In this document: piece by piece, positions 1-64,000 of the stretch
Layout: the number at the start of each line of letters is the position of its first letter
How positions within the stretch are numbered: the first letter of the stretch is position 1
Assembly: GCA_020059915.1 (NCBI GenBank)
Contig: JAGVBB010000002.1
Span: 62,129 to 126,128 of the forward strand
Source: Minisyncoccota bacterium
GTDB taxonomy: Bacteria; Patescibacteriota; Minisyncoccia; UBA6257; GWB1-50-10
Length of the DNA stretch: 64,000 bases
Direction: 5' to 3'
The notes under the pieces: model-generated
What the model saw: only the letters and a program-made list of their open reading frames with translations
Databases searched by the model: none
Told to the model about the DNA's origin: nothing
Translations under genes and position numbers: made by a program

Positions 1-74
1 TTTTTGTATATTGATTTATTTATAAAGTTGTGTTACAATATACTTATCATTAACTAACAAAATCGGAGCGACAA

Positions 75-347
75 ATGAAAGTATTAAAACTTTTTTTGTT
101 TATTATTATTTTTGTGTTTTTCTCTTTTGGATGCACAGAACAGGAAAGAATAAGAAATTTTGGCGGAACCGGAACATATGAACTTCCCGCCGGAAAAAAA
201 CTTGTTAATGCAACATGGAAGGATGATAATCTCTGGATTCTCACAAGAGATATGACCCCAAAAGACACACTACAAACTTACACATTTTCAGAAAGCTCAA
301 GTTTCGGTGTCTGGGAAGGCACTATAATATTGAAAGAACATAGATAA
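75..347 (+). CDS. small putative lipoprotein (hypothetical)
   Basis: N-terminal hydrophobic signal peptide ending in lipobox-like FSFGC; followed by an intrinsic terminator hairpin at 355..378. Confidence 0.45.
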   Translation: MKVLKLFLFIIIFVFFSFGCTEQERIRNFGGTGTYELPAGKKLVNATWKDDNLWILTRDMTPKDTLQTYTFSESSSFGVWEGTIILKEHR

Positions 348-354
348 TTCACTT

Positions 355-378
355 GACCCCAACTGGGGTCTTTTTTTA
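355..378 (+). terminator. intrinsic terminator
   Basis: gaccccaactggggtc hairpin followed by a T-run. Confidence 0.6.
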
Positions 379-419
379 TTAGTTGTCAGTTATGGGTAGT
401 TTGTTGTAAGTTTATATAT

Positions 420-1397
420 ATGAAACCTGTTTTAGTGTCGGGTATTCAGCCGACAGGAAAGTTACATCTTGGAAACTACCTTGGGGCACTCAAGAATTTT
501 GTAGAACTCCAAAATTCGGGAGAATATGATTGCCTCTTTTTTATCGCAGACCTTCATTCTCTTACTGAAACCTACACACCAAAAGAAAAAAAAGAACAGA
601 TTTCTGATTTGTTTCTTACATATCTCGCTGTAGGACTCGATCAAAAAAAATCAGTATTGTTCCAACAGTCTGCAATCGCAGAACACACAGAACTCTCGTG
701 GATTTTAAATACTATTACTCCATTTGGCGAACTTCGCCGAATGACACAGTTTAAAGATAAATCAGAAAATGAATCAGAAAATACCAATGTTGGACTTTTT
801 GATTATCCTGTTTTAATGGCTGCAGACATTCTTCTCTATAACGCTTCTGTGGTGCCCGTGGGAGACGATCAATTACAACATTTAGAACTTACGAGAACAC
901 TTGCAAGAAAATTTAATTCAAAATTTGGAAAAATATTTTTTGAACCAAAACCACTACTTACTTCAGTTCCCAGACTTATGAGTTTGGATGATCCAGAAAA
1001 AAAGATGTCAAAATCTCGTCCCGAAGGGTGTCTCTTTATTGACGACGAACCAAATATTATTAGAAAAAAGATTCAACGAGCAGTCACCGACTCAGAATCA
1101 ACTATTGAATATAATCCAAAAAAACGTCCAGGAATCTCAAACCTCGTTCTTATATATTCTGCAATTACGGACATGACACCAAAAGAAATAGTATTGATGT
1201 ATAACGGAAAAGGATATGCTGATTTTAAAAAGGACCTTGGAAACAAACTTGTTGAACTATTTACCCCATTTCAAGAAAAGAAAAAGGAATTGAAAAAATT
1301 AGATATCAAAAAAATATTAGATGAGGGAAATATGCAGGCAAAAAATAGAGCACAAAAAACATACGAAATTATAAAAAAGAAAGTTGGACTTATATAA
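420..1397 (+). CDS. trpS: tryptophanyl-tRNA synthetase
   Basis: Class I aaRS motifs (GKLHLGNYLGA HIGH-like, KMSKS); ~325 aa, typical TrpRS size. Confidence 0.9.
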   Translation: MKPVLVSGIQPTGKLHLGNYLGALKNFVELQNSGEYDCLFFIADLHSLTETYTPKEKKEQISDLFLTYLAVGLDQKKSVLFQQSAIAEHTELSWILNTITPFGELRRMTQFKDKSENESENTNVGLFDYPVLMAADILLYNASVVPVGDDQLQHLELTRTLARKFNSKFGKIFFEPKPLLTSVPRLMSLDDPEKKMSKSRPEGCLFIDDEPNIIRKKIQRAVTDSESTIEYNPKKRPGISNLVLIYSAITDMTPKEIVLMYNGKGYADFKKDLGNKLVELFTPFQEKKKELKKLDIKKILDEGNMQAKNRAQKTYEIIKKKVGLI

Positions 1398-1400
1398 ACA

Positions 1401-1436
1401 AAACCCCGCCAGTTCATGAACTGGCGGGGTTTTTAT
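1401..1436. terminator. bidirectional intrinsic terminator between convergent trpS and ileS
   Basis: ccccgccagttcatgaactggcgggg hairpin flanked by an A-run and a T-run. Confidence 0.7.
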
Positions 1437-4400
1437 TACTTCTTTTTCCTTACTGCTATCCAAATGGGGACTCCATCAATTTTTGTTTCAATCTCTACAT
1501 CAAAATGATTGCATTTACCCCAGACCAACTCTCTTGCATTCACGTCCTTCATACATTGATTTCTTTTCGATTCAATTATGCGTTGCAATTCATCCCCCAC
1601 CTCAATATGAATCACCACCTCGTCTTTTGGAGAAAGTTTTGCATCCTGGCGTAGGTCTTGAATGGTGCGTTGTAATTCACGAAGATATCCTTCTTCTTTA
1701 AGTTCCTGAGTGACATGAGTATCAAGAACAACCTCATCTTCCATGCTGGCATTAAATAAAACATCTTTGATATTTACCTCGTCCATAAGTATAGAGAGTA
1801 ACTCTGAATTTCCTTCCAAAAGCTTTGATTTCACAGTAATTGAGGCGAGTGGCTGTCTTACCTTAATTCCCGCCTCTGCGCGCTTTGCAAGGGCAATTGA
1901 CGCAATCCTGCGCACCTCTACCATGCCATCAACAAGTCCCTTATCACTTACATGGACAACTTTCGGCCATGCCTCAATATGGACCGATTCAAGCATTGAG
2001 GGAAACGATTTATATATTGCCTCTGAGAAAAATGGTGCAAACGGCGCCGTCAGCTTAGCGAGTGAAATCAGCATAGTGCCCAAAACATATGAAACAGCAT
2101 GGTAGTCATCTTTTGATTCTGGTTTTTGTAATCTCCTTCGAGAGCGTCTGATATACCACCTAGAAAGATCGTCCGCAAATGATTCAATAACGCGGGTGGC
2201 CTCCCCAACCTCATATGCATCCATATATGTTGTTGAGTCAATAATAACTTGATTAAGACGCTCTATAATCCATTTATCTAAAATATTATTTATTTTCGGC
2301 GCACTTTTCTTTTGAAGAACTTCCTTGTTTGCATATAGGTCAAAAAAAACAAATGAATTATATACGAGAGAGAAGAACTGTCGTGATACTTTCTGTAAAT
2401 CAAGTTCATCAAATTTCTTTGGTTCCCCAGGCGGATTTACTGTATAGAAGTACCACCTGATAACATCAGAACCATATTTTTGCATTACATCCCAAGGACT
2501 TACCACATTTCCTTTTGACTTTGACATTTTCTGTCCATTTTTATCAAGTACTAACCCCAATGAAATAACATTCTTAAATGGCGCCTCCTTCCCCAAAAGC
2601 GTAGAAACAGCCAACAGCGTGTAAAACCATCCCCTTGTCTGGTCGATGCCCTCAGAAATATAGTCCGCAGGAAATGGTAGTGTTTTTTTGTTTCCCTCAA
2701 ATGGATAGTGATATTGTGCAAAAGGCATCGCGCCGGAATCAAACCAAACATCGGCAACTTCAGGAATTCGTTTCATGGTATGCCCACAGGAATCACAAGA
2801 AAATTCAAATGAATCAATATATGGTCGATGGAGATCTAATGTTCCATTAATATCACGAGGGATCATTCTGTATTTTGTGATTTTCATCTTCCCCATGTTA
2901 ATAAACTCGCCATCCTCCTTATCGTGTTTCTCGGCCATTGCTTCCTCGTCACTCCATCCATTCATCACCCCATCAAGCGCCCAAAGCACATCTTCATGGC
3001 TTACTATAGCAATGGTTTTCCCAGAATATTTTTCATCTATTTCTTTTATTGCTGTATACACCCTCTTCCTCACATCAGAAATACTTTCTCCATTTGGTGT
3101 TTGTTTGGTAAATCGTTCTCTAAAGGAACCATAATAATTTGTGTACGATAACAAAGGGGAACCATTAAAATCACCAAAATCAATCTCCCGTAATCGCTCA
3201 TCGAAAATAATAGGCGCACCAGTATGTTCTTTTATAATTGCAGATGTTTCCTTGGTGCGAACCATATCGGAAGAAAAAATAAGATCAATTTTTTCTTTTT
3301 TTATTTTTTTACCAAGTTGCTCTATTTGTTTTTTCCCCTTCTCAGTAAGATGATACTTTGTCTTTTCCGGCCATGACGAAAGTGTGTTCGCTAAATTACT
3401 TTCCGATTCGCCATGACGAATAAGTATATACTTGTTATTTTTTGAAGGAACTTTCTTTTCTAATTCCTCAACACTACCAATAACGATTTTTTCTTTACAA
3501 TCACTACACTCCCATATAGGAAGTGGGGTCCCCCAATATCGCTCACGAGAAATTGCCCAATCTTTAACCTCTTTTATCCATTCCCCAAATCTCCCTGTTT
3601 GTAGATGATCTGGAATCCAATGTATGGTGTTATTTTCTTTTTTAAGGACATCTCTCAATGAACTCATTTCTATAAACCAAGAGTGCCTTCCATAATATAA
3701 AAGTGGAGTATTACAGCGCCAACAAAACGGATATTCATGTTTATATTGTTCCGTTCTTAAGAGAAGGTTTTTTTCCTCAAGTTTCTGTATTATTGCAGTT
3801 TCGGTTGTTTTTGTTTTTGCGTACATTCCAGCGAAATATGGAACATCATCAGAAAAAACTCCGGTCTCTTTTACTGTGTGTACTTCTGGAAGTCCTAATG
3901 ACCTTCCTAGTTGATAGTCATCTTCTCCGTACATCACCGCAGTATGCACAACACCAGTTCCATCTTCAGTGGTAACAAATCCTGCTGGATATACTTTGTA
4001 TGTAAGTGATTTTACAGAACCAGAAACAAACGCGGGAATTTCAAACAATGGTTCATAGGAAATAGTAACAAGATCCTTTCCAGTAACAGTTTTTAAGACA
4101 GTGTATTCTGTTCCATCAAGCACCGACAATCGTGATTCCGCAAGAATATAAATCTCTTTTTTCTTTGTATCTCCCACATCAACAATTACATATGGTATGT
4201 GCTCACCAACAGCAAGCGCAATGTTACCAGGGAGCGTCCACGGCGTGGTTGTCCAAGATAGAATAAATGTTTTTGTGTCTGCAACAAAATCTCCAATTTT
4301 TTCTCCCTTTTTTACTTTAAATTTTATATATACAGAAGTATCTTCAACTTCCTTATATCCCTGAGCAAGCTCATGAGAAGAGAGGGCGGTGCCACAACGA

Positions 4401-4945
4401 GTACACCACGGAACGATCTTGTGTCCCTTATAAAGAAGTTTCTTTTTGTGTATCTCTTTAAAAATCCACCATAGGGACTCCATATACTTATTTTCATAGG
4501 TAACATATGGGTCATCCATATCAAGCCAATAACCCATCCGCTCAGTAAGTTTTTCCCACTCATCTTTATATTTCCATACCGACTCCTTACACTTAGCATT
4601 AAATTCCATAACTCCGTACTCCTCAATTTCTTTTTTCGATTTAATTCCAAGTTGTTTTTCTACTTCTAATTCAACAGGGAGCCCATGTGTATCCCATCCT
4701 CCTTTTCTAGGAACTGAATATCCACGCATTGTCTTATACCGCAAAACAACATCCTTAAAAGAACGTGCAAGAACATGGTGAATTCCTGGTCTTCCATTTG
4801 CAGTTGGTGGACCCTCATAAAATATGAATTCTTTTTTTGTTCCTTTCTTTTTTAGCGTTTTTTCGAAAATGTGCTGATGTTTCCAAAACTCAAGTACTTT
4901 TTCTTCTATCTCTGGTAATGAGAATTGCTCTCCTTGTTTTAACAT
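1436..4945 (-). CDS. ileS: isoleucyl-tRNA synthetase (archaeal/eukaryotic-type) with an inserted histidine-phosphatase (PGM-like) domain
   Basis: PPTANGRPGIHH (HIGH), GWDTHGLP, KMSKSKGN, Zn-finger region ...DVWFDSG; aa ~505-700 carry RHGESESN...SSDMVRTKET...IVSHEDV, the histidine phosphatase superfamily signature. Confidence 0.85.
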   Translation of the reverse strand: MLKQGEQFSLPEIEEKVLEFWKHQHIFEKTLKKKGTKKEFIFYEGPPTANGRPGIHHVLARSFKDVVLRYKTMRGYSVPRKGGWDTHGLPVELEVEKQLGIKSKKEIEEYGVMEFNAKCKESVWKYKDEWEKLTERMGYWLDMDDPYVTYENKYMESLWWIFKEIHKKKLLYKGHKIVPWCTRCGTALSSHELAQGYKEVEDTSVYIKFKVKKGEKIGDFVADTKTFILSWTTTPWTLPGNIALAVGEHIPYVIVDVGDTKKKEIYILAESRLSVLDGTEYTVLKTVTGKDLVTISYEPLFEIPAFVSGSVKSLTYKVYPAGFVTTEDGTGVVHTAVMYGEDDYQLGRSLGLPEVHTVKETGVFSDDVPYFAGMYAKTKTTETAIIQKLEEKNLLLRTEQYKHEYPFCWRCNTPLLYYGRHSWFIEMSSLRDVLKKENNTIHWIPDHLQTGRFGEWIKEVKDWAISRERYWGTPLPIWECSDCKEKIVIGSVEELEKKVPSKNNKYILIRHGESESNLANTLSSWPEKTKYHLTEKGKKQIEQLGKKIKKEKIDLIFSSDMVRTKETSAIIKEHTGAPIIFDERLREIDFGDFNGSPLLSYTNYYGSFRERFTKQTPNGESISDVRKRVYTAIKEIDEKYSGKTIAIVSHEDVLWALDGVMNGWSDEEAMAEKHDKEDGEFINMGKMKITKYRMIPRDINGTLDLHRPYIDSFEFSCDSCGHTMKRIPEVADVWFDSGAMPFAQYHYPFEGNKKTLPFPADYISEGIDQTRGWFYTLLAVSTLLGKEAPFKNVISLGLVLDKNGQKMSKSKGNVVSPWDVMQKYGSDVIRWYFYTVNPPGEPKKFDELDLQKVSRQFFSLVYNSFVFFDLYANKEVLQKKSAPKINNILDKWIIERLNQVIIDSTTYMDAYEVGEATRVIESFADDLSRWYIRRSRRRLQKPESKDDYHAVSYVLGTMLISLAKLTAPFAPFFSEAIYKSFPSMLESVHIEAWPKVVHVSDKGLVDGMVEVRRIASIALAKRAEAGIKVRQPLASITVKSKLLEGNSELLSILMDEVNIKDVLFNASMEDEVVLDTHVTQELKEEGYLRELQRTIQDLRQDAKLSPKDEVVIHIEVGDELQRIIESKRNQCMKDVNARELVWGKCNHFDVEIETKIDGVPIWIAVRKKK

Positions 4946-5050
4946 ATGCTCCGTTATTCTAATAAAAAATTTGTATTTTTTCCATCTCGAGGGAAATCCA
5001 AGACAAAACTACTCTAGAACGAAATAACAGGATATAATACATTAATCAGT

Positions 5051-5980
5051 ATGATAAATTTCTTAATTCTCGTCGCTATTGGTATATTATTTTATTTACT
5101 TTCAAAATCCGCTGATCTTGTTGTTGATTCTATAAAAAAAATTGGTTATACGTTTCATATACCCATACTATTCTTGGGATTTATATTAGGATTTTTTGCC
5201 TCCCTCCCAGAATTATCTATTGCAGTAAATACCTCTGTCCGTGATATAGGAGATCTGTCTCTTGGAAATCTTCTTGGGGGCATGTCGGTTCTGTTTGGTC
5301 TCATATTGGGAGTTTCTATTTTTTTATCTCGTCCAATATCAACAGACGGAAAATATACAACAATATTACCAATACTTGGTTATTCATTCCTCCCTTTTCT
5401 GTTTGGACTAAATGGAGAAATATCATTTTTCGAAGGAACATTTCTTATTGTCTCCTATGTCATTCTTATAATTTTTTTATTTAAAGAAACAAAACATATA
5501 GAACAAAAAGAAGTATACATACAACATAGCGCTCCGAAAAAACAAGTGGTATTTATTGTTGTTGGAATTGTTTCACTTCTTGTTGTTTCGAATATTATTA
5601 TCCGCCTTACCGAAACAATATTAGAATCTTATAACGTTCCCGCATTTTTTATTGGATTTTTATTATTTTCCATTGGCACAAATCTACCAGAAATTGCCAT
5701 ATCATTTCGTTCAATACGGAAACATGTTGCAGAACTTTCTCTTGCGAGCATCTTTGGATCTGTAATAGCAAATTCACTCATTGCAGGAATTTTATCCATT
5801 ATCAGACCCGTCCCTATAGAACATATAAGTTCTTATATTGTATTAACAGTATCAACAGGTATACTTCTGTTTTTTGTTCTTCGTTTTTATAAAACAGAAA
5901 AAAAGTTTTCAAAAAAAGAGGGCGTAATACTCGCCCTCTTATATGGAGGTATAGTTCTCTTACAAATTATATTTGTATAA
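5051..5980 (+). CDS. Ca2+/cation antiporter (CaCA family) membrane protein
   Basis: Multi-TM protein with two alpha-repeat motifs (GNLLGG...; GTNLPEIAISF) typical of Na+/Ca2+ exchanger YrbG-like proteins. Confidence 0.65.
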   Translation: MINFLILVAIGILFYLLSKSADLVVDSIKKIGYTFHIPILFLGFILGFFASLPELSIAVNTSVRDIGDLSLGNLLGGMSVLFGLILGVSIFLSRPISTDGKYTTILPILGYSFLPFLFGLNGEISFFEGTFLIVSYVILIIFLFKETKHIEQKEVYIQHSAPKKQVVFIVVGIVSLLVVSNIIIRLTETILESYNVPAFFIGFLLFSIGTNLPEIAISFRSIRKHVAELSLASIFGSVIANSLIAGILSIIRPVPIEHISSYIVLTVSTGILLFFVLRFYKTEKKFSKKEGVILALLYGGIVLLQIIFV

Positions 5981-7555
5981 CTACATTTTTTCTGGTGTGC
6001 TACAACCAAGTATACGAAGTGTATTTCCCAAAACATGCTGTGATGCTTCAACAAGCGCTCTTCGCGCTCTCATTGTTTTTTCTTCAACGCCATCAACATG
6101 CTCTTTTTCATAAAAGTTATGGAATGCACGAGATAGCTCCCCCGCATACTGTGTTATTCTATGGACAGAAAATGTGGCACCCACCTCTTCCAAGATGTCC
6201 GGAAACTCAGAAAGCTTTCTCATGAGGAGAGTGTCCTCTGGTGTGGCAAGAGGTGCATAATCGGAACACGCACCACATTCTGTTTTTTGTAAAATACTTG
6301 ATGCACGAACAAATGCATATTGAAGATAAAACACTGGATTCTTGTTTGAATGTTCGCGAGCGAGATCAATATCAAAATCCATGTGACTATCGGGGGAGAT
6401 CATAAGGAAAAAGAATCGAGCGACATCAACACCAACCTCATCAATGAGTTCGCTAAATGTGACAAATGCCCCTTTTCTTTTTGACATTTTCATCTCCTCC
6501 CCCCCTTTTAGAAGACGCACCGCCTGTGTAATAATCACGCGCGAATCTTCAAGTCCTAATATCTTTGCTACCGCCTGAATACGAGCAACATACCCATAGT
6601 GATCAGGACCAAGAATGAGCACCTTGCCATAAAATCCTCGCTCTTTTGTTTCAAGATAATGCCCCGCATCTGCAAGTAAATATGTTGGCGTCTTCTTACT
6701 TGTTATGAGTACGCGATCCTTATCGTCATCAAATTCTGTTGTCTTAAACCAAGTAGCTCCATCTGCTTCATACACAACATTTTTTGTTTTTAGAACATCA
6801 AGCACTTTCTCCACATACTTTTTATCATGTATATCTTTTTGCTCTGAAGTATATCGATCAAAATGAATTTTTGCCTTCTTCTCAAGCGCTTCTTGGATAA
6901 GAGAAAGAAAATAATCAGCAGCAGCGCGCCCAACATGTTCTGGGTCATCCTTATGTTTTTCTATAAACTCCTTATGTTCCTGCGCCCATTCAGCGACATA
7001 TTCACCCTTATAAAAAGTTTCTTCAAATGGAATGTGTCCACAATTCGCTACAAGCGATTTCCCAAGTGTGACAACCTGATTTCCTGTATCATTCACATAA
7101 TATTCCCGTTCCACAGCAAATCCTTGCGAATCCAGTACATTTGAAAGTGCATCCCCCAAAAATCCACCCCTCCCATTTGCTAATGTTAGTGGCCCTGTTG
7201 GATTTGCAGAAACATATTCAATCTGAATTTTTTTATTTTTCTTTCCTATTTTTTTTCCATACGTTTCTTTTTCCAAAAGGATTTTATCTAGTTCCTTGTA
7301 ATATTCTATATCCTGAATCCAAACATTTATGAATCCTGGAGCTTTTAGTTCAACCCGAGAAAATAATGGATTCGTAGATATTTTTTTAATAATGTCCTCA
7401 GCAATAGTAATAGGACTGGTTCCTCTCGTTTTCGCGAGCTTAAAAGCAACATTGGTGCTGTAATGCCCAAATGCTTCTTGGTCAGGAATAGTAACTTCAA
7501 TAGTAACTTCTTCTGGAATAAGGGGTCTGAGTGCCCCCACCACTTTCTCTTTCAT
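5981..7555 (-). CDS. argS: arginyl-tRNA synthetase
   Basis: SANPTGPLTLANGRGG motif, class I core, C-terminal anticodon-binding domain ending in Met as is typical for ArgRS. Confidence 0.9.
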   Translation of the reverse strand: MKEKVVGALRPLIPEEVTIEVTIPDQEAFGHYSTNVAFKLAKTRGTSPITIAEDIIKKISTNPLFSRVELKAPGFINVWIQDIEYYKELDKILLEKETYGKKIGKKNKKIQIEYVSANPTGPLTLANGRGGFLGDALSNVLDSQGFAVEREYYVNDTGNQVVTLGKSLVANCGHIPFEETFYKGEYVAEWAQEHKEFIEKHKDDPEHVGRAAADYFLSLIQEALEKKAKIHFDRYTSEQKDIHDKKYVEKVLDVLKTKNVVYEADGATWFKTTEFDDDKDRVLITSKKTPTYLLADAGHYLETKERGFYGKVLILGPDHYGYVARIQAVAKILGLEDSRVIITQAVRLLKGGEEMKMSKRKGAFVTFSELIDEVGVDVARFFFLMISPDSHMDFDIDLAREHSNKNPVFYLQYAFVRASSILQKTECGACSDYAPLATPEDTLLMRKLSEFPDILEEVGATFSVHRITQYAGELSRAFHNFYEKEHVDGVEEKTMRARRALVEASQHVLGNTLRILGCSTPEKM

Positions 7556-7664
7556 ATCTCAATTAAAACAGAGAAAGAAAAAATTAAAAAGGGCTGCTAA
7601 AAACAAGGTTATACATCCTTGTAAAAATAAGAAAAAAGAGGTATAATATAATTGTTCATTTATA

Positions 7665-8006
7665 TGGGGATGTTGGGCTTCGACAGAATACCAACCAATA
7701 TATGTGCAGGCGGAGCTTGTTACCTCCTAAATCTGACAACCAAATAATAACTGACAACCAAAGAGTTGCAGTCCCTGCATTTGCTTTCGCAGCATAACAG
7801 GGCACTCACCTAATTTATTGGTGGGCATCAGCACCTAATGTCTCATAGGGATCTGCTGGTGTTATATATGAGGCGCGCGCATGTTCGTTTTGAATCTTTC
7901 AAATATGTTGCGCTAATAAAAGATTCACCATTGTGTTTTTTACACTAAGCTTGTAGATCATATATAGGAAATATTTTGGACACCGGTTCAACTCCGGTCA
8001 TCTCCA
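7665..8006 (+). ncRNA. ssrA: tmRNA (SsrA)
   Basis: 5' GGGGAUGUUGGGCUUCGACAG and 3' GGACACCGGUUCAACUCCGGUCAUCUCCA form a tRNA-like acceptor and T-arm; internal tag ORF ...VAVPAFAFAA then UAA; TATAAT at 7641; the smpB partner is the next gene. Confidence 0.8.
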
Positions 8007-8102
8007 CAAAAACAAAGAGCGTCTGCACGACCCCAGTAGGTCATTTTGCTAAATGATATGTTTTTGTAGGATGCCGTATATAATTACGGCGCCACAAATA
8101 AA

Positions 8103-8135
8103 CAAAACCTATCTCGATGATAGGTTTTGTTTTAC
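8103..8135. terminator. bidirectional terminator between ssrA and smpB
   Basis: aaaacctatctcgatgataggtttt hairpin with T-runs on both strands. Confidence 0.6.
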
Positions 8136-8188
8136 ATAATTAGGAGTTGAACAGCCAAGAAACCTCAATTATGGATTTTGTTTTGAAA

Positions 8189-8629
8189 TTATTTTCTCAC
8201 TCCTCTTTGTATCTCTCTTTCTGTTTCTCTTTTCTTTATTGTCTCTCGTTTATCTGATTTTTTCTTTCCTCGAGCAAGTGCAAGTTCAATTTTTACAAAC
8301 CCATGAGAAATGAATGCTTTGAGCGGCACCAAAGAAAACCCCGACTGAAGTTTTCCGGTAATTTCCCGTATTTCTTTTTTTGAAAGCAATAATTTTCTTG
8401 TTCGCAATTCTTCAAAATCTTTTGGGGCATTCCCTTTTTGAAATGAGTGAATTGAAGAATTTAATAAATGTATTTCCCCACCCCGAAGAATTGCATGACT
8501 TCCCGATAAATCCATTCTTCCCATCTTTGCCGACTTTGCTTCATGTCCTGTTAACACAATTCCGCCGACAAACGTTTCAAGAATCTCGTAATCAAATCGT
8601 GCTTTTTTGTTTTCTGCAATCATAGACAT
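8189..8629 (-). CDS. smpB: SsrA-binding protein
   Basis: N-terminal NKKARFDYEILETFVGGIVLTGHEAKS is the SmpB signature; 146 aa. Confidence 0.9.
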   Translation of the reverse strand: MSMIAENKKARFDYEILETFVGGIVLTGHEAKSAKMGRMDLSGSHAILRGGEIHLLNSSIHSFQKGNAPKDFEELRTRKLLLSKKEIREITGKLQSGFSLVPLKAFISHGFVKIELALARGKKKSDKRETIKKRETEREIQRGVRK

Positions 8630-8672
8630 TACCCATTTACGCTACCACACTATTAACAAGAAAAAAATCCAC

Positions 8673-9239
8673 TCATACGAGTGGATGTAACTTTTGATTT
8701 TCCTTTCTACAATAGTCAACGAGATTTATGTACTGCTTGAAACATTCAGCAACCCCTGGAAGTAATTCCAAATAACTCCTCCCCATAAACTCATTAACCA
8801 GTTTGTTAAAATGCCTTTTCCCCAGCTCTACCTTCTCATTTGCCATCAAAACCATGCCAGGGCTGATAGGTATAAGAAAATCAACACATTTTGACTGTGT
8901 TACATCAGTAACACACACTGGATTCTCTAAATCTCCTTTTTTTTCAGTTATTTTGAAATAACCAATAAGATACGGATTATTTCTCCACAAAGTCCTGAAA
9001 AATAGCAAATCCCCCACGCGTAACGTCTTTCGTAACGCTCGGTGACATCGAGAATATGTTCCCTTTATGAAATCCGGATCCTGTTTTCTATACCAATCTA
9101 CACCCTCAATCTCCTCGCTATCTATTTGCCTGCGAATTGGATAGTCAGTTCTCTTCCCGTTGATTATTCTCATTGGTCCAAGAACAAACAAGTCCTGGGT
9201 CCAATCACTAAAACAAGGGGTTATAAATGACCTCGACAT
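8673..9239 (-). CDS. hypothetical protein
   Basis: 188-aa ORF with no recognisable motif; Cys/His- and aromatic-rich. Confidence 0.35.
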   Translation of the reverse strand: MSRSFITPCFSDWTQDLFVLGPMRIINGKRTDYPIRRQIDSEEIEGVDWYRKQDPDFIKGTYSRCHRALRKTLRVGDLLFFRTLWRNNPYLIGYFKITEKKGDLENPVCVTDVTQSKCVDFLIPISPGMVLMANEKVELGKRHFNKLVNEFMGRSYLELLPGVAECFKQYINLVDYCRKENQKLHPLV

Positions 9240-9321
9240 ATCTCCTCCTTATTTATTTGTTAATAATGATTTTGTTATATTCCTTTTTTCTCTTCTATAC
9301 AATCCCCCACATATAAAACAT

Positions 9322-9466
9322 GTTTAGAGACTAAGACTTGGCCAAGCGCCTGCCTGCTGGTAGGCAGGGCCCGGAGCGGGCTCTAAACAATTACGTTCTT
9401 TGCGAGTGAACAATAATACTTTTCAGGAGACTAAATCGGTAAAGTCTCCTGAAAAGTATTATTGTT
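9322..9466 (+). ncRNA. candidate structured RNA or regulatory element (unknown class)
   Basis: Nested helices: gtttagag...ctctaaac encloses cctgcc/ggcagg and gcccg/cgggc hairpins (9322..9390); then a perfect 24-bp hairpin aacaataatacttttcaggagact/agtctcctgaaaagtattattgtt (9409..9466); no ORF. Confidence 0.3.
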
Positions 9467-9479
9467 TGTGAGTAAAAAG

Positions 9480-9488
9480 TTATCCACA
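9480..9488 (+). promoter_or_regulatory. isolated perfect DnaA-box consensus (TTATCCACA)
   Basis: Exact 9-mer match ~27 kb from dnaA. Confidence 0.3.
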
Positions 9489-9623
9489 ATTATGAGCTTG
9501 TATACATTCCCCAATGTTGTATTATATATAAGTACTTTAACTTATTAATAGTTTCCCCAACAAGTTTAGTACTTGAAATTAAGCAATCATTTTTTTATTG
9601 CAAAAAACAGTTTCCTTTATTCC

Positions 9624-9660
9624 AAACCCCGCACCATTCTCGCGGGGTTTATTTTTTATT
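9624..9660 (+). terminator. plus-strand intrinsic terminator with no annotated upstream CDS
   Basis: aaccccgcaccattctcgcggggtt hairpin plus a T-run. Confidence 0.6.
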
Positions 9661-9681
9661 AAGCATCTTATTATAAAAATA

Positions 9682-9708
9682 CCCCGCGTTGAGCGGGGCG
9701 TCTTTATA
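9682..9708 (-). terminator. minus-strand intrinsic terminator
   Basis: cgccccgctcaacgcggggt hairpin plus a T-run on the minus strand, directly after the 9704..10303 stop. Confidence 0.6.
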
Positions 9709-10303
9709 CAATTATTTTTCCTCTTGAAGGGAAATTTGATTTGGTCCATGATTTGGAAAATTCTGACCATCCGAAATATGTCATACGTTGGTCAACCCAT
9801 GGAACCTGCAATATGTTTTCTGAAAAATATCTCACACCAAGAGCTTCAATTTGTTTTCCAAATATTTGTTTATCAATAAACAAACACAGCGCAATCATTT
9901 CTATATCAGAAAGTGGAAACCTTTTTTTTCTAAGAATATCTTTCTGTGCTGTAAATTGGGAAGCTCCAACATACTCATTGCCAGCAAACACACTAGTTAT
10001 AAAATATGGTTCAACAGATTCTCCAAATTCATAATGAATAGAATCGGGTATCCCTTTTTGTTCATCTATTCCAATCCAACCAAGTTGTTTTTCAATTGGG
10101 ACAAGCCCCAACGGAATAACCGGTATAAATGAATAGTATTCTTCCCGAATTTCTGGAATGTTTATCTTTCGGACCTCCTCCCACAACTTACTACACTTCT
10201 CCGCAAGTACCAATAACACCTCTTTGGGGCACCCAAGTTTGTCCAACTTTTGCATTTGCATTCCAAAGGTTGAAACAAAGGAATCATGTTTTATGTGACT
10301 CAT
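9704..10303 (-). CDS. hypothetical protein
   Basis: 199-aa ORF with its own terminator; no recognised family. Confidence 0.4.
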   Translation of the reverse strand: MSHIKHDSFVSTFGMQMQKLDKLGCPKEVLLVLAEKCSKLWEEVRKINIPEIREEYYSFIPVIPLGLVPIEKQLGWIGIDEQKGIPDSIHYEFGESVEPYFITSVFAGNEYVGASQFTAQKDILRKKRFPLSDIEMIALCLFIDKQIFGKQIEALGVRYFSENILQVPWVDQRMTYFGWSEFSKSWTKSNFPSRGKIIV

Positions 10304-10413
10304 TACAAATCTCCTTATAATGTTATTTTTTATGTTCTAATATTGTTAAAGCTCTTTTTCATTACATTGTCAAACGGAATTGCGTTTTTAAAAATATATG
10401 GTACGATACTACT

Positions 10414-10914
10414 ATTCAGTATAGAATCAACAATCAAATAATAGCCAAGGAACTTCGCGTCATAACTGAGACGGGTGATAACCTCGGGGTTATGTCTAAA
10501 GAACAGGCGCTCCAGGAGGCAAAAATGAGAGGTCTCGACCTCATAGAAATTGCATCCCAAGCGACCCCACCCGTTGCGAAAATTATCGGATTTGATAAAT
10601 TCCGTTATCAGCAAGACAAAGAAGAAAAGAAAAAGAGAATCACCCAAAAAACGAAAGATCTCAAACAAGTACGAATCACTCCTCGTGCAGGAAAAAATGA
10701 TCTTTTGGTGAAGGTAAAGAAGGTAGAAGAGTTCTTATCTGATGGTCACAAGGTTGAAATCAATCTATTCCTCAGGGGTCGCGAAAAAGGCAATAAAGAT
10801 TGGGGGTTAAAAAAATTACAAGAATTTCTGGAACTCATAACTATTCCACACCAAATCACACTAGCCCCAAAACCAGGTGGAAGAGGATTTGTAACCCAGG
10901 TTGCTAAGAAATAA
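10414..10914 (+). CDS. infC: translation initiation factor IF-3, probable AUU start
   Basis: RINNQIIAKELRVITETGDNLGVMSKEQAL... matches the IF-3 N and C domains; the frame is open upstream of the first AUG and an in-frame ATT sits at 10414, the classic infC non-AUG start. Confidence 0.8.
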   Translation: MQYRINNQIIAKELRVITETGDNLGVMSKEQALQEAKMRGLDLIEIASQATPPVAKIIGFDKFRYQQDKEEKKKRITQKTKDLKQVRITPRAGKNDLLVKVKKVEEFLSDGHKVEINLFLRGREKGNKDWGLKKLQEFLELITIPHQITLAPKPGGRGFVTQVAKK

Positions 10915-10919
10915 GAAAT

Positions 10920-11099
10920 ATGAAAAAAACAAAGAAAAGCGTAACAAAGAGAATCCGAGTAACCAAAAATGGGAAAGTTGCACGACGCCCAATGGCACTT
11001 GGACACTCACGAAGTAATAAGTCGGGAACACAGATGGGAAGAAAAAAAGGAGATCGCGGTCTTTCTCTTCCTATGTCAACAATAAAGAAATACATATAA
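10920..11099 (+). CDS. rpmI: 50S ribosomal protein L35
   Basis: MKKTKKSVTKRIRVTKNGKVARRP...; 59 aa, below the ORF-track cutoff; canonical infC-rpmI-rplT order. Confidence 0.8.
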   Translation: MKKTKKSVTKRIRVTKNGKVARRPMALGHSRSNKSGTQMGRKKGDRGLSLPMSTIKKYI

Positions 11100-11106
11100 A
11101 TAATTT

Positions 11107-11451
11107 ATGACACGAGTAAAAAGAGGAACTACTGCACACAAAAAACGTGAAAGGCTCCTAAAACTTACCAAGGGATATCGTTGGGGAAGAAAGTCAAAGG
11201 AACGATTAGCAAAAGAGGCACTTCTCCATGGACTTTCCAGGATGTTTCGAGGAAGAAAAGAAAAAAAGAGAAATTTCCGTTCACTGTGGCAAACTAAAAT
11301 AAATGCTGCAGCAAGAACAGAAGGAACAAAATACAGTACATTTATTGCAGCACTCAAGAAAAAGAATGTTGCACTAGATAGAAAAATATTAGCGATGCTT
11401 GCAGAAGAACAACCATCAGTATTCAAAAAGATAGTAGAATTTGTAAAATAA
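11107..11451 (+). CDS. rplT: 50S ribosomal protein L20
   Basis: MTRVKRGTTAHKKRERLLKLTKGYRWGRKS... L20 signature. Confidence 0.9.
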   Translation: MTRVKRGTTAHKKRERLLKLTKGYRWGRKSKERLAKEALLHGLSRMFRGRKEKKRNFRSLWQTKINAAARTEGTKYSTFIAALKKKNVALDRKILAMLAEEQPSVFKKIVEFVK

Positions 11452-11457
11452 GCACTT

Positions 11458-11488
11458 TAAACCCCACATACGTGGGGTTTAAATTTTC
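11458..11488 (+). terminator. intrinsic terminator after rplT
   Basis: aaaccccacatacgtggggttt plus a T-run. Confidence 0.65.
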
Positions 11489-11781
11489 CAACCAAACTTT
11501 TTTAAATCTATCTTTTCTTTTTTTATTATAATACCCTCACTCGTGAGTATTTTTTTCTTTTTTCTTACTCCCCCACCATATCCACCAATATATCCATTAG
11601 AACAAACTACGCGGTGGCATGGAATGACGATTGGATATTTATTCTGGTGAAGTGCGTTCCCGGCCGCCCGATATGCGCGCTCGTTCCCTGCTATACGGGC
11701 GATTCCTTGGTAAGTCGTTACTTTGCCCTTCGGCACCAGTTTTACTATCTCTAATATTTTTTTTGCGAACAATTGTTCCAT
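11479..11781 (-). CDS. methylated-DNA-protein-cysteine methyltransferase family (MGMT/Ogt DNA-binding domain with PCHRV active site)
   Basis: ...TTYQGIARIAG...IPCHRVV motif; 100 aa single-domain form. Confidence 0.7.
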   Translation of the reverse strand: MEQLFAKKILEIVKLVPKGKVTTYQGIARIAGNERAYRAAGNALHQNKYPIVIPCHRVVCSNGYIGGYGGGVRKKKKILTSEGIIIKKEKIDLKKFGWKI

Positions 11782-12202
11782 ATGCCTTTTTTAGGTTTTG
11801 TTTTAATGTTGGAGAAATAAGAAATCGTGATGCATCTCGGTATAAAAACCACCCATATCCCTCATGTTTTTCTCCTTCATGCGACTCGGGGACTATTTTA
11901 ATGCGAACCTCCTGCTTCTTTGTTTCTGCAAGATAGTAGGTTACTGTTTTGTATATCTTTTCTTTATTTCTTGAATAAGAAAATTTATCTTGAACACGAA
12001 ACCATTCTCGAAAACGCAAATCACGTTCTAATATTCCTGTTTCTTCTTTTACTTCCCTCAATGCCGCCTTGAAATTTGATTCACCATCTAATTTTCCTTT
12101 TGGAAAATTCCAATATGGACCTCCATGATACAATAGCAAAAATTTTGGACCTTCCTTAGTCCTTCGATAAATTATTATACCCGCAGAATACTCTGTTTTC
12201 AT
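11639..12202 (-). CDS. Nudix hydrolase
   Basis: Nudix box GKLDGESNFKAALREVKEETGI; its 3' ~140 nt overlap the MGMT gene out of frame, see findings. Confidence 0.7.
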   Translation of the reverse strand: MKTEYSAGIIIYRRTKEGPKFLLLYHGGPYWNFPKGKLDGESNFKAALREVKEETGILERDLRFREWFRVQDKFSYSRNKEKIYKTVTYYLAETKKQEVRIKIVPESHEGEKHEGYGWFLYRDASRFLISPTLKQNLKKAYGTIVRKKNIRDSKTGAEGQSNDLPRNRPYSRERARISGGRERTSPE

Positions 12203-12218
12203 AAAAATATATTATCTA

Positions 12219-14723
12219 TTACCCCTCATTACTCCAAACAAAAGAATTATCAACAAACGAAACAGTTGTTACGTGTCCGCGCACTATTTCTCTTCTTAAT
12301 ATCTTTTCAGCAAGAACACTTCTAATGTTTTCTGATATAGTCTGACGCAATGGACGAGCACCAAATGCCGGACTATAACCAATACGAGCAATCTCAGAAA
12401 GCGCAGAATCGTCAACAACAAGGTCAACGCCCTGTGATTCACGCAACGTATTGATAACCTCCCCCATAAGAAGTTTTGTGACCTGTTTTGTCTCGTCTGG
12501 GGTTAGCGATCTAAAGACAATAATATCAGAAAAACGATTTATAAGCTCGGGCTTAAAATAGTCGGTAAGTTTTCTTTTTACATCTTCCGCAATCTCTTCA
12601 CTCTTCCGTCCTTTTTCAATTTCATTTTTTATAAATTCAGAGTGTGCATTTGATGTTGCAATAATTATTGTGTTCTCAAAATTTACAACCCTCCCCAAAT
12701 TATCAGTAAGTCGTCCATCATCAAAAACTTGGAGAAACAAATTTAAAATATCCGGATGAGCTTTTTCAAATTCGTCTAATAACACAAGGCTGTATGGTGT
12801 TTTTAGCACCGCATCAGTAAGAGCACCCGAACGCTCTCCATCTGAACTTCCAATAAAACGAGAAATACTTTGTTTGTCTTGATATTCAGACATATCAAAT
12901 CTGATCATGGTACTCCCAGAACCAAATTGAATTTTATTAAGAATTTTTGCAAGTTCTGTTTTTCCAACACCAGTCGGTCCAACGAAGAGAAATGTTGCAA
13001 TCGGACCACCCTTCCTTGAAAGCCCACTTCTATATTCGCGGAGCGATCGAGATACTGAAGATACTGCAGGATTCTGGTTTATCAACTTCTTATGAATCAA
13101 TTCTTCAAGATTTAACAACTTCTCTGCTTCAAGGGCGCCAGCTGTTTCTATAGGAATTCTGGTTTGCATCTCTGCAATTCTAATAATATCCTCTTCTTCT
13201 AGAACCTTTTTTCTCTCTTCTTTTGCAGTCATGAGCGCCTGTTTTAATAAATCAGACGCACTTCCCGGAAGAAGTTTTTCGTGAAAATATCGATGTGCAA
13301 TTTTTACAGAACGCTCGATTGCTCGAAATGTTATAAAAATTCTGAATTGCTTCTCTAACAATAAAGATTGATACACAAGAAAACGAATTGCTTCTTTTTC
13401 TGATATTTCACTAATACTTACCACATCAAATTGATCAAGAAAATCAGTTCTTGGTTCTATATATGTCTTAAATTCCCTAGGAAAACTTTCTCCGATTACG
13501 GGAATTGTCTCGCTCTTTATTATCGGAAGAAGAATATCAACTGCATTTATACCCCCTCTCTCAGTACTTGTTCTAAATAGATTGTGTAGCTCTGGAATGT
13601 GCAAAACAATATTCCCCGCTAATATAACTTCATCAGTAATTTCCCGCAATCTTCCTATTAATACCTCTGTGTTTGTATTTGCAACAAGTGCTGGAATATC
13701 TAAAGAAACAAGGCGTTTGTCATAGAGTCCAGACGGGACATCATCTTTTACCATTCTATACGCAAGATGTGCAACCATTGATGATTTTCCGGCACCAGGA
13801 TCACCAACAAGAACAACGTTTTGCTTTCCTGGACGAGAAAGTGTGTGTAATAGCACATTCATTTCCTCATTGTGACCAATGAGAAACCCTATTTTCTCCT
13901 GAAGAGCGAACTCAGTAAGATCAGTACTAAATTGATCAAGCATCGGTGTTGGGCGCGCCGTCCATGATCGATTAATAACCCTTTTTCTTAGGCGCATTGG
14001 ACGATGGATAAAGCCACCTAAAACAGCGGGGATTCTTCGTATACCAAAAAACATTCTTCCCCACTTCCCAAAGATAATTGCCTCCTGCACGGTATCCTCT
14101 TCAAGGTTAAAAAGATCAAACACCTTTGCGACCGATGAATCTCCAGAAATAGATAGGGCAACAAAAAGATTTCTCGGATGCGTATATTGTTCCCCTGTAT
14201 CAATAGCATTCTGAAATGCAACAATAACAAGTGACTCAATATTTTTTAAAAAATATTCTTTATTTGCCTCCTGTATAATATCTTTTGTTTCAAGTAGTGC
14301 CTCTGTTTTTTTCTGCATATCAACAGATTTAACACCAAGCCTTCGAAGCGCTTCCTTTATATCTCTCCTCCCCAAAAGTTCTAACAAGAGAATAAGGTTG
14401 AAGCTCTTTTTTAAAACAATCGCCTTTCGTAAGGAATAATTAAGTATGTGATAACTCTGCGGAGAGCAAGAAAGCGCAACATTTTTATTTCCTTTTTTTA
14501 ATTCGTATATGGTGCGCTCCCCATGTCGAATATGAAACAATCGATCAATAATAAAAAGGGAAAGAAGTATGCCCAAACTTCTTTCTGATGCATTTTCAGA
14601 AAGAATAAGGAAAAAAGCAGAGATACCAACTCCAGCATAAACAGAATAGGAAACCAAACGAACAAAAAATTCTCCAGTTGCAGAAAGTAATAGACGTGGT
14701 TCTTTATAAAATAGTTCTTTCAT
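12219..14723 (-). CDS. Clp/Hsp100 family AAA+ ATPase (ClpC-like, two nucleotide-binding domains)
   Basis: D1 Walker A GDPGAGKSS; D2 GPTGVGKTELAK, Walker B LLDEFEKAHPD, sensor ATSN; short middle region; D1 Walker B reads IPE instead of IDE; the first ~70 aa are hydrophobic. Confidence 0.8.
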   Translation of the reverse strand: MKELFYKEPRLLLSATGEFFVRLVSYSVYAGVGISAFFLILSENASERSLGILLSLFIIDRLFHIRHGERTIYELKKGNKNVALSCSPQSYHILNYSLRKAIVLKKSFNLILLLELLGRRDIKEALRRLGVKSVDMQKKTEALLETKDIIQEANKEYFLKNIESLVIVAFQNAIDTGEQYTHPRNLFVALSISGDSSVAKVFDLFNLEEDTVQEAIIFGKWGRMFFGIRRIPAVLGGFIHRPMRLRKRVINRSWTARPTPMLDQFSTDLTEFALQEKIGFLIGHNEEMNVLLHTLSRPGKQNVVLVGDPGAGKSSMVAHLAYRMVKDDVPSGLYDKRLVSLDIPALVANTNTEVLIGRLREITDEVILAGNIVLHIPELHNLFRTSTERGGINAVDILLPIIKSETIPVIGESFPREFKTYIEPRTDFLDQFDVVSISEISEKEAIRFLVYQSLLLEKQFRIFITFRAIERSVKIAHRYFHEKLLPGSASDLLKQALMTAKEERKKVLEEEDIIRIAEMQTRIPIETAGALEAEKLLNLEELIHKKLINQNPAVSSVSRSLREYRSGLSRKGGPIATFLFVGPTGVGKTELAKILNKIQFGSGSTMIRFDMSEYQDKQSISRFIGSSDGERSGALTDAVLKTPYSLVLLDEFEKAHPDILNLFLQVFDDGRLTDNLGRVVNFENTIIIATSNAHSEFIKNEIEKGRKSEEIAEDVKRKLTDYFKPELINRFSDIIVFRSLTPDETKQVTKLLMGEVINTLRESQGVDLVVDDSALSEIARIGYSPAFGARPLRQTISENIRSVLAEKILRREIVRGHVTTVSFVDNSFVWSNEG

Positions 14724-14732
14724 ACATAAAAA

Positions 14733-15077
14733 TTACCAACGTATCGCAGATAATAATAATATTGGTGGAATTGCCAGCCAGACGACATATACCATTGCGG
14801 CAATAAAGAAGAATATTACATATATAATACTCGCAACCAACAAACGTATTGAGCGAAAAACAAAACCAATAACATATCCAATAATTGTATAGTCCTTATA
14901 AAGTGGCTGAAATATGTTCTTCAGTGTCACCATCCAAGCAAACCGTCTATCAAGACGCTCAAATTTTGTAATAACAAAATCAGAATAAATACGCGCACTA
15001 CGCACGTACCAGTGTCTTAAAAACTCAAAAATCCTAAACACAAGCCTCTTACCAAGAAAGACTACCGAAAGATTCAT
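14733..15077 (-). CDS. small hypothetical membrane protein
   Basis: 114 aa with a C-terminal hydrophobic segment; 9 nt upstream of the clpC-like gene. Confidence 0.3.
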   Translation of the reverse strand: MNLSVVFLGKRLVFRIFEFLRHWYVRSARIYSDFVITKFERLDRRFAWMVTLKNIFQPLYKDYTIIGYVIGFVFRSIRLLVASIIYVIFFFIAAMVYVVWLAIPPILLLSAIRW

Positions 15078-15093
15078 TAATATTAATTATATC

Positions 15094-15666
15094 TTATTTT
15101 ACAGAAATTAACTTCTCTACTTTCTCTATTGCTTTTGGTAGTTTTTTTATACTCTCTTTAAATACTGCCATCATGGTGTTCCCTCGAAGCGCCGCAGCAG
15201 GATGAAGTATTGGATATACAAAATATCTATCTGTATGAAAAAGTTTTCCCTGGTCTCTTGTTATTTTTGCTAAAGGAAGGAAATAGTTCATTGAGAATCT
15301 TCCAAGTGGAACAATTAGTGTTGGGTTTATTATTTCAATTTGCCTTGTTAGATACGGCTTATATAAACTAATCTCCTCAGGAAGTGGGTCTCTATTATCT
15401 GGTGGCCTCCTCTTAACAATATTTGTTATATAAACGTCCTCACGTCTCCACCCAATCTCCTCAAGAGATTTGGTTAATAACTGTCCAGCACGCCCAACAA
15501 ACGGACGACCAAGTGTGTCCTCTCGCTCCCCTGGGGCCTCTCCAATAAACAAAACTTTACAATTAATATCCCCCTCCCCAAAAACAAGATTTGTAGAAAG
15601 TGGTAACCGCTTATCTTTCTCCATTTCTTTTCTCAACTCTATGAGTCCTATCTCTTTCTTGTTCAT
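15094..15666 (-). CDS. uracil-DNA glycosylase, family 4
   Basis: GEAPGEREDTLGRPFVGRAGQLL motif. Confidence 0.8.
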   Translation of the reverse strand: MNKKEIGLIELRKEMEKDKRLPLSTNLVFGEGDINCKVLFIGEAPGEREDTLGRPFVGRAGQLLTKSLEEIGWRREDVYITNIVKRRPPDNRDPLPEEISLYKPYLTRQIEIINPTLIVPLGRFSMNYFLPLAKITRDQGKLFHTDRYFVYPILHPAAALRGNTMMAVFKESIKKLPKAIEKVEKLISVK

Positions 15667-15673
15667 ATTTTAT

Positions 15674-16579
15674 TTATAAATATCTAATCTCTTCTTCCAA
15701 AGAAATATCAAAATGTTTTAAAACCTTTTTCTTTAAAAGTTTTGCGATTGATTTTGCATCTTTTGCCGTACCATTTTTCATATTTATAATACAATTTGCG
15801 TGAAAATCAGCGACGCACATCCCTCCACACGAAATGCCCTTTGCACCAACTGACTCCAAAATATAACCAACAGGAATCTTCCCATCAATGATTTTCGACA
15901 CATCAACTTTTTTTAATACACTTGGTGAAACCTTAGAAATTTGTACGTTTTTGAAATAACTTCCAGGACATTTAATTTTTGGAGAATATTTTTTATTCCG
16001 TGTATTAATAATTTTTTTAGAGATTATATTTAACTCCTTGGAATCACCTTTTTTAAAACGAAATTCTGCATAAAGCAAAACACAAGGGCTGTGTTTTAGC
16101 GCACTCTCTCTATATCCAAACTTACAGTCCTTTTTGGAGACCCATTTTACTTTCCCATCACACAACACACGAACACGGACAATGTAGTCACTAATTGAAC
16201 CACCATAGGCGCCGGCATTACCAATAATAGCACCACCAAGTGTTCCAGGAATTCCAGAAAGCATTTCTATCCCCTTATATCCATTTTTTATTACAAACCT
16301 AATAAATTGATCAAGTGGTATGCCAGCGTCTGCAATAACTTTTCCATTTATTATTTTTATTTTTCCACCACCAACTTTTATAACAAGTCCCTTTATTTTT
16401 TCGGGACAAACAATATTACTTCCCCCACCGATTACATTCCATTGCTTTTTGTTTTTTTCTGCCCATTGTATTACCTCTAAAAACTCATTTTCTTTTTTTG
16501 GTTCACAAAAATATTCTGCAACACTTTTAATACCAAACGTATTTAACTTCGTTAGATTTTTATTTTTTATGATCTTCAC
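15674..16579 (-). CDS. murB: UDP-N-acetylenolpyruvoylglucosamine reductase
   Basis: FAD-binding N-terminal region (NTFGIKSVAEYF...GGGSNI) and MurB C-terminal domain; 301 aa. Confidence 0.8.
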   Translation of the reverse strand: MKIIKNKNLTKLNTFGIKSVAEYFCEPKKENEFLEVIQWAEKNKKQWNVIGGGSNIVCPEKIKGLVIKVGGGKIKIINGKVIADAGIPLDQFIRFVIKNGYKGIEMLSGIPGTLGGAIIGNAGAYGGSISDYIVRVRVLCDGKVKWVSKKDCKFGYRESALKHSPCVLLYAEFRFKKGDSKELNIISKKIINTRNKKYSPKIKCPGSYFKNVQISKVSPSVLKKVDVSKIIDGKIPVGYILESVGAKGISCGGMCVADFHANCIINMKNGTAKDAKSIAKLLKKKVLKHFDISLEEEIRYL

Positions 16580-16670
16580 AATATTATTGTATATCCAAAA
16601 AAGATGTCAGAATATTTGACAGAATATGAAAAAATATTTATTATATATACAACATTAAAAAGGAGGTTTT

Positions 16671-17198
16671 GTGGAAAAGATAAAATTTGATGCAAAACGA
16701 TCAGTGTCTCTATTTGGAAGTATCACAAATCAATCCATAGGAGATTTGTCGGCAGGAATGATGAAACTGTATGAAGAAGATAAAGAAAAACCAATATTTC
16801 TCTTTATTAACACATCAGGAGGAATTGCCTCACTTGCCTACGGATTTTACGATACTATAAAGGCTTTTAACGTTCCTCTTGTAACAATTCTTTTTGGGAA
16901 AGTTTCATCGTCCGGTCTTATTATCTTCCTCTCTGCAAAAAGTGAAAATCGATTTATTACTGAGCACTCACTCATTTCCCCACAAAAAACAAAAGCAGAT
17001 TACAATGAAAATGTTGCTGAAGTAAATATAGAAGAATCAAGAATGGTGGAGAAATTTCTAAAACAAATTCTCGCTGACGAAACGATGATAAAAACAGAAA
17101 CAAAATTTAGAGAATTTATTGGAAAGAATTTCATTTCCCCAGAAGAATGTGTTGAGTTGTGTATAGCAAACTATATTGAACAACTGCTAAAAACCTAA
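16671..17198 (+). CDS. ClpP-family protein, probably non-catalytic
   Basis: Aligns to the ClpP core (IFLFINTSGGIASLAYGFYDTIKAF..., Ser retained in GKVSSSG) but the catalytic His of MIHQP reads ISPQ and the protein is short (175 aa). Confidence 0.5.
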   Translation: MEKIKFDAKRSVSLFGSITNQSIGDLSAGMMKLYEEDKEKPIFLFINTSGGIASLAYGFYDTIKAFNVPLVTILFGKVSSSGLIIFLSAKSENRFITEHSLISPQKTKADYNENVAEVNIEESRMVEKFLKQILADETMIKTETKFREFIGKNFISPEECVELCIANYIEQLLKT

Positions 17199-17222
17199 TC
17201 CCGCTTATGCGGGATTTTTATT
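17197..17222 (+). terminator. intrinsic terminator
   Basis: aatcccgcttatgcgggatt plus a T-run. Confidence 0.6.
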
Positions 17223-17223
17223 G

Positions 17224-17295
17224 TGCCCTTGGGTGGAATCGAACCACCACCACCTCCTTCGGAGGGAGATATTGTATCCATTCAACTACAAGGGC
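17224..17295 (-). tRNA. tRNA-Arg (anticodon CCG)
   Basis: Manual cloverleaf from the reverse complement: acceptor GCCCUUG/CAAGGGC, D-arm GUUG-AAUGGAUA-CAAU, anticodon stem UCUCC/GGAGG with loop CU-CCG-AA, T-arm GGUGG-UUCGAUU-CCACC, discriminator A; CCA not encoded. Confidence 0.75.
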
Positions 17296-17304
17296 GCCTC
17301 TTAA

Positions 17305-18636
17305 TTAATATATATCGTGTTTCTTAATATATTCTCGTGGAAGCCCAATCATTATTCCTAAAACACCAAAAAACATCAATCTACCAACATTGTTTGTTAT
17401 CGCGTAGTGATCAAAGAATCCCGTAAGAATAAATATTGTTATCAACAATAGTGGGAAAAAATAATCTAACAAAAATAAATTTTTTCTTCGTTCTACAATA
17501 ATTTTTATTATAGAAAAACAAAAAACTATAAACCCAAGTATTCCCAACTCCTCGGCTACAAGTAAATAAATATTATGCACGGGTTGGTGTGTCGCAAGAT
17601 TGGTGAGCTTGTAGGTATTATACAACCCTTCGCGTTCCGCACTCATGATTCCATTTCCAACACCCACACCAAATGGATATTGATTAATAAGAGAACGGGC
17701 GATATGTGAATAAATGACTCGTTCTTGTATAGCAGAATCTGTTTTTTCTACTGTACCTCGGGAAACTATTGCCCAGCCAAATATTCCAAAAACAGTGGTT
17801 CCAACAACGAGCCCAGCAATAAGCAGTTCCCTTGCAGTATGTTTGAACTGTTTTTTAAAAAATAAAAATAAAATACAAATAATGTATAAAAAGAGTGAAA
17901 CAAACCATGCGGACCGAGAAAATGAAACAATTAGACCAAGGGCGAGGAAAAAAAGTCCTATAAGCGCAACCGATCTATGTGCCACTCCGTGTCTTTTTGA
18001 TGGAGCCACAAATAAATATATCCAAGCAATAAACCCAACAACAAAGACTGCGCCCAAAATATTAGGATGAGAAAGTGTTCCATATGGACGCAAAAAAAGA
18101 GCCTCAAACACATTAAACTTTGCAATATTCCGCGTAAATTCATTAAATACTTCCTCACCCAAAAAGCGCAAACCAATACTTCCCTGATTTAAAAATTGTA
18201 ATAATGCAATTTCTACCTGAACGAGCGCGCTAACCGCAAATGCCTTCATTATATCCCGTACCGAAATGATGTGATTACGCACCAACACACCAATACAACA
18301 CATGAACAACACCGCAATAAGTATGTGAAAAGAAAAAACTACACCGAGTAATATATTATCTGCAACACTTACAGAGATAAAAGAGAGGAGAGAAAAAACT
18401 AAAAAGGGCCAATTTTCTCTACAAATCAAAGATAGTTCTTTCTTTTTATAGAAAAAAACAATGAAAATAAAGGCGATCACCAATAATTCAATCACAAATA
18501 AAAATATACTAGAAAATTCCAAAGAATAATTTTGGGCGTGGGGAACTAATGGTCCAATATATTTTTTTATATTAAACGGCAACAAAAAGAAAACTATAAT
18601 AGCAAACCATCTCAAAAAATTATTTTCTTTTGTCAT
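17305..18636 (-). CDS. polytopic membrane protein, O-antigen ligase/polymerase-like (Wzy_C-type)
   Basis: ~10-12 hydrophobic segments with a central larger loop; family assignment is by architecture only. Confidence 0.45.
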   Translation of the reverse strand: MTKENNFLRWFAIIVFFLLPFNIKKYIGPLVPHAQNYSLEFSSIFLFVIELLVIAFIFIVFFYKKKELSLICRENWPFLVFSLLSFISVSVADNILLGVVFSFHILIAVLFMCCIGVLVRNHIISVRDIMKAFAVSALVQVEIALLQFLNQGSIGLRFLGEEVFNEFTRNIAKFNVFEALFLRPYGTLSHPNILGAVFVVGFIAWIYLFVAPSKRHGVAHRSVALIGLFFLALGLIVSFSRSAWFVSLFLYIICILFLFFKKQFKHTARELLIAGLVVGTTVFGIFGWAIVSRGTVEKTDSAIQERVIYSHIARSLINQYPFGVGVGNGIMSAEREGLYNTYKLTNLATHQPVHNIYLLVAEELGILGFIVFCFSIIKIIVERRKNLFLLDYFFPLLLITIFILTGFFDHYAITNNVGRLMFFGVLGIMIGLPREYIKKHDIY

Positions 18637-18689
18637 ATATAAGGGGTGGTGTCTCTTGAATTATAACAACAAAATATACACAAAAGAAA

Positions 18690-18730
18690 AGTGCCCGCGT
18701 CTATAACAACATTCGCGAGCACTTCAATGA
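18690..18730 (-). terminator. probable minus-strand terminator
   Basis: agtgctcgcg...cgcgggcact imperfect hairpin followed by a T-rich run on the minus strand. Confidence 0.35.
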
Positions 18731-18749
18731 GTTTATTTCTTTTTTTGTT

Positions 18750-19403
18750 TTATCCAATAAATTTTCCCCGAATTCCATTTTTCTCTTCTTCTTCGTGAAT
18801 AAGAACAAGAAGTTTTTCAACAAGTTCCGCTGGATCACTTGAAAAAACAACATTCCCAAATCCTCGATGTGACTTTTCAAGAAGTTCTCTGATATAGTCC
18901 GCCGTCCCCCCAGACCCTTCAAGAACACCCATTGGTTTGTGGTCCTCAAATCCAATAGTAAACTCATTAAGTGTCCCTATCCGTCCACAAATAGTGATAA
19001 TCGCATCTGCAGAACGAGTGAGAAGTAGATTTCTTCCAGAATAATCAAATCCTGTATATACAATTAAATCGTGGTAATCAATTGGAAGATGGTAGCTTTT
19101 TATATGTGCAAGCTTTGATGCTGCTGGCGAAAGGCCTATAACAATACCACCTTCTGCTTTCGCTCCTTTTGCTGAAAAGTACGGCATTCCTGTGGTTGCC
19201 CCCGTGACAAGGACAAGGCCCCTCTTTGCTATTTCCCTTCCAATATCCTCTGCTTTTTTAAATGAGTCTTTTGCGCAATGTCCTGTTTCTGCCGCTCCAG
19301 ATACACAAAATTTATATTTTAATGTATGGGTAAGATGATCTAAAGGATTTTTTGTTTTTGTCACCTTTTTGACTTTTGTTGTTGTTTTTTTTGTTGTTGG
19401 CAT
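18750..19403 (-). CDS. LOG/TIGR00725-family Rossmann-fold nucleotide-binding protein
   Basis: VSGAAETG...LVLVTGATTG...GRIGTLNEF motifs; N-terminal Lys/Thr-rich tail. Confidence 0.5.
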   Translation of the reverse strand: MPTTKKTTTKVKKVTKTKNPLDHLTHTLKYKFCVSGAAETGHCAKDSFKKAEDIGREIAKRGLVLVTGATTGMPYFSAKGAKAEGGIVIGLSPAASKLAHIKSYHLPIDYHDLIVYTGFDYSGRNLLLTRSADAIITICGRIGTLNEFTIGFEDHKPMGVLEGSGGTADYIRELLEKSHRGFGNVVFSSDPAELVEKLLVLIHEEEEKNGIRGKFIG

Positions 19404-19409
19404 GTGTAT

Positions 19410-20765
19410 TTATAATATCACGGTTTCATTGTGTTGTGGGACTCTTGCGTGTATATCCAAGTCGGAATGTATCTTTTCTGCAAGGGCCTCAGCGCTCTCA
19501 AGTTCCCCTTGTACAACAAACACTTGTTGTATTGGTTTTTTAATTTCTGAAACCCAACGAACAAGTTGGGGCTGATCGGCGTGTGCTGAATATCCACTAA
19601 TCGCATGGACCTTACATTTTACAAAGATATCTTCTTTTGCAATTTTTATAATTTTTTCACCATTAAGAATTCTTCTCCCCAACGATTCATTGCTTTGATA
19701 TCCAACAAATAAAATTGAACTTCTACTATCCCCCAAATATCTTTTTTCGTGATGTATAATTCTCCCCCCTTGCGACATTCCCGAACCAGCGATAATAACT
19801 TTTGGAGGAGGCACATCGTTTATCGCTTTTGATTCCTCTGTGGTAAGCGAAAGAGATAATCCAGGAAAATTAAATATTGCATCACCTTTTTTAATTAACC
19901 CAATCGCTTCTTTATTAAAATACATGTTATTCGCAGAATATTTGCGATATACCTCAGTAAGTTTTATAGCAAGCGGACTATCAATAAACACAGGAATTCT
20001 TGGTATTTTTCTGTTTTCAACAAGCTCATTTAACTCATACACCATTTCCTGTGTCCGTTCGAGTGCAAACGCAGGAATCATCACTACCCCCCTTGTTTTA
20101 ATTGCTTGTTTTATAACCGTTTGTAATTCTTCTTTTCTTCTATCAACATTTTCGTGGATTCTCCCTCCATATGCAGACTCGATAAGAACATAGTCCGCAC
20201 CACCTTCAATATATTCTGTCGGATTGATAAACGGAGCAGGAATATTACCAAGGTCACCAGAAAATATAATTTTCTTTCCCTCAACCTCAACAAGAATTGA
20301 TGACGATCCAAGAATATGACCAGCATCATAAAAAGATATTTTAAATGGACCAACAACCTTATGCGTGTGATATGGAACCCCCTCCCATAGATGCATTACT
20401 CGTTCCACGTCTTCAGTTTCATATAATGGTGGTTTGTTTCCCGCCTCGACGGATAAAATATGTTCCGTGTCCAACAACAATGCTTCTGCCATATCTTTTG
20501 TTGGTTCTGTAGAAATTATTTTTCCGCGAAATCCGTCTTTATATAATTTGGGAACGCGTCCTATGTGATCAATGTGTCCATGTGTTATAAATACTGCATC
20601 TATTTCCTCTGGATTATAAGTAAACGCATCATAGTTCATTTCTTCGCAAAAATGCGATCCCTGAAACAACCCACAATCAATGAGAATTTTTGTGTTTTCT
20701 GACTCAAGAAGATAATTCGCCCCAGTAACAGACGCGGCCCCCCCACAAAATGTAAGTTTCACCAT
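19410..20765 (-). CDS. metallo-beta-lactamase/beta-CASP ribonuclease (RNase J-like)
   Basis: HGHIDHIG (HxHxDH) in an MBL fold followed by a beta-CASP region; 451 aa. Confidence 0.7.
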   Translation of the reverse strand: MVKLTFCGGAASVTGANYLLESENTKILIDCGLFQGSHFCEEMNYDAFTYNPEEIDAVFITHGHIDHIGRVPKLYKDGFRGKIISTEPTKDMAEALLLDTEHILSVEAGNKPPLYETEDVERVMHLWEGVPYHTHKVVGPFKISFYDAGHILGSSSILVEVEGKKIIFSGDLGNIPAPFINPTEYIEGGADYVLIESAYGGRIHENVDRRKEELQTVIKQAIKTRGVVMIPAFALERTQEMVYELNELVENRKIPRIPVFIDSPLAIKLTEVYRKYSANNMYFNKEAIGLIKKGDAIFNFPGLSLSLTTEESKAINDVPPPKVIIAGSGMSQGGRIIHHEKRYLGDSRSSILFVGYQSNESLGRRILNGEKIIKIAKEDIFVKCKVHAISGYSAHADQPQLVRWVSEIKKPIQQVFVVQGELESAEALAEKIHSDLDIHARVPQHNETVIL

Positions 20766-20870
20766 ATGTATGTATTATAGCTGATTACTTGACAAAATGG
20801 TTCTACTATTGATTTTTCTATAATTATGTGTTATAATTAAAACATTAAAAATTAAATATGTGGAGACACA

Positions 20871-21167
20871 ATGTTTACAAAAAACAGGGCAAAGAAACGC
20901 GTTCGCACAGAACAGTTTCGTTGCACAGTATTTGTATCAACAAACAATAAAGTTTGTCATACCGTAGATGTTTTTTCCCGGTACGCTCACAATTTGCACG
21001 ACTTCCTATTTCTTATCCATTACAACATGGAGAAAGAACTCGGAAGAAAAATTCTTTGGACCGATATTAGTGTTAAAAAAATTGAACTCCTTGAACTCGG
21101 TTCTTGGAAAACTGTTATTCCAAATGAAGACAATATTGCAAATATTAAAATGAAAAACCCCCGCTAG
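20871..21167 (+). CDS. hypothetical small protein
   Basis: 98-aa ORF immediately followed by a strong terminator. Confidence 0.3.
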   Translation: MFTKNRAKKRVRTEQFRCTVFVSTNNKVCHTVDVFSRYAHNLHDFLFLIHYNMEKELGRKILWTDISVKKIELLELGSWKTVIPNEDNIANIKMKNPR

Positions 21168-21186
21168 GGGGTTTATATTTTTTCTA
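21153..21186. terminator. bidirectional intrinsic terminator
   Basis: aacccccgctagggggtt flanked by an A-run and a T-run. Confidence 0.65.
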
Positions 21187-22426
21187 ATTCTTCTTCAAAA
21201 ACGCGTCGTTCGTTCCATGACTCCTTTCTTCCTTTTTCCCAACGAATCCACTCCTCGCTTCCCTTTCCTGTTCCAATAACCACATCTCCTTTTTGTGCTC
21301 TTGTAAGTGCATAGTGAATCGCTTCACGTCTATCAAGGATTATTTTTATATTCTGATCAGGAAACCTTGTTTTCAAAATACCCTTTTTAATTTCATCAAT
21401 AATTTCGTTTTGATCCTCATCAAACGGGTCCTCATTGGTGAGCACTATCTCGCTACAATACGATCCTGCAATCTTACCGAATTCTTCTCGCTTCCATTTA
21501 TCTCTTCCCCCACCAGCAGCCCCCAAGACACAGATAAGAGAGTTTGTTGGTAACTCACAGTATTCTTTTTTTGCAACACTATACGCTTTTTCTAGAGAAT
21601 CCGGCGTGTGTGCATAATCAACAACAACAGTAAATGGTTTTTGTTGAACAACTTCAAACCTCCCTGATACACCCTTAAATTTCGAGAGCGCTTTGATTAT
21701 AACCTCTGATGAAACACCTTGATTAATTGCAAATGTTTGTGCAAGCGCGCTGTTTTCTAAATTAAAATCGGCGAATATCCATTTATTAAATTTTTCACGG
21801 GCTCGGTCACTTGTTATATCAACAAAATCGGCAATCCACCGCAAAAAATCTGTTTTTGAAGAAAATAAAACAGAACTCCCCAAATTATGTTGTACAGTCT
21901 CTCTAAATGTGTCTGCTTCCTTATCTTCTTTATTAATAAGAAATGTGTGTTTATGTTTGTTTGATTTTGAAACATAAGAAAAAAACGAAAGCTTTGCTTG
22001 TTTGTATGCCTCATACGATCCATGTGATTCAATATGCTCTGGTGATAAATTGGTAAATACCGCACAATCCCAATCTATACATTTGTGCCTGTGTTGCACT
22101 ATACCCTGCGAGGTTACCTCAATAAATGCATATGTGCATTTCGCACGCACTGCCTCACGAAGGAATTTTTGTATTACCATTCTTCCTGGCATTGAATTTC
22201 CTGTCTTATTTTTTTCCATCTTTTCTCCAATTTTTTTTGTAACGGAAGAAAGAACAGCATTTTTTTCTCCTGTCTCGTCCATAATCGCGCTCATAATCTC
22301 TAGCGTCGTTGATTTTCCTTTTGTCCCAGTGACTCCAACAACAAAAATTTTTCTACTAGGAAATAAAAAAAACACATTTCCAAGAAACGCCCATATGTAG
22401 TGATACAGAGAAAATAGAAAACTCAT
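21173..22426 (-). CDS. Mur ligase family, MurE-like (UDP-MurNAc-tripeptide synthetase)
   Basis: Walker-type VGVTGTKGKSTT, DYAHTPDSL and GGGRDKWKR motifs resembling MurE; short N-terminal domain. Confidence 0.6.
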   Translation of the reverse strand: MSFLFSLYHYIWAFLGNVFFLFPSRKIFVVGVTGTKGKSTTLEIMSAIMDETGEKNAVLSSVTKKIGEKMEKNKTGNSMPGRMVIQKFLREAVRAKCTYAFIEVTSQGIVQHRHKCIDWDCAVFTNLSPEHIESHGSYEAYKQAKLSFFSYVSKSNKHKHTFLINKEDKEADTFRETVQHNLGSSVLFSSKTDFLRWIADFVDITSDRAREKFNKWIFADFNLENSALAQTFAINQGVSSEVIIKALSKFKGVSGRFEVVQQKPFTVVVDYAHTPDSLEKAYSVAKKEYCELPTNSLICVLGAAGGGRDKWKREEFGKIAGSYCSEIVLTNEDPFDEDQNEIIDEIKKGILKTRFPDQNIKIILDRREAIHYALTRAQKGDVVIGTGKGSEEWIRWEKGRKESWNERRVFEEELEKI

Positions 22427-22432
22427 AAATAA

Positions 22433-22999
22433 TTATTTTTTTCTTCCAATCATTCTTAACGCACTTCTCAATCGATCCTCTGTGGTCTCTCCTTCCGCAT
22501 CAGATGCCATACTCCGAGCAATGGACCGTGGATACCCAAGATTAACAAGAACTTCCTCAACCTCCTTTCGTAGATCATACGTTGCTGTCGATGCTCCAAC
22601 AGAAAATCCTTTCATTTTTGTGTGTAATTCTAAAATAATCCTTTCTGCTGTTTTTCCCCCTATTCCGGATGCTCGAGAAAGAATATCTGCTCTCTTTTCG
22701 AGGATGGCTGCGGTTGTGTTGGGAATAGTATCAAGGTCTAATATACCAAGAGCTGTTTTTGGGCCAACACCAGAAACAGAAATAAGCATCTCAAATAGTA
22801 ATAATGACTCCTCACTGAGAAAGCCAAATATATCAAACGCATCTTCCCGCACATGTGCGTGTACGTATATAGTGACTGTTCCACTAATAACTTTCAGTGT
22901 GTTTGAATTGCTAAACACTTTATATCCCACATCGCCAACGTGGAGCACAAAAAAATCTTTTTTTACCACCCCAACCGTGCCATTCATTGAGTACCACAT
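22433..22999 (-). CDS. ruvA: Holliday junction DNA helicase subunit RuvA
   Basis: N-terminal OB domain, HhH pairs (SVSGVGPKTALGILD), C-terminal domain III. Confidence 0.8.
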   Translation of the reverse strand: MWYSMNGTVGVVKKDFFVLHVGDVGYKVFSNSNTLKVISGTVTIYVHAHVREDAFDIFGFLSEESLLLFEMLISVSGVGPKTALGILDLDTIPNTTAAILEKRADILSRASGIGGKTAERIILELHTKMKGFSVGASTATYDLRKEVEEVLVNLGYPRSIARSMASDAEGETTEDRLRSALRMIGRKK

Positions 23000-23114
23000 A
23001 CAGTAAGTATAACCTACAAAATATTGACTACAATATACTACTTATTTGTCAGTGTTTACTTTTTGGCTCGTTTGACTTTTTGGTAAAAATACGCTTTACT
23101 GTGTCTATAGAAAT

Positions 23115-23366
23115 ATGCCAAAGACAAGTTCAGCAAAAAAGGCTCTACGACAGACAAAAACAAGAAATGCTCGCAACCTTGGAAGAAAAACAAAACTCAA
23201 GATTGCAGTGAAAGATTTTGCTCGTGCAATAGCAACAGACAAAGAAACAGCAAAAACGAAACTTGCAGAGACCTACAAAACAATAGACAAGATGGCAAAG
23301 GTAAAACTTATTAAAAAGGGTAAGGCAAACCGAATGAAATCACGTCTTGCAAAAAGAATAAAATAA
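23115..23366 (+). CDS. rpsT: 30S ribosomal protein S20
   Basis: MPKTSSAKKALRQTKTRNARN... S20 signature. Confidence 0.85.
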   Translation: MPKTSSAKKALRQTKTRNARNLGRKTKLKIAVKDFARAIATDKETAKTKLAETYKTIDKMAKVKLIKKGKANRMKSRLAKRIK

Positions 23367-23393
23367 TACCGCCACTGGCGGTATTATTTTTTT
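23365..23393. terminator. intrinsic terminator
   Basis: aataccgccactggcggtatt plus a T-run. Confidence 0.65.
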
Positions 23394-24202
23394 AAAACAA
23401 ACTCCAAAAGAACATCTTCATATTCCGCCTTCCCACTTTTTATTTTTACATCAAGGTTGGCTAATTGTTCTATTTCCTTTCCTCGTGCAAGGAATGCAAT
23501 GGTATTAAAAAGATGTGCAGGATCAACGTTGTTTAAAAAAGCACGTTCAAGTATTGCTATGCGTTTTTTTATATCTTTTTCGAATATAATCTTTTTTGCC
23601 GCAAAAAAAGCATCTTCTTTTTGTGTTGTTTGTATAATTAGGTGAAGTTTTTCTTTGGTAATTTCCTTCTCTCCAAAAAACAACTCAAACTTTTTTAACT
23701 CTTGAACACCTGCGGCACTTTTTAATTGAAATGTCTCTATGTGTTCCACAAAGTCCTCCCAAGCATCTCGTGAAAAAGAAAGGCTTCGCATCTCTGCTTC
23801 TTTTTTTAAGAAGACACTCAACGATCTCCTGTCGAGCTCTGCATATTCTGTTGATTTCACAGAAGGATCAAGTAAAAAAGAAAAATTCTTTTTTGGTGCA
23901 TTGGTATCAGAAATAATAAGTATGTGTTCTTTTGAATCAATTTCTTTTTTGAGCAACCCCCTCCACTCTTTATTGTCGGCAACTCCACTTTCATAGATCA
24001 CTGCGGTTTTTGTCTCTGAAAACATTGATGGTTGTGATAAAAAATCTTTTACCTCCTTCCATGTTTCTTTTTCTTCTTCCAAATCAAAAATACCAATATC
24101 CGCGTCTTTTCTTTTTTCGCGGTTTACCTTGAGAAGCTCCCGAACCTTCACTTCTCTCCTATATATATCTGGTCCATATAGGAAAATGATCATTATCATC
24201 AA
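23384..24202 (-). CDS. probable DNA polymerase III delta subunit (HolA-like)
   Basis: N-terminal IIFLYGPDIYRREVKVRELL and overall length are consistent with HolA; weak. Confidence 0.4.
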   Translation of the reverse strand: MMIMIIFLYGPDIYRREVKVRELLKVNREKRKDADIGIFDLEEEKETWKEVKDFLSQPSMFSETKTAVIYESGVADNKEWRGLLKKEIDSKEHILIISDTNAPKKNFSFLLDPSVKSTEYAELDRRSLSVFLKKEAEMRSLSFSRDAWEDFVEHIETFQLKSAAGVQELKKFELFFGEKEITKEKLHLIIQTTQKEDAFFAAKKIIFEKDIKKRIAILERAFLNNVDPAHLFNTIAFLARGKEIEQLANLDVKIKSGKAEYEDVLLEFVLKK

Positions 24203-24247
24203 TGTAGCAAAAAAAATCGCCCACGCATATAATGCGCGGGCAAATTA

Positions 24248-24727
24248 CTAATAAAAGAGTCCATATCCTTCTGTAAACCTAATATCTCGTTCAGTTATGT
24301 TCCAAATTTTTATATTAGATTTAAAGGAGTCAGTATTAGAAAAATTTACAACAGTACTAACTCTTCCGATCAGTTGATTCTTTGTATTGTATACAAAACC
24401 AATAAGTGCGGCGTCAATATTTCCAAATGTACCACCCGCATATACAGTTGCCCGTATTCCTGGTTTTATATAAAACCTTTTCAAATATGTTGGTCTACTA
24501 TCTCCAACAACCACCACATTTGCAAACTGAGAATTGATTTCGAAATCAATTTTTCCAATGACTTCCTTAAAAAGTTTCTGCGGACAAGTGATTACCACCA
24601 TATTTGAATGTACTGGCAAATTTGTCCTTACTCCGATTTCTACATATTGTCTGAGCACTCCACATCCTTCAAAAAGGAATAAGGAAAGCAAAATAAATAT
24701 GGGAAATAAAAATCTTAAACGTTTCAT
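24248..24727 (-). CDS. putative lipoprotein (hypothetical)
   Basis: Signal peptide with lipobox LFEGC. Confidence 0.4.
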   Translation of the reverse strand: MKRLRFLFPIFILLSLFLFEGCGVLRQYVEIGVRTNLPVHSNMVVITCPQKLFKEVIGKIDFEINSQFANVVVVGDSRPTYLKRFYIKPGIRATVYAGGTFGNIDAALIGFVYNTKNQLIGRVSTVVNFSNTDSFKSNIKIWNITERDIRFTEGYGLFY

Positions 24728-24867
24728 TTCAATCTCCTATTGAATTATTAATGATGGATATATTATACCACCAAATATATTAAAAATCAAGTATTCCCCA
24801 TATTTGTCAAGGTTTTGAAATACACGTCTTTTGAGCTTGTGTTTTGTAGAGTATACTTAGTATATAC

Positions 24868-26541
24868 ATGTTCAATAGCAAGCTACTTCAAGAACAACTT
24901 CAGAAAGCACGTCGTTTTGCGGAGGAAAATGATGCAAAACGCCGCGCGGTGCAGATTGGTGCTCCCTACCTTGATATCATTACTACACGCGTTCCTACAG
25001 AACTAAAAGCGATGAAACAGGTACAAGAAAATGAGGCAAGAAAAGCTCTTCTTGTTCCACTACACACCACAAAATCAAAAATTGTCATTGCAGCTTTTGA
25101 CCCACGTCTTCCAGAAACACACACTATTATTGAGAGATTAAAATCTGAAGGACTTCAGGTTGAAATTCGTATTGTGTCAAAACCAAGCTTGGAACATGGG
25201 TGGGGGTATTATAAATATGTTCCGGAGGACACAAAAGAAATTTCAGGAAAGGTTGATGTTAATGAAGAAAACCTTGGCATTATACTTGGTGCAGTAAAGA
25301 CACTCGGCGACCTTGAGGAACATCTCAAAAATTTTTCAAGCCCATTTGTGTCTCAGATGCTTGAAATTATTCTTGCGGGAGCAATGGCACTCAAGGCATC
25401 TGATATTCACTTGGAGCCAATTGATGAGGCGGGAGTTCTTCGTCTCCGTATTGATGGCATTCTTCATACGGTGTTTGATAAGTTTTCTCCTCATATTTAT
25501 AAATCAGTCATTACGCGTATAAAATTATTATCAAACCTCAAATTAAATATTGTTAACGAACCACAGGATGGGAGGTTTACTATTGGATTAAAAAATAGAG
25601 ACATAGAGGTTCGTACATCAATTATCCCTTCTGAATATGGGGAAACGGTTGTTATGCGTATATTGGATCCATCAGCACTTAAGGTAAATCTTGAAGACCT
25701 TGGCTGGAGAAAAGATGATCTTGCAATAATCAAGGAGGTTATCAACCAACCAAATGGGCTTATTTTAAATACTGGGCCAACAGGATCAGGAAAAACCACA
25801 ACACTATATGCGTTTCTTAAAAGTGTGCGGTCTTCGGAAATAAAAATAATAACCGTAGAAGATCCTATTGAATATCACCTTGAAGGCGTATCACAAACAC
25901 AAGTAAATTCAAATGCAAATTATACATTTGCATCTGGACTTCGTTCCATTCTCCGACAAGATCCTGATGTTATTCTTATTGGAGAAATTCGTGATCAAGA
26001 AACAGCAGAAATTGCACTAGAGTCATCACTCACTGGACACCTTGTATTTTCAACACTCCACACGAACGACGCTATTGGAGCAATTCCCCGATTTCTTGAC
26101 TTGGGGGCAAAACCGAATATTTTAGGGCCGGCACTCACATTAGTAATAGCCCAACGACTTGTTCGTGTTTTATGCAAAGAATGTAGAGAAAAAATTGAAC
26201 CTACAAAGGAATTAACATCCACCATTTCTCAATTTATAAACAAACTTCCTAATAGGATTGATAAGTCTGCATATACAAACATTGAAATGTATTCTGCAAA
26301 AGGGTGCCCCTCCTGTGCAGGATTGGGATATCACGGACGCGTTTCAATATTTGAATTATTTCTTGTTAATAATGATATAAAAGAATTAATTTATAAAAAT
26401 CCAACAGAAATGCAATTATTTACATCAGCAAGGTCTCAAGGAATGGTCACCATGCAAGAGGACGGTCTCTTGAAAGTTCTTCAAGGTATTACAACTACAG
26501 ACGAAGTTGAACGAGCAACAGGAACAATAAAGTGGGAGTAG
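24868..26541 (+). CDS. type IV pilus assembly / type II secretion ATPase (PilB/GspE family)
   Basis: Walker A GPTGSGKTTT, Asp box, His box, C-terminal tetra-Cys motif (CKEC...GCPSCAG). Confidence 0.85.
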   Translation: MFNSKLLQEQLQKARRFAEENDAKRRAVQIGAPYLDIITTRVPTELKAMKQVQENEARKALLVPLHTTKSKIVIAAFDPRLPETHTIIERLKSEGLQVEIRIVSKPSLEHGWGYYKYVPEDTKEISGKVDVNEENLGIILGAVKTLGDLEEHLKNFSSPFVSQMLEIILAGAMALKASDIHLEPIDEAGVLRLRIDGILHTVFDKFSPHIYKSVITRIKLLSNLKLNIVNEPQDGRFTIGLKNRDIEVRTSIIPSEYGETVVMRILDPSALKVNLEDLGWRKDDLAIIKEVINQPNGLILNTGPTGSGKTTTLYAFLKSVRSSEIKIITVEDPIEYHLEGVSQTQVNSNANYTFASGLRSILRQDPDVILIGEIRDQETAEIALESSLTGHLVFSTLHTNDAIGAIPRFLDLGAKPNILGPALTLVIAQRLVRVLCKECREKIEPTKELTSTISQFINKLPNRIDKSAYTNIEMYSAKGCPSCAGLGYHGRVSIFELFLVNNDIKELIYKNPTEMQLFTSARSQGMVTMQEDGLLKVLQGITTTDEVERATGTIKWE

Positions 26542-26582
26542 TTCTTAAAAAATAACCACCCCTCTTTGATATATAAAATAAA

Positions 26583-26610
26583 CCCCGCCAGTCTTCTATA
26601 GACTGGCGGG
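26583..26610 (-). terminator. intrinsic terminator, oriented for the minus strand
   Basis: ccccgccagtcttctatagactggcggg; the U-tract is only on the minus-strand side. Confidence 0.55.
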
Positions 26611-26611
26611 A

Positions 26612-26790
26612 TTCGTTCACTAGGGTCTGTGGGCAGCACGCCGTTAGGCTTGTTTTAAAAACCTCCCTCAATGAGCTTGAGAAAGGACCGAATGTTTCCG
26701 AGGAGTTCTCCAGCCGAAACCAAAGAGTCCTTTAAAATAGTTTAAGAAATGCATCCGTTTGCCCACAGACCTTAATGAACGATGTTAAAA
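26612..26790 (-). ncRNA. candidate small RNA (unknown class)
   Basis: ~180-nt ORF-free segment; 12-bp long-range helix ggtctgtgggca(26624..26635)/tgcccacagacc(26760..26771) enclosing internal helices (aaaggac/gtccttt); on the minus strand preceded by TTGACA-17nt-TGcTAGTAT promoter-like elements (~26795..26830) and followed by the terminator above. Confidence 0.3.
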
Positions 26791-26956
26791 TACTAGCACA
26801 CAAATATAAATTTGTCAATACCAGGAAACGTGCCTACTATGTATATAGCACTCTTTTACATGTGTCAATGCCTATAAAATATAGAAAAAATCAACACTTT
26901 TCCCCCACCTCGTATTCCCAATAATTCTTATTTATCATATAGTTATAGTAGACTAC

Positions 26957-27961
26957 ATGGAAAAAGATATAGAAAAAAAGGATGGAATTGATGGAAATTT
27001 TGATGCGGCACTCCGTCCTTCACGCTGGGATGAATATATTGGGCAAGATACAACAAAAAAAAATTTGCGTTTAATTCTTGATGCCGCAAAAGAACGAGGT
27101 GAAGCACCAGACCATATATTATTTTATGGACAACCGGGACTTGGAAAAACAACGCTCGCATACCTCATTGCAAAAGAATTAAATACACAAATAAAATCCA
27201 CATCTGGTCCCGCATTAGAAAAAGCAGGAGATGTTGCTGCACTCCTTACAAATCTTGAACCACACGATATTCTTTTTATTGATGAGGCACACAGGGTAAA
27301 TACTGCGATAGAAGAAATATTATATCCCGCAATGGAATCAAGAAAAATACACATTATTCTTGGTAAGGGCCCATCTGCAAGAACATTTTCCCTAGACCTT
27401 CCCCCCTTTACTATTGTTGCCGCGACAACACGAGCAAACCTCCTTTCCGCTCCATTGCGATCTCGATTTGGCGCAACATTTCGTTTGGATTATTACAACG
27501 CACAAGATATACAAAAAATTATTAATCGTTCTGCAAAAATACTTAACATATCAATTGAGTCATCGGCCGCCGAAAAACTCTCACATGCAGCGCGTTTTAC
27601 TCCAAGAACCGCAAACCGTCTTTTGAAGCGCGCACGGGATTATGCGCAAATGTATAGTAATAACAATATTAATATTGATGCGGTATATAAAACATTAGAA
27701 CTTTTGGAGATTGATGAGTTGGGCCTCGATAAAACAGACAGAGAAATATTATCTGTTATTATCCAAAAATTTAATGGCGGTCCCGTTGGACTTAAATCAC
27801 TTGGTGCCGCAATAAACGAAGAACCAGGAACTATAGAGGATGTATATGAGCCATATCTAATAAAAATTGGTTTGTTACACCGAACGCCCTCTGGAAGAGT
27901 TGTGACAAAACTTGCACACCAACATCTTGGTATCTCTGATAGTGGGCTAGATTTATTATAA
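26957..27961 (+). CDS. ruvB: Holliday junction DNA helicase RuvB
   Basis: AAA+ Walker A GQPGLGKTTLA, Walker B, sensor motifs and winged-helix C-terminus. Confidence 0.9.
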   Translation: MEKDIEKKDGIDGNFDAALRPSRWDEYIGQDTTKKNLRLILDAAKERGEAPDHILFYGQPGLGKTTLAYLIAKELNTQIKSTSGPALEKAGDVAALLTNLEPHDILFIDEAHRVNTAIEEILYPAMESRKIHIILGKGPSARTFSLDLPPFTIVAATTRANLLSAPLRSRFGATFRLDYYNAQDIQKIINRSAKILNISIESSAAEKLSHAARFTPRTANRLLKRARDYAQMYSNNNINIDAVYKTLELLEIDELGLDKTDREILSVIIQKFNGGPVGLKSLGAAINEEPGTIEDVYEPYLIKIGLLHRTPSGRVVTKLAHQHLGISDSGLDLL

Positions 27962-27963
27962 AT

Positions 27964-28437
27964 ATGAAAAAAGAACACACACTATCTTTCTCAACGATTT
28001 CAACATCACCAAGAGAAACGGGTGTTTTGGGTGAAAAATTTGGAGAACTCCTTGTTTCTCTCCCACAACTTACTTATGCGCGTGTTATTGGATTACACGG
28101 AGATCTTGGCGCAGGAAAAACCACATTTATAAAAGGGGTAGCAAAAGGTTTTTCAATAAAAAAACATATTACCAGCCCAACATTTGTTCTTATACATCGT
28201 TTTCCTTTAAAAAAAGGGGGATATAAAAATTTTTTTCATATAGATGCATATCGCCTCTCTTCATTTTCAGAAATAAAAGTTTTAGACATTGAGGATATAA
28301 TTGATGATCCAAAAAACATATTATTTATTGAGTGGCAAAAAAATATTACATCTTCTCGAATAAAAAAATGTGGAGATATCATGTTTAAACACGTGGATGA
28401 GCACAAGAGAAAAATAGTAATTACACTAAAAACATGA
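27964..28437 (+). CDS. tsaE: tRNA t6A biosynthesis ATPase TsaE (YjeE)
   Basis: P-loop GDLGAGKTTFIKG and SPTF motif; 157 aa. Confidence 0.75.
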   Translation: MKKEHTLSFSTISTSPRETGVLGEKFGELLVSLPQLTYARVIGLHGDLGAGKTTFIKGVAKGFSIKKHITSPTFVLIHRFPLKKGGYKNFFHIDAYRLSSFSEIKVLDIEDIIDDPKNILFIEWQKNITSSRIKKCGDIMFKHVDEHKRKIVITLKT

Positions 28438-30845
28438 GGAAAGAACTTTTATTAATAGATTCTCACGCATTAATACACCGGGCATATCACGCCCTCCCCC
28501 CACTCACCACACCAGACGGTCGCCCAATCGGGGCAGTATATGGTCTTGCGCGCGCACTTATAAAAACACTAAAAGAGCACCACCCAGATTATGTTGTTGC
28601 TGCCTTTGATAGACCAGAGGAAACATTTAGAAAGTCTGAATACAAAGAATACAAGGCAAATAGAGAAAAAGCACCAGATGACCTTATCTCACAATTTAAT
28701 ATTGCACGGGAGCTTTTTATAAAAATGAATATTGCCATTGTGGATTATCCGGGTTTTGAAGCGGATGATATAATAGGAACCCTCTCACAATTATCAAACA
28801 CAGAAAACGTTCATATAACCATACTCACAGGGGACCTCGACTCTCTTCAGTTGGTAAAAGACGGACAGGTTTCTGTTCAAACACCACAAAAAGGCGTCGG
28901 CGAGATGAAAATATATGACGAACAAGCTGTCTTTGAAAAACTTGGCGTGTTTCCAAACCGCGTTGTTGATTATAAAGGACTTGTTGGAGATCCTTCCGAT
29001 AATATTCCTGGTATACCAGGAGTTGGACCAAAGACAGCATTAAAACTCCTTAACGAGTTTTTATCGGTTGAAGATATTTTTGAAAAAATAAGGGAAGACA
29101 ACCCACTTGCAAAAAAGGTGGTTCCCCACAAAGAGAGCGCAATTCTATCAAAACACTTGGCGACAATTAATATTAATGTTCCCATAGATAAAGTGTTGTC
29201 TGATTTTGTATATCACCCAATAGAGAAAAATAAAGGAATAAAAGAATTTTTTTCTGAGCTTGGGTTTAAAAACATGCTCCCTGATACCGAAATAAAAAAA
29301 GAGTATGAAACAGAAAAAATAGACATTATCCCAATATGCTCAATTGAAGACTTAGAAGCTATATCAAAGGATAACAAGGTCTCTTGGTTTGCCGTGTTTA
29401 ATGGAAAGGATCTAATAAAAGAATGTTTTAAAAAAAATATTTCCATTCCAACAAATATGCTGGATATATCAATACTTTTTTGGTTGCTTCATCCAGATAT
29501 CCCAACTCCATCATATTCTGAAATGACAAAAAAAATTATTGGGACTGAAATCTTATTCCCAGAAAAAGAGTCGCTTCTTACACTTGCACAAAAAATATTT
29601 TCACTAATAAATCAGGAGAATCTTTTTGATCTCTATAAAAAGTATGAAATGCCACTTATTCCTATTCTCTCATTAATGGAGCTGCGTGGTATATTATTAG
29701 ACGAACGCTCACTTATTTCTCTCAAACAAGAGGTTGGAGAAAAGGTAATTGATCTGCAAAATGATATTTTTTTACTAACAAAAAAAGAATTTAATATATC
29801 CTCACCAAAGCAGGTTGGAGAGGTATTAGACGAACTCGGTGTTTTTGAAAAAATAAAAAGAACAAAAACAGGACAGATAAAAACAAACAAGGAAACATTG
29901 GAGTTGGTCCTAGATACGCATCCAGTAATAGAAAAGATACTTACTTATAGGGAATACACAAAAATGCTCTCTGGTTTTATTGATCCACTTCTCACACTAA
30001 AAGATGCAAAAAATACCATACACACAACCTACCTCCAAACAGCCACGGGGACCGGACGTCTTTCTTCAGAAAAACCAAATCTGCAAAATATCCCCCAAGA
30101 ATCAATTTGGTCAACAAAAATAAGAAAATCATTTATTTCAAGAAAACATTTTCTGTTTGCTTCTTTTGATTATTCACAACTTGAACTCCGTCTTCTTGCA
30201 CACGAATCAAAAGATGAAACACTTATTGGTGCATTTAATGAGGGAAAGGATATACACACTATAACCGCGTCAAAAATATTCCACAAAATGGAAGGGTTAA
30301 TAACTAAACAAGAACGGAGGGTGGGAAAAACACTTAATTTTGGTGTTATTTATGGAATGGGCCCACGCGCATTTTCAAAAACAAGTGGAATAGGAATTGA
30401 AGAAGCAAAATCATTTATGGATGAGTATTTTTCTACTTTCTCTAGTGTTAAAAATTGGCAGGAACAAATAAAAGATTTTGCTCAAAAAGATGGTTTTGTA
30501 AAAAATATACACGGAAGAAGGCGCTGGTTTTTACCAGAGCGCTTTAAGGAGCTCGAACGTGCCATTATAAACATGCCACTACAAAGCCACGGCGCGGATA
30601 TTATGAAAGCATCAATGATAGCAGTATTTGATTTTATAAAAAAAGAAAGAATGGAGGAAAACATCATTCCAATACTTACTATTCACGACGAACTGCTCAT
30701 AGAAATAAAACATGATATGATAAGTACAATAATTCCCCAGATCAAAAAGATCATGGAAGAGATTGAGAGCCTCTCAGTTCCATTATCAGTAGAAACAAAA
30801 ATTGGTTCATCTTGGGGATCTATGAATACTTATATCAATGAATAA
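28434..30845 (+). CDS. polA: DNA polymerase I (5'-3' exonuclease plus polymerase; 3'-5' exo motifs not evident)
   Basis: N-terminal FEN-like region (LLLIDSHALIHRAYHA), polymerase motifs A (DYSQLELRLLAH), B (RRVGKTLNFGVIYG) and C (HDELLIE). Confidence 0.9.
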   Translation: MRKELLLIDSHALIHRAYHALPPLTTPDGRPIGAVYGLARALIKTLKEHHPDYVVAAFDRPEETFRKSEYKEYKANREKAPDDLISQFNIARELFIKMNIAIVDYPGFEADDIIGTLSQLSNTENVHITILTGDLDSLQLVKDGQVSVQTPQKGVGEMKIYDEQAVFEKLGVFPNRVVDYKGLVGDPSDNIPGIPGVGPKTALKLLNEFLSVEDIFEKIREDNPLAKKVVPHKESAILSKHLATININVPIDKVLSDFVYHPIEKNKGIKEFFSELGFKNMLPDTEIKKEYETEKIDIIPICSIEDLEAISKDNKVSWFAVFNGKDLIKECFKKNISIPTNMLDISILFWLLHPDIPTPSYSEMTKKIIGTEILFPEKESLLTLAQKIFSLINQENLFDLYKKYEMPLIPILSLMELRGILLDERSLISLKQEVGEKVIDLQNDIFLLTKKEFNISSPKQVGEVLDELGVFEKIKRTKTGQIKTNKETLELVLDTHPVIEKILTYREYTKMLSGFIDPLLTLKDAKNTIHTTYLQTATGTGRLSSEKPNLQNIPQESIWSTKIRKSFISRKHFLFASFDYSQLELRLLAHESKDETLIGAFNEGKDIHTITASKIFHKMEGLITKQERRVGKTLNFGVIYGMGPRAFSKTSGIGIEEAKSFMDEYFSTFSSVKNWQEQIKDFAQKDGFVKNIHGRRRWFLPERFKELERAIINMPLQSHGADIMKASMIAVFDFIKKERMEENIIPILTIHDELLIEIKHDMISTIIPQIKKIMEEIESLSVPLSVETKIGSSWGSMNTYINE

Positions 30846-32148
30846 ATCTATATTTAAATCTAAAGAAATAAGTTGGTTTGCCACACTTGTTGCTTGTCTC
30901 GCTTTTTTTCTTTGTATTACTTTTTTGAATAACACCATGATAACTGTGTTTGGGGGAATTTTTTTATTCTCCGTGGTGACGTGGTTGGCTTTTAAGGCAT
31001 TTATAAAAATAACAAGACTTACGTTTGATACAAAGTTTAAAGATCATGAAAAAGAAGCTCTTGTTGAATACCTCCACGATGGAGTCATTGTATATGATAC
31101 TAATTTCGTTATAAGAACATTTAATAATGCAGCAGAAACATTGTTTGGGGTATCTAAGGAAATTGTTTTAGAAAAACAAATGGATCCAGGATTGGTAAAA
31201 AATCATGAATTAAAATCTTTAATACAAGTTCTTTTTCCGTCTCTAGCCCCAGCAGCAGAACAAAAATCAGAACCATCTGCGTGGCCACAAATTGTTAATA
31301 TTTCACTTGATGCTCCACGACTTGAAGTTCAGACTGTTTTACATCAAGTAATTACAGAAGATGGCGATGTTATTGGTTTTTTGAAAGTGATAAAGGACTT
31401 AACGAGGGAAAAAAGTGTATTGGAGGCAAAAACAGATTTTATTAACGTTGCTGCACACCAACTAAGAGCGCCAATAACAGCACTTCATTGGGCGCTTGAG
31501 AATATTGTTCAATATAGTAAGGACAATGAAACAATATACCCAATTGCAAAAGAAGCATTAGCAGTTGCTATTCGTGCAGCAAAAATAACAAACGACCTTT
31601 TAGATGTTTCAAAAATAGAGGATGGACGCTTTGGATATTCATTTAAAGACACTGATCTCGTTTCGTTTTTACAAAAAATTGTTTCTGATATGAAACCACT
31701 TGCAGACTCATACTCAGTTTCTTTGTCTTTTAATTCACCCAATCAATCAATTCCTGTATATATAGACGAAAATCGGCTCAGTGCAGTATTTTTGAATCTT
31801 ATTGATAATGCAATTCGCTATAACACGAAACAAGGAAAGGTTTTGGTGTCTCTCCAACCAGTGGAATCAAAACCATTTATAAAAGTTTTGGTGTCTGATA
31901 CTGGTGTTGGTATACCAGGAACAGACTTAAAAAAACTTTTCCAAAAGTTACACCGCGGATCAAACGTCATTCAAATGGAACCAAATGGAAGTGGTTTAGG
32001 ATTATATATTGCAAAAAACATCATTGAACAACACGGGGGTGTAGTAGAAGTTTCTTCTGAAATAAATCGTGGAACAACATTTTCTGTTTCTATTCCATTA
32101 GATAAATCTCTTGTTCCACAAAGAGAAGTTCAAAAAGTTTCTTTTTAA
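30838..32148 (+). CDS. two-component sensor histidine kinase
   Basis: Two N-terminal TM segments, PAS-like region, H-box AAHQLRAPITAL, N/G boxes (LIDNAIRYN, GSGLGLYIAK). Confidence 0.75.
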   Translation: MNKSIFKSKEISWFATLVACLAFFLCITFLNNTMITVFGGIFLFSVVTWLAFKAFIKITRLTFDTKFKDHEKEALVEYLHDGVIVYDTNFVIRTFNNAAETLFGVSKEIVLEKQMDPGLVKNHELKSLIQVLFPSLAPAAEQKSEPSAWPQIVNISLDAPRLEVQTVLHQVITEDGDVIGFLKVIKDLTREKSVLEAKTDFINVAAHQLRAPITALHWALENIVQYSKDNETIYPIAKEALAVAIRAAKITNDLLDVSKIEDGRFGYSFKDTDLVSFLQKIVSDMKPLADSYSVSLSFNSPNQSIPVYIDENRLSAVFLNLIDNAIRYNTKQGKVLVSLQPVESKPFIKVLVSDTGVGIPGTDLKKLFQKLHRGSNVIQMEPNGSGLGLYIAKNIIEQHGGVVEVSSEINRGTTFSVSIPLDKSLVPQREVQKVSF

Positions 32149-32149
32149 T

Positions 32150-32629
32150 ATGACAATTCTTGGTATAGACCCAGGAACAACTCGAGCTGGGTATGGAATA
32201 TTAAAAAAAGAGGGAAATAATATAACTTTCTTGGAGTGTGGGCTTTTGTCTACAAACATAAAAACCCACAACTTACGCCTATTCAATATAAGAAAAAAAC
32301 TGGTTTCTCTCTTAGAGTCTCAAAAAATTGATAGGGCGGTTGTTGAATCTCTCTTTTTTACAAAAAATAAAAAAACTGGGCTTTTGGTTGCAGAGGCTCG
32401 TGGAGTAATAATGGAAACCCTCACCGAATATAATATAAACATCATTGAGTTAACGCCAAATCAAATAAAAACAACCGTAACAGGAAATGGAAACGCAACA
32501 AAAAATGAAATTAAAAAAATGCTTTCATTGTTTTTAAAAACCGACTTTTCTAAAGTTCTTGATGATAAGACTGATGCAGTTGCTGCCGCACTTTCTGGTT
32601 CTTTAAATTATTATCCTGATAAAAAATAA
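32150..32629 (+). CDS. ruvC: Holliday junction resolvase RuvC
   Basis: MTILGIDPGTTRAGYGIL... RNase H-like fold with catalytic acidic residues; the start was chosen 1 nt after the histidine-kinase stop rather than the upstream ORF-track start. Confidence 0.85.
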   Translation: MTILGIDPGTTRAGYGILKKEGNNITFLECGLLSTNIKTHNLRLFNIRKKLVSLLESQKIDRAVVESLFFTKNKKTGLLVAEARGVIMETLTEYNINIIELTPNQIKTTVTGNGNATKNEIKKMLSLFLKTDFSKVLDDKTDAVAAALSGSLNYYPDKK

Positions 32630-32658
32630 CATGGTTTTACCTCGTTTATTTTTGGAGT

Positions 32659-32687
32659 TGACACACTTTGTTTTTTCACTATACTAA
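32659..32687 (+). promoter_or_regulatory. near-consensus sigma70-type promoter
   Basis: TTGACA - 16 nt - TATACT. Confidence 0.45.
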
Positions 32688-32753
32688 TCTCCGTTGTGTA
32701 TGTACCCCATATGGGGGCAATAAGTCGAAAATAATGCACAATAATTTTAAAAA

Positions 32754-32897
32754 ATGCGAAAATTAAAACAAGATGGTATTTATACCACCGATGAAGCAGG
32801 TCTTCTTGAAGAGGACGGACTTGATCTCCCTGATACGATAGGAGATGATTCACTCGGGAAGTTAGATTTTTCAGACGAGGAAGAGGAAGAATATTAA
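32754..32897 (+). CDS. small acidic hypothetical protein (47 aa)
   Basis: MRKLKQDGIYTTDEAGLLEEDGLDLPDTIGDDSLGKLDFSDEEEEEY; has its own promoter and terminator; below the ORF-track cutoff. Confidence 0.4.
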   Translation: MRKLKQDGIYTTDEAGLLEEDGLDLPDTIGDDSLGKLDFSDEEEEEY

Positions 32898-32938
32898 AAA
32901 ATAGACTCCCTGCTTTAGCGGGGGTCTATTTTTTTGTC
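32898..32938 (+). terminator. intrinsic terminator
   Basis: tagactccctgc...gcgggggtcta hairpin plus a T7 run. Confidence 0.55.
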
Positions 32939-32969
32939 TATAATAGTAATTATGTACAAAAGAGAAGGT

Positions 32970-35411
32970 ATGATTAATAAAACAAAAAGAAAGAGAAAAG
33001 AATATCCCCTCTTATTTACCGCATTTTTTTTTGGTATAGTTGCTTGTTTTATAATTATTTTTGTTTTTGTTGTATTAACAATAAAACGCCTCCCCTCTCC
33101 AGAGAATTTTGGAAACAGGGAAATTCAACAATCAACAAAGCTTTTTGATAGAACAGGAAAAACTCTTATCTATGAAATTCATGGAGAGGAAAAAAGAACA
33201 ATAATTCCTTTTAATGAGATACCTGCTGTAGTAAAACAAACTACCTTAGCGGCTGAAGATGATGATTTTTATAACCAACCGGCATTTGATTGGAAAAGTA
33301 TTATACGAGCATTTTGGAGCAATCTTAAATCTGGAGAAATAACACAAGGTGGTTCAACAATAACTCAACAACTCGTTAAAAAAACCCTACTTTCGGATGA
33401 GCGTACATATACGCGAAAAATAAAAGAATTAATTCTTGCAATAGAATTGGAATCAAAATATTCAAAAGACGATATATTTTATTACTATTTAAATCAAATT
33501 CCTTATGGTTCCACAGCATATGGAATAGAATCAGCATCACAACTTTATTTTAATAAACCAGCAAAAAATCTTAGTTTGGGCGAAGCAGCAATACTCGCGA
33601 GTATGATAAAAGCACCTTCATATTATTCTCCTTGGGGAAGCCATAAAGAGGAGTTGTTCTCTCGTAGAGATTATATATTAGGAAGAATGGTTTCACTTGG
33701 GTATATCAAACAAGAAGATGTTGATAGGGTAAAAAAAGAAAAAGTGACTTTTGCGCCTCCAACGCTTGGAAAAATAACCGCTCCACACTTTGCTCTTGCG
33801 GTACGAGAATATCTTGTACAAAAATACGGGGAATCTGTAGTAACGGGGGGTGGGTTGCGAGTTATAACAACACTTGATACAAAACTCCAAGAAATTGCAG
33901 AAAAAACCGTGAAAGAGGGTGCCCAGAGAAATTCTGAATTATATGGCGGAACAAATGCGTCATTAATTGCTGAGGATCCAAAAACAGGCCAAATTCTTGC
34001 ACTTGTTGGATCAAAAGATTATTTTGCTGATGCGGAACCAAAAGGGTGTACACCAGGAGTAAATTGTACATTTGATGGTAATTTTAATGTCGCGCTTCAG
34101 GGATTACGGCAACCTGGTTCTGCTTTAAAACCATTTGTGTATCTCACTGCTTTTTCTCATGGTTTTTCTCCTAAAACCGTTTTATTTGATGTTCAAACAG
34201 AGTTTGATACTCGAGGAATACCAGAATATAGCTATAGACCAGAAAATTTTGATGGAAAATTTCGTGGCCCAGTTTTTATGGAACAATCATTAGCACAATC
34301 GTTGAATGTTCCAGCAGTTAAAACACTGTATCTTGTTGGTATTGATTCTATTATTAAAAATTTGAATTTATTTGGAGTTACAACACTAAAAGATAAATCC
34401 CGCTATGGATTAACACTTACTCTTGGTGGTGGTGAGGTTCGTCCTATTGAACTTCTTAAAGCATATTCAATGCTTTCTCAAAATGGGGTACTCCATAATC
34501 AAAGTTTTGTTTTAAAAGTTGAAACAAGTAATGGGGATATTTTAGAAGAATATAAAGATAAAAGTGAGCGTGTTTTTGATGAACAATATGTTAAACAAAT
34601 AAATACTATACTCTCAAGTCCTGATCTCCGTTCTCCTATATTTCAATCTAGTCTCGGTCTAACCACATTTGATGGATATGATGTTGCATTAAAAACGGGA
34701 ACCACTCAAGACTACAGAGATGCTTGGGCATTTGGATATACTCCGAATTTAGTGGTTGGAATCTGGGCTGGAAATAATAACAACACACCAATGCACAGCC
34801 AAGGAAGTAGTTTGCTTGCAGCAATCCCTATGTGGAATTCTTTTCTTAGTGAGGCATTAAAACAATTTGAACCTTCTTTTTTTGAAAAACCAGAAATTGT
34901 TTCACTTCCAGAAAAACCAATGCTTAATGGAGAATGGAGAACTTCATTTGGGGTTCATTCAATTCTCCATTTTGTGGATAAAAAAAATCCACAAGGACCA
35001 ATTCCAACAAACCCATGGAATGATTCTCAATATCAAAATTGGGAAGATGCTATCTTTGCGTGGACAAAAGGATCTGGTATTTCTACAACACCTACACAAC
35101 AATCTGGTTCAATATATACTTTTTCTGGACCGATTGGAATTACTTATTTAGAACCAAAATCTGGAACCTTCACAAAAAGTCCCCTTACTATAAAAGCACG
35201 AATTGTTTCTCCTCAATCTGAATTAGAAAAAGTTGAATTATATGCAAATAAAAAATTAATAGTATCATTTCCTATAGCAGGAAATGCATATGTATTCTCT
35301 TATAATTTTTCTGGACCACTAGAAGCACAGAATGCATTTGAAATAAAAGCAAAAAATGTTTCAGGAAATGAAACTGCAGCTTCAACTATTATTTATAAAT
35401 CTGGAAACTAA
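32970..35411 (+). CDS. class A penicillin-binding protein (transglycosylase plus transpeptidase, PBP1A-like)
   Basis: N-terminal TM segment; GT51 motifs (EDDDFYNQPAFDW, GGSTITQQL); TPase SALK, SLN and KTGTT; start moved to the ATG with a GAAGG Shine-Dalgarno sequence because the ORF-track TTG lies inside the terminator. Confidence 0.85.
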   Translation: MINKTKRKRKEYPLLFTAFFFGIVACFIIIFVFVVLTIKRLPSPENFGNREIQQSTKLFDRTGKTLIYEIHGEEKRTIIPFNEIPAVVKQTTLAAEDDDFYNQPAFDWKSIIRAFWSNLKSGEITQGGSTITQQLVKKTLLSDERTYTRKIKELILAIELESKYSKDDIFYYYLNQIPYGSTAYGIESASQLYFNKPAKNLSLGEAAILASMIKAPSYYSPWGSHKEELFSRRDYILGRMVSLGYIKQEDVDRVKKEKVTFAPPTLGKITAPHFALAVREYLVQKYGESVVTGGGLRVITTLDTKLQEIAEKTVKEGAQRNSELYGGTNASLIAEDPKTGQILALVGSKDYFADAEPKGCTPGVNCTFDGNFNVALQGLRQPGSALKPFVYLTAFSHGFSPKTVLFDVQTEFDTRGIPEYSYRPENFDGKFRGPVFMEQSLAQSLNVPAVKTLYLVGIDSIIKNLNLFGVTTLKDKSRYGLTLTLGGGEVRPIELLKAYSMLSQNGVLHNQSFVLKVETSNGDILEEYKDKSERVFDEQYVKQINTILSSPDLRSPIFQSSLGLTTFDGYDVALKTGTTQDYRDAWAFGYTPNLVVGIWAGNNNNTPMHSQGSSLLAAIPMWNSFLSEALKQFEPSFFEKPEIVSLPEKPMLNGEWRTSFGVHSILHFVDKKNPQGPIPTNPWNDSQYQNWEDAIFAWTKGSGISTTPTQQSGSIYTFSGPIGITYLEPKSGTFTKSPLTIKARIVSPQSELEKVELYANKKLIVSFPIAGNAYVFSYNFSGPLEAQNAFEIKAKNVSGNETAASTIIYKSGN

Positions 35412-36517
35412 TTTCTGATTGGCATCACAACATACACAAGCTCTTGTTCGTTTTGTGATTTTATAACAGCGGGTCTATCTGGAGAATTAATTCCCACTAC
35501 TATTTCTTTTGATGAATATATTTTTAATCCATCAAGAAGAAACTTCCAATTAAAAACTATAGAAAGTGGTTCCCCTTTTAATTTAATAGGGATTTTATAA
35601 CAATTCTTTCCTAATGACGCATCAGACGAAATTAACTCCAAATATTTTTTATTTTCTCCAATAACAACGGTGATATCATTTGTTTTTCCAGAAAAACTAC
35701 TTGCAAGTTTTAATGCTTGTATAAATTCCATTCTATCTACAGTAACCTCACATTCAGTTGTTTTTGGTATAAGTGCTTTATATTCAGGAAAAACTCCATC
35801 AACAATACGTGAGATCATGTTTGTTTTTTCCATAATAAATTCCACCTGTCCCTCATCATGTTTTATTATTAAATTCCCTTTTTGTCCTTTTGTAAGTCTT
35901 AATAATTCTTCCGCTGTTTTAAAAGGTATTATCAGAGAGGTCTCTTCAAACGAAGAAGTGGCTTGATTTGAGCTTATAACGCGTTCTGCGAGGCGAAAAC
36001 TGTCCGTTGCGGCGACTATTAGGTGGTCTTGTGAATACTTCAAAAAGACGCCACTTATTTGAGGTCTTATTTCTGAATATTGTGTAGCAATAAAAACTCT
36101 TTCAAAAATATCAGAGAATATTTTAATATCAATCGTTGTAAAAAAATCTTTTGTTGTAAGAGATGGAATAATAGGAAATTCTTTAGCATCGTGTCCTTGA
36201 ATAACCGCCTCATAGTTATCGGTAATTATCGAAAGATTACCACCTGATTCTTCGAGAGTAACTCTATCAGTTGTTAAATTTTTTGAAACAGAAAAAAAGA
36301 TAGATAAAGGCACAGTAACAACACCCTCTTCTATTACTTTTCCGGGTATTGTTTCTGTTACCGCTATTTCTAAATTTGTTGCAACAAAGAAAATTTTTCC
36401 TTGAAACGTCTTTATTAAAACATTTTTTAATATGGGTAGATTGGTTGAAAAACCGATTGCTCGTTCAACAGCACTTAGTCCTTCTATTAAGTTATTCTTT
36501 AATATAATACATTTCAT
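35408..36517 (-). CDS. dnaN: DNA polymerase III beta sliding clamp
   Basis: Three-domain clamp, ~369 aa, N-terminal MKCIILKNNLIEGLSAVERAIG. Confidence 0.85.
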   Translation of the reverse strand: MKCIILKNNLIEGLSAVERAIGFSTNLPILKNVLIKTFQGKIFFVATNLEIAVTETIPGKVIEEGVVTVPLSIFFSVSKNLTTDRVTLEESGGNLSIITDNYEAVIQGHDAKEFPIIPSLTTKDFFTTIDIKIFSDIFERVFIATQYSEIRPQISGVFLKYSQDHLIVAATDSFRLAERVISSNQATSSFEETSLIIPFKTAEELLRLTKGQKGNLIIKHDEGQVEFIMEKTNMISRIVDGVFPEYKALIPKTTECEVTVDRMEFIQALKLASSFSGKTNDITVVIGENKKYLELISSDASLGKNCYKIPIKLKGEPLSIVFNWKFLLDGLKIYSSKEIVVGINSPDRPAVIKSQNEQELVYVVMPIRN

Positions 36518-36689
36518 AGTAATAGTAGTAAGGGGTGTGTATATGTGTATAAGTAGTTATTTTGTTTCTATATAACGCTTTTTGTTTTGTTATTCTGTGG
36601 ATAAAAATATGTGCTTGTGGATTATTATTTATTATTTATTATAAAAACTTTATTTATACATATATTATCTCTTTAATTCTATCCTGATA
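36518..36689. promoter_or_regulatory. candidate oriC / DnaA-box cluster in the dnaA-dnaN spacer
   Basis: AT-rich; perfect DnaA box tgtggataa (36596..36604) and a 1-mismatch box tgtggatta (36616..36624). Confidence 0.45.
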
Positions 36690-38150
36690 TCAACAAGTTT
36701 TAAACAGTTTTTCTTTTATTAACATCAATTTTTGATTTAAATTTTGATTATGTGTGAGCTCCTTTCCGATTTTTTCACAAGCATGAATAACAGTTGTGTG
36801 GTCACGTTTTCCTAATTTTTCTCCTATATGTGGATATGAAAGTTTTAATATGTCACGGAGAAGAAACATTGCAACTTGTCTTGGTTCTACAACCTCTTGT
36901 TTTCTTCCTCTATCAGTAAGATCTGTTTGAGATATTTCATAAAATTCAGCGACAGTTTTGAGTATATCTTGAGGATTTACATTTTTGGGGGTTATTTGTG
37001 CTGTCTCATTGATAATTTCGTCTAGTTTTTTCTGTGTTATCTTTTGATGTTTGTATTCTTCAAAAAAGACAACCTTATTTAATACTCCTTCAACTTCTCT
37101 GATATTTCTTTGTATTTTTGTTGCTATATATTCCAAAACCCAATCCTCTATTGAAACGTTTTGGTTTTGAACCTTTGTTTTTAATATAGCAAGACGCATC
37201 TCATAATCTGGATAAGAAACATCAGCAATCATACCTCCCTCAAAACGAGATCTAAGACGTTCCTCAAGTGTTGGAATTGCTGCGGGAGATCTATCAGAAG
37301 ATATGATTATTTGCTTATTATTTTCATATAAAGCATTAAATGTATAAAAGAACTCAAGTTCTGTTGCTGGTTTTCCACCGATAAATTGAATGTCGTCGAT
37401 AATAAGCATATCAATGTCCCTATATTTTTTTTTCATATCCTCCATACGTTTATTTCTTACAGACCAAACAACATCATTTATAAATTTTTCTGATGTTGTA
37501 TATAACACACGAACCTTATTTTCATATTTTTGTATAACAGCGTTTCCCGCTGCTTGTAATAGATGAGTTTTTCCAAGTCCAACCCCCCCATAAATAAATA
37601 ATGGATTATATTTTTTTCCTACATCATTAATAATTGCTTGAATTGCAGCAAATGCCAATTCATTTGATGATCCAACAACATATGTATCAAATGAATATTT
37701 TGAATTTAAATTTGTTTTTGGGTTTATTGCTAATTCAGAAATCGTATTTAATTTTTCATCAGTAAGCTCCAAACCTCTTGGCACTTCTTTCTTTTTTACT
37801 ATTTGTGGAGCTGTACTAGTGACGGTGTAGTTTACCTGTTTGATAGAACTATCAACATTTCTTAATGAGCCAAGAATAATTTTATGGTACCTATTTTTTA
37901 CCCATTCTTTTGCAAAATTATTAGGCAAACCAACAAGAGCAATTCCTTCTTTTTCATCTTTATTAACTAATTCACTATTTTTTAACCACGTGAGGAAGTT
38001 TGGCCGTGATATTTGGACTTCAATTTCTCCTAATACCGTTTTCCAAAGTTCGTTGTGATTCATAATATAGTTTTTTTGTTTAATTAATTTCCCCTCTCTG
38101 TTTTCTACTAACGTATCACTCAATGATACGTGTATTATAGAATCTTTCAA
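36690..38150 (-). CDS. dnaA: chromosomal replication initiator DnaA
   Basis: AAA+ Walker A GGVGLGKTHLLQA, box VII, C-terminal HTH DNA-binding domain. Confidence 0.9.
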   Translation of the reverse strand: MKDSIIHVSLSDTLVENREGKLIKQKNYIMNHNELWKTVLGEIEVQISRPNFLTWLKNSELVNKDEKEGIALVGLPNNFAKEWVKNRYHKIILGSLRNVDSSIKQVNYTVTSTAPQIVKKKEVPRGLELTDEKLNTISELAINPKTNLNSKYSFDTYVVGSSNELAFAAIQAIINDVGKKYNPLFIYGGVGLGKTHLLQAAGNAVIQKYENKVRVLYTTSEKFINDVVWSVRNKRMEDMKKKYRDIDMLIIDDIQFIGGKPATELEFFYTFNALYENNKQIIISSDRSPAAIPTLEERLRSRFEGGMIADVSYPDYEMRLAILKTKVQNQNVSIEDWVLEYIATKIQRNIREVEGVLNKVVFFEEYKHQKITQKKLDEIINETAQITPKNVNPQDILKTVAEFYEISQTDLTDRGRKQEVVEPRQVAMFLLRDILKLSYPHIGEKLGKRDHTTVIHACEKIGKELTHNQNLNQKLMLIKEKLFKTC

Positions 38151-38268
38151 TATTGATGAAAGTACCTATTTATGCTCTAACTGTGCACTTCTTGTTGATA
38201 ACTCGTTTTTTCTATAAAATTTGCACAAGAAAAAAGAATGTGTTATGGTAGTACCCATATAGAGTATA

Positions 38269-38404
38269 TATGAAGAGAACATATCAGCCGAAGAAGAAAA
38301 AAAGAGCAACAACCCACGGTTTTCTTACTCGATCAGCCACCCCCGGCGGGAAGAAAGTTTTAAAAAGGAGAAGGGCTCGAGGGAGAAAAAAACTTACTGT
38401 ATAG
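38269..38404 (+). CDS. rpmH: 50S ribosomal protein L34, apparent +1 frameshift after codon 4
   Basis: ATG AAG AGA ACA (MKRT) in one frame, then [40 protein letters not shown]-stop in the +1 frame; a single extra A at ~38280 separates them. Confidence 0.6.
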
Positions 38405-38661
38405 TGGTTATGATAGAGGGAAGGTATTTTATTGTAAAAAAAGCAACGCACAGCGAACAAAAAACGCCGTGCGTTTTTTCTGTGTCTAAAAAGATATTTA
38501 AAACAGCAGTAGAAAGGAACAAAATTAAGAGACAAATGAGAAGCATTTTAAAAAAACATAAAAGAAAAAATGAATATAACTTTATTGTTCTTAAAAAAGA
38601 AATAATTGGTAAATCTTTCAAGGATATAGAGAGTGATTTGGTGATTTTACTCGAAAAATAG
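38404..38661 (+). CDS. rnpA: RNase P protein component
   Basis: ...KKIFKTAVERNKIKRQMRSIL... RnpA motif; canonical rpmH-rnpA-yidC-jag order. Confidence 0.8.
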   Translation: MVMIEGRYFIVKKATHSEQKTPCVFSVSKKIFKTAVERNKIKRQMRSILKKHKRKNEYNFIVLKKEIIGKSFKDIESDLVILLEK

Positions 38662-38713
38662 CATGGTAAAAAACACTATCTTATAACCATAATCTATAGT
38701 ACAATTCATTGAT

Positions 38714-39385
38714 ATGACAGCATTATTTAATTCATATATATATGAACCAATTCTTTCCGTTTTGTTGTTTATATATAACTCAATCGCGTTTACTGATCTT
38801 GGAATTGCAATAATACTTTTAACAATTTTTATACGAGTTGTGCTGTTCCCATTGTTTTATAAAGGAGCAAAAGATCAGGCAATAATGCAGAAGCTCCAGC
38901 CACATATAAAAAAAATTCAATTAGATCACAAAGACAACAAAGAAGAGCAGGCAAAGTTATTACTAGATCTATATAAAAAATATAGTTTCAATCCGTTTTT
39001 TGGGATTTTTTCTGTAGTAATACAACTTCCTATTTTTTTCGCCCTTTTTAAAATGTTTGGACAAGAATTGGGAAATCTAGGAATTGCAAACACAATGATG
39101 TTTGGTTTTCTTGATTTAGGAACAAAAGGTTTTGTCCTTCCTGTTATCGCTGCTGGATTGCAATATATACAAGGAAAATTATCACTCCCAAATATAAAAT
39201 CACAAGCAGGAGACAATCCGATGGCTTCCATGGGTAAGATGATGATTTATATTGGTCCAATTTTAACTCTTCTCATATTCTCCAACCTTCCATCGGCGCT
39301 CAGTGTGTATTGGATTGTTTCATCTTTATTTGCTGTTGTTCAGCAAATATATATAAATAAAAAATTGCCAAAACTCGAAGATTAG
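38714..39385 (+). CDS. yidC: membrane protein insertase YidC (short form)
   Basis: Five-TM 60 kDa_IMP core, ~223 aa, synteny. Confidence 0.85.
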   Translation: MTALFNSYIYEPILSVLLFIYNSIAFTDLGIAIILLTIFIRVVLFPLFYKGAKDQAIMQKLQPHIKKIQLDHKDNKEEQAKLLLDLYKKYSFNPFFGIFSVVIQLPIFFALFKMFGQELGNLGIANTMMFGFLDLGTKGFVLPVIAAGLQYIQGKLSLPNIKSQAGDNPMASMGKMMIYIGPILTLLIFSNLPSALSVYWIVSSLFAVVQQIYINKKLPKLED

Positions 39386-39402
39386 TTGTATACTAGAAAG
39401 CG

Positions 39403-39834
39403 ATGAAAGAGATGATTATTGAGACAGTAAAAGAGTTTATTTCTAATCTCGGGTTTCCAAACGCAGAAGTTTCACTCGACGAAGATAAGAGAAAGGTGAT
39501 TATTCTTATTGAAAATCGGTTTGTTGAGGATAATATAATAAATATTCTTCCAGCATTTGATCATGTAATTAATACCATTCTCAAAAAGAAGGGACTTATT
39601 CCTCATGTCATTGATATAAACTATTACAGAAAAGAAAGAGAAAGGATTATTGTTGAATTAGCAAAAGCGGGCGCAAAGAAGGCGATGATCACTAAACAGG
39701 AAGTTGAACTCCCTCCTATGAATGGATATGAACGAAGAATTGTACACATGGAAATTACCACACACCCAGAACTAACAACAGAGAGTGTTGGTATAGGAAA
39801 AGAAAGACACGTAATGATAAAATTTGTTCAATAA
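39403..39834 (+). CDS. Jag/KhpB RNA-binding protein (KH plus R3H)
   Basis: C-terminal R3H motif ERRIVHMEIT...; synteny after yidC. Confidence 0.75.
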   Translation: MKEMIIETVKEFISNLGFPNAEVSLDEDKRKVIILIENRFVEDNIINILPAFDHVINTILKKKGLIPHVIDINYYRKERERIIVELAKAGAKKAMITKQEVELPPMNGYERRIVHMEITTHPELTTESVGIGKERHVMIKFVQ

Positions 39835-39868
39835 AAAATCTCGCTAGTCACTAGCGGGATTTTTTATG
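39833..39868. terminator. bidirectional terminator between jag and the minus-strand cluster
   Basis: cgctagtcactagcg palindrome flanked by an A-run and a T-run. Confidence 0.55.
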
Positions 39869-41336
39869 GATAGTCGACATGTATGTGAAGCCCTGTGTAA
39901 TTTATACTTCCATCCGCGCCATAACCAGAACAATCAGCGCTTTGAGATCGATAAAAGCTTCCATTTTTATAATATTCACACCACGCACTAACCCCCTTGT
40001 CTTTTATGTAGGTTAATAATAATTCTGTATCTGTTTTTGATTTAGACTCAGCGACAACGTCTGCTGATATTCCCTTATAGTGGTTTGAGTTATTACTTGT
40101 ATGATCCCCACCAGTCAGGCTTGTTATTGCAAATTTTGGAAGTAATTTTCCGGGCCTAAACTCGTTTCCATTTTCATAATCAAACTGAATTGCATCAAGT
40201 AGGGCTATAAGGTTGCTACTCAACACCTTTCCAGAAGTATTGTCACACTGTGTTCCATCTGTTTTACACCCATCGTGACACACATATGGAAATAAACCCT
40301 TTTTAGTATCATCCATAATCCCATGCGCGCTTGTTTTTGATTTTGGTTCGCAATCAGCGTTTGTACTATAGTAGTTTAATTTTATTCCTTGTGCTGCATA
40401 TAGTGTGTTTGTTGTTGAAGCAAGCGCTGATGCCAACCCGCCACGTGCTTCATCCCAACCAGAATATTGGGAAACTGGCGGTGTTGATGATGGTATCTTA
40501 GGAAGAATACACGGAGCTAGATCACTTTTTAATGAGGTCATTATTGTCTTTTCAGCAATATCCCCAACCTCTTGGTTAAGTGCTTTTTGCCACGGCGTCC
40601 TATATGCATATACCAAGCACTGTGCAGAAGATGGCCCAACAGATTTAATAAAATAAGGATATACCCAGATAATAGAGTTTGCTGGAATTGATTCCCCTCC
40701 GGCATAATATTCGTTTGTTGTTATTGTCATGCCGTCTTTATCAAATAAATGACGATATGTACAAACATTATTAACTGGTGGCGTCGTGTTATATAGTTGT
40801 CCGCCAGAATTCCCTGATATGTTTGTTGCTATGTCGCAGGTTGATGATGCGACAGTTGCGCTTAAGCTTGCTTCTGTATTAACCCTATTTTTTTGTATGA
40901 GAGTACCTGTTGATGGTTCTTTTAGTTTTACTAATTCCGGATTTATTGTTTTTAAGAGTAGAAACGAAGCAAAAAGGAGGAGCACTCCCCACAAAGCATC
41001 TTGAATTATTTGTTTTCCCTCACTTTTTGCAGTGACATTCTCTGATTTAACAATAATTATAATTGCTCCATACACAATCATTCCAACCGCAACAATTCCT
41101 GAGATTCCAACAGCAAATTGATACAGGCGGACTATATAGGTTTGTATATCTTGTGGCTCGGAACAAGAAGAAAGTTGGAATCCTGCAATAGGAAGATCTA
41201 TACATGGCGGAGGAAATACAAGTCGCATCGTATCTTGTGCTTGAACAAAAAGAGGTAGGAATGATGTTCCTAAAACAAACAACAAACAGAGGATTAAAAA
41301 TATTTTTTTACTTAAGCGCATATATAAAGTTGTCAT
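39864..41336 (-). CDS. membrane-anchored protein with a C-terminal Peptidase_M15A/M15_3-type (Zn D,D/L,D-peptidase) cell-wall hydrolase domain; last gene of the T4SS-like cluster
   Basis: Signal peptide plus two hydrophobic helices, Cys-rich extracellular region, C-terminal SNHYKGISADVV ... GSINYTGLHIHVDYP matching the SxHxxGxAxD / GxY...HVD zinc-ligand pattern of M15A (MepK/phage endolysin-type) peptidases. Confidence 0.55.
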   Translation of the reverse strand: MTTLYMRLSKKIFLILCLLFVLGTSFLPLFVQAQDTMRLVFPPPCIDLPIAGFQLSSCSEPQDIQTYIVRLYQFAVGISGIVAVGMIVYGAIIIIVKSENVTAKSEGKQIIQDALWGVLLLFASFLLLKTINPELVKLKEPSTGTLIQKNRVNTEASLSATVASSTCDIATNISGNSGGQLYNTTPPVNNVCTYRHLFDKDGMTITTNEYYAGGESIPANSIIWVYPYFIKSVGPSSAQCLVYAYRTPWQKALNQEVGDIAEKTIMTSLKSDLAPCILPKIPSSTPPVSQYSGWDEARGGLASALASTTNTLYAAQGIKLNYYSTNADCEPKSKTSAHGIMDDTKKGLFPYVCHDGCKTDGTQCDNTSGKVLSSNLIALLDAIQFDYENGNEFRPGKLLPKFAITSLTGGDHTSNNSNHYKGISADVVAESKSKTDTELLLTYIKDKGVSAWCEYYKNGSFYRSQSADCSGYGADGSINYTGLHIHVDYP

Positions 41337-42492
41337 ATTTGTTTATAAAGTATAATGATGGTTGTGTTACTATGATATTTTTTGCATCAATGGGTATATT
41401 TTTTATATCAGAGATTTGGACCTGATCTTCTGTTTGTGAATATGTGTCATAGACATATAATAGATCGTCGGTAAATGAAAGATTAGTGATCCAATTAAAT
41501 AAAGAAATATCCGTTTTAGGAACAAAACAAAACGCGGTAGTAACAAGAGAAGAACATTTTTCGGGGAGCGTTTTCTTTGTTGTTGGCACAATGTTTTCAA
41601 AAGAGTTATTTCCAATTACGAATCCATCGTTTTTTGAATAAAAGAAATAAACAGAGAGTTCTGGATTAAGTGAAAAATCTAATAAACCAGATCTAATTGT
41701 TGAAAATAATTTTGTTTTCAAATTATATTGCCAAATGGATGTTGCATATTCATTTCCAAATTTCTCAACAAACAATAATTCATCTCTTGATTTTTTAAAT
41801 ATATCAACATCAAACAGTTTTAGTTTTGGAATAATAACAGTTTTATCGGAATATGATTTTAATGACGAAAGAGATACGACACTTGTTGTTCCCCCTTGAT
41901 CCCAAAGCGCAACAATATCTTGATTGTTAAAATCCCACACAGCGTCAGTTATTGACGAATTTAATGGTGTTATTTTTTCATCCATTGAAGAAAAAATTCC
42001 CCATATTGTTCCTGAATTTGTTGCAAATTTTATTAAAACAGAAGATCCGCCGCGATTTGGTTTTATCATACTAACGTTATTCAGTGGGTTTAGGGCTATT
42101 TTTTCACTCTTTCCGTCTATTACTTTTTTTATTTCTCCATTCTCTGTTATATAAAAAATTCTATTATTTTCCTCATAATACCAATATGATTGCGCGGGTA
42201 CGTCCGAGACTTTTTGAAGTTCTGTGAATGAGGTTTTTATTACTGCTGATTCGCTATAATTTCCACCGTCCCCTGTTTCATTGTTTTCTATTTCCACTAC
42301 ATCTGTCGGTGTCTGCTCATTGTTATCCAACTCCTCTATGAGGGTGTTGGTAGTTGATGTGGATATAGTCGTGTTGCCTTGCTCTTCTGTTGGTGTTGTT
42401 TTAGATACAACAAAATAAATTATCCACGCAATTGTGCCGAGTATAAGAAAAATGATTAGATATTTATATATTGGTCTCATGTTAGTTTCCAA
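41308..42492 (-). CDS. hypothetical bitopic membrane protein with a large extracellular beta-rich domain (cluster gene)
   Basis: N-terminal TM anchor; repeated aromatic/Asn-rich segments; no family recognised. Confidence 0.4.
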   Translation of the reverse strand: METNMRPIYKYLIIFLILGTIAWIIYFVVSKTTPTEEQGNTTISTSTTNTLIEELDNNEQTPTDVVEIENNETGDGGNYSESAVIKTSFTELQKVSDVPAQSYWYYEENNRIFYITENGEIKKVIDGKSEKIALNPLNNVSMIKPNRGGSSVLIKFATNSGTIWGIFSSMDEKITPLNSSITDAVWDFNNQDIVALWDQGGTTSVVSLSSLKSYSDKTVIIPKLKLFDVDIFKKSRDELLFVEKFGNEYATSIWQYNLKTKLFSTIRSGLLDFSLNPELSVYFFYSKNDGFVIGNNSFENIVPTTKKTLPEKCSSLVTTAFCFVPKTDISLFNWITNLSFTDDLLYVYDTYSQTEDQVQISDIKNIPIDAKNIIVTQPSLYFINKYDNFIYALK

Positions 42493-43177
42493 TAAATATT
42501 TTTGTTTGAGTTTTTATTATTTCAAGCAAAGATTTTTTGTTTTGGACATATCCAGTTATAGAAACTGAATTGTTTGAAGTGGTGCTCGGGTTCCCTGTAT
42601 TTATTGTTATTTTATTGTTTGATCCCGTTCCTTTTTTAAGTAATCCAATTTGCCAAGAGAATGAGAGGTCTTCAAATGACTTGGTATTAAAAAAATATGG
42701 AACAGCGGTTATTGAGATATCAGAGTTTTTGGGAACTACATTGTTTATATAAGGTATTTCTAATATAAGTTTTGGTTCTGTTGTTGGTATAGTAATACTT
42801 TTTTGAATCAATACCCCATTCCAATCCACTGAAACCGAAACGAAATTTGTTCTATCAGTTTCAGAGAATACCACCATTGCTTCTTTTTCTCCTGTCCCTT
42901 TTCTTATTCTTTCCCCATTTTTTCTCCACTCAATGGTAGAATTTGACACATCCAACAATGTCCCATTTTGAACCGCCTCAACAGCGAGATACACTTTTGT
43001 TCCATATGAGGGAACCGCCTTTCCAATATATGAAGTTGGGAAAAAATTATCTGCCTTCCAAGTTACTATAAGTTCCGGATTTGCTGCATTTGTAGATAAG
43101 AAAAACCCGAAAAACAAACAAACAAATGTTAATAAAAAGAGATTATGCCGCATGTTTAATTTTTTCTTGTTCTTCAT
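42482..43177 (-). CDS. hypothetical secreted protein (cluster gene)
   Basis: Probable start at the internal Met giving the signal peptide MKNKKKLNMRHNLFLLTFVCLFFGFFLSTNA; the ORF-track start 43330 would overlap the upstream gene by 188 nt. Confidence 0.4.
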   Translation of the reverse strand: MKNKKKLNMRHNLFLLTFVCLFFGFFLSTNAANPELIVTWKADNFFPTSYIGKAVPSYGTKVYLAVEAVQNGTLLDVSNSTIEWRKNGERIRKGTGEKEAMVVFSETDRTNFVSVSVDWNGVLIQKSITIPTTEPKLILEIPYINNVVPKNSDISITAVPYFFNTKSFEDLSFSWQIGLLKKGTGSNNKITINTGNPSTTSNNSVSITGYVQNKKSLLEIIKTQTKIFIGN

Positions 43178-43712
43178 TATGTTCTTGAATAATTGGATTG
43201 TTTTGTGTCCGTAGTGGGGATGACGGCATTGATAAAATCCTCGGTTTATTTGTATTGGATAGAGGCGCTCCCTTATTAACTTTGTTAATTGTTCCAACAA
43301 TTTTACTTCCCCTCGATGCAGATGTTGCAACTTTCATTGCAACAGATCCCGTCCCTCCAGTTGCTGCCCCAACGGCTATTTGTGCTCCTTTCTCTATTAT
43401 ACCTAATTTCTCCGGATGATTCTCTAGATACATAACAACAACAATAGTTGCACACATTGTTGGAAGAAATGGTATGCCCTGAACCATAATTGGAATGAGA
43501 TATCCTTTTAATGGATCATTTAGGACGCTTGATCCACCCTTTTTAAGCCAGTAGTTTTTTACAAATGGCCACAAGACGCTTTGTGCTATCCAACCAAGAA
43601 AACCAAAAGAAAATAAATCACCAAGGAAAGCAATTCCATCGATAATTAACCCAACAACAAAACCGAGAAACATCTCTCCAAGCTCAAATTTGTTTTTTGT
43701 TTTCTGACTCAT
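43143..43712 (-). CDS. hypothetical integral membrane protein (cluster gene)
   Basis: ~4 hydrophobic helices, Gly-rich loop. Confidence 0.4.
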   Translation of the reverse strand: MSQKTKNKFELGEMFLGFVVGLIIDGIAFLGDLFSFGFLGWIAQSVLWPFVKNYWLKKGGSSVLNDPLKGYLIPIMVQGIPFLPTMCATIVVVMYLENHPEKLGIIEKGAQIAVGAATGGTGSVAMKVATSASRGSKIVGTINKVNKGAPLSNTNKPRILSMPSSPLRTQNNPIIQEHNEEQEKIKHAA

Positions 43713-43715
43713 TCT

Positions 43716-45470
43716 TTATGCCAATCCCTTTGATTCTAATACCTGCTCTGGGTTTGTAGTAACTATTTGATCCTCAGTATATGAGGCAATAACTTTCATT
43801 GCTACATGTTTTGCTCCAGCAAAGAAAAGCCCTTCTCCGACGCCCGCCTCTAATAAAAATGCTCGCTCCCCTTCGGTGAGATTGAATGCTGTTGCTACGG
43901 AGTCAATTGAGCCAGGAGACTGCTTCATAAGAATTTGCATTGAAGAGTTTGTGACGATTGGTTTTCCATATTCTGATTTCAAAAAATCTTCCACGTCCTG
44001 TGTTATAGTTGTTATTCCAAGATAATATTTTCTTGCGCGTTTTACTAAACCAAACAAAAATGAAGCAGAGTCTTTATATTTCATCATTAACCACGCCTCA
44101 TCAATAATAAGTGCGCGTTGTTGTAATTTTGACCGCACAAGATTCCAAACAAAGTTTAAAACAATATACATTGCTATCGGGCGGAGCTCTTCTTCTAAAT
44201 CCCTAATTGAAAAAACAATAAGGCGATTTTTTATGTCCACGTTTGTGGGGGCGTTGGTAAATCCAGCATAGGAACCATGAACAAATTTATCAAGTCGAGC
44301 AGCGAGTGTTTGCCCCCCAGATGTATTTGAAAGTATTACTTGTAGATCTTCTAAGAGTGGGGGGTTAATTTCTCCTAGTGTTCCAAAATTATCTGCTGTT
44401 ATATCTCGTGATGCATATGTTTCTGTTACCACTCTATCAAGAAGTGAATCCTCTTCTGGGGTTATAACGCCCAGCATAAGTTTTAATAATCCAGTGAGAT
44501 TTAAAATGTGTGATTTAAATACGTCCGATGGTTCCTCTCCTTCTGGAATAATAGGAATATCAAAAGGATTGACGTGGTTTTGTGACGTGAGTGAGATTTT
44601 AAAGTAACTACCACCTATTGCATTGGAGAGATTCTGATATTCGTTTTCTGGATCAATAATAATAACATTCACCCCAAGCATTAATGATCGCAAGACCTGG
44701 AGTTTTGTGGTGTATGATTTTCCCGCACCAGATGTTGCAAATATTACTTGGTTTGCATTTTGAAGTGAAAATCTATCAAAGATTATCAAGCTATTGTTGT
44801 GCATATTGACCCCATATAATATCCCCTTTTCAGAAGATAAGTCAGGAGAAACAAAAGGAAAGAGAGATGATGCTGGGCTTGAATTCAATGGTGTTGTTAT
44901 TTCAAGTTTATCCCTATTTATCGGAAGTGCTGTGGAGTTAAATCCCTCAAGTTGTTTGAATAGTGCGGGTTTTATATACACAAGCTTACTCTCGAGTGCT
45001 GATTGAATTTTTTCCTCAAGCTTTCTTAGTCCATCCAGTGTTTGTGCATAGATGGTTATATATACTCCAACGCGGAACAGTTTTTCTCTCGCTTGCAACA
45101 AAGAGTCACGAAGTTGTTCGACGTCCTCATATGCTGTTTCTAGCATTGGGTCTCTCACAAGCCCCTTTTCTTGTTTATCCCAAAGTTCTGCCTCTATGTT
45201 TGCAACCTTCTTTTTTAAATCTTTTAATGCAAATGCAGTATCCATTGGGTGAACAAACACAGATATATCCATCATTTCTGCCATGTTGATAATTGGGGAA
45301 AACCACCCACTAGATACATAGCGAGGATAAGTAAAAACAAACAAAGTTTTCACGAAATAATCACCAAGCTTTAAGTAGCTTGAACTAACCTCAAGTCCGG
45401 ATGGGGCAATAATATTTGGTAGATCCTTATTTGATGGCGTATATGCTTGTGGAACTGATATTTTTATCAT
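43716..45470 (-). CDS. VirB4/TraE-type T4SS ATPase, C-terminal ATPase portion
   Basis: Walker A FATSGAGKSYTT, IIDPENEY, Walker B IIDEAWLMM, ...GWFSPII region typical of VirB4 family. Confidence 0.7.
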   Translation of the reverse strand: MIKISVPQAYTPSNKDLPNIIAPSGLEVSSSYLKLGDYFVKTLFVFTYPRYVSSGWFSPIINMAEMMDISVFVHPMDTAFALKDLKKKVANIEAELWDKQEKGLVRDPMLETAYEDVEQLRDSLLQAREKLFRVGVYITIYAQTLDGLRKLEEKIQSALESKLVYIKPALFKQLEGFNSTALPINRDKLEITTPLNSSPASSLFPFVSPDLSSEKGILYGVNMHNNSLIIFDRFSLQNANQVIFATSGAGKSYTTKLQVLRSLMLGVNVIIIDPENEYQNLSNAIGGSYFKISLTSQNHVNPFDIPIIPEGEEPSDVFKSHILNLTGLLKLMLGVITPEEDSLLDRVVTETYASRDITADNFGTLGEINPPLLEDLQVILSNTSGGQTLAARLDKFVHGSYAGFTNAPTNVDIKNRLIVFSIRDLEEELRPIAMYIVLNFVWNLVRSKLQQRALIIDEAWLMMKYKDSASFLFGLVKRARKYYLGITTITQDVEDFLKSEYGKPIVTNSSMQILMKQSPGSIDSVATAFNLTEGERAFLLEAGVGEGLFFAGAKHVAMKVIASYTEDQIVTTNPEQVLESKGLA

Positions 45471-45472
45471 AA

Positions 45473-46114
45473 TTATTTTTTTGCAATTTGCAGATCCTTT
45501 TTTTCTATTAACTGTGGATTATAGAGATTATAGAAAAGTTCAGTGAGCTCCTCGTCATTTAATTCAGAAACATGCAATCCGATTTGTTCCAGTCCTTCTT
45601 TTACTTCAATAACCCGGTGTTCTAATTGTTCCAATTTTGACTGGAGTGTTGCTTGTGCCTCTGCATCCCGTGATTTTTGAGAACCAAACAAAGAAGAAAG
45701 AACCCCAAATGATGGCGTATTTACAATGCCTTCATAAGGAATCACCACGAAGAATGTTTTTGAAATTATTGCATTTTGATCAACTAGTGTTTTTATAAAA
45801 TTTATATATTCGTCAATTTGGATCTTTAATAATTCATTTTCTTCCTGCTCTCTCCGTTCCCTCATTTTATCGAGATAGGAATCAACATTAACCTTTCTTG
45901 AGTGTATAAAGAGTTGTGTTGGATAATCGATGGTATTTAAAAAATTTTGAAAACTACCCAAAATAAGATTTTGTTCAGCGTCTGATTTTAAATCAAAATT
46001 TATTCCACTAACGATAAGTATTCGACGGATCCCGCCATCTTTTAAATAGACGATTCCATCTTTTATTTCACTTATTTCTACAAATTTTTGTGTTGGTGTA
46101 TTTACCTCTGCCAT
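45473..46114 (-). CDS. VirB4-family N-terminal domain encoded as a separate ORF
   Basis: EISEIKDGIVYLKDGGIRRILIVSGINFDLKSDAEQNLILGSFQNFLNTIDYPTQLFIHSRKV resembles the CagE_TrbE_VirB N-terminal domain of Gram-positive VirB4 (PrgJ/TraE/TcpF); ends 2 nt before the ATPase ORF in a different frame. Confidence 0.6.
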   Translation of the reverse strand: MAEVNTPTQKFVEISEIKDGIVYLKDGGIRRILIVSGINFDLKSDAEQNLILGSFQNFLNTIDYPTQLFIHSRKVNVDSYLDKMRERREQEENELLKIQIDEYINFIKTLVDQNAIISKTFFVVIPYEGIVNTPSFGVLSSLFGSQKSRDAEAQATLQSKLEQLEHRVIEVKEGLEQIGLHVSELNDEELTELFYNLYNPQLIEKKDLQIAKK

Positions 46115-46134
46115 ATGCTAATTGTACATGATTA

Positions 46135-46635
46135 TTAATAATCAATGCGTTTTGCCGTCCTTTTTTCTCCAGTAAGATAGGTTACTACCTCATATTTCCC
46201 CTTTTTGTTTTCCCTCACTGTTTCGTGCTCCTGTTTGAATAACTTGCCCGTTGTTATAGACTCAGCAACGTTTTTGATCTTTTCTTGTATACTCATAGCT
46301 CGACGTATTGATGAAAGTTTTTCAATAGAGCTGGTGTCTATTGAAGTTTCTTCCATTGCGCGCTCCCATACATATATGCGGGGATTCCAAAAATAACGAA
46401 ATGCTGATTGTGCTACCTTGTGGAGATCTTGTCCATTTACTTTTACAAAAGCAAAGGAAATTGCTATTCCAACAACAATCATAGAAAGTATAATCCATAA
46501 AAAAATGGAGAAGATATAGTAAAGAACAATTGAAACAACAGCAGCACCACCAATAAGTAAAAATTGTTGGAGTGTAAAAAATGATATTATCTTTGGTTTT
46601 TCCTCTATAAATTGAGGTACCTGAAAGGTAGACAT
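46135..46635 (-). CDS. PrgI/VirB3-like small two-TM protein
   Basis: FQVPQFIEEKPKIISFFTLQQFLLIGGAAVV then two hydrophobic helices; the pattern and its position directly upstream of VirB4 match PrgI/TcpE-family proteins. Confidence 0.5.
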   Translation of the reverse strand: MSTFQVPQFIEEKPKIISFFTLQQFLLIGGAAVVSIVLYYIFSIFLWIILSMIVVGIAISFAFVKVNGQDLHKVAQSAFRYFWNPRIYVWERAMEETSIDTSSIEKLSSIRRAMSIQEKIKNVAESITTGKLFKQEHETVRENKKGKYEVVTYLTGEKRTAKRIDY

Positions 46636-46698
46636 TTCATTTATTATACCCTAGAAATAAAAACAAGTGGAATACTATAAACACCCAAAAATGGGTGT

Positions 46699-47778
46699 TT
46701 ATTTTAGATTTATAATATTTCCTTTGATTACCGATTGAGTGCTGTCTGGTTTTTCCTCTTGGATTTTAATCTCTGGTAACGGCGATTTGATATTTTCCTG
46801 TCCATTTTTGAAAATATTTGATATCCACGATGATTTTTTTTCTTGTTTTTCCTCTGGAACTACTGCTGAGTCCATTATTTTTTTATCTGTTTCTTGCGCT
46901 GTTTTTGGTGTTAGTGTTATAACTTCTGGCGTTTGGACCGTGTTTATTTGTTGGGTCATTGGTGAGCTCTTCGTCTCTGATGGTTTGATAATATCTTCTT
47001 CTCTACTCATTCGCTCAAGTGCCCCAACACTTATTACCTCTTCCTCTGCCCCAACCGCAGGTTTCAGCCCAGTTCGTATCTCATTATAATGAATTGTTGT
47101 TTTTTGTTCTGGTTTTAAAAAGGAGAAAGGATTTGGTCCAGATTCAATTTTTGCTTTTGGAATTTTTTTCTCACTCGATTCGGATGATGAAGGTATAAAT
47201 TTATTGAATGGGGTTTCTGGTCTTTTTTCTTCATGTGCATCTCTTCTAAAAAATGTTGGCTCTTCCTGAAGAATTAGTGGAGCATCTTCTGATGTTTCAA
47301 TTTTTATTGGTGAAGACTCTTCATTTTTAGTAAAGAAATCTGGTTTAATAACCTCTTCTTTTTTTTCAAGCTCTTCTGTGTCTTTGCCACCTTCTATTTT
47401 TTTCTCAATTACATCCCTAATTTGCTCCTTTTCTGCAAGGACCTCTTCTATTGGTTTATAAATATCATTTATTTCCTCTTCATAGGGCGCAAGAAGACGG
47501 TTATATATTTCATCAGTAAGAACCCTTGCGTGTTCAAAATTGAGAAATAACTGCTCCCCGACCTCTCTGGAAAGATTTCTGAGGGATATAAAACCCATAA
47601 GGGTCAATCCAACAAGTTGTTCAAGAATTACTGATTTTTCTGGACTTAGATAGTGTTCTCGTTCAATTCCTGAAAGCACACGTTTTGTTTGTTCCGACTC
47701 AAAAACTGCCCGCAGAGATGCTGGTATCGCTTCGTATCGTTCATCAAATATGTCTGATGTAAATAGTGAATAGTCCAT
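46699..47778 (-). CDS. hypothetical acidic, Glu/Lys/Pro-rich and probably disordered cytoplasmic protein (cluster gene)
   Basis: No TM segments; structured N-terminal ~110 aa, then low-complexity sequence. Confidence 0.4.
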   Translation of the reverse strand: MDYSLFTSDIFDERYEAIPASLRAVFESEQTKRVLSGIEREHYLSPEKSVILEQLVGLTLMGFISLRNLSREVGEQLFLNFEHARVLTDEIYNRLLAPYEEEINDIYKPIEEVLAEKEQIRDVIEKKIEGGKDTEELEKKEEVIKPDFFTKNEESSPIKIETSEDAPLILQEEPTFFRRDAHEEKRPETPFNKFIPSSSESSEKKIPKAKIESGPNPFSFLKPEQKTTIHYNEIRTGLKPAVGAEEEVISVGALERMSREEDIIKPSETKSSPMTQQINTVQTPEVITLTPKTAQETDKKIMDSAVVPEEKQEKKSSWISNIFKNGQENIKSPLPEIKIQEEKPDSTQSVIKGNIINLK

Positions 47779-50216
47779 TATCTTTTTTTACCCCCCTTTT
47801 TTTGTTTATTTCTCATTTCAACAAGATCATTGCTAAATCTGTCCCGTTCTTTTTCAAGTCCCTTGCGTGCTGAGTTAAGATATTCTTTTTGATTATCGGT
47901 AGCGCCACTAATTACCTCATCAAGTTTTGGTAATATCTCCTGATTAATTGCTTCTATGCGGTTTGTGATATTTTTCTCATTATATTTCCCTTTTGTGAGA
48001 GTCGTTTTCCAATTTGAAACCTGCTCTTTAGTTCTGTTTATTGTTTCGTCAATTGCAACAATTGTTGGATCTGTTGTATTTTTTAATTCGCCAAGTTTTT
48101 CAACGCGCTTCTTTTCTAGATCACTTACATGTTCTTCTAGTGCGTCAAAAACTCTCTTTGTCTCTGGTGAATTTCCCAGAAGACCGTTGAGTTTATATTG
48201 AAGTGACGACGCACGATCTTGGTAGAATTTTGGATCAAGTCCATCAATTGCGTTTTTGTCTGCAAGATCCCTTGTTTTCTTAATTTCACTTTCAAACTCT
48301 TGGATTGTTTCTGGTGTTTCAAAATTCTTTTTAATAACGTTTTCCATTGTTTCTCGTTTCTTTTCAACAAACTTCTTTTCACTCTCAGTTTTTACTTCTT
48401 TTTGTTGTTTGAGAAGCTTTGAGTATTCATTGCTGAGGTCACCCTCATTCATGTCGCCCCACTTACCACGCAACGCAGAAATGGTTTTTTGTTGTGATTC
48501 TTCAAATTTCTTGTTAAATTCTTTAAGATTTGAAATCTTGAACCCTTTTGTTTTAAGTTCCTCAAGAGTCTTAAGGAGTTTTTCGTGATCTTTTTCACGA
48601 TCTTCTGGTGTTTTGTCTTTCTCGTCTTTTTTCTCTTTCTCTTTTATAATCCCAGCACCCTGAAATGCACCCTTGAGTAAACCATCAGCCCAACCACCCC
48701 TCTTAATTTCCTTACTTGCCTGTCCAGCGAGTGCGGATTCAATTGGTTTACCAACTTTTTGTCCCAAACTACCAACTTTGCGCGCAAATAGTCCACCTGT
48801 CATATTTTTAAGTGACATCATTGTGCGTGACTTTCCAGCAATATCTTTATTTGCATCATTTAATGATTTTTCCAACTCCTTCTTTTCTTCTGGAGAAAGT
48901 TTTTTATCATTTCTTATTTCTTTAAGGTCTTTATGGTAGGTATCAAATTTTTTCCTCTTTTGTTCCATATCTTCCCCAGTTCCCTTAAGATTCTTACCCA
49001 TTAATCCCATTTTTGTAGCAAATTTTCCACCCCATTCGGATCGTGAAAGGCGCGTACCTATGTTTGCCGCTTTGTTCTTACCATATGTCTTTGCCCCCTT
49101 CATAAGGCCATCTTTTGCTTTATTTGCAAGAGACGCTCCTTCAATTCCCATTTTTTGAGCAACAGTAATTGCACCAATCATAAGTCCAGCAACTACAATC
49201 ATTTGAGTTCCATTTTGTACAATCTGTGCTAATGGTCCTGGCAGTGTTTCAGCAATACCAGCAAGCTTTCCCCTGTTTGATGGATCTGCAAGATTTTCTG
49301 CCGCAACGAGCGAGAGATAAACAAAGAAAGATGCCGCAGGAGCAAAGAAGGTGTATTTCCAAAAATTTGACCACCACTGTGCATTATATGATTTGAGTCC
49401 AGGGAATACCCAAAACAACCAGGCAAGTGGCGCAAGCACGAGAAGAAATGTAAGGGCAACATACCGCACCAAAAACATACCAGCGAGCATCAAAAGTACA
49501 ATTGTTGCAAGAAGTGTAAAGAATACTATAAAGAATAACCCAGCAATTGAGGAAAGAACCTGAACACCAAAGGTAAAAAAACCACCTCCTTCTTGTGCGG
49601 GGTCTGGTGGAAGTGGGTCATCAGACTCTTCTAATAAGAATTTTTGTGGCCCAAATGCATTTGCAAGTACCTCGGTAAGCCCACTTCCTGGTACCAAGCT
49701 ACTACCACCACTTGGGTCAATTCTTCCTACAAAAAACCACGTGAGTGTATTGGAAAAATCTATAAGTGTTCCCGCAATAACAAAACTGAAATTTACCACT
49801 ACTGCCGCGATAATAAGGTTGAGTAACAATTTTTTTGCCCCATATGATTGGACGCGAATTATAGTCATGAACGCCATAATGACGGTCAGAAGAACAAAGC
49901 CAAGATTTGCTATATCTCTTGATACTCTCCAACCAATGTCAGCAATTGGATTTGCAGCAGGGTCCGCAACATACATATTGAGATCAACGAGGGTAAATTT
50001 AACAAGCCATGCGCCTATAGCAAAAAATATTCCCGCAATAAAGTTAAATATGTAGGCGATTAATTTAAAAACACCAGTTACAACACCGGAGAGGGAAATA
50101 CCAAAAAGTGCATGTGAGACGTTCGGTGTAAGTACTCCTGCAGCAAAAACAAAACCCAAAACAATCCCCAGGATTATATGTTTTCTATGTTGTTTTAGGA
50201 TTGTTGTTATGGGCAT
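47778..50216 (-). CDS. VirB6/TrbL-like polytopic membrane protein with a ~400-aa Lys/Glu-rich coiled-coil C-terminal tail
   Basis: Signal/TM1 plus ~7 more hydrophobic helices in the first ~400 aa with Trp/Phe-rich loops; C-terminal half is highly charged and predicted alpha-helical. Confidence 0.45.
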   Translation of the reverse strand: MPITTILKQHRKHIILGIVLGFVFAAGVLTPNVSHALFGISLSGVVTGVFKLIAYIFNFIAGIFFAIGAWLVKFTLVDLNMYVADPAANPIADIGWRVSRDIANLGFVLLTVIMAFMTIIRVQSYGAKKLLLNLIIAAVVVNFSFVIAGTLIDFSNTLTWFFVGRIDPSGGSSLVPGSGLTEVLANAFGPQKFLLEESDDPLPPDPAQEGGGFFTFGVQVLSSIAGLFFIVFFTLLATIVLLMLAGMFLVRYVALTFLLVLAPLAWLFWVFPGLKSYNAQWWSNFWKYTFFAPAASFFVYLSLVAAENLADPSNRGKLAGIAETLPGPLAQIVQNGTQMIVVAGLMIGAITVAQKMGIEGASLANKAKDGLMKGAKTYGKNKAANIGTRLSRSEWGGKFATKMGLMGKNLKGTGEDMEQKRKKFDTYHKDLKEIRNDKKLSPEEKKELEKSLNDANKDIAGKSRTMMSLKNMTGGLFARKVGSLGQKVGKPIESALAGQASKEIKRGGWADGLLKGAFQGAGIIKEKEKKDEKDKTPEDREKDHEKLLKTLEELKTKGFKISNLKEFNKKFEESQQKTISALRGKWGDMNEGDLSNEYSKLLKQQKEVKTESEKKFVEKKRETMENVIKKNFETPETIQEFESEIKKTRDLADKNAIDGLDPKFYQDRASSLQYKLNGLLGNSPETKRVFDALEEHVSDLEKKRVEKLGELKNTTDPTIVAIDETINRTKEQVSNWKTTLTKGKYNEKNITNRIEAINQEILPKLDEVISGATDNQKEYLNSARKGLEKERDRFSNDLVEMRNKQKKGGKKR

Positions 50217-50218
50217 GA

Positions 50219-52186
50219 TTATTCTTCAAAAAAACTTGGACATGTATAGATTGTTGCGTTTATACATGAGTTATATAGTGCGTTTATTTCTATAATCTTT
50301 GTCGCAGAAAACACCTTTGCGTTATATATATTTTGTGATATTTCAGATATATTTTCTTCAATTGAATTGAGTGCCGTGCTTATTGTTGATATCCCTCCTT
50401 GTGATGTTGTGGTAGTTGGTTTATTTATCTGTCCAAATGCATCTGTTGTTGTGCTTAAAAGTAAATAAGACCCATTAATTGATGTAGTGTGGCTGTTAAT
50501 TAGATTTTGATCCCTTTTTGTTGATAGACAAAGTTCTCCATTAATTGATGATTTTACCCTCTCACAATTTGCAAGTAGTGTTATCTTATTATTTAGTTGG
50601 ATTAGTGATGTTTTTACAACTCCCAGTGAAGAACTCACATTTTGAAGTGATGTTTCTACATCATTATACTGAGTTTGCAGATTTATTAGTTGTTGGTTTT
50701 GTATTCCTGTTTGTGTTTGGTTTTGTATTCCTGTTTCTGATTGTCCTAATACATCATTTGTGTTTTTATTTTGTTCATAGCTGTCTTTTATTCCTTGATC
50801 TTGTGGAGATCCAGAGCGACCCGTTCCAGAATTACTTTTTATTCCATCACCAGCAAGTAACCCTTTTCCGACATTCACAATTCCTTGCACTCCTTTGTTA
50901 ATAAGACGATTGACGGCGGCATCAAAAACGACATCAATATAATCCTCGAGGTTTTCTGCGTTCGCAATGTAGTGTTGATCTTGATTAAATGTTGACTGAA
51001 GAGCTGTCTTTGTTGTGTCTCCGGGAGTATTTATATAGGTATGAGTACATTTCCACCCACTATAGTGTGGGGTATATAGATTTAAAAGAGAGAGGTTTGT
51101 TGAGTTCTGTTTTGCAAGTTGTGTTAATCCCGTGTCATAAGATATTCCAGCAGCATTTGTTGTTGGTTTTTGTGGGTCTGGAAATTCTTCACTAAATCCG
51201 GTAGTAACTACCTGAGAAACAACCTTCCCATTCTCATTAAGTAGGTTGAGAGTCCATTCACTACAAACTTTTTCTCCTTTAAATCCTGACGCCGTCAGTG
51301 ATTCTTGTGTCGCCTCTTGTTTCTTCTCATCAATGACTTTGTATGCCTCATCCAGTGCGAGAATCTCCAATCCAAAGCGATTATTATTAGGAGAAAGTGT
51401 TTCATTATAAGCGATCCATCCACCATTTCTGAAATCGTTTCCAAAGTCACTTATGTTTTGTACAATTTTATCTAGTGTACATTGTGTTTCTTGTGTAAAC
51501 TTTTTCTGTGTAGGAGCGCGCAAATTCAATTGTAATTTTAGAGACAATTTTTCATCACATAAGTTTCCTAGTCCGACATCTCTTGCAACGTCTCCAATCG
51601 CCGATTGATAAGAATCCTCGAACACATCACCAAAGTTTGTGATGAATCTTGGGGTTCCCTTAAAGTCATTATTTATCCATTCTATTGTCTGATCTGCGAT
51701 ACGATCAAGGAGTTGTTTTTTAAGTCTTGCAAGTGCAATATTTAGTGCAAAATCAGTGATTGCGGTGAGGCAGTCTTGTGCTTGTCCCTCTGCTAATTTT
51801 GCTTGAATCTCATCTGATTTATTCTCTTGTGTTTCTCGTATCTTGCTTTGCGCTTTTGATATTGCTTCCAATGTTTGCAGATCAAACACAGGCACAGACA
51901 TAACACTTCCCGTTATTGCATTTTGTACGAGATCTCGAAGTTCTTGTTCTGCAAGTTCTCTTGCCTCAGTTTTTGCAAGATCTATTGCTTTCTGTCTCAT
52001 TTCTTCTTTAATCCTCGCTGCTTCTGCGCCGATACCAAAACATTGGGAAGCTATATCAGCGAGACCACCGGCATTTACATGTTTTACAAAATAAACATTC
52101 ACAGAAAATATTGATGCTACAAGTAATAATGATATTATTTTTAAAACAGATTTTTTCATTGTAGAGAAGAAATTGCTACATTCCAC
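50219..52186 (-). CDS. large secreted hypothetical protein (cluster gene) with an internal tandem repeat
   Basis: Signal peptide MKKSVLKIISLLLVASIFSVNVYFVKHVNA; Gln/Asn/Thr-rich; direct 24-nt DNA repeat at ~50690..50745 encoding TGIQNQTQ x2. Confidence 0.45.
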   Translation of the reverse strand: MECSNFFSTMKKSVLKIISLLLVASIFSVNVYFVKHVNAGGLADIASQCFGIGAEAARIKEEMRQKAIDLAKTEARELAEQELRDLVQNAITGSVMSVPVFDLQTLEAISKAQSKIRETQENKSDEIQAKLAEGQAQDCLTAITDFALNIALARLKKQLLDRIADQTIEWINNDFKGTPRFITNFGDVFEDSYQSAIGDVARDVGLGNLCDEKLSLKLQLNLRAPTQKKFTQETQCTLDKIVQNISDFGNDFRNGGWIAYNETLSPNNNRFGLEILALDEAYKVIDEKKQEATQESLTASGFKGEKVCSEWTLNLLNENGKVVSQVVTTGFSEEFPDPQKPTTNAAGISYDTGLTQLAKQNSTNLSLLNLYTPHYSGWKCTHTYINTPGDTTKTALQSTFNQDQHYIANAENLEDYIDVVFDAAVNRLINKGVQGIVNVGKGLLAGDGIKSNSGTGRSGSPQDQGIKDSYEQNKNTNDVLGQSETGIQNQTQTGIQNQQLINLQTQYNDVETSLQNVSSSLGVVKTSLIQLNNKITLLANCERVKSSINGELCLSTKRDQNLINSHTTSINGSYLLLSTTTDAFGQINKPTTTTSQGGISTISTALNSIEENISEISQNIYNAKVFSATKIIEINALYNSCINATIYTCPSFFEE

Positions 52187-52902
52187 ACAATATCATCATT
52201 TTTAATGAGTGTAGAAAGGTTTTCAACAACGGCTATTACTTTTACTGGGTCGTCTGGGTTTTCAATAATAATTTTTGCGAGTGTTCTTCTTTTTTCAGCG
52301 TTGTTTAATATTGCTAGATGGAAGTCCTCCCAACCGGAAAATGCTGGAGTTTCCAATAAGAAATCAATATACTCAGATTCTGCATTTATATGTTTCTGCA
52401 AATCATCTGATTTTTTTTCCAAAACAAAAATACCAACCGCAGAAACAATATTTGTTTCTCTCTTTCTTTCTATTTCAACATCTTTTTTCTCTATTTTTTC
52501 TATGTATGATATAAGATCTGTTAGTGTTGATTTTTTCTCTATAGTAATGTCTTTTTTTGTATAAATTTGGGAAAGTATTGGTTGGGTTGTATATTTTTGG
52601 ATAATATTCTGTATATCAACCTCATTTGGGAGAAGTATTTCATCGCCACCTTTTTTGTTTTTATTATATTCAAAAATAGCAAGTTCATAATCTTTTATTG
52701 TCTGTTCGGTTGCGTTAAAGTTTGGCTCGTTTAGAGAATATATAGATTTTCTATCGTTTTTTAAAAATTGTGAGTCATTTTTTTCAGAACCAGTTATTTG
52801 TGCTGATGACAGGTTTTTATCGGTTGTGTAGAACAAAAGATATGCGGAATAAGCAATTCCGATCATGACAATACCAACTGAGAGGATCTTTTTATTCCTC
52901 AT
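52156..52902 (-). CDS. hypothetical bitopic membrane protein (possible VirB8-like position; first gene of the cluster)
   Basis: Single N-terminal TM anchor plus a ~215-aa extracytoplasmic domain. Confidence 0.35.
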   Translation of the reverse strand: MRNKKILSVGIVMIGIAYSAYLLFYTTDKNLSSAQITGSEKNDSQFLKNDRKSIYSLNEPNFNATEQTIKDYELAIFEYNKNKKGGDEILLPNEVDIQNIIQKYTTQPILSQIYTKKDITIEKKSTLTDLISYIEKIEKKDVEIERKRETNIVSAVGIFVLEKKSDDLQKHINAESEYIDFLLETPAFSGWEDFHLAILNNAEKRRTLAKIIIENPDDPVKVIAVVENLSTLIKNDDIVWNVAISSLQ

Positions 52903-53708
52903 TACTTTTCATTATACAACATTTTTGCAAGCTCCATTATAGTTTCAGAGCTCAGGACCTGTGCCCTCGTGTTTTCTGGAATATTTAACCTAGTTAATAT
53001 ATTTTGAATGTCATTTTTTTTGAACGTTTTCTCAATGTCTGCTTCCCTGAGGTTGTTCAATATTGTTTTTCTTGGGTGTTTGAATAGTGCTTTCGTAACA
53101 ACTATATATCTTTCGATTTCCTCTTTTTTATATTGGTTGTGTGTAATTAGTTGAATAACCGCAGAATCAACCTTTGGTGGTGGCGAAAATTGATTTCGTG
53201 GTACTTGTTTGATAATCATCGCGTCTGCAAAGGAAGAAATAATCGCCGAAAGAAGATTTTGGTGTGGCGGTTTTTGAGTTGCTCGTAATGCTACCTCTTT
53301 TTGTATAAGGAGTGTTGTGGTGTGAGGTTTGATGGAGAGATTGCTAATAATACGAAACAAAAATGAGGTTATATAGTATGGTATATTCCCCACTATCACA
53401 TAATTCTTTAATTTTTGGGCATCAGGGAGTATTGGTAAAATTTCCCTTACATCTCCGCGGAACAACCTGTTTTTTGTTGAACTACTAGTAAGAAGGGTAT
53501 CAATTTTTTCAAAGAATCCCTGATCTTTTTCTATACAAAAAAGTGATCCATTTAGTTTATTAATTTCTGGAAGCAAAAAATTGGTTAACTCTCCATGTCC
53601 TGGGCCTATTTCAATGAGTGTTTCTCCCTCTTTTAACTTAGTGTTTTTTGCTATAAATGAGAGTGTTTCTTTTTCCTTTAAAAAGTGCTGTCCAAGTTTC
53701 TGTCGCAT
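52902..53708 (-). CDS. rsmA: 16S rRNA (adenine1518/1519-N6)-dimethyltransferase
   Basis: MRQKLGQHFL...LIEIGPGHGELT motif; start set at the internal Met, because the 135-aa N-terminal extension in the ORF track is the out-of-frame shadow of the neighbouring gene. Confidence 0.8.
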   Translation of the reverse strand: MRQKLGQHFLKEKETLSFIAKNTKLKEGETLIEIGPGHGELTNFLLPEINKLNGSLFCIEKDQGFFEKIDTLLTSSSTKNRLFRGDVREILPILPDAQKLKNYVIVGNIPYYITSFLFRIISNLSIKPHTTTLLIQKEVALRATQKPPHQNLLSAIISSFADAMIIKQVPRNQFSPPPKVDSAVIQLITHNQYKKEEIERYIVVTKALFKHPRKTILNNLREADIEKTFKKNDIQNILTRLNIPENTRAQVLSSETIMELAKMLYNEK

Positions 53709-53710
53709 AT

Positions 53711-54082
53711 TTATGGAGTTGATGGGATGGATGACCCATAAAGCATTATTGGAAACGCATAAACGGGTGTTGGTACGCCAGGTGGTGGAATGGGTATCCA
53801 ACAAATGGGCGCAAGTGCCGGCGTGTACAACCCGAGCACGTAGCCACCAGGTGTTATTGCATAATTCATAAAGCGTCCGGTAGCTGGTTGTGTTCCATAA
53901 ATTGCTGCGGGGGCGATTCCAGAAGGAATGATGGTAATTGGGCCCAATCCACCAGAACAGACAATTGGTGGGGCCATTGATGTGACCACTTTTCCACCGA
54001 ATCCACGGAGAATATTTTGTGCAAATATTTTGTTTGGCGAAAATAGCAAGAGTAAGAATATAACAAAGAAGATTTTTTTCAT
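53711..54082 (-). CDS. small secreted Pro/Gly-rich hypothetical protein
   Basis: Classic signal peptide MKKIFFVIFLLLLFSPNKIFA; ends 2 nt before the rsmA start. Confidence 0.4.
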   Translation of the reverse strand: MKKIFFVIFLLLLFSPNKIFAQNILRGFGGKVVTSMAPPIVCSGGLGPITIIPSGIAPAAIYGTQPATGRFMNYAITPGGYVLGLYTPALAPICWIPIPPPGVPTPVYAFPIMLYGSSIPSTP

Positions 54083-54193
54083 CGTATATATGAAGTATAC
54101 AAAAGAATTGAATAATTACCAAAAAATTGGTATAGTACCTGCATTATAGATATTAAGGGGAATTTCCGCGCTTTGCGCGGTTTTATAGGAGAA

Positions 54194-55183
54194 ATGGATA
54201 CAAAACGGTTTGCCAACCTATTTTGTTTGTTTTTGTTACTTCTCCTTTCGTACGGAGTTGTTTTTGCCCAAAAAAACATTTTGTTTAAAGAAGACTTCAG
54301 TGCTCAGAAATTCTCAAAAGGGGGTCCGATAAGTGAAATTATTGACCCAACATATTCTGGTATTGTGGTGTGGAATTTTAACACACAACAAAAAGAAGAC
54401 GATATTGAAAAGAGTTTTTTGACTGATGCCCCATCTCCAAACACAAATATTGGCACTGCTCGTGATGGGGTTAGACAATACAAAGTTCAAAAAGGTGAAA
54501 CATTGAAGGGAATTGCTTCAAAGTTCTCCCTTTCTATAGAAACAATTAAGAGCGCAAATCCACAGATTAAAAATGAGGTAAAAAGAGGAGATAATATAAC
54601 TATACTCCCTCTCAATGGAATTCTTTATGATATTCAAGATGGTGACACCATACATGCTATAGCAAATCGATATGAAATATCTGAAAATCTCATCAAGCAA
54701 TTTAATCCTTCATTTATAACAATGTTTGCAGAATCAAGTGGAAAAATATTTTTACCATATGCAAAACAAAAAGGAGATGAAATAAGAGCAAAGGACCTAA
54801 AAGATGTTTCGCAGCTACTTTCTCTGCCTGCTATTGGATGGAATTGGGGAGAATTACACAAGGAGAATGCTGTTGATATAGCAAATAAATGTGGAACCAA
54901 TGTTGTCGCCGCCGCCGATGGGGTGGTAATCAAGGATGTTGAATTAGGAGATGGATCATCTGGTTGGAATAACGGTTATGGCATATTCATACTTTTGGAG
55001 CATGCAAATGGCATAAAAACAAGATATGCGCATCTTGAAGATATTGTTGTAGATATTGGTGATGTTGTCTCGAGGGGACAAAAAATTGGGACAATGGGAT
55101 CAACGGGAAATACCGAGACAGTGAACGGATGTCACGTACACTTTGAGGTGTTGGGAGGGAAAAATCCGTTTACCACAAAGTAG
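54194..55183 (+). CDS. LysM-domain M23 family peptidase
   Basis: Signal peptide, two LysM repeats (YKVQKGETLKGIA...; YDIQDGDTIHAIA...), M23 motifs (GYGIFILLEH..., HVHFEV); AGGAG Shine-Dalgarno sequence before the ATG at 54194. Confidence 0.8.
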   Translation: MDTKRFANLFCLFLLLLLSYGVVFAQKNILFKEDFSAQKFSKGGPISEIIDPTYSGIVVWNFNTQQKEDDIEKSFLTDAPSPNTNIGTARDGVRQYKVQKGETLKGIASKFSLSIETIKSANPQIKNEVKRGDNITILPLNGILYDIQDGDTIHAIANRYEISENLIKQFNPSFITMFAESSGKIFLPYAKQKGDEIRAKDLKDVSQLLSLPAIGWNWGELHKENAVDIANKCGTNVVAAADGVVIKDVELGDGSSGWNNGYGIFILLEHANGIKTRYAHLEDIVVDIGDVVSRGQKIGTMGSTGNTETVNGCHVHFEVLGGKNPFTTK

Positions 55184-55187
55184 TTTT

Positions 55188-56714
55188 TTAATTGTTTTGT
55201 ATTCGATATTGGAATGCCTCTGCGAGGTGTTCTTTTTTTGTTTCTTTTGAATTTTCTATATCTGCAATAGTCCTTGCAACCTTAAGCATTCGATAGTATC
55301 CGCGTGTTGATAAGATATTTCTTTCGAGCACCTTCTTTAAAAAATTTTCTGCTTCAGGTGAAAGAAATGAAATTGTTTCAACATCTTTAGATCTCATTTC
55401 TGAATTTGTGTGTATCGGGATTTTCATTTCCTCAAATCTTTTTTGTTGAGTTTTTCTTGCAGTTGCTACAGTTTCTCTAAATTCTATATCACTACTTTCC
55501 TCTCGTTGTTTCCTCAACTCCTCTATAGGAACTCGTGGAACAATAATATGAATATCGAATCTGTCTAGAAGTGGACCAGATATTTTTTTCTTATATCTCA
55601 AGACATCATGTGCGGTGCACATACACTCTTTTTCGTCGGACTCAAAATATCCACATGGACAGGGATTCATTGCTCCAACAAGAATAAATCGAGCCGGAAA
55701 AGAAAGTGTTTTTTTTGCTCGCGCAACACAAACCCTCCCTTCTTCAAGTGGCTGTCTCAATCCTTCAAGAACATCCCTGCGAAACTCTGGGAGTTCATCA
55801 AGAAATAAGACACCTCTATGTGCCAGGCTTATTTCCCCTGCTTTTGGATTTGTTCCACCGCCAAGGATTGCAGAGAGGGATGCGGAGTGGTGTGGCGCAC
55901 GGAATGGACGATTTTGTACATATGAGGACCTCCCGGTAAGCCCAGCAGAACTCCAAATACTTGTTACTTCGATTTGTTCTTTCAGTGTTGGTAGTGGGAG
56001 AATACTACGAAGTGCGTTTGCAAGCATTGTTTTCCCCGTTCCTGGCGTTCCTGTCATTAATATATTATGTCCTCCTGCGGCTGCAATCATGAGTGCTCGT
56101 TTTGCGCTCTCTTGTCCACGAACCTCACTCATGGTAGTTTCTCCCGGATATTGAGGTGTTATATGGATGTGTTTTAGAGGTGCTATTTCCCCTCTTTGTT
56201 CTATGTGTTCAATAAGACCTTTTAATGACTCCACTGGATACACAGATATTCCATCAACGATTGCGGCCTCTTGAGCGCACTCTGGTGGGAGAAAAAGCGA
56301 TGTAATACCAAGGCGCTTACAAAGAAGTGCAACATTAAGTGCCCCAGAAATTGGACGAAGTGTTCCATCGAGAGAAAGTTCTCCAATGAATAGTGATTTT
56401 TTTGTATTAAATGTTTTAACTTGTCCACTTGCAAGTAAGTATGCAAGAGCGATTGCTAGATCAAAGCGGGAGCCAACCTTTTTTATGTCTGCTGGTGCAA
56501 GATTAATGGTAATTTTTCTATTTTCTTTGGATGGTGGTTTTATTCCAGAATTTTTTAATGCAGAGTTTACTCGTTCTTTTGCCTCTGATACCGCTTTATC
56601 AGCAAGTCCGACGATATTAAAAGAATGGAGACCGACATGTAAGTCGGCCTCCACCTCAACGAGCTCGGCGTCTATTCCTTCTAGTTCTGCAGAAAGAATT
56701 TTTGAAACGCTCAT
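55188..56714 (-). CDS. YifB/ComM family Mg-chelatase-like AAA+ ATPase
   Basis: N-terminal Lon-like domain, Walker A GTPGTGKTMLA, C-terminal Mg_chelatase_C. Confidence 0.85.
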   Translation of the reverse strand: MSVSKILSAELEGIDAELVEVEADLHVGLHSFNIVGLADKAVSEAKERVNSALKNSGIKPPSKENRKITINLAPADIKKVGSRFDLAIALAYLLASGQVKTFNTKKSLFIGELSLDGTLRPISGALNVALLCKRLGITSLFLPPECAQEAAIVDGISVYPVESLKGLIEHIEQRGEIAPLKHIHITPQYPGETTMSEVRGQESAKRALMIAAAGGHNILMTGTPGTGKTMLANALRSILPLPTLKEQIEVTSIWSSAGLTGRSSYVQNRPFRAPHHSASLSAILGGGTNPKAGEISLAHRGVLFLDELPEFRRDVLEGLRQPLEEGRVCVARAKKTLSFPARFILVGAMNPCPCGYFESDEKECMCTAHDVLRYKKKISGPLLDRFDIHIIVPRVPIEELRKQREESSDIEFRETVATARKTQQKRFEEMKIPIHTNSEMRSKDVETISFLSPEAENFLKKVLERNILSTRGYYRMLKVARTIADIENSKETKKEHLAEAFQYRIQNN

Positions 56715-57058
56715 ATACTGTGCTCTGCAAGTTTACACTCTTTACACAACTTTGATTCGGGTCGTATAGAGAGAAGTTCATATGATATTTCTTTCCCACA
56801 CTGCTCACATATTCCATATGCTCCAGTAATTATCTTATCAAGCGCAATATCAATATCATGGATGGCGTCTTCCTCGATTTGTTCTACACCAAGGTAATTT
56901 GCGAACTCTTCTGTTTCGTCCCCCTCTTCTTCCAGGTCCTCAGATCCTCCCCCAAAGGTAGACTCCTTTTTTGCGTCTTTAAGGTGTGAAAGAATTTTTT
57001 TCTTCTCCTCTAGAAGTCTTATCTTTAATTCTTCCGTTTGTTCATTTGAAAAACTCAT
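56711..57058 (-). CDS. DksA/TraR family C4 zinc-finger protein
   Basis: CEQCGKEI...CKECK four-Cys finger and coiled-coil N-terminus. Confidence 0.65.
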   Translation of the reverse strand: MSFSNEQTEELKIRLLEEKKKILSHLKDAKKESTFGGGSEDLEEEGDETEEFANYLGVEQIEEDAIHDIDIALDKIITGAYGICEQCGKEISYELLSIRPESKLCKECKLAEHSI

Positions 57059-57095
57059 ATACTAAAAATACTTCGTCTTGTATTTGAATGCAAGT

Positions 57096-57830
57096 CTATT
57101 TGTTGATAATTCCCTCGATTATTAAAAACATCGGCGTATGGTGGAGTGTTCTATAAAATCCATTTTCATTAAATGTTTCAGGAAGCACACATTCTTCAAT
57201 ATTAGAAATAAATATATTGTGTGAAGAAAAAAGGTTTATGTAGTACTCAATAGGTCGATGGAAAACCGTGGTAGTGTGTGTTGTATCCAATATATTCCAC
57301 CCTATTTTCTTTTTACTCTTGTATTTTTTTAACAAAAACGAGGGATCTTGAAGGCATATTTTATCTTTTATTGATTTGTATATAGATCCACTGGTAAATA
57401 TTGGGTGTAATATCGAAACAATGAACAATCCATTTTTCTTTAATACACGAATAACCTCTTTTATTGCACGTTCTGGGTTTTCTAAATCCATAAAAACCAT
57501 ATTCGATACAACAATATCAAATGAATTATCTTCAAAGGGAAGTGCATCTTCTATATCACCAATAAAAAAATTAATATTCTTATTTTTTTTTGCAATAGCA
57601 ATGAGATTTTCCGATATATCTATTCCCGTTACATGTGCTCCTAATGTTGATAAAATCTCTGAAAAATATCCCTGCCCACAACCCAAATCAAGCACGGAAC
57701 GGTTTTTTATATTTTTAAAATATTTTAATAGTGCACTATCAAGAATATTTTTTCTAAAAAAATCACCGCGTACGATTTTTAAATCGTATTCCGCGGCGAT
57801 TCTATTCCACTCCCCACGCTTATCGCGCAT
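57096..57830 (-). CDS. class I SAM-dependent methyltransferase
   Basis: Motif I VLDLGCGQGYFS, motif II DIVVSNMVF. Confidence 0.7.
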   Translation of the reverse strand: MRDKRGEWNRIAAEYDLKIVRGDFFRKNILDSALLKYFKNIKNRSVLDLGCGQGYFSEILSTLGAHVTGIDISENLIAIAKKNKNINFFIGDIEDALPFEDNSFDIVVSNMVFMDLENPERAIKEVIRVLKKNGLFIVSILHPIFTSGSIYKSIKDKICLQDPSFLLKKYKSKKKIGWNILDTTHTTTVFHRPIEYYINLFSSHNIFISNIEECVLPETFNENGFYRTLHHTPMFLIIEGIINK

Positions 57831-57836
57831 AATTTC

Positions 57837-58931
57837 TTAAAAACCGAGTTTTTTTGCTGCGTCCTGTGCCCCTTGGTAGTTTGTGCTTATAAGTAATATA
57901 TTATCAAACCATGTATAACTAAGAGCATTTCCTTGTGTTGAAAATGGAATATACCGAGCACTCATGGTGCCAACTTTGCCATCTTTCCATGTTTGTTCTT
58001 TTCCTGGGTCAACCATGAACAACGAAAGCCATTCTGTGTTAGATTCAATTTTTTTCACCTCCTCTTTTGCTAGGGTTAAGGATTCATTTTTTGCTTTCAA
58101 TATCATTCCTGGCCACACTCCTTTTTGGTCTGTGTAGGTAAATAAGGTGAAATCTTCATCAAATAATTTTGAAGAGGATGAATTTATAACCGATGGAATG
58201 AATAACGTAGCGAGTTTTGAAATACCAAATATCATTCCATCAACATTTTTGAATATGGTCTCGCGGAACACTGGAACTTCCACGGTATTTCCCTTCCATG
58301 TTTCTTTTATTGCTTCAATTGTTTCTGTGTTCAGGGTTGCCTCTGAAGAAAAATCAGCGGGAACTTTAAATAATGATGTGTGTGTGCTTAGTCCAGTTGT
58401 TGGAGGAACTTCTATTGGTGAGGTATTTTCTGTCGTTGTTGCTCCTTCTGTATTATTCTGATTGTTGGTGTCTATGTTTTCATTAGTTACTACAGGAGCT
58501 GTTTCCTCTGTGATTGTTTCTGGTGTTGGTGTTCCCAAAATGAATTTTGGATACACATAAAAATATCCTATTGCTATGAGTCCCAACAATATTATGACAA
58601 CAGCGAGAATAACAAACATATTTCCACCCTTTTTTTGAGGAAGAGGAATAACGACGTCACCACTCGCCTGTGGCGGGGTTACCACGGCGTCTTTTGTGGT
58701 ATTCATTGGTGATGTGGATGCTTTGTTTTCTTGCTCGCCTACTTGTTGTGTTGGCGTATATGGATGTGGATCTCCGCCACCCATTTCTTTTATTGATGCT
58801 GTGTCGGAAGCCATAGTTCGCATTACAACATCATTTTGTGGTGCTGGAATAATCGGAGACTCACCCTCACCAGTTCCGATTACTGGTTTCTCCGACCACT
58901 GATTTTGATTCGGAAATTGATTATCTGCCAT
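57837..58931 (-). CDS. hypothetical membrane protein with a disordered N-terminal region and a C-terminal extracytoplasmic domain
   Basis: Pro/Thr/Gln-rich N-terminus, single TM helix (FVILAVVIILLGLIAIGYFYV), then a ~230-aa domain. Confidence 0.4.
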   Translation of the reverse strand: MADNQFPNQNQWSEKPVIGTGEGESPIIPAPQNDVVMRTMASDTASIKEMGGGDPHPYTPTQQVGEQENKASTSPMNTTKDAVVTPPQASGDVVIPLPQKKGGNMFVILAVVIILLGLIAIGYFYVYPKFILGTPTPETITEETAPVVTNENIDTNNQNNTEGATTTENTSPIEVPPTTGLSTHTSLFKVPADFSSEATLNTETIEAIKETWKGNTVEVPVFRETIFKNVDGMIFGISKLATLFIPSVINSSSSKLFDEDFTLFTYTDQKGVWPGMILKAKNESLTLAKEEVKKIESNTEWLSLFMVDPGKEQTWKDGKVGTMSARYIPFSTQGNALSYTWFDNILLISTNYQGAQDAAKKLGF

Positions 58932-58980
58932 TACCTAAAGTATAACAAATAACACACAACCCACAACCAAAGATAACACA

Positions 58981-59012
58981 AAACCCCGTCTACCTTTGGT
59001 ATGACGGGGTTT
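58981..59012 (-). terminator. intrinsic terminator downstream of pnp
   Basis: ccccgtctacctttggtatgacgggg hairpin with a U-tract on the minus strand. Confidence 0.6.
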
Positions 59013-59025
59013 GGAGAATAAAAAA

Positions 59026-61083
59026 TTATTTTATTTGTAATCCTTTCATCGCTTTTATTGAAAGGCCAATTTTTCCCTCATCTGCGCGTATAACCTTTGC
59101 GGTTATTCGATCGCCGAGCTTAACCACGTCTTCCACTTTTTTTACAAATCCTTCTTTTAATTCAGAAACATGTATCATGCCATCTTGTCCCCCACCAAGA
59201 TCAACAATTGCTCCAAATTCTAATATGCGAACAATTGGACCTTCAATAATATCGCCAATTTTATACTCTTTTGTAAGTGAGGTTACCTCTTCCAGCCCCT
59301 TAAGGACGCCCGCGTGATCGGTTCCTGAAACATATACTGTTCCATCTTCATCAATATCAATTGATATTTTTCCGCCACATTTTTCAATAATTCCGTTTAT
59401 TGTTTTCCCACCTGGACCAATTACCATGCCGATTTTTTCTGGATTTATTTTATGTATCTTTATAAGCGGTGCATATGGAGATAACTCTTTTCTTGGCTCA
59501 CTTATAGAGGATTTAATAACTTCCAAGATTTGAAGCCTTGCCTTCTCTGCTGCATGTAATGCATTAATAAATATCTCTGGGTTGATTCCTCCTATTTTTA
59601 CGTCCATTTGTACAGCGGTAATCCCTTCGTCTGTTCCTGTTACTTTAAAGTCCATGTCTCCATAATGATCTTCTGGTCCTTGAATATCTGTGAGAATTTT
59701 ATATGCACCTTCGGTGCCCGTCATGAGACCGATTGCGATACCCGCAACTGGTTTTTTTATTGGTACACCCGCGTCCATAAGTGCTAACGTTGCCGCACAT
59801 GTTGATGCCATTGAGGATGATCCATTTGATGAAAGTGTTTCTGCAACTATACGAATGGTATATGGAAATTCCTCTTTTGGTGGTATCACTTGCTCTACTG
59901 CTTTTGCAGCAAGTGCGCCATGCCCAATTTCTCTTCGCCCCAAACTTCTTGCCCTTCCTACTTCCCCTGTTGAGAATTTAGGGAAATTATAATGGAGCAT
60001 AAAGCGTTTTTTGGTTGTTGCTTCCATTGTTTCAATAAGTTGTTCTTGTGCGGGTGATGCAAGCGTTGCAACAGCAAGCACTTGTGTTTCGCCACGAATA
60101 AAAAGCCCCGTTCCATGCATACGTGGAAGTATTCCTGTTCCCGCATATAAATCACGAATCTGATCAAATGCGCGACCATCAACACGCTTTCCTTCCTTTA
60201 ACGCAAGATCATGCACAAATGCATCTACTTCTGCTTCAAAAAGAAATTCTCCATATCTCAATACTTCGTCATTATGTTCAAGTGTTCTGAGATGTTCAAA
60301 CATTTCATATTTGAGTTGTTCAACGTTATGTGTGCTCAGCGCATCTTCTATTTTTCCACGAAGGAACGTACGAACTATATTTTTTGCTTCATTGCTTGGT
60401 TCTGGGATCATTACATCCGCTTTTTCTTTTCCAATTTCTTTTGCAATACCTTCTTGAAAGAGAACGAGTTTTTTAATTTCGTCGTGTGATTTCTCAAATA
60501 TGGATTGTAATGTTTCTTTTCCTACCTCTTTTCCAGAAAATTCTATCATGTTAATAAAATCTTTTGTTCCAGAAAAGAATGACATAAATGTTTTTTCATC
60601 CTGTCCCTCTTTTGATTCAACGCGTACACCAGCTACTGGACCCCCCCATGGAATATCTGAAATCATGAGCGCCACAGATGTTGTAAGAAGTCCTATTTCT
60701 TCTGGGTCATGAATTTCATCATATGTAAGTATAGTAATCGTTATTTGTACTTCTCTGCGAAGACGCTGATCAAACAATGGACGGATAGTTCTATCAATAA
60801 TACGTCCTGAGAGAATTGCGTCATCGGATGGCTTTCCCTCCCTTCTCATGAACCTACTTCCGAGTATTTTTCCGGAAGCATAAAAACGCTCTTCATAATC
60901 TACGGAAAGAGGAAAATAGTCGAGTTGGGTATCATTCTTTCCCATTACTGCTGTTACTAATACGGTTGTATCTCCCAAGCGACCGATTACTGCTGCATTT
61001 GCTTGTCCTGCGAGCCGAGACACCTCAATCGTCACGGGTGCACCACTAAGCGTTGTGGTAAATTGTTTTTTCTCTAAATTCAT
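59026..61083 (-). CDS. pnp: polyribonucleotide nucleotidyltransferase (PNPase)
   Basis: Two RNase PH domains, KH and S1 C-terminal domains; 685 aa. Confidence 0.9.
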   Translation of the reverse strand: MNLEKKQFTTTLSGAPVTIEVSRLAGQANAAVIGRLGDTTVLVTAVMGKNDTQLDYFPLSVDYEERFYASGKILGSRFMRREGKPSDDAILSGRIIDRTIRPLFDQRLRREVQITITILTYDEIHDPEEIGLLTTSVALMISDIPWGGPVAGVRVESKEGQDEKTFMSFFSGTKDFINMIEFSGKEVGKETLQSIFEKSHDEIKKLVLFQEGIAKEIGKEKADVMIPEPSNEAKNIVRTFLRGKIEDALSTHNVEQLKYEMFEHLRTLEHNDEVLRYGEFLFEAEVDAFVHDLALKEGKRVDGRAFDQIRDLYAGTGILPRMHGTGLFIRGETQVLAVATLASPAQEQLIETMEATTKKRFMLHYNFPKFSTGEVGRARSLGRREIGHGALAAKAVEQVIPPKEEFPYTIRIVAETLSSNGSSSMASTCAATLALMDAGVPIKKPVAGIAIGLMTGTEGAYKILTDIQGPEDHYGDMDFKVTGTDEGITAVQMDVKIGGINPEIFINALHAAEKARLQILEVIKSSISEPRKELSPYAPLIKIHKINPEKIGMVIGPGGKTINGIIEKCGGKISIDIDEDGTVYVSGTDHAGVLKGLEEVTSLTKEYKIGDIIEGPIVRILEFGAIVDLGGGQDGMIHVSELKEGFVKKVEDVVKLGDRITAKVIRADEGKIGLSIKAMKGLQIK

Positions 61084-61108
61084 ATGTTAGTTAGAATACC
61101 TTGTTTTT

Positions 61109-61705
61109 TTATTTTTGTCTTCTTTTGGTTCTTTTTTGCTGATGTATAGGAAGGAGTATTTTTGGTATGTCCTCAAGTTCAATAATACGGTCGACAACCT
61201 CTTTTAGGTGCCCGGAGGTTGTTTTGGAAAATCCAGCTACCTCAACACGTTTTCCTAGACCAACTTGCAGATATTCAACAAGAGGAATGAAATCCCCATC
61301 ACCAGTAACTAGTATGATCACATCAAGGGAATGCGCGGTACGTATCGCATCAACTGCAATACCAACATCCCAATCCGCTTTTTTTGATCCATCAGAAAAT
61401 ATTTGTAAATCTTTTATTCGTAACTCAAAACCAGATTTTCTGAGAGCATCAAAAAATGAATCCTCTCCTGTTATAGGATCGCTCTTTGCAACGTATGCGA
61501 CAGCGCGTGCAAGTGTACGATTTCCTGTGAGGAATTTAATAAGTTCAGAAAAATTTACCCGAGAGCGGTATAAATGTTTTGCTGAATGATAAATATTCTG
61601 AGCATCAATAAAAATCCCGATTCTCTGGTGTGGGAATACGGGATGATTATTGGTATTACGCTTCAAGTTCGAGTTTTTTTGCGAGTTTGTCATACTCTTT
61701 TTCAT
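61109..61705 (-). CDS. NYN/LabA-like PIN-fold domain protein
   Basis: GIFIDAQNIY...ILVTGDGDF motifs; the ORF-track start overlaps the rpsO 3' end by 50 nt, so the start is uncertain. Confidence 0.55.
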   Translation of the reverse strand: MKKSMTNSQKNSNLKRNTNNHPVFPHQRIGIFIDAQNIYHSAKHLYRSRVNFSELIKFLTGNRTLARAVAYVAKSDPITGEDSFFDALRKSGFELRIKDLQIFSDGSKKADWDVGIAVDAIRTAHSLDVIILVTGDGDFIPLVEYLQVGLGKRVEVAGFSKTTSGHLKEVVDRIIELEDIPKILLPIHQQKRTKRRQK

Positions 61706-61922
61706 CTGTTCGCTTCAAATACTGGAGAAATCGGCGTCGTTTTCCGACCATCATAAGAAGACCACGGCGAGAGTGATTATCTTTTGGGTTTTTCTTTAGG
61801 TGATCTGCAAGTGCCTTAATTTGTTTAGTAAGGAGACCAACTTGCACCTTTGCGGAGCCAGTGTCGGTATCGTGTACTTGAAAATCTTTTATTGCTGATT
61901 GCTTTTTCCGCTTCGTAAGCAT
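61656..61922 (-). CDS. rpsO: 30S ribosomal protein S15
   Basis: ...DTGSAKVQVGLLTKQIKALADHLKKNPKDNHSRRGLLMMVGKRRRFLQYLKR... S15 signature. Confidence 0.85.
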   Translation of the reverse strand: MLTKRKKQSAIKDFQVHDTDTGSAKVQVGLLTKQIKALADHLKKNPKDNHSRRGLLMMVGKRRRFLQYLKRTDEKEYDKLAKKLELEA

Positions 61923-62036
61923 ATATGCGTGTATCTTACTATGAAAGGTGCTTTATGTCAATTTATCCATATATAGCTATCATTTGTGTCTTTTGTCGCA
62001 CAATATTTTGGGGTAGAATGATACTAATGAACGAAG

Positions 62037-62914
62037 CAGAGCGAGTAGTTGGAGAATATCTTGATTATTTAGAGATTGAAAAAAATCGATCTCCAAAAAC
62101 ACGGGAAAACTATGGGCGATATCTTTTTCGATTTTTAAAAGATCAACAAATAAAAAAGATATTGGATATTACTGATACATCAGTGCGAAGTTTTCGTGTC
62201 CACTTATCGAGAGAAAATACTAAAAAAGTTACTCAAAGCTATTATGTAATTGCAATCAGGAATTTTTTAAAATATTGCATAAAACGAGGAATGAAAGTGC
62301 TTTCCCCAGAAACGATAGAGCTTCCAAAAATAGCACGCAGGGATATTGAGGTATTGGACTATAGTGAGTTAGAACGATTATTGAAGGCGCCAGAAGGAAA
62401 CTCCTTGCGCGCATTGAGAGATAGGGCAATTCTCGAGATGTTGTTTTCAACGGGATTGCGCGTTTCAGAGCTTTGTTCTTTGAATAGATATATTGATATT
62501 AACCGCGGAGAATTTTCTGTTAGAGGAAAAGGAGAAAAGTTGCGTGTAGTGTTTATCTCTGATTCTGCAAAAAAAAATTTAAAAGAATATCTTGATAAGC
62601 GTCCCGATGCAGAAGAAGCACTATTTATTTCTCTCTCAAAATCGGGAAATGTAACAGGGCGCATTATTCCTCGTGGGGTTCAACGATTAGTTGATTTTTA
62701 TGCACGAAAAGCAGGTATATCAAAAAAAGTACATCCACATCAATTACGGCATTCTTTTGCCACAGATTTACTTATTAATGGAGCAGATCTTCGATCGGTG
62801 CAGGAAATGTTGGGTCATGCAAATATTGCCACTACACAGGTATATACTCATCTTACCAATAAAGAACTTCATGAAGTTCATGAGGCATTTCATGGAAGAC
62901 GGAGAAAAAAATAA
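62037..62914 (+). CDS. tyrosine recombinase XerC/XerD family
   Basis: C-terminal catalytic motifs RHSFAT...LGH...TTQVYTHL (R-H-R-Y); start set at the internal Met (MNEAERVVGEYLDYLE...). Confidence 0.8.
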
Positions 62915-63847
62915 TTATTTTAGCCCAAATGTTACTGGCGCAATAGCAATGAATCCGATGCATATAATAGTAAAAAGAATAGCATAGGAAACAAATTGAT
63001 ATTTCTTTTCCAATCCACTGGTAAGTTTTACTATCCAGTATGCAGACAAACAAAAAGAGAAAATGAGAGCAGGAAAATAATGATATATAAACATATATCG
63101 TGGAATGAGAGCAAAGGGAAGTAATAATGCTATATAGCCCCCATATAGGTACATGATATTTTTATCAACCATTTTTTTGCGCATTCTCGTGATAGTAACA
63201 TAGAAAAGAGTTGTTATAACACTTAAAAATCCAATACCCCACAATGTTGGGTTTCCTATCATACACAGTGGTATGTTTTCTTTGTAACAAAACGAACCAA
63301 TCATAAATGGCCACTCAATCCATCTACTTTGTGCTGGATGGGTTGCCTGGATACTTGAATATCCTTGTGCAGACCATATAACCTCATGAAACAATAAATA
63401 TGTTTTTAGAGATATATTTTGTCCCAGAGAAAGATGTTCTGGTATTTTTGGTAGTTCTTGAGACACGTTGGCATTTACTGAATTCGTAAATGAATGCCAC
63501 TCTTTTGTTGGAAATGAAAACCACTGAATTCCTATCCAGAGAATTCCGAGTGTGAGCAATCCAATAGTAATAAATTTATAATTTTTCCAAAATCCAAATT
63601 TTTTGAAAAAGATAAATGGAAGAAAAATAATTCCCACGAGTTTTGTTGCGAGTGCACAACCCCACATGATTCCAGAAATAATCCCAGTGTCTTTGTATTT
63701 TAAAAATTGCCAGAGAGCAAGAAATGAAAAAGAAAGAAACACGCCATCAAGCAATATAAAACGCGTTTCTATAAGTAGTGAATTTTCAAGTGTTACAAAA
63801 AATGCAGAAAGAAGTGCAATTGTGTCATTCTTTGTGAGCTCGCGCAT
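62915..63847 (-). CDS. polytopic membrane protein, GT39/ArnT-like glycosyltransferase (C-terminal part; may extend or be frameshifted upstream)
   Basis: Multiple TM helices with Trp/Phe-rich loops; N-terminus not resolved within the window. Confidence 0.4.
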   Translation of the reverse strand: MRELTKNDTIALLSAFFVTLENSLLIETRFILLDGVFLSFSFLALWQFLKYKDTGIISGIMWGCALATKLVGIIFLPFIFFKKFGFWKNYKFITIGLLTLGILWIGIQWFSFPTKEWHSFTNSVNANVSQELPKIPEHLSLGQNISLKTYLLFHEVIWSAQGYSSIQATHPAQSRWIEWPFMIGSFCYKENIPLCMIGNPTLWGIGFLSVITTLFYVTITRMRKKMVDKNIMYLYGGYIALLLPFALIPRYMFIYHYFPALIFSFCLSAYWIVKLTSGLEKKYQFVSYAILFTIICIGFIAIAPVTFGLK

Positions 63848-64000
63848 AAAAAGAAATACTGCGAGAACAAGAAGGACGCCAAAAAATGAACTAATAGCAC
63901 GAAGTGGTATGTATGGAAATGTAGTAAACGTCCTATTAATAAGTTCGTATTTTACTATGCCGTCTCTGGTGAGTTTTACAAATGGGGCATCTACTAATGA

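Follow-up and report, generated by a model that had tools for sequence, protein, structure and literature searches.

Few enzymes are as strongly conserved as the aminoacyl-tRNA synthetases (aaRSs), and the catalogue of their architectures in bacteria is regarded as essentially complete. Eukaryotic aaRSs carry appended non-catalytic domains (WHEP, GST-like, EMAPII, UNE), and we know of no synthetase function that needs a phosphatase. The isoleucyl-tRNA synthetase (IleRS) described here is encoded in the window, our term for the entire 64,000-nucleotide stretch of DNA analyzed, which comes from a Minisyncoccota bacterium, an ultra-small member of the Parcubacteria. It shares with the eukaryotic enzymes the theme of domains gained in evolution, but its added module, a histidine phosphatase (HP), is a complete enzyme that lies internally, occurs in bacteria with minimal genomes, and is found there at several positions. 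The feature belongs with aaRSs that have an accessory catalytic domain. Our literature search, which covered IleRS and other aaRSs, histidine phosphatases, and lineages of the candidate phyla radiation (CPR), found no description of this pairing, and a 2026 preprint that annotates 96,219 IleRSs does not mention it.

Outside the inserted domain, the window protein shares the full architecture and motifs of the solved type-2 enzymes (IleRS2) from Priestia megaterium (8c8u/8c8w) and T. thermophilus (1ile). In these enzymes a linker of 4 residues joins the two Cys pairs of a zinc knuckle, at the point where the window protein has its phosphatase domain. The signature G/AXHH in IleRS2 leads to mupirocin hyper-resistance (PMC10485003), and the GXHH form is also present in the window protein. 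Another described system is the NCBIfam family NF040702 (ileS_w_GNAT), whose members are likewise CPR IleRSs in which a loop of the catalytic half accommodates a further catalytic domain; many of them also carry the Pfam domain His_Phos_1. The window protein differs in belonging to another IleRS lineage (~36% identity), in scoring 317.7 against a cutoff of 1999, in having no GNAT domain (no Pfam match to an acetyltransferase domain was found in it), and in the position of its phosphatase, which occupies loop site 1 and not site 2 or 3.

The window gene, ileS (1436..4945; all window features given here lie on the minus strand), is a single open reading frame (ORF) encoding a type-2 IleRS of 1169 aa, and every peptide string quoted in the earlier note falls within it. 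The whole protein scores 913.9 bits with the ileS equivalog model TIGR00392 (cutoff 621.4), and its best PDB matches are IleRSs (E=1e-242). When aligned to 8c8w, residues 9-498 of the query fall on residues 9-477 of the chain, and residues 699-1086 fall on residues 482-869. The N-terminal part (aa 1-498; 3452..4945) holds the first Rossmann half, the CP core with the first zinc site, the editing domain, CP2, and a 10-residue motif. It includes GIHH (aa 54-57; 4775..4786), which is the GXHH variant of the class I signature HXGH and whose G, H, and H are kept in 42 of 42 relatives. The editing motifs WTTTPWT (W231-T234), GTGVVH (G329-H334), and D342/D343 are invariant or at least 90% conserved, and the ligands of the first Cys4 site (C181, C184, C408, and C411) are invariant. 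The C-terminal part (aa 699-1169; 1436..2851) holds DVWFDSG, DQTRGWF, KMSKS (aa 806-810; 2516-2530), the stem-contact fold, the anticodon-binding domain, and the type-2 C-terminal domains, with Pfam matches to Anticodon_1 at aa 890-1034 and DUF5915 at aa 1034-1167. With its editing, KMSKS, and zinc-ligand motifs intact, the gene appears from its sequence to encode a working housekeeping IleRS of type 2, and no second ileS was seen within the 64-kb window. The upstream synteny partner of ileS is argS (5981..7555), an ORF for a 524-aa ArgRS whose Pfam annotation is taken from contig L001.

The earlier note proposed that a complete histidine phosphatase is inserted in frame into the body of this IleRS. 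Indeed, profile matching, the 8c8w alignment, residue conservation, structure models, and a fold search agree on this point. The note gave the coordinates as 2846-3433 (aa 505-700); by alignment the insert, a complete phosphatase with short linkers, spans aa 499-698 (2852..3451) and replaces residues 478-481 of 8c8w. Approximately 200 residues (the note gave ~195) therefore take the place of a 4-residue linker. The note also placed the insertion after KMSKS, which is incorrect, because KMSKS at aa 806-810 lies downstream and the insert precedes it. The true site is between C480/C483 and C717/C720, in a zinc-knuckle hairpin of the catalytic domain. The first Cys pair of this second knuckle (C480-S-D-C483; 3497..3508) comes directly before the insert, with C480 invariant and C483 at least 90% conserved in set A1. 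The second pair (C717-D-S-C720; 2786..2797), which comes past the insert and the DLHRPYID sequence, is invariant at both cysteines in the same set.

The Pfam profile His_Phos_1 (PF00300), one of the checks proposed at the outset, matches aa 507-667 (2945..3427) at 131.3 bits (E=4.5e-38; gathering score 21.7), over profile positions 2-164 of 194. The three catalytic residues that had been picked out from the sequence, namely the histidine of RHG, the binding arginine, and a second histidine, are all present. Specifically, the RHG motif R510-H511-G512 (3410..3418) supplies the predicted phospho-acceptor nucleophile, H511, and its R and H occur in 100% of non-gap positions among 419 related domains. 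The second phosphate-binding arginine, R563 (3257..3259), is kept in 418 of these 419 domains, and the predicted general acid/base, E587 (3185..3187), is E or D in all but one. E587 lies in LREIDFG, which we take to be the counterpart of LNERHYG in cofactor-dependent phosphoglycerate mutase (dPGM). The second catalytic histidine, H650 (2996..2998), lies in IVSHED and is found in 218 of 218 embedded and 172 of 177 free-standing domains. Both structure models are confident (pLDDT 86 for the whole protein and 89 for the phosphatase domain), and the predicted domain matches the alpha/beta fold of branch 1 of the histidine phosphatase superfamily. Thus, by sequence and fold, the inserted domain is complete and catalytically competent.

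The assignment of the domain to the cofactor-dependent phosphoglycerate mutase branch holds for branch 1 of the superfamily. The label 'PGM-like', however, makes too much of the mutase: no dPGM, CobC, or PspA model reaches its cutoff, and the genome has a separate iPGM. The dPGM equivalog models score 91.1 versus 225 (NF038349), 56.7 versus 316 (NF002339), and 46.2 versus 320 (NF002217), and most solved dPGMs align to the domain over approximately its first 100 residues only. Within branch 1 the domain resembles phosphatases of the PhoE/PspA/CobC type and not dPGM proper. Compared with the broad-specificity and metabolite phosphatases PhoE (1h2e), PspA (phosphoserine phosphatase; 4ij5), and CobC (alpha-ribazole phosphatase; 6e4b), it is nested inside another enzyme and falls below every equivalog cutoff (95.1 versus 162.9 for the CobC model TIGR03162; 80.3 versus 350 for the PspA model NF045917), and its family is distinguished by an N-x-Y start and by H-[EG]-D/x-P-x-W after the second histidine. 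The nearest structural relatives in the fold search are all small-molecule enzymes, with ~180 residues aligned versus 134 for SixA, and the cap typical of those enzymes is retained. The model TIGR00249 for the phosphohistidine phosphatase SixA gives no reportable match for the window protein, the PADLOC defence-system models give no meaningful match, and the sole PHROGs match is to a family of unknown function.

The insertion is an old and fixed one. Every one of the 43 relatives has an insert of 200-210 aa, and mean pairwise identity is 46% for the phosphatase core, comparable to the 49% of the C-terminal IleRS domains. These figures and the conserved catalytic residues point to purifying selection on the domain across a large Parcubacteria/Paceibacteria clade. 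A recent horizontal acquisition was rejected, since the insert, with a GC content of 0.33-0.39, does not depart from the values of its gene or of the window.

The note's third check, for spread among related IleRSs, gave a match to PF00300 in 120 of the 120 nearest IleRS 90% clusters, down to 53% identity, and other CPR lineages have the pairing in different forms. An identical protein is on record as P0001, 'isoleucine--tRNA ligase [Candidatus Parcubacteria bacterium]', and identical copies from NCBI and JGI lie on three contigs, with contig L001 showing 0 mismatches to the window over 9515 bp. The feature is thus no assembly or gene-call artefact, and the reading frame is continuous, as had been claimed. 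A pattern-based genome scan recovered seven insert-bearing genomes, a figure that is not a measure of prevalence. Among the best 150 representatives of the phosphatase subfamily, nearly every multidomain partner is IleRS. Current annotation gives such proteins no name beyond 'isoleucine--tRNA ligase' or 'class I tRNA ligase family protein', which hides the phosphatase from anyone relying on it. Two apparent variants were discarded. Matches of 850-980 aa that seemed to represent other aaRS hosts, with the phosphatase at residues ~180-300, are N-terminally truncated IleRS fragments, and split IleRSs that start at the phosphatase (P0182 and similar) reflect contig-end truncation, the gene beginning 45 nt from the end of the contig.

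A stand-alone version of the phosphatase occurs in sister clades. In Nealsonbacteria and Pacebacteria, a homologous and very basic phosphatase of 190 aa lies immediately upstream of an ileS without insert at six of six loci, with gaps of -4 to +57 nt, in the gene order argS, free phosphatase gene, ileS. By comparison, the phosphatase domain was found at none of 72 other ileS loci. The free-standing homologues align end to end with the insert. Their net charge per 100 aa is +11, similar to that of SmpB (+11) and IF3 (+8) from the same loci, versus approximately +1 to +1.5 for ArgRS, IleRS, and NUDIX and -1.2 for the nested phosphatase copy. The extra charge is concentrated on the flap, Glu-loop, and cap segments (+5.8 versus -1.7 and -5.5 in the two nested groups), which, judged from the general fold of the family, would surround the pocket and form the active-site side. 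The only other fusion partners seen are ArgRS and Sua5/YrdC (t6A pathway), both of them tRNA-pathway enzymes and each a single cluster. At one locus (L088) the phosphatase is fused to ArgRS with no adjacent ileS, and the tie to IleRS is therefore not absolute. A free protein with two phosphatase domains in tandem is named as Woesearchaeota, the sole archaeal name of this kind.

A multi-copy form is found in Gracilibacteria, Peregrinibacteria, and Peribacteria, where 107 of 120 IleRS clusters carry the phosphatase. In Gracilibacteria and Peregrinibacteria, an IleRS holds between one and three copies, distributed over four loop positions (sites 1, 1b, 2, and 3). The copies are positional orthologs: those at the same site are mutual nearest relatives (40-100% identical), whereas identity falls to 26-47% between copies that share one protein. 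This pattern indicates several old independent insertions and excludes recent intragenic duplication as the source of the multiple copies. Three IleRS lineages are involved, 27-38% identical to each other and all passing TIGR00392. The copies are often neighbored by GNAT, kinase, or HAD domains, and because the same loops take unrelated domains (GNAT, Ser_hydrolase, DUF559, and a transposase-like domain), they may simply tolerate insertions. Some IleRSs have an added P-loop AAA_33 kinase, or a HAD phosphatase instead of HP, a combination that presumably resembles polynucleotide kinase-phosphatase. For the window protein, which has no kinase, a likeness to polynucleotide kinase-phosphatase or to 6-phosphofructo-2-kinase/fructose-2,6-bisphosphatase is a functional idea rather than a demonstrated relationship. 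An archaeal origin of the 'eukaryote-like' hosts found no support, given that their sources are Gracilibacteria, Peregrinibacteria, and Peribacteria and that L087 carries bacterial markers. A link between the phosphatase and GXHH hyper-resistance was rejected, since the phosphatase-bearing IleRSs of the Gracilibacteria type have canonical HYGH.

The association of this phosphatase subfamily with IleRS is recurrent. With slightly better than even confidence, we favor the explanation that the window gene encodes a housekeeping IleRS with a working phosphatase nested inside it, as one part of a wider partnership of phosphatase and IleRS in the CPR. This partnership takes three forms: a separate, translationally coupled phosphatase gene directly upstream of ileS; a phosphatase nested once, as in the window protein; and, in another IleRS lineage, up to three nested copies (at least one) spread over four loop sites. 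In the window protein, the phosphatase would loop out of the catalytic domain where the zinc-knuckle hairpin (probably CP3 in class Ia nomenclature) has its tip, with four conserved cysteines clamping the base of the hairpin. H511 would attack a phosphomonoester to give a phospho-histidine, while R510, R563, and H650 would hold the phosphate and E587 would serve as the acid.

We infer that the phosphatase is physically associated with IleRS when it acts, its target being a phosphomonoester of something that IleRS binds. Our preferred though tentative candidate is a phosphorylated tRNA end, such as an acceptor end whose charging is blocked by a 2'- or 3'-phosphate. Clues toward RNA are the basic charge of the free-standing phosphatases and its concentration around the pocket, the tRNA-pathway enzymes among the fusion partners, and the kinase and HAD domains of some IleRSs. 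A broader and still more tentative proposal is that the nested and stand-alone forms are both RNA-directed enzymes that clear a blocking phosphate from tRNA, for example where nucleases or toxins have left the acceptor end with a 2'-, 3'-, or cyclic phosphate or with a pyrophosphate. The stand-alone form would bind RNA through its own strongly basic active-site face, whereas the nested form would rely on IleRS to present the tRNA. To our knowledge, no enzyme of the histidine phosphatase superfamily acts on RNA ends, and our literature search found none. Two observations count against the tRNA reading: the nearest structural relatives act on small molecules and the cap is retained, and there is no account of why tRNA(Ile) alone would need such a service.

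An unlikely rival reading is that the domain is a local small-molecule phosphatase at the synthetase, acting on PPi (and so pulling activation forward), on AMP or another NMP, on pAp, or on an alarmone-type nucleotide. However, PPi and AMP are released by all aaRSs, which leaves the specific tie to IleRS unaccounted for, and a diffusible substrate would not need nesting at specific loops with up to three copies in one IleRS. In addition, a net charge of +21 on a protein of 190 aa exceeds what a small anion needs, and no equivalog model is matched at cutoff.

Somewhat less probable again is hitch-hiking. Here a housekeeping phosphatase with a metabolic role independent of isoleucylation, for example one for phosphoserine or of broad specificity, would be a former operon neighbor that was captured repeatedly, by local rearrangement, into insertion-tolerant loops and kept only through co-expression and streamlining. 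If so, then simple N-terminal fusions of phosphatase to IleRS might be expected from neighbors so close together, yet there are none among ~270 full-length proteins. The captures are instead all internal and near the catalytic core. At least four to five independent old insertions bring the same subfamily into the same host, in lineages that have diverged as far as the three noted above; single proteins hold up to three intact copies; and the near-exclusive choice of IleRS as multidomain partner among the best 150 representatives also weighs against this account.

A role in target-attached detoxification is very unlikely; in this reading the phosphatase, as well as the GNAT, kinase, and hydrolase domains of relatives, would disarm a natural inhibitor of IleRS, for instance an aminoacyl-adenylate mimic that carries a phosphate. 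GNAT enzymes do detoxify aminoacyl-nucleotide antibiotics (MccE/RimL), the accessory domains in these loops are of classes typical of antibiotic-modifying enzymes, and GXHH in this IleRS clade indicates a history of inhibitor pressure. Regardless, histidine phosphatases cleave monoesters and not the phosphodiester or phosphoramidate of adenylate mimics, GXHH and the phosphatase are not correlated, the defence-system models lack a match, and we know of no IleRS inhibitor that bears a phosphomonoester. More improbable still is a protein phosphatase that removes pHis, pSer, or pThr from IleRS or a partner as a regulatory switch, perhaps paired with the P-loop kinases of relatives. The cap is absent from protein phosphatases of this fold, SixA fares poorly in both structural alignment and profile matching, and the kinases are sporadic whereas the phosphatase is nearly universal in these clades. 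Finally, a hidden glycolytic dPGM, an inactive spacer, or an assembly artefact can be dismissed as exceedingly improbable: RHGESxxN does resemble the N-terminus of dPGM and the archaeal dPGM model reaches 91 bits, but the dPGM cutoffs are missed widely and a gene for a 517-aa iPGM lies elsewhere in this genome, 4.6 kb to the left of the window, the catalytic residues are ~100% conserved, and identical proteins come from independent sources alongside hundreds of homologues.

The window protein is notable for a second intact active site inside the catalytic core of an IleRS. This phosphatase has joined IleRS repeatedly, as an operon partner, at four internal positions, and in three diverged lineages, all under pressure toward gene loss, which suggests that it matters for IleRS or its tRNA in these episymbionts. 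Discovery of the substrate could bring to light a new step in the way tRNA is maintained, in synthetase regulation, or in defence against inhibitors, and would also explain why CPR IleRSs act as a platform for GNAT, kinase, and HAD domains. If the RNA-directed reading is true, then tRNA end repair or quality control would be coupled directly to aminoacylation. This would be a new accessory activity of an aaRS, conserved across the CPR, and the first RNA-end phosphatase in the histidine phosphatase superfamily, and the kinase and acetyltransferase modules in some lineages would extend it to a multi-enzyme platform for servicing tRNA.

The isoleucyl-tRNA synthetase (IleRS) of the window carries, within a zinc-knuckle hairpin of a GXHH-type IleRS2, a PhoE/PspA/CobC-like histidine phosphatase (HP) that is predicted from its sequence to be catalytically competent. 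Its gene, ileS (1436..4945, minus strand), is one uninterrupted ORF encoding 1169 aa, and the product is identified as IleRS by the NCBIfam model TIGR00392 (913.9 bits versus a cutoff of 621.4). The Pfam domains are arranged as tRNA-synt_1 on either side of His_Phos_1 (PF00300; aa 507-667, E=4.5e-38), followed by Anticodon_1 and DUF5915. An earlier note had proposed an in-frame phosphatase insertion, and all peptides that it quoted lie in this single ORF, where its coordinates 2846-3433 correspond to aa 505-700. Specifically, these strings are found on the minus strand at aa 471-480 (letters withheld), 506-517 (YILIRHGESESN), 558-570 (SSDMVRTKETSAI), 620-629 (ESISDVRKRV), 647-657 (IVSHEDVLWAL) and 732-738 (DVWFDSG). 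The insertion is further confirmed by an identical protein recorded by NCBI and JGI on three contigs; L001, a contig from JGI, agrees with the window over 9515 bp (0 mismatches).

When aligned with the nearest solved structure, that of Priestia megaterium IleRS2 (8c8w), query residues 9-498 correspond to chain residues 9-477, and 699-1086 to 482-869. Thus, about 200 residues stand in place of a four-residue linker, the short linker that had been expected of a normal type-2 enzyme. The insert was misplaced in being put after KMSKS, as this motif (aa 806-810, minus strand) lies downstream. Of the two Cys pairs in the catalytic domain's second zinc knuckle, the first (C480, C483) is N-terminal to the insert and the second (C717, C720) is C-terminal to it, as is DLHRPYID (704-711); conservation of the four cysteines is complete or almost so. 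Following the ValRS/IleRS naming of CP core, CP1, CP2 and CP3, we tentatively take this hairpin to be CP3. The host looks fully functional, with its editing motifs, KMSKS and the two zinc sites all intact. Its class I signature is G-I-H-H, not HXGH (window 4775-4786, minus strand; aa 54-57), as in 42 of 42 relatives, and it is an ordinary member of the GXHH class of IleRS2, in which the G/AXHH variant confers mupirocin hyper-resistance (PMC10485003). The variant is uncorrelated with phosphatase association, because HP-bearing IleRS of the Gracilibacteria type have HYGH.

Free-standing proteins of ~190 aa can be aligned with the insert throughout a stretch that opens with N-x-Y-[FI]-[IL]-x-RHG, its first residues, and closes with a C-terminal beta-strand, which reads YIKVGELRKI in the free forms and FINMGKMKITKY (aa 680-691) in the window IleRS. 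This indicates that a whole phosphatase protein has been inserted. The RHG histidine, binding arginine and second histidine named in the earlier note are all there (H511, R563, H650), as is the full family catalytic set of R510 and H511 (RHG), R563, E587 and H650. The insert is evidently under selection: these positions are essentially 100% conserved over 419 related domains (218 embedded, 177 free-standing and 24 other). Throughout 43 relatives (54-78% identity) the insert measures 200-210 aa; mean pairwise identity is 46% for its core, 68-72% for the Rossmann parts of IleRS, 57% for editing, 54% for anticodon-binding and 49% for the C-terminal part.

The insert belongs to branch 1 of the histidine phosphatases, of which it is an ordinary representative. 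Fold comparisons over ~180 aligned residues yield scores of 22.4 for PspA, 21.5 for GpgP, 20.7 for PhoE, 20.1 for a riboflavin-pathway phosphatase, 20.0 for CobC and 19.3 for FBPase-2, whereas SixA, a cap-less protein phosphatase, scores 16.5 over 134 residues. The superfamily had been named correctly, but the suggested affinity to phosphoglycerate mutase is overstated: none of the dPGM, CobC and PspA equivalog models reaches its cutoff for the window protein. A glycolytic mutase role is rejected, as the same genome has a stand-alone iPGM (Metalloenzyme + iPGM_N, 517 aa; L001 14078-15631), which lies 4.6 kb to the left of where the window starts. The iPGM gene is close to ileS and adjoins the secG, RNase Y and RNase J genes. 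Separately, the insert and the free HP of locus L008 match phage family phrog_12933 (function unannotated, E=1e-26, PHROGs), indicating that phages also encode related histidine phosphatases.

Judged from available sequences, the insert is fixed in a large clade of the candidate phyla radiation (CPR). PF00300 is present in all 120 of the 120 closest 90%-identity clusters of the window IleRS (53-100% identity), which come from Parcubacteria, Paceibacterota, Jorgensenbacteria, Minisyncoccia and Patescibacteria. Searched exhaustively with HMMER, the insert by itself yields 2956 representatives at E <= 1e-10, and multidomain matches among the best 150 of these are IleRS with two exceptions, each a single cluster. 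One is an ArgRS with HP at its C-terminus (P0129, L088 5001-7070), in a locus of the ancestral order smpB, argS::HP, recO with no ileS alongside. The other joins HP to a Sua5/YciO/YrdC domain (P0159, L089 977-2140), which is TsaC-type and of the tRNA t6A pathway.

In Nealsonbacteria/Pacebacteria-type genomes the partners are separate genes. At six of six such loci (L008, L082-L086), a free HP gene and an ileS lacking the insert are immediate neighbours on one strand, HP coming first, with a spacing of -4 to +57 nt; the gene order is smpB, argS, HP, ileS, recO. These HPs are 35-42% identical to the insert, and the ileS products measure 931-964 aa. At L085, in a Nealsonbacteria-type genome, a cassette resembling a diversity-generating retroelement (3597-4959; RVT_1 reverse transcriptase and bAvd-like accessory gene) sits between argS and HP, leaving the HP-ileS pair unbroken. 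The window retains the smpB/argS/ileS neighbourhood. Its tmRNA gene (7666-8009, plus strand; Rfam RF00023, 115.7 bits), encoding the tag peptide DNQRVAVPAFAFAA, adjoins argS, and smpB follows further along L001; the sole tRNA of the 64-kb window is tRNA-Arg(CCG) (17223-17295).

A second IleRS lineage with eukaryote-like motifs and canonical HYGH (Gracilibacteria, Peregrinibacteria, Peribacteria) bears HP in 107 of 120 clusters, with one to three copies per protein. The copies occupy site 1 (the position of the window insert), site 1b (after the DLH..VD segment), site 2 (between AQxHYPF and FPADFIAEGxDQTRGWF) and site 3 (after KMSKS, at the junction with the anticodon-binding domain). The nearest relative in another protein is at the same site for 146/156 window-type site 1 copies, and for 40/51, 26/27, 21/23 and 59/61 copies at sites 1, 1b, 2 and 3, respectively; that of free-standing HPs is also free-standing in 166/177 cases. 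Copies sharing one protein are only 26-47% identical. Together with the same-site relationships, this makes them positional orthologues of long standing that stem from several independent insertions, and not recent duplicates. The three IleRS lineages concerned are 27-38% identical mutually and all pass TIGR00392, and HP is found in or beside ileS at 0 of 72 other loci (Bacilli, Clostridia, others, and three Patescibacteria with short flanks). On this comparison, the window insert evidently belongs to an ancient partnership between IleRS and this phosphatase that is recurrent.

Gracilibacteria/Peregrinibacteria IleRS of 1370-1860 aa hold further whole domains nested at HP-type loops (P0399, P0400, P0410, P0411, P0449, P0451, P0459, P0460, P0476, P0482), including GNAT acetyltransferases, AAA_33/AAA_18/Zeta-type P-loop kinases, Ser_hydrolase, DUF559 and Y1-transposase-like domains, and in some Gracilibacteria-type enzymes a HAD phosphatase takes the place of HP. 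The combination of kinase and phosphatase recalls polynucleotide kinase-phosphatase. In some of these IleRS a DUF559 or Y1 (IS200-like) transposase domain lies in the CP1/editing region. The same HP subfamily also forms free-standing tandems of two domains (P0175/P0398, 404 aa; P0237, 413 aa), one of which NCBI names Candidatus Woesearchaeota (DPANN archaea), such that the subfamily may reach ultra-small archaea. P0144 (1161 aa, L091/L092 366-3851), from two short, low-coverage contigs, has a class I synthetase N-terminal half and then four HP domains without an anticodon-binding domain; it could be either a true paralogue that is truncated or a gene with a frameshift.

Charge offers a clue to function. 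Free-standing HPs have a median pI of 10.0 and a net charge of ~+20, or +11 per 100 aa; at the same loci the values per 100 aa are +11 for SmpB, +8 for IF3 and +1 to +1.5 for ArgRS, IleRS and NUDIX. Nested copies are near neutral (-1.2 per 100 aa in the window). The flap, Glu-loop and cap segments, which we take to surround the pocket in this fold, account for about 7.5 of the ~12 additional charges. The pattern fits, but does not prove, a polyanionic ligand, RNA for instance, which free HP would bind unaided, whereas IleRS would present it to a nested copy. The phosphatase would act in physical association with IleRS, and we tentatively favor a phosphorylated tRNA end as its substrate. Counting against this choice, we know of no RNA-directed member of the histidine-phosphatase superfamily, and none was found in the literature; the ArgRS fusion locus also shows that HP is not strictly tied to ileS. 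Moreover, all close structural relatives of the insert act on small molecules. A local small-molecule substrate is a serious, if somewhat doubtful, rival. Another serious but rather unlikely rival is a co-expressed housekeeping phosphatase functionally unrelated to IleRS. Pure hitch-hiking of this kind must contend above all with the lack of simple N-terminal HP-IleRS fusions despite the close gene spacing, and with captures that invariably lie inside IleRS, near its catalytic core. Minor alternatives are detoxification of an inhibitor and dephosphorylation of a protein.

Accessory domains of CPR IleRS have been noticed by curators (NF040702, an NCBI model for IleRS with a GNAT domain), and automated Pfam annotation already lists PF00300 for these enzymes. 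Our literature search found no account of an IleRS that contains or accompanies a phosphatase, and such an arrangement goes unmentioned in a 2026 survey of 96,219 IleRS architectures. We therefore rate the window IleRS as an aminoacyl-tRNA synthetase with an accessory domain not described before in the literature found. What is unusual is the combination of host and guest, the internal position, the recurrence at several sites and the operonic split form; the case should interest specialists and can be tested directly. Domain accretion appears to have a hot spot in CPR IleRS. The HP-bearing loops may simply tolerate insertions, or IleRS may carry these enzymes as a platform from which they service its substrates.

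Follow-up and report, generated by a model that had tools for sequence, protein, structure and literature searches.

A spacer of 415 bp (positions 26542-26956) separates a gene for a PilB/GspE-type T2SSE ATPase (here pilB; 24868..26541, plus strand) from ruvB (26957..27961, plus strand) in the window, by which we mean the whole 64,000-nucleotide stretch of DNA analysed here and whose sequence is also present in a JGI metagenome (3300007351, L001). In the window tsaE and polA come after ruvB, and the neighbours of the RNA in the window and on the eight contigs with PilB relatives that are described below comprise pilB, ruvB, tsaE, polA, ruvA and rpsT. On the minus strand of the spacer lies a candidate RNA gene that is convergent with pilB and divergent from ruvB. 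The minus strand beyond its terminator is antisense to the 3' end of pilB, and no same-strand gene follows the RNA downstream. The first-pass annotation had given the size of the spacer correctly, but its statement that the spacer has no ORF holds only approximately: four mechanical ORFs of 32-58 aa overlap the RNA region, none of which is conserved. Genes for reverse transcriptases, transposases or Cas proteins were found neither among the neighbours of the RNA in the window nor near it on the eight contigs with PilB relatives that are described below. As to ruvB of the window, a TATAGT element lies 13 nt before its ATG and it has no Shine-Dalgarno sequence.

Inspection of the minus strand revealed that the best promoter site of the region consists of the -35 hexamer TTGACA (26813..26818) and the extended -10 element TGcTAGTAT (26790..26798; TG followed by TAGTAT), separated by 17 nt as the first-pass annotation had proposed, with a 10/12 match. 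Among homologues the -10 element is kept in the form TGNTAGTAT or TGNTAnnnT, and TTGACA-17-(TGn)TAnnnT is present upstream of the RNA in 16 of the 20 members. On the basis of a distance of 6-8 nt to the -10 element, transcription is predicted to start at about A26783 (26782..26786, minus strand), flush with the base of P1, the long closing helix of the predicted RNA. At the other end we found an intrinsic terminator (26570..26614, minus strand) composed of a 15-bp stem-loop (26614-26580, 8 G-C) and a U-rich tail, and the U-tract ATTTTATATA after the stem-loop indeed exists on the minus strand only. The predicted transcript thus bounded would measure ~210 nt including the terminator (~26783 to 26572), with a conserved core of ~170 nt. 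In three homologous loci (L082, L084 and L085) a terminator of different sequence is located at the same place, while in four others (L086, L088, L090 and L094) a U-tract directly follows the 3' end of P1, such that P1 itself probably acts as terminator there. By themselves, promoter-like and terminator-like matches do not exceed chance expectation in a spacer so rich in AT (6 versus 3.1 expected for the former, 2 versus 1.1 for the latter).

Folding of the minus strand from 26583 to 26790 yielded -92.9 kcal/mol (z = -9.25 relative to 200 dinucleotide shuffles). Since the plus strand of this one sequence gave a fold of almost equal quality (z = -8.86), the case rests on comparative data; neither the existence of an RNA gene nor its orientation can be established from a lone sequence. 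The perfect 12-bp long-range helix noticed in the first reading is present and extends outward into the P1 arms, tcgttcattaaggtctgtgggca on the 5' side (26760..26782, minus strand) and tgcccacagaccctagtgaacga on the 3' side (26613..26635, minus strand), which are 23 nt long, 91% complementary and form 22 pairs in the structure of the window's subfamily. After an AA linker, P1 is followed by the 69-nt P2 arm (26689..26757, minus strand), which comprises P2a (CGGAUG/CAUUCG), P2a' (UUUCU/GGAAA), an internal loop with 13 nt on the 5' side opposite one C, the invariant helix P2b (AGGA/UCCU) and the apical hairpin P2c (UCUUUGGU-UUCG-GCUGGAGA), a G.U-rich element with conserved tandem G.U pairs. The motif GGTTTCGRCTGG..CTCCTCGGA of P2 was found, within the fetched loci, solely at the RNA site, and a scan of IMG/VR viral contigs with the P2 motif gave no match. 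A GU linker leads to the 10-bp hairpin P3 (CCUUUCUCAA-GCUCA-UUGAGGGAGG; 26662..26686, minus strand), which is followed by a run of five U and was flagged as terminator-like. Next come the U/A-rich linker J3/4 (UUUUUAAAACAA; 26650..26661, minus strand), unpaired in both the MFE and the consensus structures and conserved in the close subfamily, and the mini-hairpin P4 (GCC-UAAC-GGC; 26640..26649, minus strand), a small fourth junction helix from which a GUGC linker returns to the 3' strand of P1. P4 changes from GCC/GGC to GUC/GAC in L093 and to CCA/UGG in L094, and it is missing from some distant members. No pseudoknot or extra helix of at least 4 bp among the unpaired columns was consistent across members. 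The fold of the window's subfamily is thus modelled as a four-way junction of P1, P2, P3 and P4.

For the recovery of close relatives ruvB proved too conserved a probe and pilB worked better: the best match to RuvB among GTDB species representatives was only 61% identical, and the top matches were mostly from Patescibacteria MAGs. A metagenome scan with PilB led to a 746-kb contig with 81% PilB identity (L082), and a PilB protein search provided graded relatives of 60-98% identity that are named Parcubacteria LiPW_41, Jorgensenbacteria, Brennerbacteria and Paceibacterota. The contigs retrieved for eight of these PilB relatives share the order ruvA - rpsT - hypothetical gene(s) - pilB - spacer of 197-390 bp - ruvB - tsaE - polA, and all eight spacers (within L084-L094), along with that of L082, hold a homologue of the RNA in the orientation opposite to that of pilB and ruvB. 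Similarly, nhmmer detected the element ahead of ruvB in L044, which is from a Yanofskybacteria MAG. We then built covariance models from 7 members (R1) and from 10 members (R2), which regained all known members at 67-193 bits. With filters off, R2 revealed a match of 160-190 nt just upstream of ruvB and on the same strand as in the other members in eight further loci (L008, L006, L014, L019, L028, L002, L004 and L007), and R1 likewise matched L043 at the same place and strand. By contrast, neither L003 (Parcubacteria) nor L023 (Doudnabacteria) nor non-CPR loci had a match upstream of ruvB.

In all 20 loci, which derive from diverse Patescibacteria/Parcubacteria MAGs, the RNA is divergent from ruvB. 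The upstream neighbour was of the PilB type in all homologous loci checked; among the eight loci matched with filters off, Pfam identified an upstream PilB-type ATPase in seven, the eighth (L007) having a 555-aa ORF upstream, and the upstream ORF in L044 encodes 557 aa. In L004 an extra ORF of 203 aa lies between pilB and the RNA. Two of the loci (L014 and L019) come from records titled 'Saccharibacteria', and the relatives of their PilB proteins are named Paceibacterota, Patescibacteria or Nealsonbacteria, so that a link to cultivated or true Saccharibacteria is not supported by these loci. Because such record titles are unreliable, we limit the claim to many Patescibacteria/Parcubacteria lineages and do not extend it to every CPR phylum, with MAG labels leaving the exact breadth uncertain. 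This distribution at a fixed syntenic site is at odds with the narrow lineage-specific sRNA that the first-pass annotation had envisaged. When folded singly, the distant homologues each displayed a closing helix of 21-30 bp around a three- or four-way junction, the variants including an extra hairpin between P1 and P2, loss of P4 or a longer P2 apex, and members of the L002/L004/L019 type have 14-25 unpaired nt between P1 and P2. Recurrent throughout the family are a long P1, at whose core (A/G)UCU...AGAU is conserved, and an arm of the form AGGA..[hairpin YUGG...CUGG]..UCCU, usually along with P3; alignment of the inner region is poor in the most distant members, which restricts family-wide claims to P1 and the AGGA..UCCU arm.

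Several lines of comparative evidence bear on whether the folded molecule is an RNA at all. First, in a MAFFT alignment of 7 members 95.7% of the cells in paired columns were paired and 13 pairs had changed on both sides, compared to 0-4 in slid controls (shuffles, <=1/500). Second, in an alignment of 10 members made with the model, 93.8% of cells were paired and 30 of 57 pairs had changed on both sides versus 10-13 in slid controls (shuffles, 0/500); this alignment was fitted to the covariance model and so leans towards the model structure, but the count from the MAFFT alignment and the folds obtained independently for single sequences agree with it in direction. The changes in the 10 members are distributed over the helices, with 12 in P1, 6 of 11 pairs in P2a/a', 5 of 12 in P2b/c, 6 of 9 in P3 (96.5% of cells paired) and 1 in P4. 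Third, across 14 diverse members 95% of the cells of P1 were paired and 19 of its 22 pairs had changed on both sides, while seven P1 pairs are invariant among the 10 members of alignment A6. Finally, G.U combinations outnumbered A.C combinations among paired cells by 83 to 12. This excess identifies the minus strand as the folded strand, and together with the position of the promoter and the U-tract it rules out the plus strand as the functional one.

The comparative data also speak to the possibility that the region is no RNA gene and is instead a DNA-level inverted repeat, a plain terminator of pilB or a small protein-coding gene. Such an interpretation could draw on the equally good folding of both strands of a single sequence and on the mechanical ORFs of 32-58 aa that overlap the region. 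It is largely refuted by the compensatory changes that keep the pairs and by the G.U bias on one strand, by the conservation of a promoter upstream and by the fact that a terminator would need no interior helices. Nor does coding hold up: no reading frame is conserved and stops occur in nearly every frame across members, in the homologues frameshifts and stops interrupt the four mechanical ORFs, and tblastn with the 32-aa ORF returned only frameshifted fragments that track nucleotide conservation. We consider a non-RNA explanation extremely unlikely. The locus displays the generic hallmarks of a bacterial sRNA gene, that is its own promoter, a non-coding body, an intrinsic terminator and conservation in relatives, and the autonomous structured minus-strand unit first suspected here is borne out by a conserved promoter, a covarying body and a terminator of its own. 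We are therefore highly confident that the locus is a genuine gene for a structured RNA and that this RNA founds a new family.

To gauge the constraint on the RNA relative to its surroundings, we compared DNA identities between the window and three relatives. Versus L082, identity was 85% in the RNA core, 74% in pilB, 75% in ruvB and 43% in the rest of the spacer; versus L085 the values were 85%, 72.5%, 75% and 40%, and versus L090 they were 67%, 56%, 63% and 14%, respectively. In these three comparisons the RNA core outdoes the flanking genes in conservation at the DNA level.

These data are relevant to a cis arrangement in which the promoter or an antisense transcript controls ruvB or read-through from pilB into ruvB, by occlusion, interference or antisense pairing, with P1 as a bidirectional terminator. 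The position divergent from ruvB is strictly kept in 20 of 20 loci, the -35 hexamer of the RNA overlaps the annotated ruvB start codon in L094 and abuts it in L091, the TATAGT element and the lack of a Shine-Dalgarno sequence at ruvB of the window would fit such control, and the plus-strand copy of P1 in L090 is followed by a short U-run. On the other hand, the covarying junction (P2, P3 and P4) would be needless for interference or termination, the 83:12 ratio of G.U over A.C indicates selection on the fold of the minus-strand RNA itself, and conservation is low in the part of the spacer that adjoins the promoter outside the RNA. Control in cis is thus a very unlikely account of the locus. 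A riboswitch or another cis-regulatory leader was likewise rejected, as a terminator follows the RNA, no same-strand gene lies downstream and no riboswitch of Rfam matches.

Alternatively, the RNA could be an sRNA that acts in trans by base-pairing, with the 13-nt internal loop and the U/A-rich J3/4 pairing with mRNAs. Its organization as a self-contained unit, with a promoter and an intrinsic terminator to itself, is compatible with this notion, and in the close subfamily two conserved stretches, UUCUUARAC and GUUUUUAAAAC, are predicted to stay single-stranded. Yet these two stretches are not conserved in the distant members whereas the helices P1 and P2b are kept, and such wide conservation and extensive structure would be unusual for base-pairing sRNAs, which are typically less broadly conserved and less structured. 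We judge base-pairing in trans to be quite unlikely.

We lean, by a little, towards an RNA that works through its fold and through protein binding. This reading is grounded in the presence of invariant bases in helices and junction while other pairs covary, in the maintenance of P1 at 21-30 bp, far beyond what is needed to close a junction, in the lack of a family-wide single-stranded seed, of an ORF and of a downstream gene, and in conservation that exceeds that of essential neighbour genes over a deep radiation. Such features are typical of the RNAs of RNPs and of protein decoys and atypical of base-pairing sRNAs. The pattern points to neither a base-pairing sRNA nor a cis-regulator, protein binding being argued from the pattern of conservation. 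In the mechanism that we propose, the near-consensus sigma-70 promoter with its extended -10 element would start transcription at the foot of P1, P1 would close a multi-helix junction that bears the P2 arm, P3 and P4, and transcription would stop at the intrinsic terminator. The stable RNA would then act via its three-dimensional fold, most probably by binding to a conserved protein as a component of an RNP or as a protein decoy. A helix of 22 bp or more is a textbook substrate of RNase III, and in view of the length of P1 the mature RNA may be trimmed, with RNase III possibly cutting P1.

On a broader scale, the RNA may represent a CPR-specific class of housekeeping RNA, neither a divergent 6S or SRP RNA nor one derived from any other known RNA, that serves as RNA subunit or decoy of a conserved protein and whose pilB/RNA/ruvB locus is ancestral and was retained through the diversification of Parcubacteria and perhaps beyond; we advance this proposal tentatively and put it at slightly under an even chance. 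The thought that a four-way-junction RNA encoded beside ruvB acts on the RuvAB Holliday-junction machinery strikes us as exceedingly improbable. Patescibacteria account for a large share of bacterial diversity and have tiny genomes with few recognisable regulators, and to our knowledge almost nothing is known on their non-coding RNAs. With conservation above that of its essential neighbour genes, a promoter close to consensus, extensive covariation and a constant location in the genomes of many lineages, the RNA has a profile that fits a core cellular component. It could either occupy, in an unorthodox form, a 6S niche that looks vacant or mark a new RNP. The family can be used as a covariance model for the annotation of MAGs, as a probe for metatranscriptomes and as bait in pull-downs, and it merits an entry in RNA family databases.

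To relate the RNA to known families, we searched the 4227 families of Rfam 15 against the window at gathering score, against a 500-nt region (26500-27000) at E<=10 and against nine homologous loci at E<=0.5. In the window only a tmRNA and a tRNA scored, both elsewhere; in the 500-nt region neither 6S, SRP and RNase P RNAs nor riboswitches matched at a threshold as lax as E<=10, in agreement with the earlier failure to match the RNA to these by eye; and in the nine homologous loci nothing was detected at the position of the RNA. Weak matches to models of the sRNAs P37, ncr1175, RybB and CopA were dismissed as terminator look-alikes that align to the terminator hairpin alone. ARAGORN predicted no tRNA- or tmRNA-like gene in 26400-27000. 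Two local resemblances were rejected as well, namely that of 'GGGCAAAC' in P1/J to the c-di-GMP-I riboswitch and that of P2 to SRP domain IV, for which the respective models gave no match and the motifs are not family-wide. A retron msr-msd RNA was discarded on the grounds that no reverse transcriptase is found among the neighbours and that the locus is vertically inherited at one site. Searches of PMC and bioRxiv uncovered neither an account of such an RNA nor any report on small RNAs, 6S RNA included, from CPR organisms. The family is thus without counterpart in Rfam 15 or the searchable literature. In kind it is familiar, as a stable and structured small RNA that has a promoter and a terminator to itself; the family, the architecture and probably the partner are new.

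Among known RNAs, 6S RNA (ssrS; RF00013) deserves the closest comparison, as the present RNA could be its patescibacterial counterpart, an open-promoter mimic that would associate with the sigma-A RNA polymerase holoenzyme and be freed through pRNA synthesis. The two are alike in length (~170-210 nt here), in a strong sigma-70-type promoter of their own, as is expected of a housekeeping gene, and in having two arms, a long closing helix between its 5' and 3' ends and a second arm of ~70 nt. Hairpins and single strands on the 3' side of the junction are reminiscent of the hairpin on the 3' side of the central bubble in free 6S-1 RNA of B. subtilis (PMC8876501). Moreover, 14-25 nt are unpaired between P1 and P2 in the L002/L004/L019-type members, the conservation is far wider than that of a typical sRNA and has the broad vertical character of a housekeeping RNA, and, as a weaker point, no canonical 6S RNA was seen within the 64-kb window or 9 related loci. 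Conversely, 6S RNA is a rod with a largely unpaired central bubble and with arms interrupted by loops and bulges (PMC8876501), whereas the fold predicted and supported here is a four-way junction with a nearly perfect closing helix, and the covariance models of 6S RNA gave no match at either of the two E-value thresholds. In the window's subfamily only 2 nt (AA) lie between P1 and P2a, and P2a is backed by compensatory changes; as P2a directly follows P1 and is supported by covariation, no open 5' bubble is left to template pRNA, a distinction that is less clear in some distant members. The first-pass label of a 6S/SRP-like RNA therefore stands for the size and falls for the fold, and a 6S counterpart, although foremost among the specific ideas on function, is in our estimation unlikely.

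The other known systems are instructive mainly by analogy. Ms1 RNA of Actinobacteria binds the RNA polymerase core, is ~300 nt long and is confined to Actinobacteria (PMC4191392, PMC9130861); the present RNA differs from it in this length and distribution and resembles it, by analogy only, as a phylum-level structured RNA of 6S size or larger that is missed by 6S models and was traced via synteny. The small SRP RNA (4.5S, ffs) is likewise hairpin-like with its ends paired in a long helix, and P2 has the layout of SRP domain IV, with an asymmetric loop (long on the 5' side, 1 nt on the 3' side), a 4-bp helix, a small internal loop and an apical tetraloop. Unlike SRP RNA, the present RNA has neither the GNRA tetraloop nor the AGG/AGCA symmetric loop of domain IV, AGCA and GGAA motifs do not occur in the sequence, no SRP model matched at E<=10, and the length of the apical part varies among members, which is not the case for SRP helix 8. 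As to orphan structured bacterial RNAs that emerged from comparative genomics, such as raiA and OLE, none of their Rfam models matches, and the present RNA is so far restricted to Patescibacteria and has an architecture of its own; with these orphans it nevertheless shares strong covariation, synteny, the absence of a known ligand or partner, and its discovery from the conservation of an intergenic region.

Inspection of the predicted minus-strand RNA in the spacer between pilB and ruvB revealed a candidate pairing between AAAGGAC (26725-26731, minus strand) and GUCCUUU at the start of the P3 hairpin (26682-26688, minus strand), a possible alternative to the modelled P2b helix (AGGA/UCCU) in the P2 arm. 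Because both partners are invariant, covariation cannot decide between P2b and the AAAGGAC/GUCCUUU pairing, and a conformational switch between the two is conceivable. The P3 hairpin itself (26662-26686, minus strand), together with the run of five U residues that follows it (26657-26661), was scored as an intrinsic terminator internal to the RNA. A P3-type hairpin followed by a U-run is present in most close members of the family, but not in those of the L008/L019 type. The P3 hairpin with UUUUU could be the source of a shorter RNA isoform or, alternatively, a protein-binding site.

Structural subtypes were apparent among the homologous loci from other Patescibacteria. The RNAs of L044 (2634-2804), L007 (2747-2916), L008 (2666-2837) and L028 (2737-2904), all on the minus strand, have an additional hairpin between the closing helix P1 and P2 and lack the P4 mini-hairpin, while those of L002, L004 and L019 have 14-25 nt of apparently unpaired sequence between P1 and P2, and the P2 apex is much longer in the L014 and L028 RNAs. 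L008 also gave a weaker second match to the covariance model 3' of ruvB (5498-5627; 23.5 and 21.6 bits on the two strands), which is probably a long palindromic hairpin rather than a second copy of the RNA. The titles of the MAGs behind L043, L004, L014 and L019 look unreliable. L043, titled Bdellovibrionales, has the same RNA and promoter; the RNAs of L002 ("Paceibacterota") and L004 ("Saccharibacteria") are nearly identical, and the relatives of the L014 and L019 PilB proteins carry the names Paceibacterota, Patescibacteria or Nealsonbacteria.

Other RNA genes in the window are a tmRNA gene (7666-8009, plus strand; Rfam 115.7 bits), for which ARAGORN gave the tag peptide DNQRVAVPAFAFAA, and tRNA-Arg(CCG) (17223-17295, minus strand), the sole tRNA in the 64 kb.

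The minus strand has a second TTGACA...TATATA element (26842-26868), some 45 nt 5' of the promoter of the RNA, which the consensus promoter scan missed because the spacing of this element is about 15 nt. It is kept in the four closest relatives (the window, L082, L084 and L085) and may be either an additional promoter in tandem or a binding site of another kind. On the opposite strand, the region upstream of ruvB (26934-26959, plus strand) contains TATAGT 13 nt ahead of the ATG and no Shine-Dalgarno sequence before it, an arrangement that suggests a ruvB mRNA that is leaderless or has a very short leader. As the -35 hexamer of the RNA overlaps the annotated ruvB start codon in L094 (about 4345-4380) and abuts it in L091 (about 4362-4403), the divergent promoters of the RNA and ruvB must overlap.

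Follow-up and report, generated by a model that had tools for sequence, protein, structure and literature searches.

The window analysed here, a stretch of 64,000 nucleotides from an ultra-small genome of the Paceibacteria (candidate phyla radiation), contains a cluster of eleven genes at positions 39864-52902, all of them co-directional on the minus strand. The original prediction had delimited the same eleven ORFs, and the genes called independently for the source contig match them. The cluster is flanked by ksgA on one side and by jag, yidC, rnpA, dnaA and dnaN on the other, and a group of DnaA boxes in the dnaA-dnaN spacer lies about 3.2 kb away, confirming the proposed location between jag and ksgA by the origin. 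Its base composition is that of the surroundings, as had been judged by eye, and the remainder of the window carries housekeeping genes; comM lies about 2.3 kb from the cluster, and genes for PNPase and PilB are also in the window. The features are as follows:

52902..53720, minus strand: ksgA/rsmA, rRNA adenine dimethylase (Pfam RrnaAD, 5.7e-44), the upstream neighbour
52156..52902, minus strand: g1, bitopic protein of 248 aa in the "VirB8 position", TM helix at residues 6-24 by hydropathy scan
50219..52159, minus strand: g2, secreted, Cys-containing protein of 646 aa, residues 13-31 forming a signal or TM segment
47778..50216, minus strand: g3, putative extended VirB6/TrbL-like polytopic protein of 812 aa (precomputed Pfam match, PF19590 TrbL_3)
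46699..47778, minus strand: g4, acidic protein of 359 aa (D+E 19%), no TM segment
46677..46702, no strand assigned: hairpin between g4 and g5, palindromic and with a GC core
46135..46635, minus strand: g5, PrgI/VirB3-like two-TM hairpin protein of 166 aa (Pfam PrgI, PF12666)
45473..46114, minus strand: g6, TrsD-like protein of 213 aa, equivalent of the VirB4 N-terminal domain (NCBIfam TrsD, 1.8e-9)
43716..45470, minus strand: g7, VirB4 ATPase of 584 aa, middle and C-terminal P-loop domain (NCBIfam conju_CD1110)
43143..43712, minus strand: g8, small polytopic membrane protein of 189 aa (alignment of 11 orthologues)
42482..43177, minus strand: g9, secreted or anchored protein of 231 aa, in 51 loci
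41308..42480, minus strand: g10, bitopic protein of 390 aa, TM helix at residues 5-28, in 47 loci
39864..41336, minus strand: g11, pilin-hydrolase fusion of 490 aa, the hydrolase by fold and motif
39842..39856, minus strand: terminator-like hairpin and T-run, 8 nt past the g11 stop

The genes had been described as overlapping or separated by 0-3 nt throughout; eight of the ten junctions are indeed no wider than 3 nt, but g4/g5 and g5/g6 are 63 and 20 nt apart. Since the stop codon of ksgA and the start of g1 overlap at 52902 (junction sequence AGTAATGAGG), an adjacency also present in relatives, ksgA may be co-transcribed with the cluster as the first gene of the unit, which likely ends at the hairpin and T-run following g11. 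The g4-g5 spacer contains a hairpin and then, 7 nt upstream of the g5 ATG, a TATAAT hexamer, and may act as a promoter or attenuator inside the unit. At the same site the closest relative (L001) carries a hairpin and T-run of different sequence, and the spacer is absent in most other relatives.

The core of the cluster consists of a split VirB4 (g6 and g7), a VirB3/PrgI protein (g5) and a VirB6/TrbL_3 candidate channel protein (g3). We found that g7 exceeds the cutoff of NCBIfam conju_CD1110 (E 1e-109; 367.9 bits, cutoff 325) over profile positions 182-733 of 752, and that it also matches Pfam P-loop_TraG (2.3e-26), the VirB4 structure PDB 4ag5 (E 1.2e-43), TraC-F and VirB4_CagE, in line with the VirB4-family ATPase originally proposed. 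The proposal that VirB4 is divided between adjacent ORFs held as well: g6 matches TrsD, at a score under the family cutoff, has a precomputed Pfam TraC-like match and aligns to N-terminal positions of the VirB4_plasma, CD1110 and VirB4_CagE models, and in one relative (L048) the two equivalents are fused into one 790-aa ORF. Identity of g7 is 51-94% across 80 species-level genomes, whereas the closest plasmid VirB4 proteins, all monoderm among the matches listed, share just 29-35%. The PrgI/VirB3-like assignment of g5, upstream of VirB4, was borne out by a Pfam PrgI match over the cutoff (E 4.6e-7; 30.7 bits, cutoff 27), and a PrgI gene adjoins TrsD/VirB4 in 66 of the 80 loci. The g3 protein has about seven TM segments in residues 1-360 (TM scan), and then a charged coiled-coil tail of about 420 aa on the cytoplasmic side, which matches coiled-coil proteins only. 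While g3 itself found no match in PDB or in the local copy of Pfam, the precomputed TrbL_3 match, together with the 8 of 60 family members passing Pfam TrbL (best E 2.2e-6), supports the VirB6-like assignment that had been predicted.

The VirB8-like identity suggested for g1 found no such backing, in that g1 gave no Pfam or NCBIfam match and a 15-sequence profile retrieved nothing from PDB at E<=10. Its extracellular part appears mostly helical by eye, and orthologues occupy the same position in 27 loci, with identities of just 19-47%. As an alternative bitopic VirB8 candidate, g10 was rejected, having a beta-propeller and not the NTF2/VirB8 fold; PDB-profile searches and the g10 model with Foldseek revealed no VirB8-like component in the cluster.

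Like g1, the proteins g2, g4, g8 and g9 could be assigned to no known family. The g2 protein has 11 Cys, is conserved in a core spanning about residues 125-435, with a coiled coil at its C-terminus, and belongs to a large family (3058 cluster representatives at E<=1e-3, 1141 at E<=1e-10). Neither 24 of its orthologues nor 10 diverse representatives revealed a Pfam family, and a profile search of PDB gave only coiled-coil noise. In g4, about 100 N-terminal residues are conserved and the rest is low-complexity and acidic; lacking a TM segment, it is therefore predicted to be cytoplasmic. Its orthologues occur in 24-25 loci at 25-63% identity, and neither g4 nor g8 has a match in Pfam or NCBIfam. 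By profile, g8 is found in 41 loci, every time immediately downstream of VirB4, with an ENHPEKF motif conserved past the last TM segment in the 11-orthologue alignment. An internal repeat seen by eye in the consensus of g9 suggests two beta-rich repeats, and g9 has no match in Pfam or NCBIfam, nor in PDB by profile. The layout of g10 comprises the TM helix, a disordered linker and an extracellular beta-propeller; in its AF2 model the pLDDT averages 57 and reaches 70-89 in the blades (residues 88-264), and the best Foldseek matches are TolB, tricorn and WD40 propellers (E ~1e-7), so that, as modelled, g10 is a membrane-anchored beta-propeller.

For g11, a Peptidase_M15A hydrolase had been predicted. 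The hydrolase stands by fold and motif, a LAS-type zinc peptidase (Hedgehog/DD-peptidase fold) at about residues 330-490 with H419, D426 and H484/H486; it is these, and not a Pfam match, that support the M15 call, since Pfam gave no match to Peptidase_M15 even at E<=10. Absent from the original account was the VirB2-like pilin domain that opens the protein: a signal peptide and a helical hairpin at residues 64-130 are followed by a disordered linker and a Cys-rich beta domain (about residues 165-290) with the motifs WxYPY and CLxYAY. Because the pilin match is under the Pfam cutoff and a 360-aa appendage would be sterically unusual for a polymerising pilin, g11 could be a membrane-anchored hydrolase and not a pilus subunit.

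The order comM-M23-ksgA-[g1..g11]-jag-yidC-dnaA-dnaN is fixed in about 45 species-level Paceibacteria genomes. In profile searches, the full accessory set was present wherever the flank was sufficient in the tier with VirB4 identity of at least about 65%, the six lineage-specific proteins g1, g2, g4, g8, g9 and g10 being co-inherited with the core. VirB4 identity exceeds DnaA identity in every locus in which both were found (for example, 94 vs 88%, 81 vs 78%, 76 vs 68% and 54 vs 43%). Profile searches of the window found no VirD4/coupling protein or relaxase, and no flanking repeats surround the cluster there, as the original prediction had stated. Its view that the cluster is not mobile likewise agrees with the recurrence of the cluster between the same flanks in these genomes. 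A XerC/D-like recombinase gene at 61925-62914, 9 kb from the cluster and outside the conserved block, matches only general Phage_integrase family domains and is read as the chromosome-dimer resolvase XerC/D.

Two readings compete with a chromosomal, vertically inherited T4SS. Although the P-loop segment of g7 also matches Pfam DUF87, the HerA central domain (1.4e-8), an FtsK/HerA-type translocase in a cluster unrelated to T4SSs is ruled out by the full-length matches to NCBIfam VirB4 families, with CD1110 over its cutoff, and to PDB 4ag5; the neighbours of g7, moreover, are PrgI, TrsD and TrbL_3 proteins. An integrated conjugative element or its remnant, serving cell-to-cell DNA transfer, would account for VirB4, PrgI and VirB6 proteins in the gene order of monoderm conjugation modules and for a tyrosine recombinase gene 9 kb away. 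However, this is highly improbable, given that the cluster and both housekeeping flanks keep one arrangement in about 45 genomes with divergence following DnaA/DnaN, that the window lacks a relaxase, T4CP, flanking repeats or a composition shift, that the recombinase lies outside the conserved block with general domains only, and that relaxases are rare in Patescibacteria (PMC12102498).

As to function, a nucleic-acid import machine like Helicobacter ComB or archaeal Ced, drawing on host DNA/RNA as a nucleotide source, is possible but doubtful. Several points favour it: g7 weakly matches the NCBIfam models of two archaeal ATPases for DNA import, CedB (1.3e-11) and CedD; comM lies nearby and a PNPase gene is in the window; such genomes lack nucleotide synthesis; and a cultivated Minisyncoccota with possible T4SS pili acquires host RNA (bioRxiv 10.64898/2026.06.21.733656). 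Yet the CedB and CedD scores are far under the cutoffs and confined to P-loop segments, and no nucleic-acid-binding component was recognised within the cluster. In Southlakia, furthermore, loss of comEC abolished competence and left viability intact whereas the T4SS is essential, and the role of the T4SS is therefore separate from classical transformation (PMC12857230). Still less probable is an organelle for adhesion and wall remodelling only, a pilus or anchored hydrolase complex translocating no substrate. The pilin domain, the peptidoglycan hydrolase, the fast-evolving extracellular g1, g2, g10 and g11 (19-65% identity) and the lack of an adjacent coupling protein would fit it, but in every T4SS studied so far VirB4, VirB3 and VirB6 together make up the translocon (PMC12857230 and general background), the constraint on VirB4 is very strong, and adhesion in Patescibacteria is already served by type IV pili (PMC10633639), a PilB gene being in the window.

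The data are thus best explained, with a probability of about 0.8, by a chromosomal, vertically inherited T4SS of the MPF_FATA-derived "Patescibacteria clade" in a Paceibacteria (Parcubacteria, Jorgensenbacteria-like) genome, and the T4SS-like apparatus of Gram-positive (MPF_FATA) type originally proposed is upheld. Because there is no relaxase and no adjacent coupling protein, contact-dependent macromolecule exchange with a host cell, rather than conjugation, is the most likely function, whether as export of effectors or as uptake of host material. A VirB4 hexamer would dock on VirB3/VirB6 at the membrane and drive pilin-domain subunits to assemble into a short pilus or conduit; the wall, either the cell's own or that of the host, would be opened by the tethered peptidoglycan peptidase; and the extracellular g1, g2, g9 and g10 (beta-propeller) may build or decorate the part that spans the wall and contacts the host.

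The novelty implied by the original prediction did not hold, since chromosomal, relaxase-less, origin-proximal T4SSs of Patescibacteria have been published (PMC12102498, PMC10633639, PMC12857230); the cluster is already known as a kind, its system, missing conjugation genes and origin position having been described in 2023-2025. In the study that describes the Patescibacteria-clade T4SS (Quiñonero-Coronel et al. 2025, Microb Genom; PMC12102498), the T4SSs of Paceibacteria have the same architecture, without relaxases and close to dnaA/dnaN/ksgA/rnpA, and LiPW_41, the closest relative of the present genome, is in the dataset with VirB4 present. The homologous T4SS of Southlakia epibionticum (SEML1_0006-0019; Wang et al. 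2023, Cell; PMC10633639) is, together with its pilins, essential for epibiotic growth (also PMC12857230), and tubular structures at a Minisyncoccota-host interface may be T4SS pili (bioRxiv 10.64898/2026.06.21.733656). What the window adds is modest: a pilin-hydrolase fusion with swappable hydrolase modules, and the large g2 family.

The published systems comprise TrsD, VirB4, PrgI, VirB6 and VirB2-like pilins (PMC12102498, PMC10633639, PMC12857230). The cluster shares with them a separate TrsD beside VirB4, PrgI/VirB3, VirB6 and a VirB2-like pilin domain, the lack of a relaxase or adjacent T4CP and, with Paceibacteria, the chromosomal position beside dnaA, dnaN, ksgA and rnpA. It differs in having one pilin-domain gene, fused to Cys-rich and LAS peptidase domains, where Saccharimonadia have arrays of short pilins; g1, g2, g4, g8, g9 and g10 are not named in the accessible parts of PMC12102498 and PMC10633639, and T4SS essentiality is demonstrated for Saccharimonadia only. 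Unlike the LAS metallopeptidases (Peptidase_M15) of Streptomyces albus (Zn DD-peptidase), VanX/VanY and phages T5 and Ply500 (L-Ala-D-Glu peptidases), the g11 domain has no Pfam match and is fused C-terminally to a Cys-rich domain and a pilin hairpin. In Mycoplasma, likewise monoderm and wall-reduced and with a pilin-like protein in its T4SS, the module (Mbov_0395, pilin-like; Mbov_0397, VirB4) lies on a mobile ICE, unlike the cluster; g7 (8.5e-87) and g6 (2.3e-8) match the Mbov_0397-family model, and P0108, homologous to g11, has a weak match to the Mbov_0395 model (1e-4), all below curated cutoffs and thus a lead only. Among monoderm MPF_FATA systems (pCF10 Prg/Pcf, pIP501 Tra, pGO1 Trs and the CTn2/CD1110 type, e.g. 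C. botulinum pCDC3875), the cluster resembles the CD1110 type in its VirB4 (29-35% identity) and in its order, which approximates the clostridial conjugation module VirB6-PrgI-x-VirB4-small protein-hydrolase, and the split TrsD and TrsE of the pGO1 subclass provide a precedent for g6/g7 (PMC12102498). The cluster and these systems alike have PrgI, a protein resembling VirB6 and a hydrolase encoded downstream of VirB4, and alike lack an outer-membrane core. The cluster, however, is not mobile and has no relaxase, oriT or nearby T4CP; no protein of the VirB8-like kind (PrgL/TraM/TcpC) is recognisable in it, its VirB6 extends into a coiled-coil tail of 420 aa, and its hydrolase is not an SLT/CHAP protein but a LAS peptidase in fusion with a pilin domain.

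We found that the eleven genes of the T4SS-like cluster, g1 to g11, all run in one direction, and that the same gene calls are present on the public source contig, JGI 3300007351, which also stands in NCBI under the name "Candidatus Parcubacteria bacterium" with C4565_ locus tags. The cluster and its surroundings comprise the following features:

52902 down to 39864, minus strand, eleven codirectional ORFs (ORF calls), g1 to g11
46677-46702, strong palindromic hairpin in the g4-g5 spacer, followed by a TATAAT hexamer
39864-41336, minus strand, g11, encoding in order a signal peptide, a VirB2-like pilin hairpin, a Cys-rich domain that is conserved and, at the C terminus, one further domain
flank on one side, dnaN, dnaA, rnpA, yidC and jag
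flank on the other side, ksgA, an M23/LysM peptidase gene and comM
61925-62914, XerC/D-like recombinase gene, outside the conserved block

The predicted products are, from g1 to g11, 248, 655/646, 812, 359, 166, 213, 584, 189, about 231, 394/390 and 490 aa long. At eight of its ten internal junctions, adjacent genes overlap or are no more than 3 nt apart, the other two being gaps of 20 nt (g5/g6) and 63 nt (g4/g5). In the closest relative (locus L001), a hairpin with a T-run lies at the g4-g5 position, between ~8772 and ~8830, with a sequence other than that of the window, and in most other relatives this spacer is only 2-20 nt long; the g4-g5 hairpin may represent a lineage-specific internal attenuator. 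The stop codon of ksgA overlaps the start of g1, so the transcription unit may begin with ksgA; a hairpin resembling a terminator lies just beyond g11. The dnaA-dnaN spacer has, within 80 nt (36544-36624), three sites similar to DnaA boxes, including a perfect one, that are probably part of oriC; over the whole window, the number of DnaA boxes was not above chance.

The product of g7 matched the NCBIfam model conju_CD1110 with an E value of 1e-109 and 367.9 bits (cutoff 325) over profile positions 182-733 of 752, identifying it as a monoderm (FATA/CD1110)-type VirB4 ATPase. In addition, g7 matched Pfam P-loop_TraG and, with an E value of 1.2e-43, PDB entry 4ag5, the C-domain of Thermoanaerobacter VirB4 and the sole solved relative. 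Grouping of the ATPase with FtsK/HerA-type translocases, which the original prediction had singled out for checking, was rejected, since the only such match (DUF87, 1.4e-8) was confined to residues 243-293, whereas matches to VirB4 models extend over its full length. Of VirB4, g7 lacks the N-terminal domain, and g6 provides it: g6 matched NCBIfam TrsD at 1.8e-9, under the curated cutoff, aligned to the N-terminal part of several VirB4 models and carries a Pfam TraC-like match among the precomputed annotations. Both g6 and g7 (43716-46114) also matched the model of the Mycoplasma ICE VirB4, Mbov_0397. A TrsD-like gene adjoins virB4 in 74 of the 80 relatives' loci examined, and the two are separate in the window and 72 other loci; in L048 (9332-11704), they form one continuous ORF of 790 aa containing no Ns, indicating that the split is not universal. 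The product of g5 matched PF12666 (PrgI/VirB3) with 30.7 bits (cutoff 27). The VirB6/TrbL homologue near virB4 is g3, which has about seven TM segments and a charged coiled-coil tail of 420 aa; it carries a precomputed match to PF19590 (TrbL_3), and eight of 60 relatives passed PF04610 (TrbL), with no match for g3 itself in the local Pfam copy. The original description of the cluster and most of its assignments, among them the split VirB4, PrgI and the VirB6-like protein, hold.

The last gene, g11, does not encode a hydrolase alone. Residues 64-128 matched PF18895 (T4SS_pilin) with 21.2 bits and an E value of 3e-4, which is short of the cutoff of 26.6, but ten homologues have precomputed PF18895 matches, two of them being named "pilin" by NCBI, and an AF2 model predicts a helical hairpin at residues 64-130, indicating a VirB2-like pilin domain near virB4. 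Scanning the window with the pilin-domain HMM for free-standing pilins returned g11 as the sole match. Four other loci (L002, L049, L060 and L063) have two to four pilin-domain genes near VirB4, where the window has one, and resemble the published "pilin arrays". The pilin domains of two homologues, P0108 and P0117, matched the model "Mbov_0395 pilin-like conjugal transfer protein" weakly (1e-4, under cutoff); taken with the match of g6 and g7 to the neighbouring Mbov_0397, this hints that pilin-like proteins may be present in other monoderm T4SSs.

The C-terminal domain of g11 has the Hedgehog/DD-peptidase fold, and its zinc ligands, H-x(3-6)-D and H-x-H (H419, D426, H484/H486), are retained in 26 of 29 homologues. 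The remaining ones (P0098, P0107 and P0109), which are close homologues retaining the pilin and Cys-rich domains, carry an SLT-like "AESGG...SWGLFQIN" module in place of the LAS peptidase domain. Exchange of one module for the other argues for a peptidoglycan hydrolase at the C terminus. Many shorter orthologues have no C-terminal catalytic module at all. Of the earlier view of this gene product as an M15A hydrolase, the fold and the zinc motif were confirmed, but the Pfam Peptidase_M15 family itself (PF08291 being the model proposed) gave no match to residues 280-490 at E<=10; the hydrolase module was correctly recognized and the pilin domain overlooked.

No Pfam, NCBIfam or PDB family match was obtained for g1, g2, g4, g8 or g9. 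Among these, g1 is bitopic, g4 is acidic and predicted to be cytoplasmic, g8 is small and polytopic, and g9 is secreted and, by the look of its sequence, beta-rich. The secreted g2 (50219-52159, minus strand) has a coiled coil and a conserved core of approximately residues 125-435, in which Cys, Trp and Gly residues are nearly invariant, and belongs to a family with 3058 cluster representatives (50% identity) at E<=1e-3, in which neither Pfam searches of its relatives, including ten diverse members, nor the PDB revealed a domain or signature. An internal tandem 24-nt repeat in g2 (50685-50733) encodes a repeated TGIQNQ(T/Q)Q peptide. For g10, AF2 modelling and Foldseek predict a TM-anchored, TolB-like beta-propeller, the model being partly confident (mean pLDDT 57, 11-sequence alignment). 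PDB profile searches with g2, g9, g10 and the membrane domain of g3 returned nothing or coiled-coil noise only, and hhalign of the g1, g2, g3N, g9 and g10 profiles against the module proteins of Clostridium botulinum pCDC3875, including the CD1112 VirB6, gave no signal in what is a weak test, the targets being single sequences. A VirB8-like protein was sought among these members. The original prediction had placed g1 in this role, which could not be upheld, as g1 matched nothing in Pfam or NCBIfam and its 15-sequence profile found nothing in the PDB at E<=10; g9 likewise had no Pfam or PDB sequence match, and g10, considered as a VirB8/TcpC-like protein with the NTF2-like fold of PrgL/TraM/TcpC, was modelled as a beta-propeller instead.

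A genome scan with one genome per species yielded 282 relatives of g7, of which the best 80 were examined as loci. All 80 are from Patescibacteria MAGs, with VirB4 identities of 51-94%, and many are labelled Paceibacterota, Jorgensenbacteria, Yanofskybacteria or Nealsonbacteria. The order comM-M23-ksgA-g1...g11-jag-yidC-dnaA-dnaN is retained in about 45 of them, the sole variation in order being a swap of the pilin gene and g10, seen in many genomes. Where VirB4 is at least about 65% identical and the flank is long enough, profile HMMs detected g1, g2, g3, g8, g9, g10 and a pilin-domain gene in nearly all loci; many of these genes were also detected in the 52-56% tier. Comparison of loci L001 to L080 with positions 43716-45470 and 36690-38150 of the window showed that, wherever both were found, VirB4 is better conserved than DnaA (e.g., 94 vs 88%, 81 vs 78%, 76 vs 68% and 54 vs 43%); with few exceptions, it also exceeded DnaN, YidC and Jag. 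The extracellular members of the cluster, with identities of 19-65%, are among the fastest evolving.

The cluster is not mobile. Its reading as a mobile element was rejected on the fixed synteny across about 45 genomes, a GC content equal inside and outside the cluster, the lack of flanking repeats and the lack of mobility genes, in agreement with the earlier view that it is not an obvious plasmid, ICE or prophage. No relaxase, oriT or VirD4/TcpA coupling protein was found within the 64-kb window, and the cluster is chromosomal, lying near dnaA, dnaN, ksgA and rnpA. The remainder of the window is housekeeping. Other genes there include a 115-aa DksA/TraR-type zinc-finger ORF adjoining comM (56711-57058, minus strand), a polynucleotide phosphorylase gene about 6 kb from the cluster (59026-61083, minus strand) and a 123-aa ORF upstream of ksgA with no Pfam match on record (53711-54082, minus strand). 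A class I aminoacyl-tRNA synthetase of 1169 aa (1436-4945, minus strand; Pfam tRNA-synt_1), presumably of the Ile/Val type, contains an entire histidine-phosphatase domain (His_Phos_1), which interrupts the catalytic domain at residues 507-667.

From this set of parts and its conservation we infer a working model, in which g6 and g7 would form a VirB4 hexamer docking on g5 and g3 at the membrane and driving the building of a conduit or short pilus from the pilin-domain protein, the tethered LAS peptidase would open the peptidoglycan, and the extracellular g1, g2, g9 and g10 may build or decorate a wall-spanning, host-contacting part. Conjugation is unlikely given that the window has no relaxase and no coupling protein adjoins the cluster. 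Adhesion as the sole role is less likely in view of the very strong constraint on the translocon core. Our best guess is that the cluster serves contact-dependent exchange, to or from the host, with import of host nucleic acids as a live alternative. A 2026 preprint describes tubular structures, possibly T4SS pili, at a Minisyncoccota-host interface and the acquisition of host RNA. A more specific version is a "T4SS feeding tube" of the Paceibacteria lineage, in which the pilin-domain subunit bears an exchangeable peptidoglycan-cutting head (LAS here, SLT-like in some close homologues) and forms, with g1, g2, g9 and g10, a wall-piercing conduit through which the epibiont would draw host macromolecules such as RNA rather than export DNA, g2, of a family with >3000 clusters and no known fold, being a new structural component; we regard this version as improbable.

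Much of bacterial diversity belongs to the Patescibacteria, which live on other cells, and few of their machines other than the T4SS near the origin have been shown, as it has in Saccharimonadia, to be essential to this lifestyle. Its function is an important question, for which the locus described here opens no new test. Small additions are the fusion of a pilin domain to a LAS peptidase, with module swapping, the propeller predicted for g10, how large the g2 family is, the TrsD-VirB4 fusion in L048 and the conservation of VirB4 above DnaA; among these, the pilin-tethered LAS peptidase, the TolB-like propeller and the very large secreted g2 family offer annotation detail for structural and biochemical work.

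Among the matches listed, the plasmid-borne VirB4 proteins nearest to g7 come from monoderms such as Streptomyces, Bacillus and Clostridium and reach only 29-35% identity, against 51-94% in the 80 Patescibacteria loci, a contrast that served as a proxy for placing g7 in the monophyletic Patescibacteria clade. A clostridial CD1110-type module, VirD4-x-VirB6-PrgI-x-VirB4-small protein-SLT hydrolase-x, resembles the order g3-g4-g5-g6/g7-g8...g11 of the window. In their survey of 3035 Patescibacteria genomes, Quiñonero-Coronel et al. (2025; PMC12102498) describe Patescibacteria VirB4 as a monophyletic clade nested in MPF_FATA, most commonly partnered by TrsD and also by PrgI, VirB6 and VirB2-like pilins, with very few VirB8 or VirB1 matches and almost no relaxases, and place the Paceibacteria T4SS next to dnaA, dnaN, ksgA, rnpA and rpmH. 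The dataset of that survey includes LiPW_41, a Paceibacteria genome with VirB4 that is the closest relative of the window (VirB4 94% identical). The novelty implied in the original prediction was therefore overstated, the system having already been published as a class. According to Wang et al. (2023; PMC10633639), the homologous Southlakia cluster, SEML1_0006-0019, and its pilins are essential for epibiotic growth, and a 2025 review (PMC12857230) regards such systems as notable newcomers to the T4SS superfamily. The cluster of the window is a genuine, well-conserved member of this already published kind of system and, rather than a new kind, a clean and complete Paceibacteria example of it.
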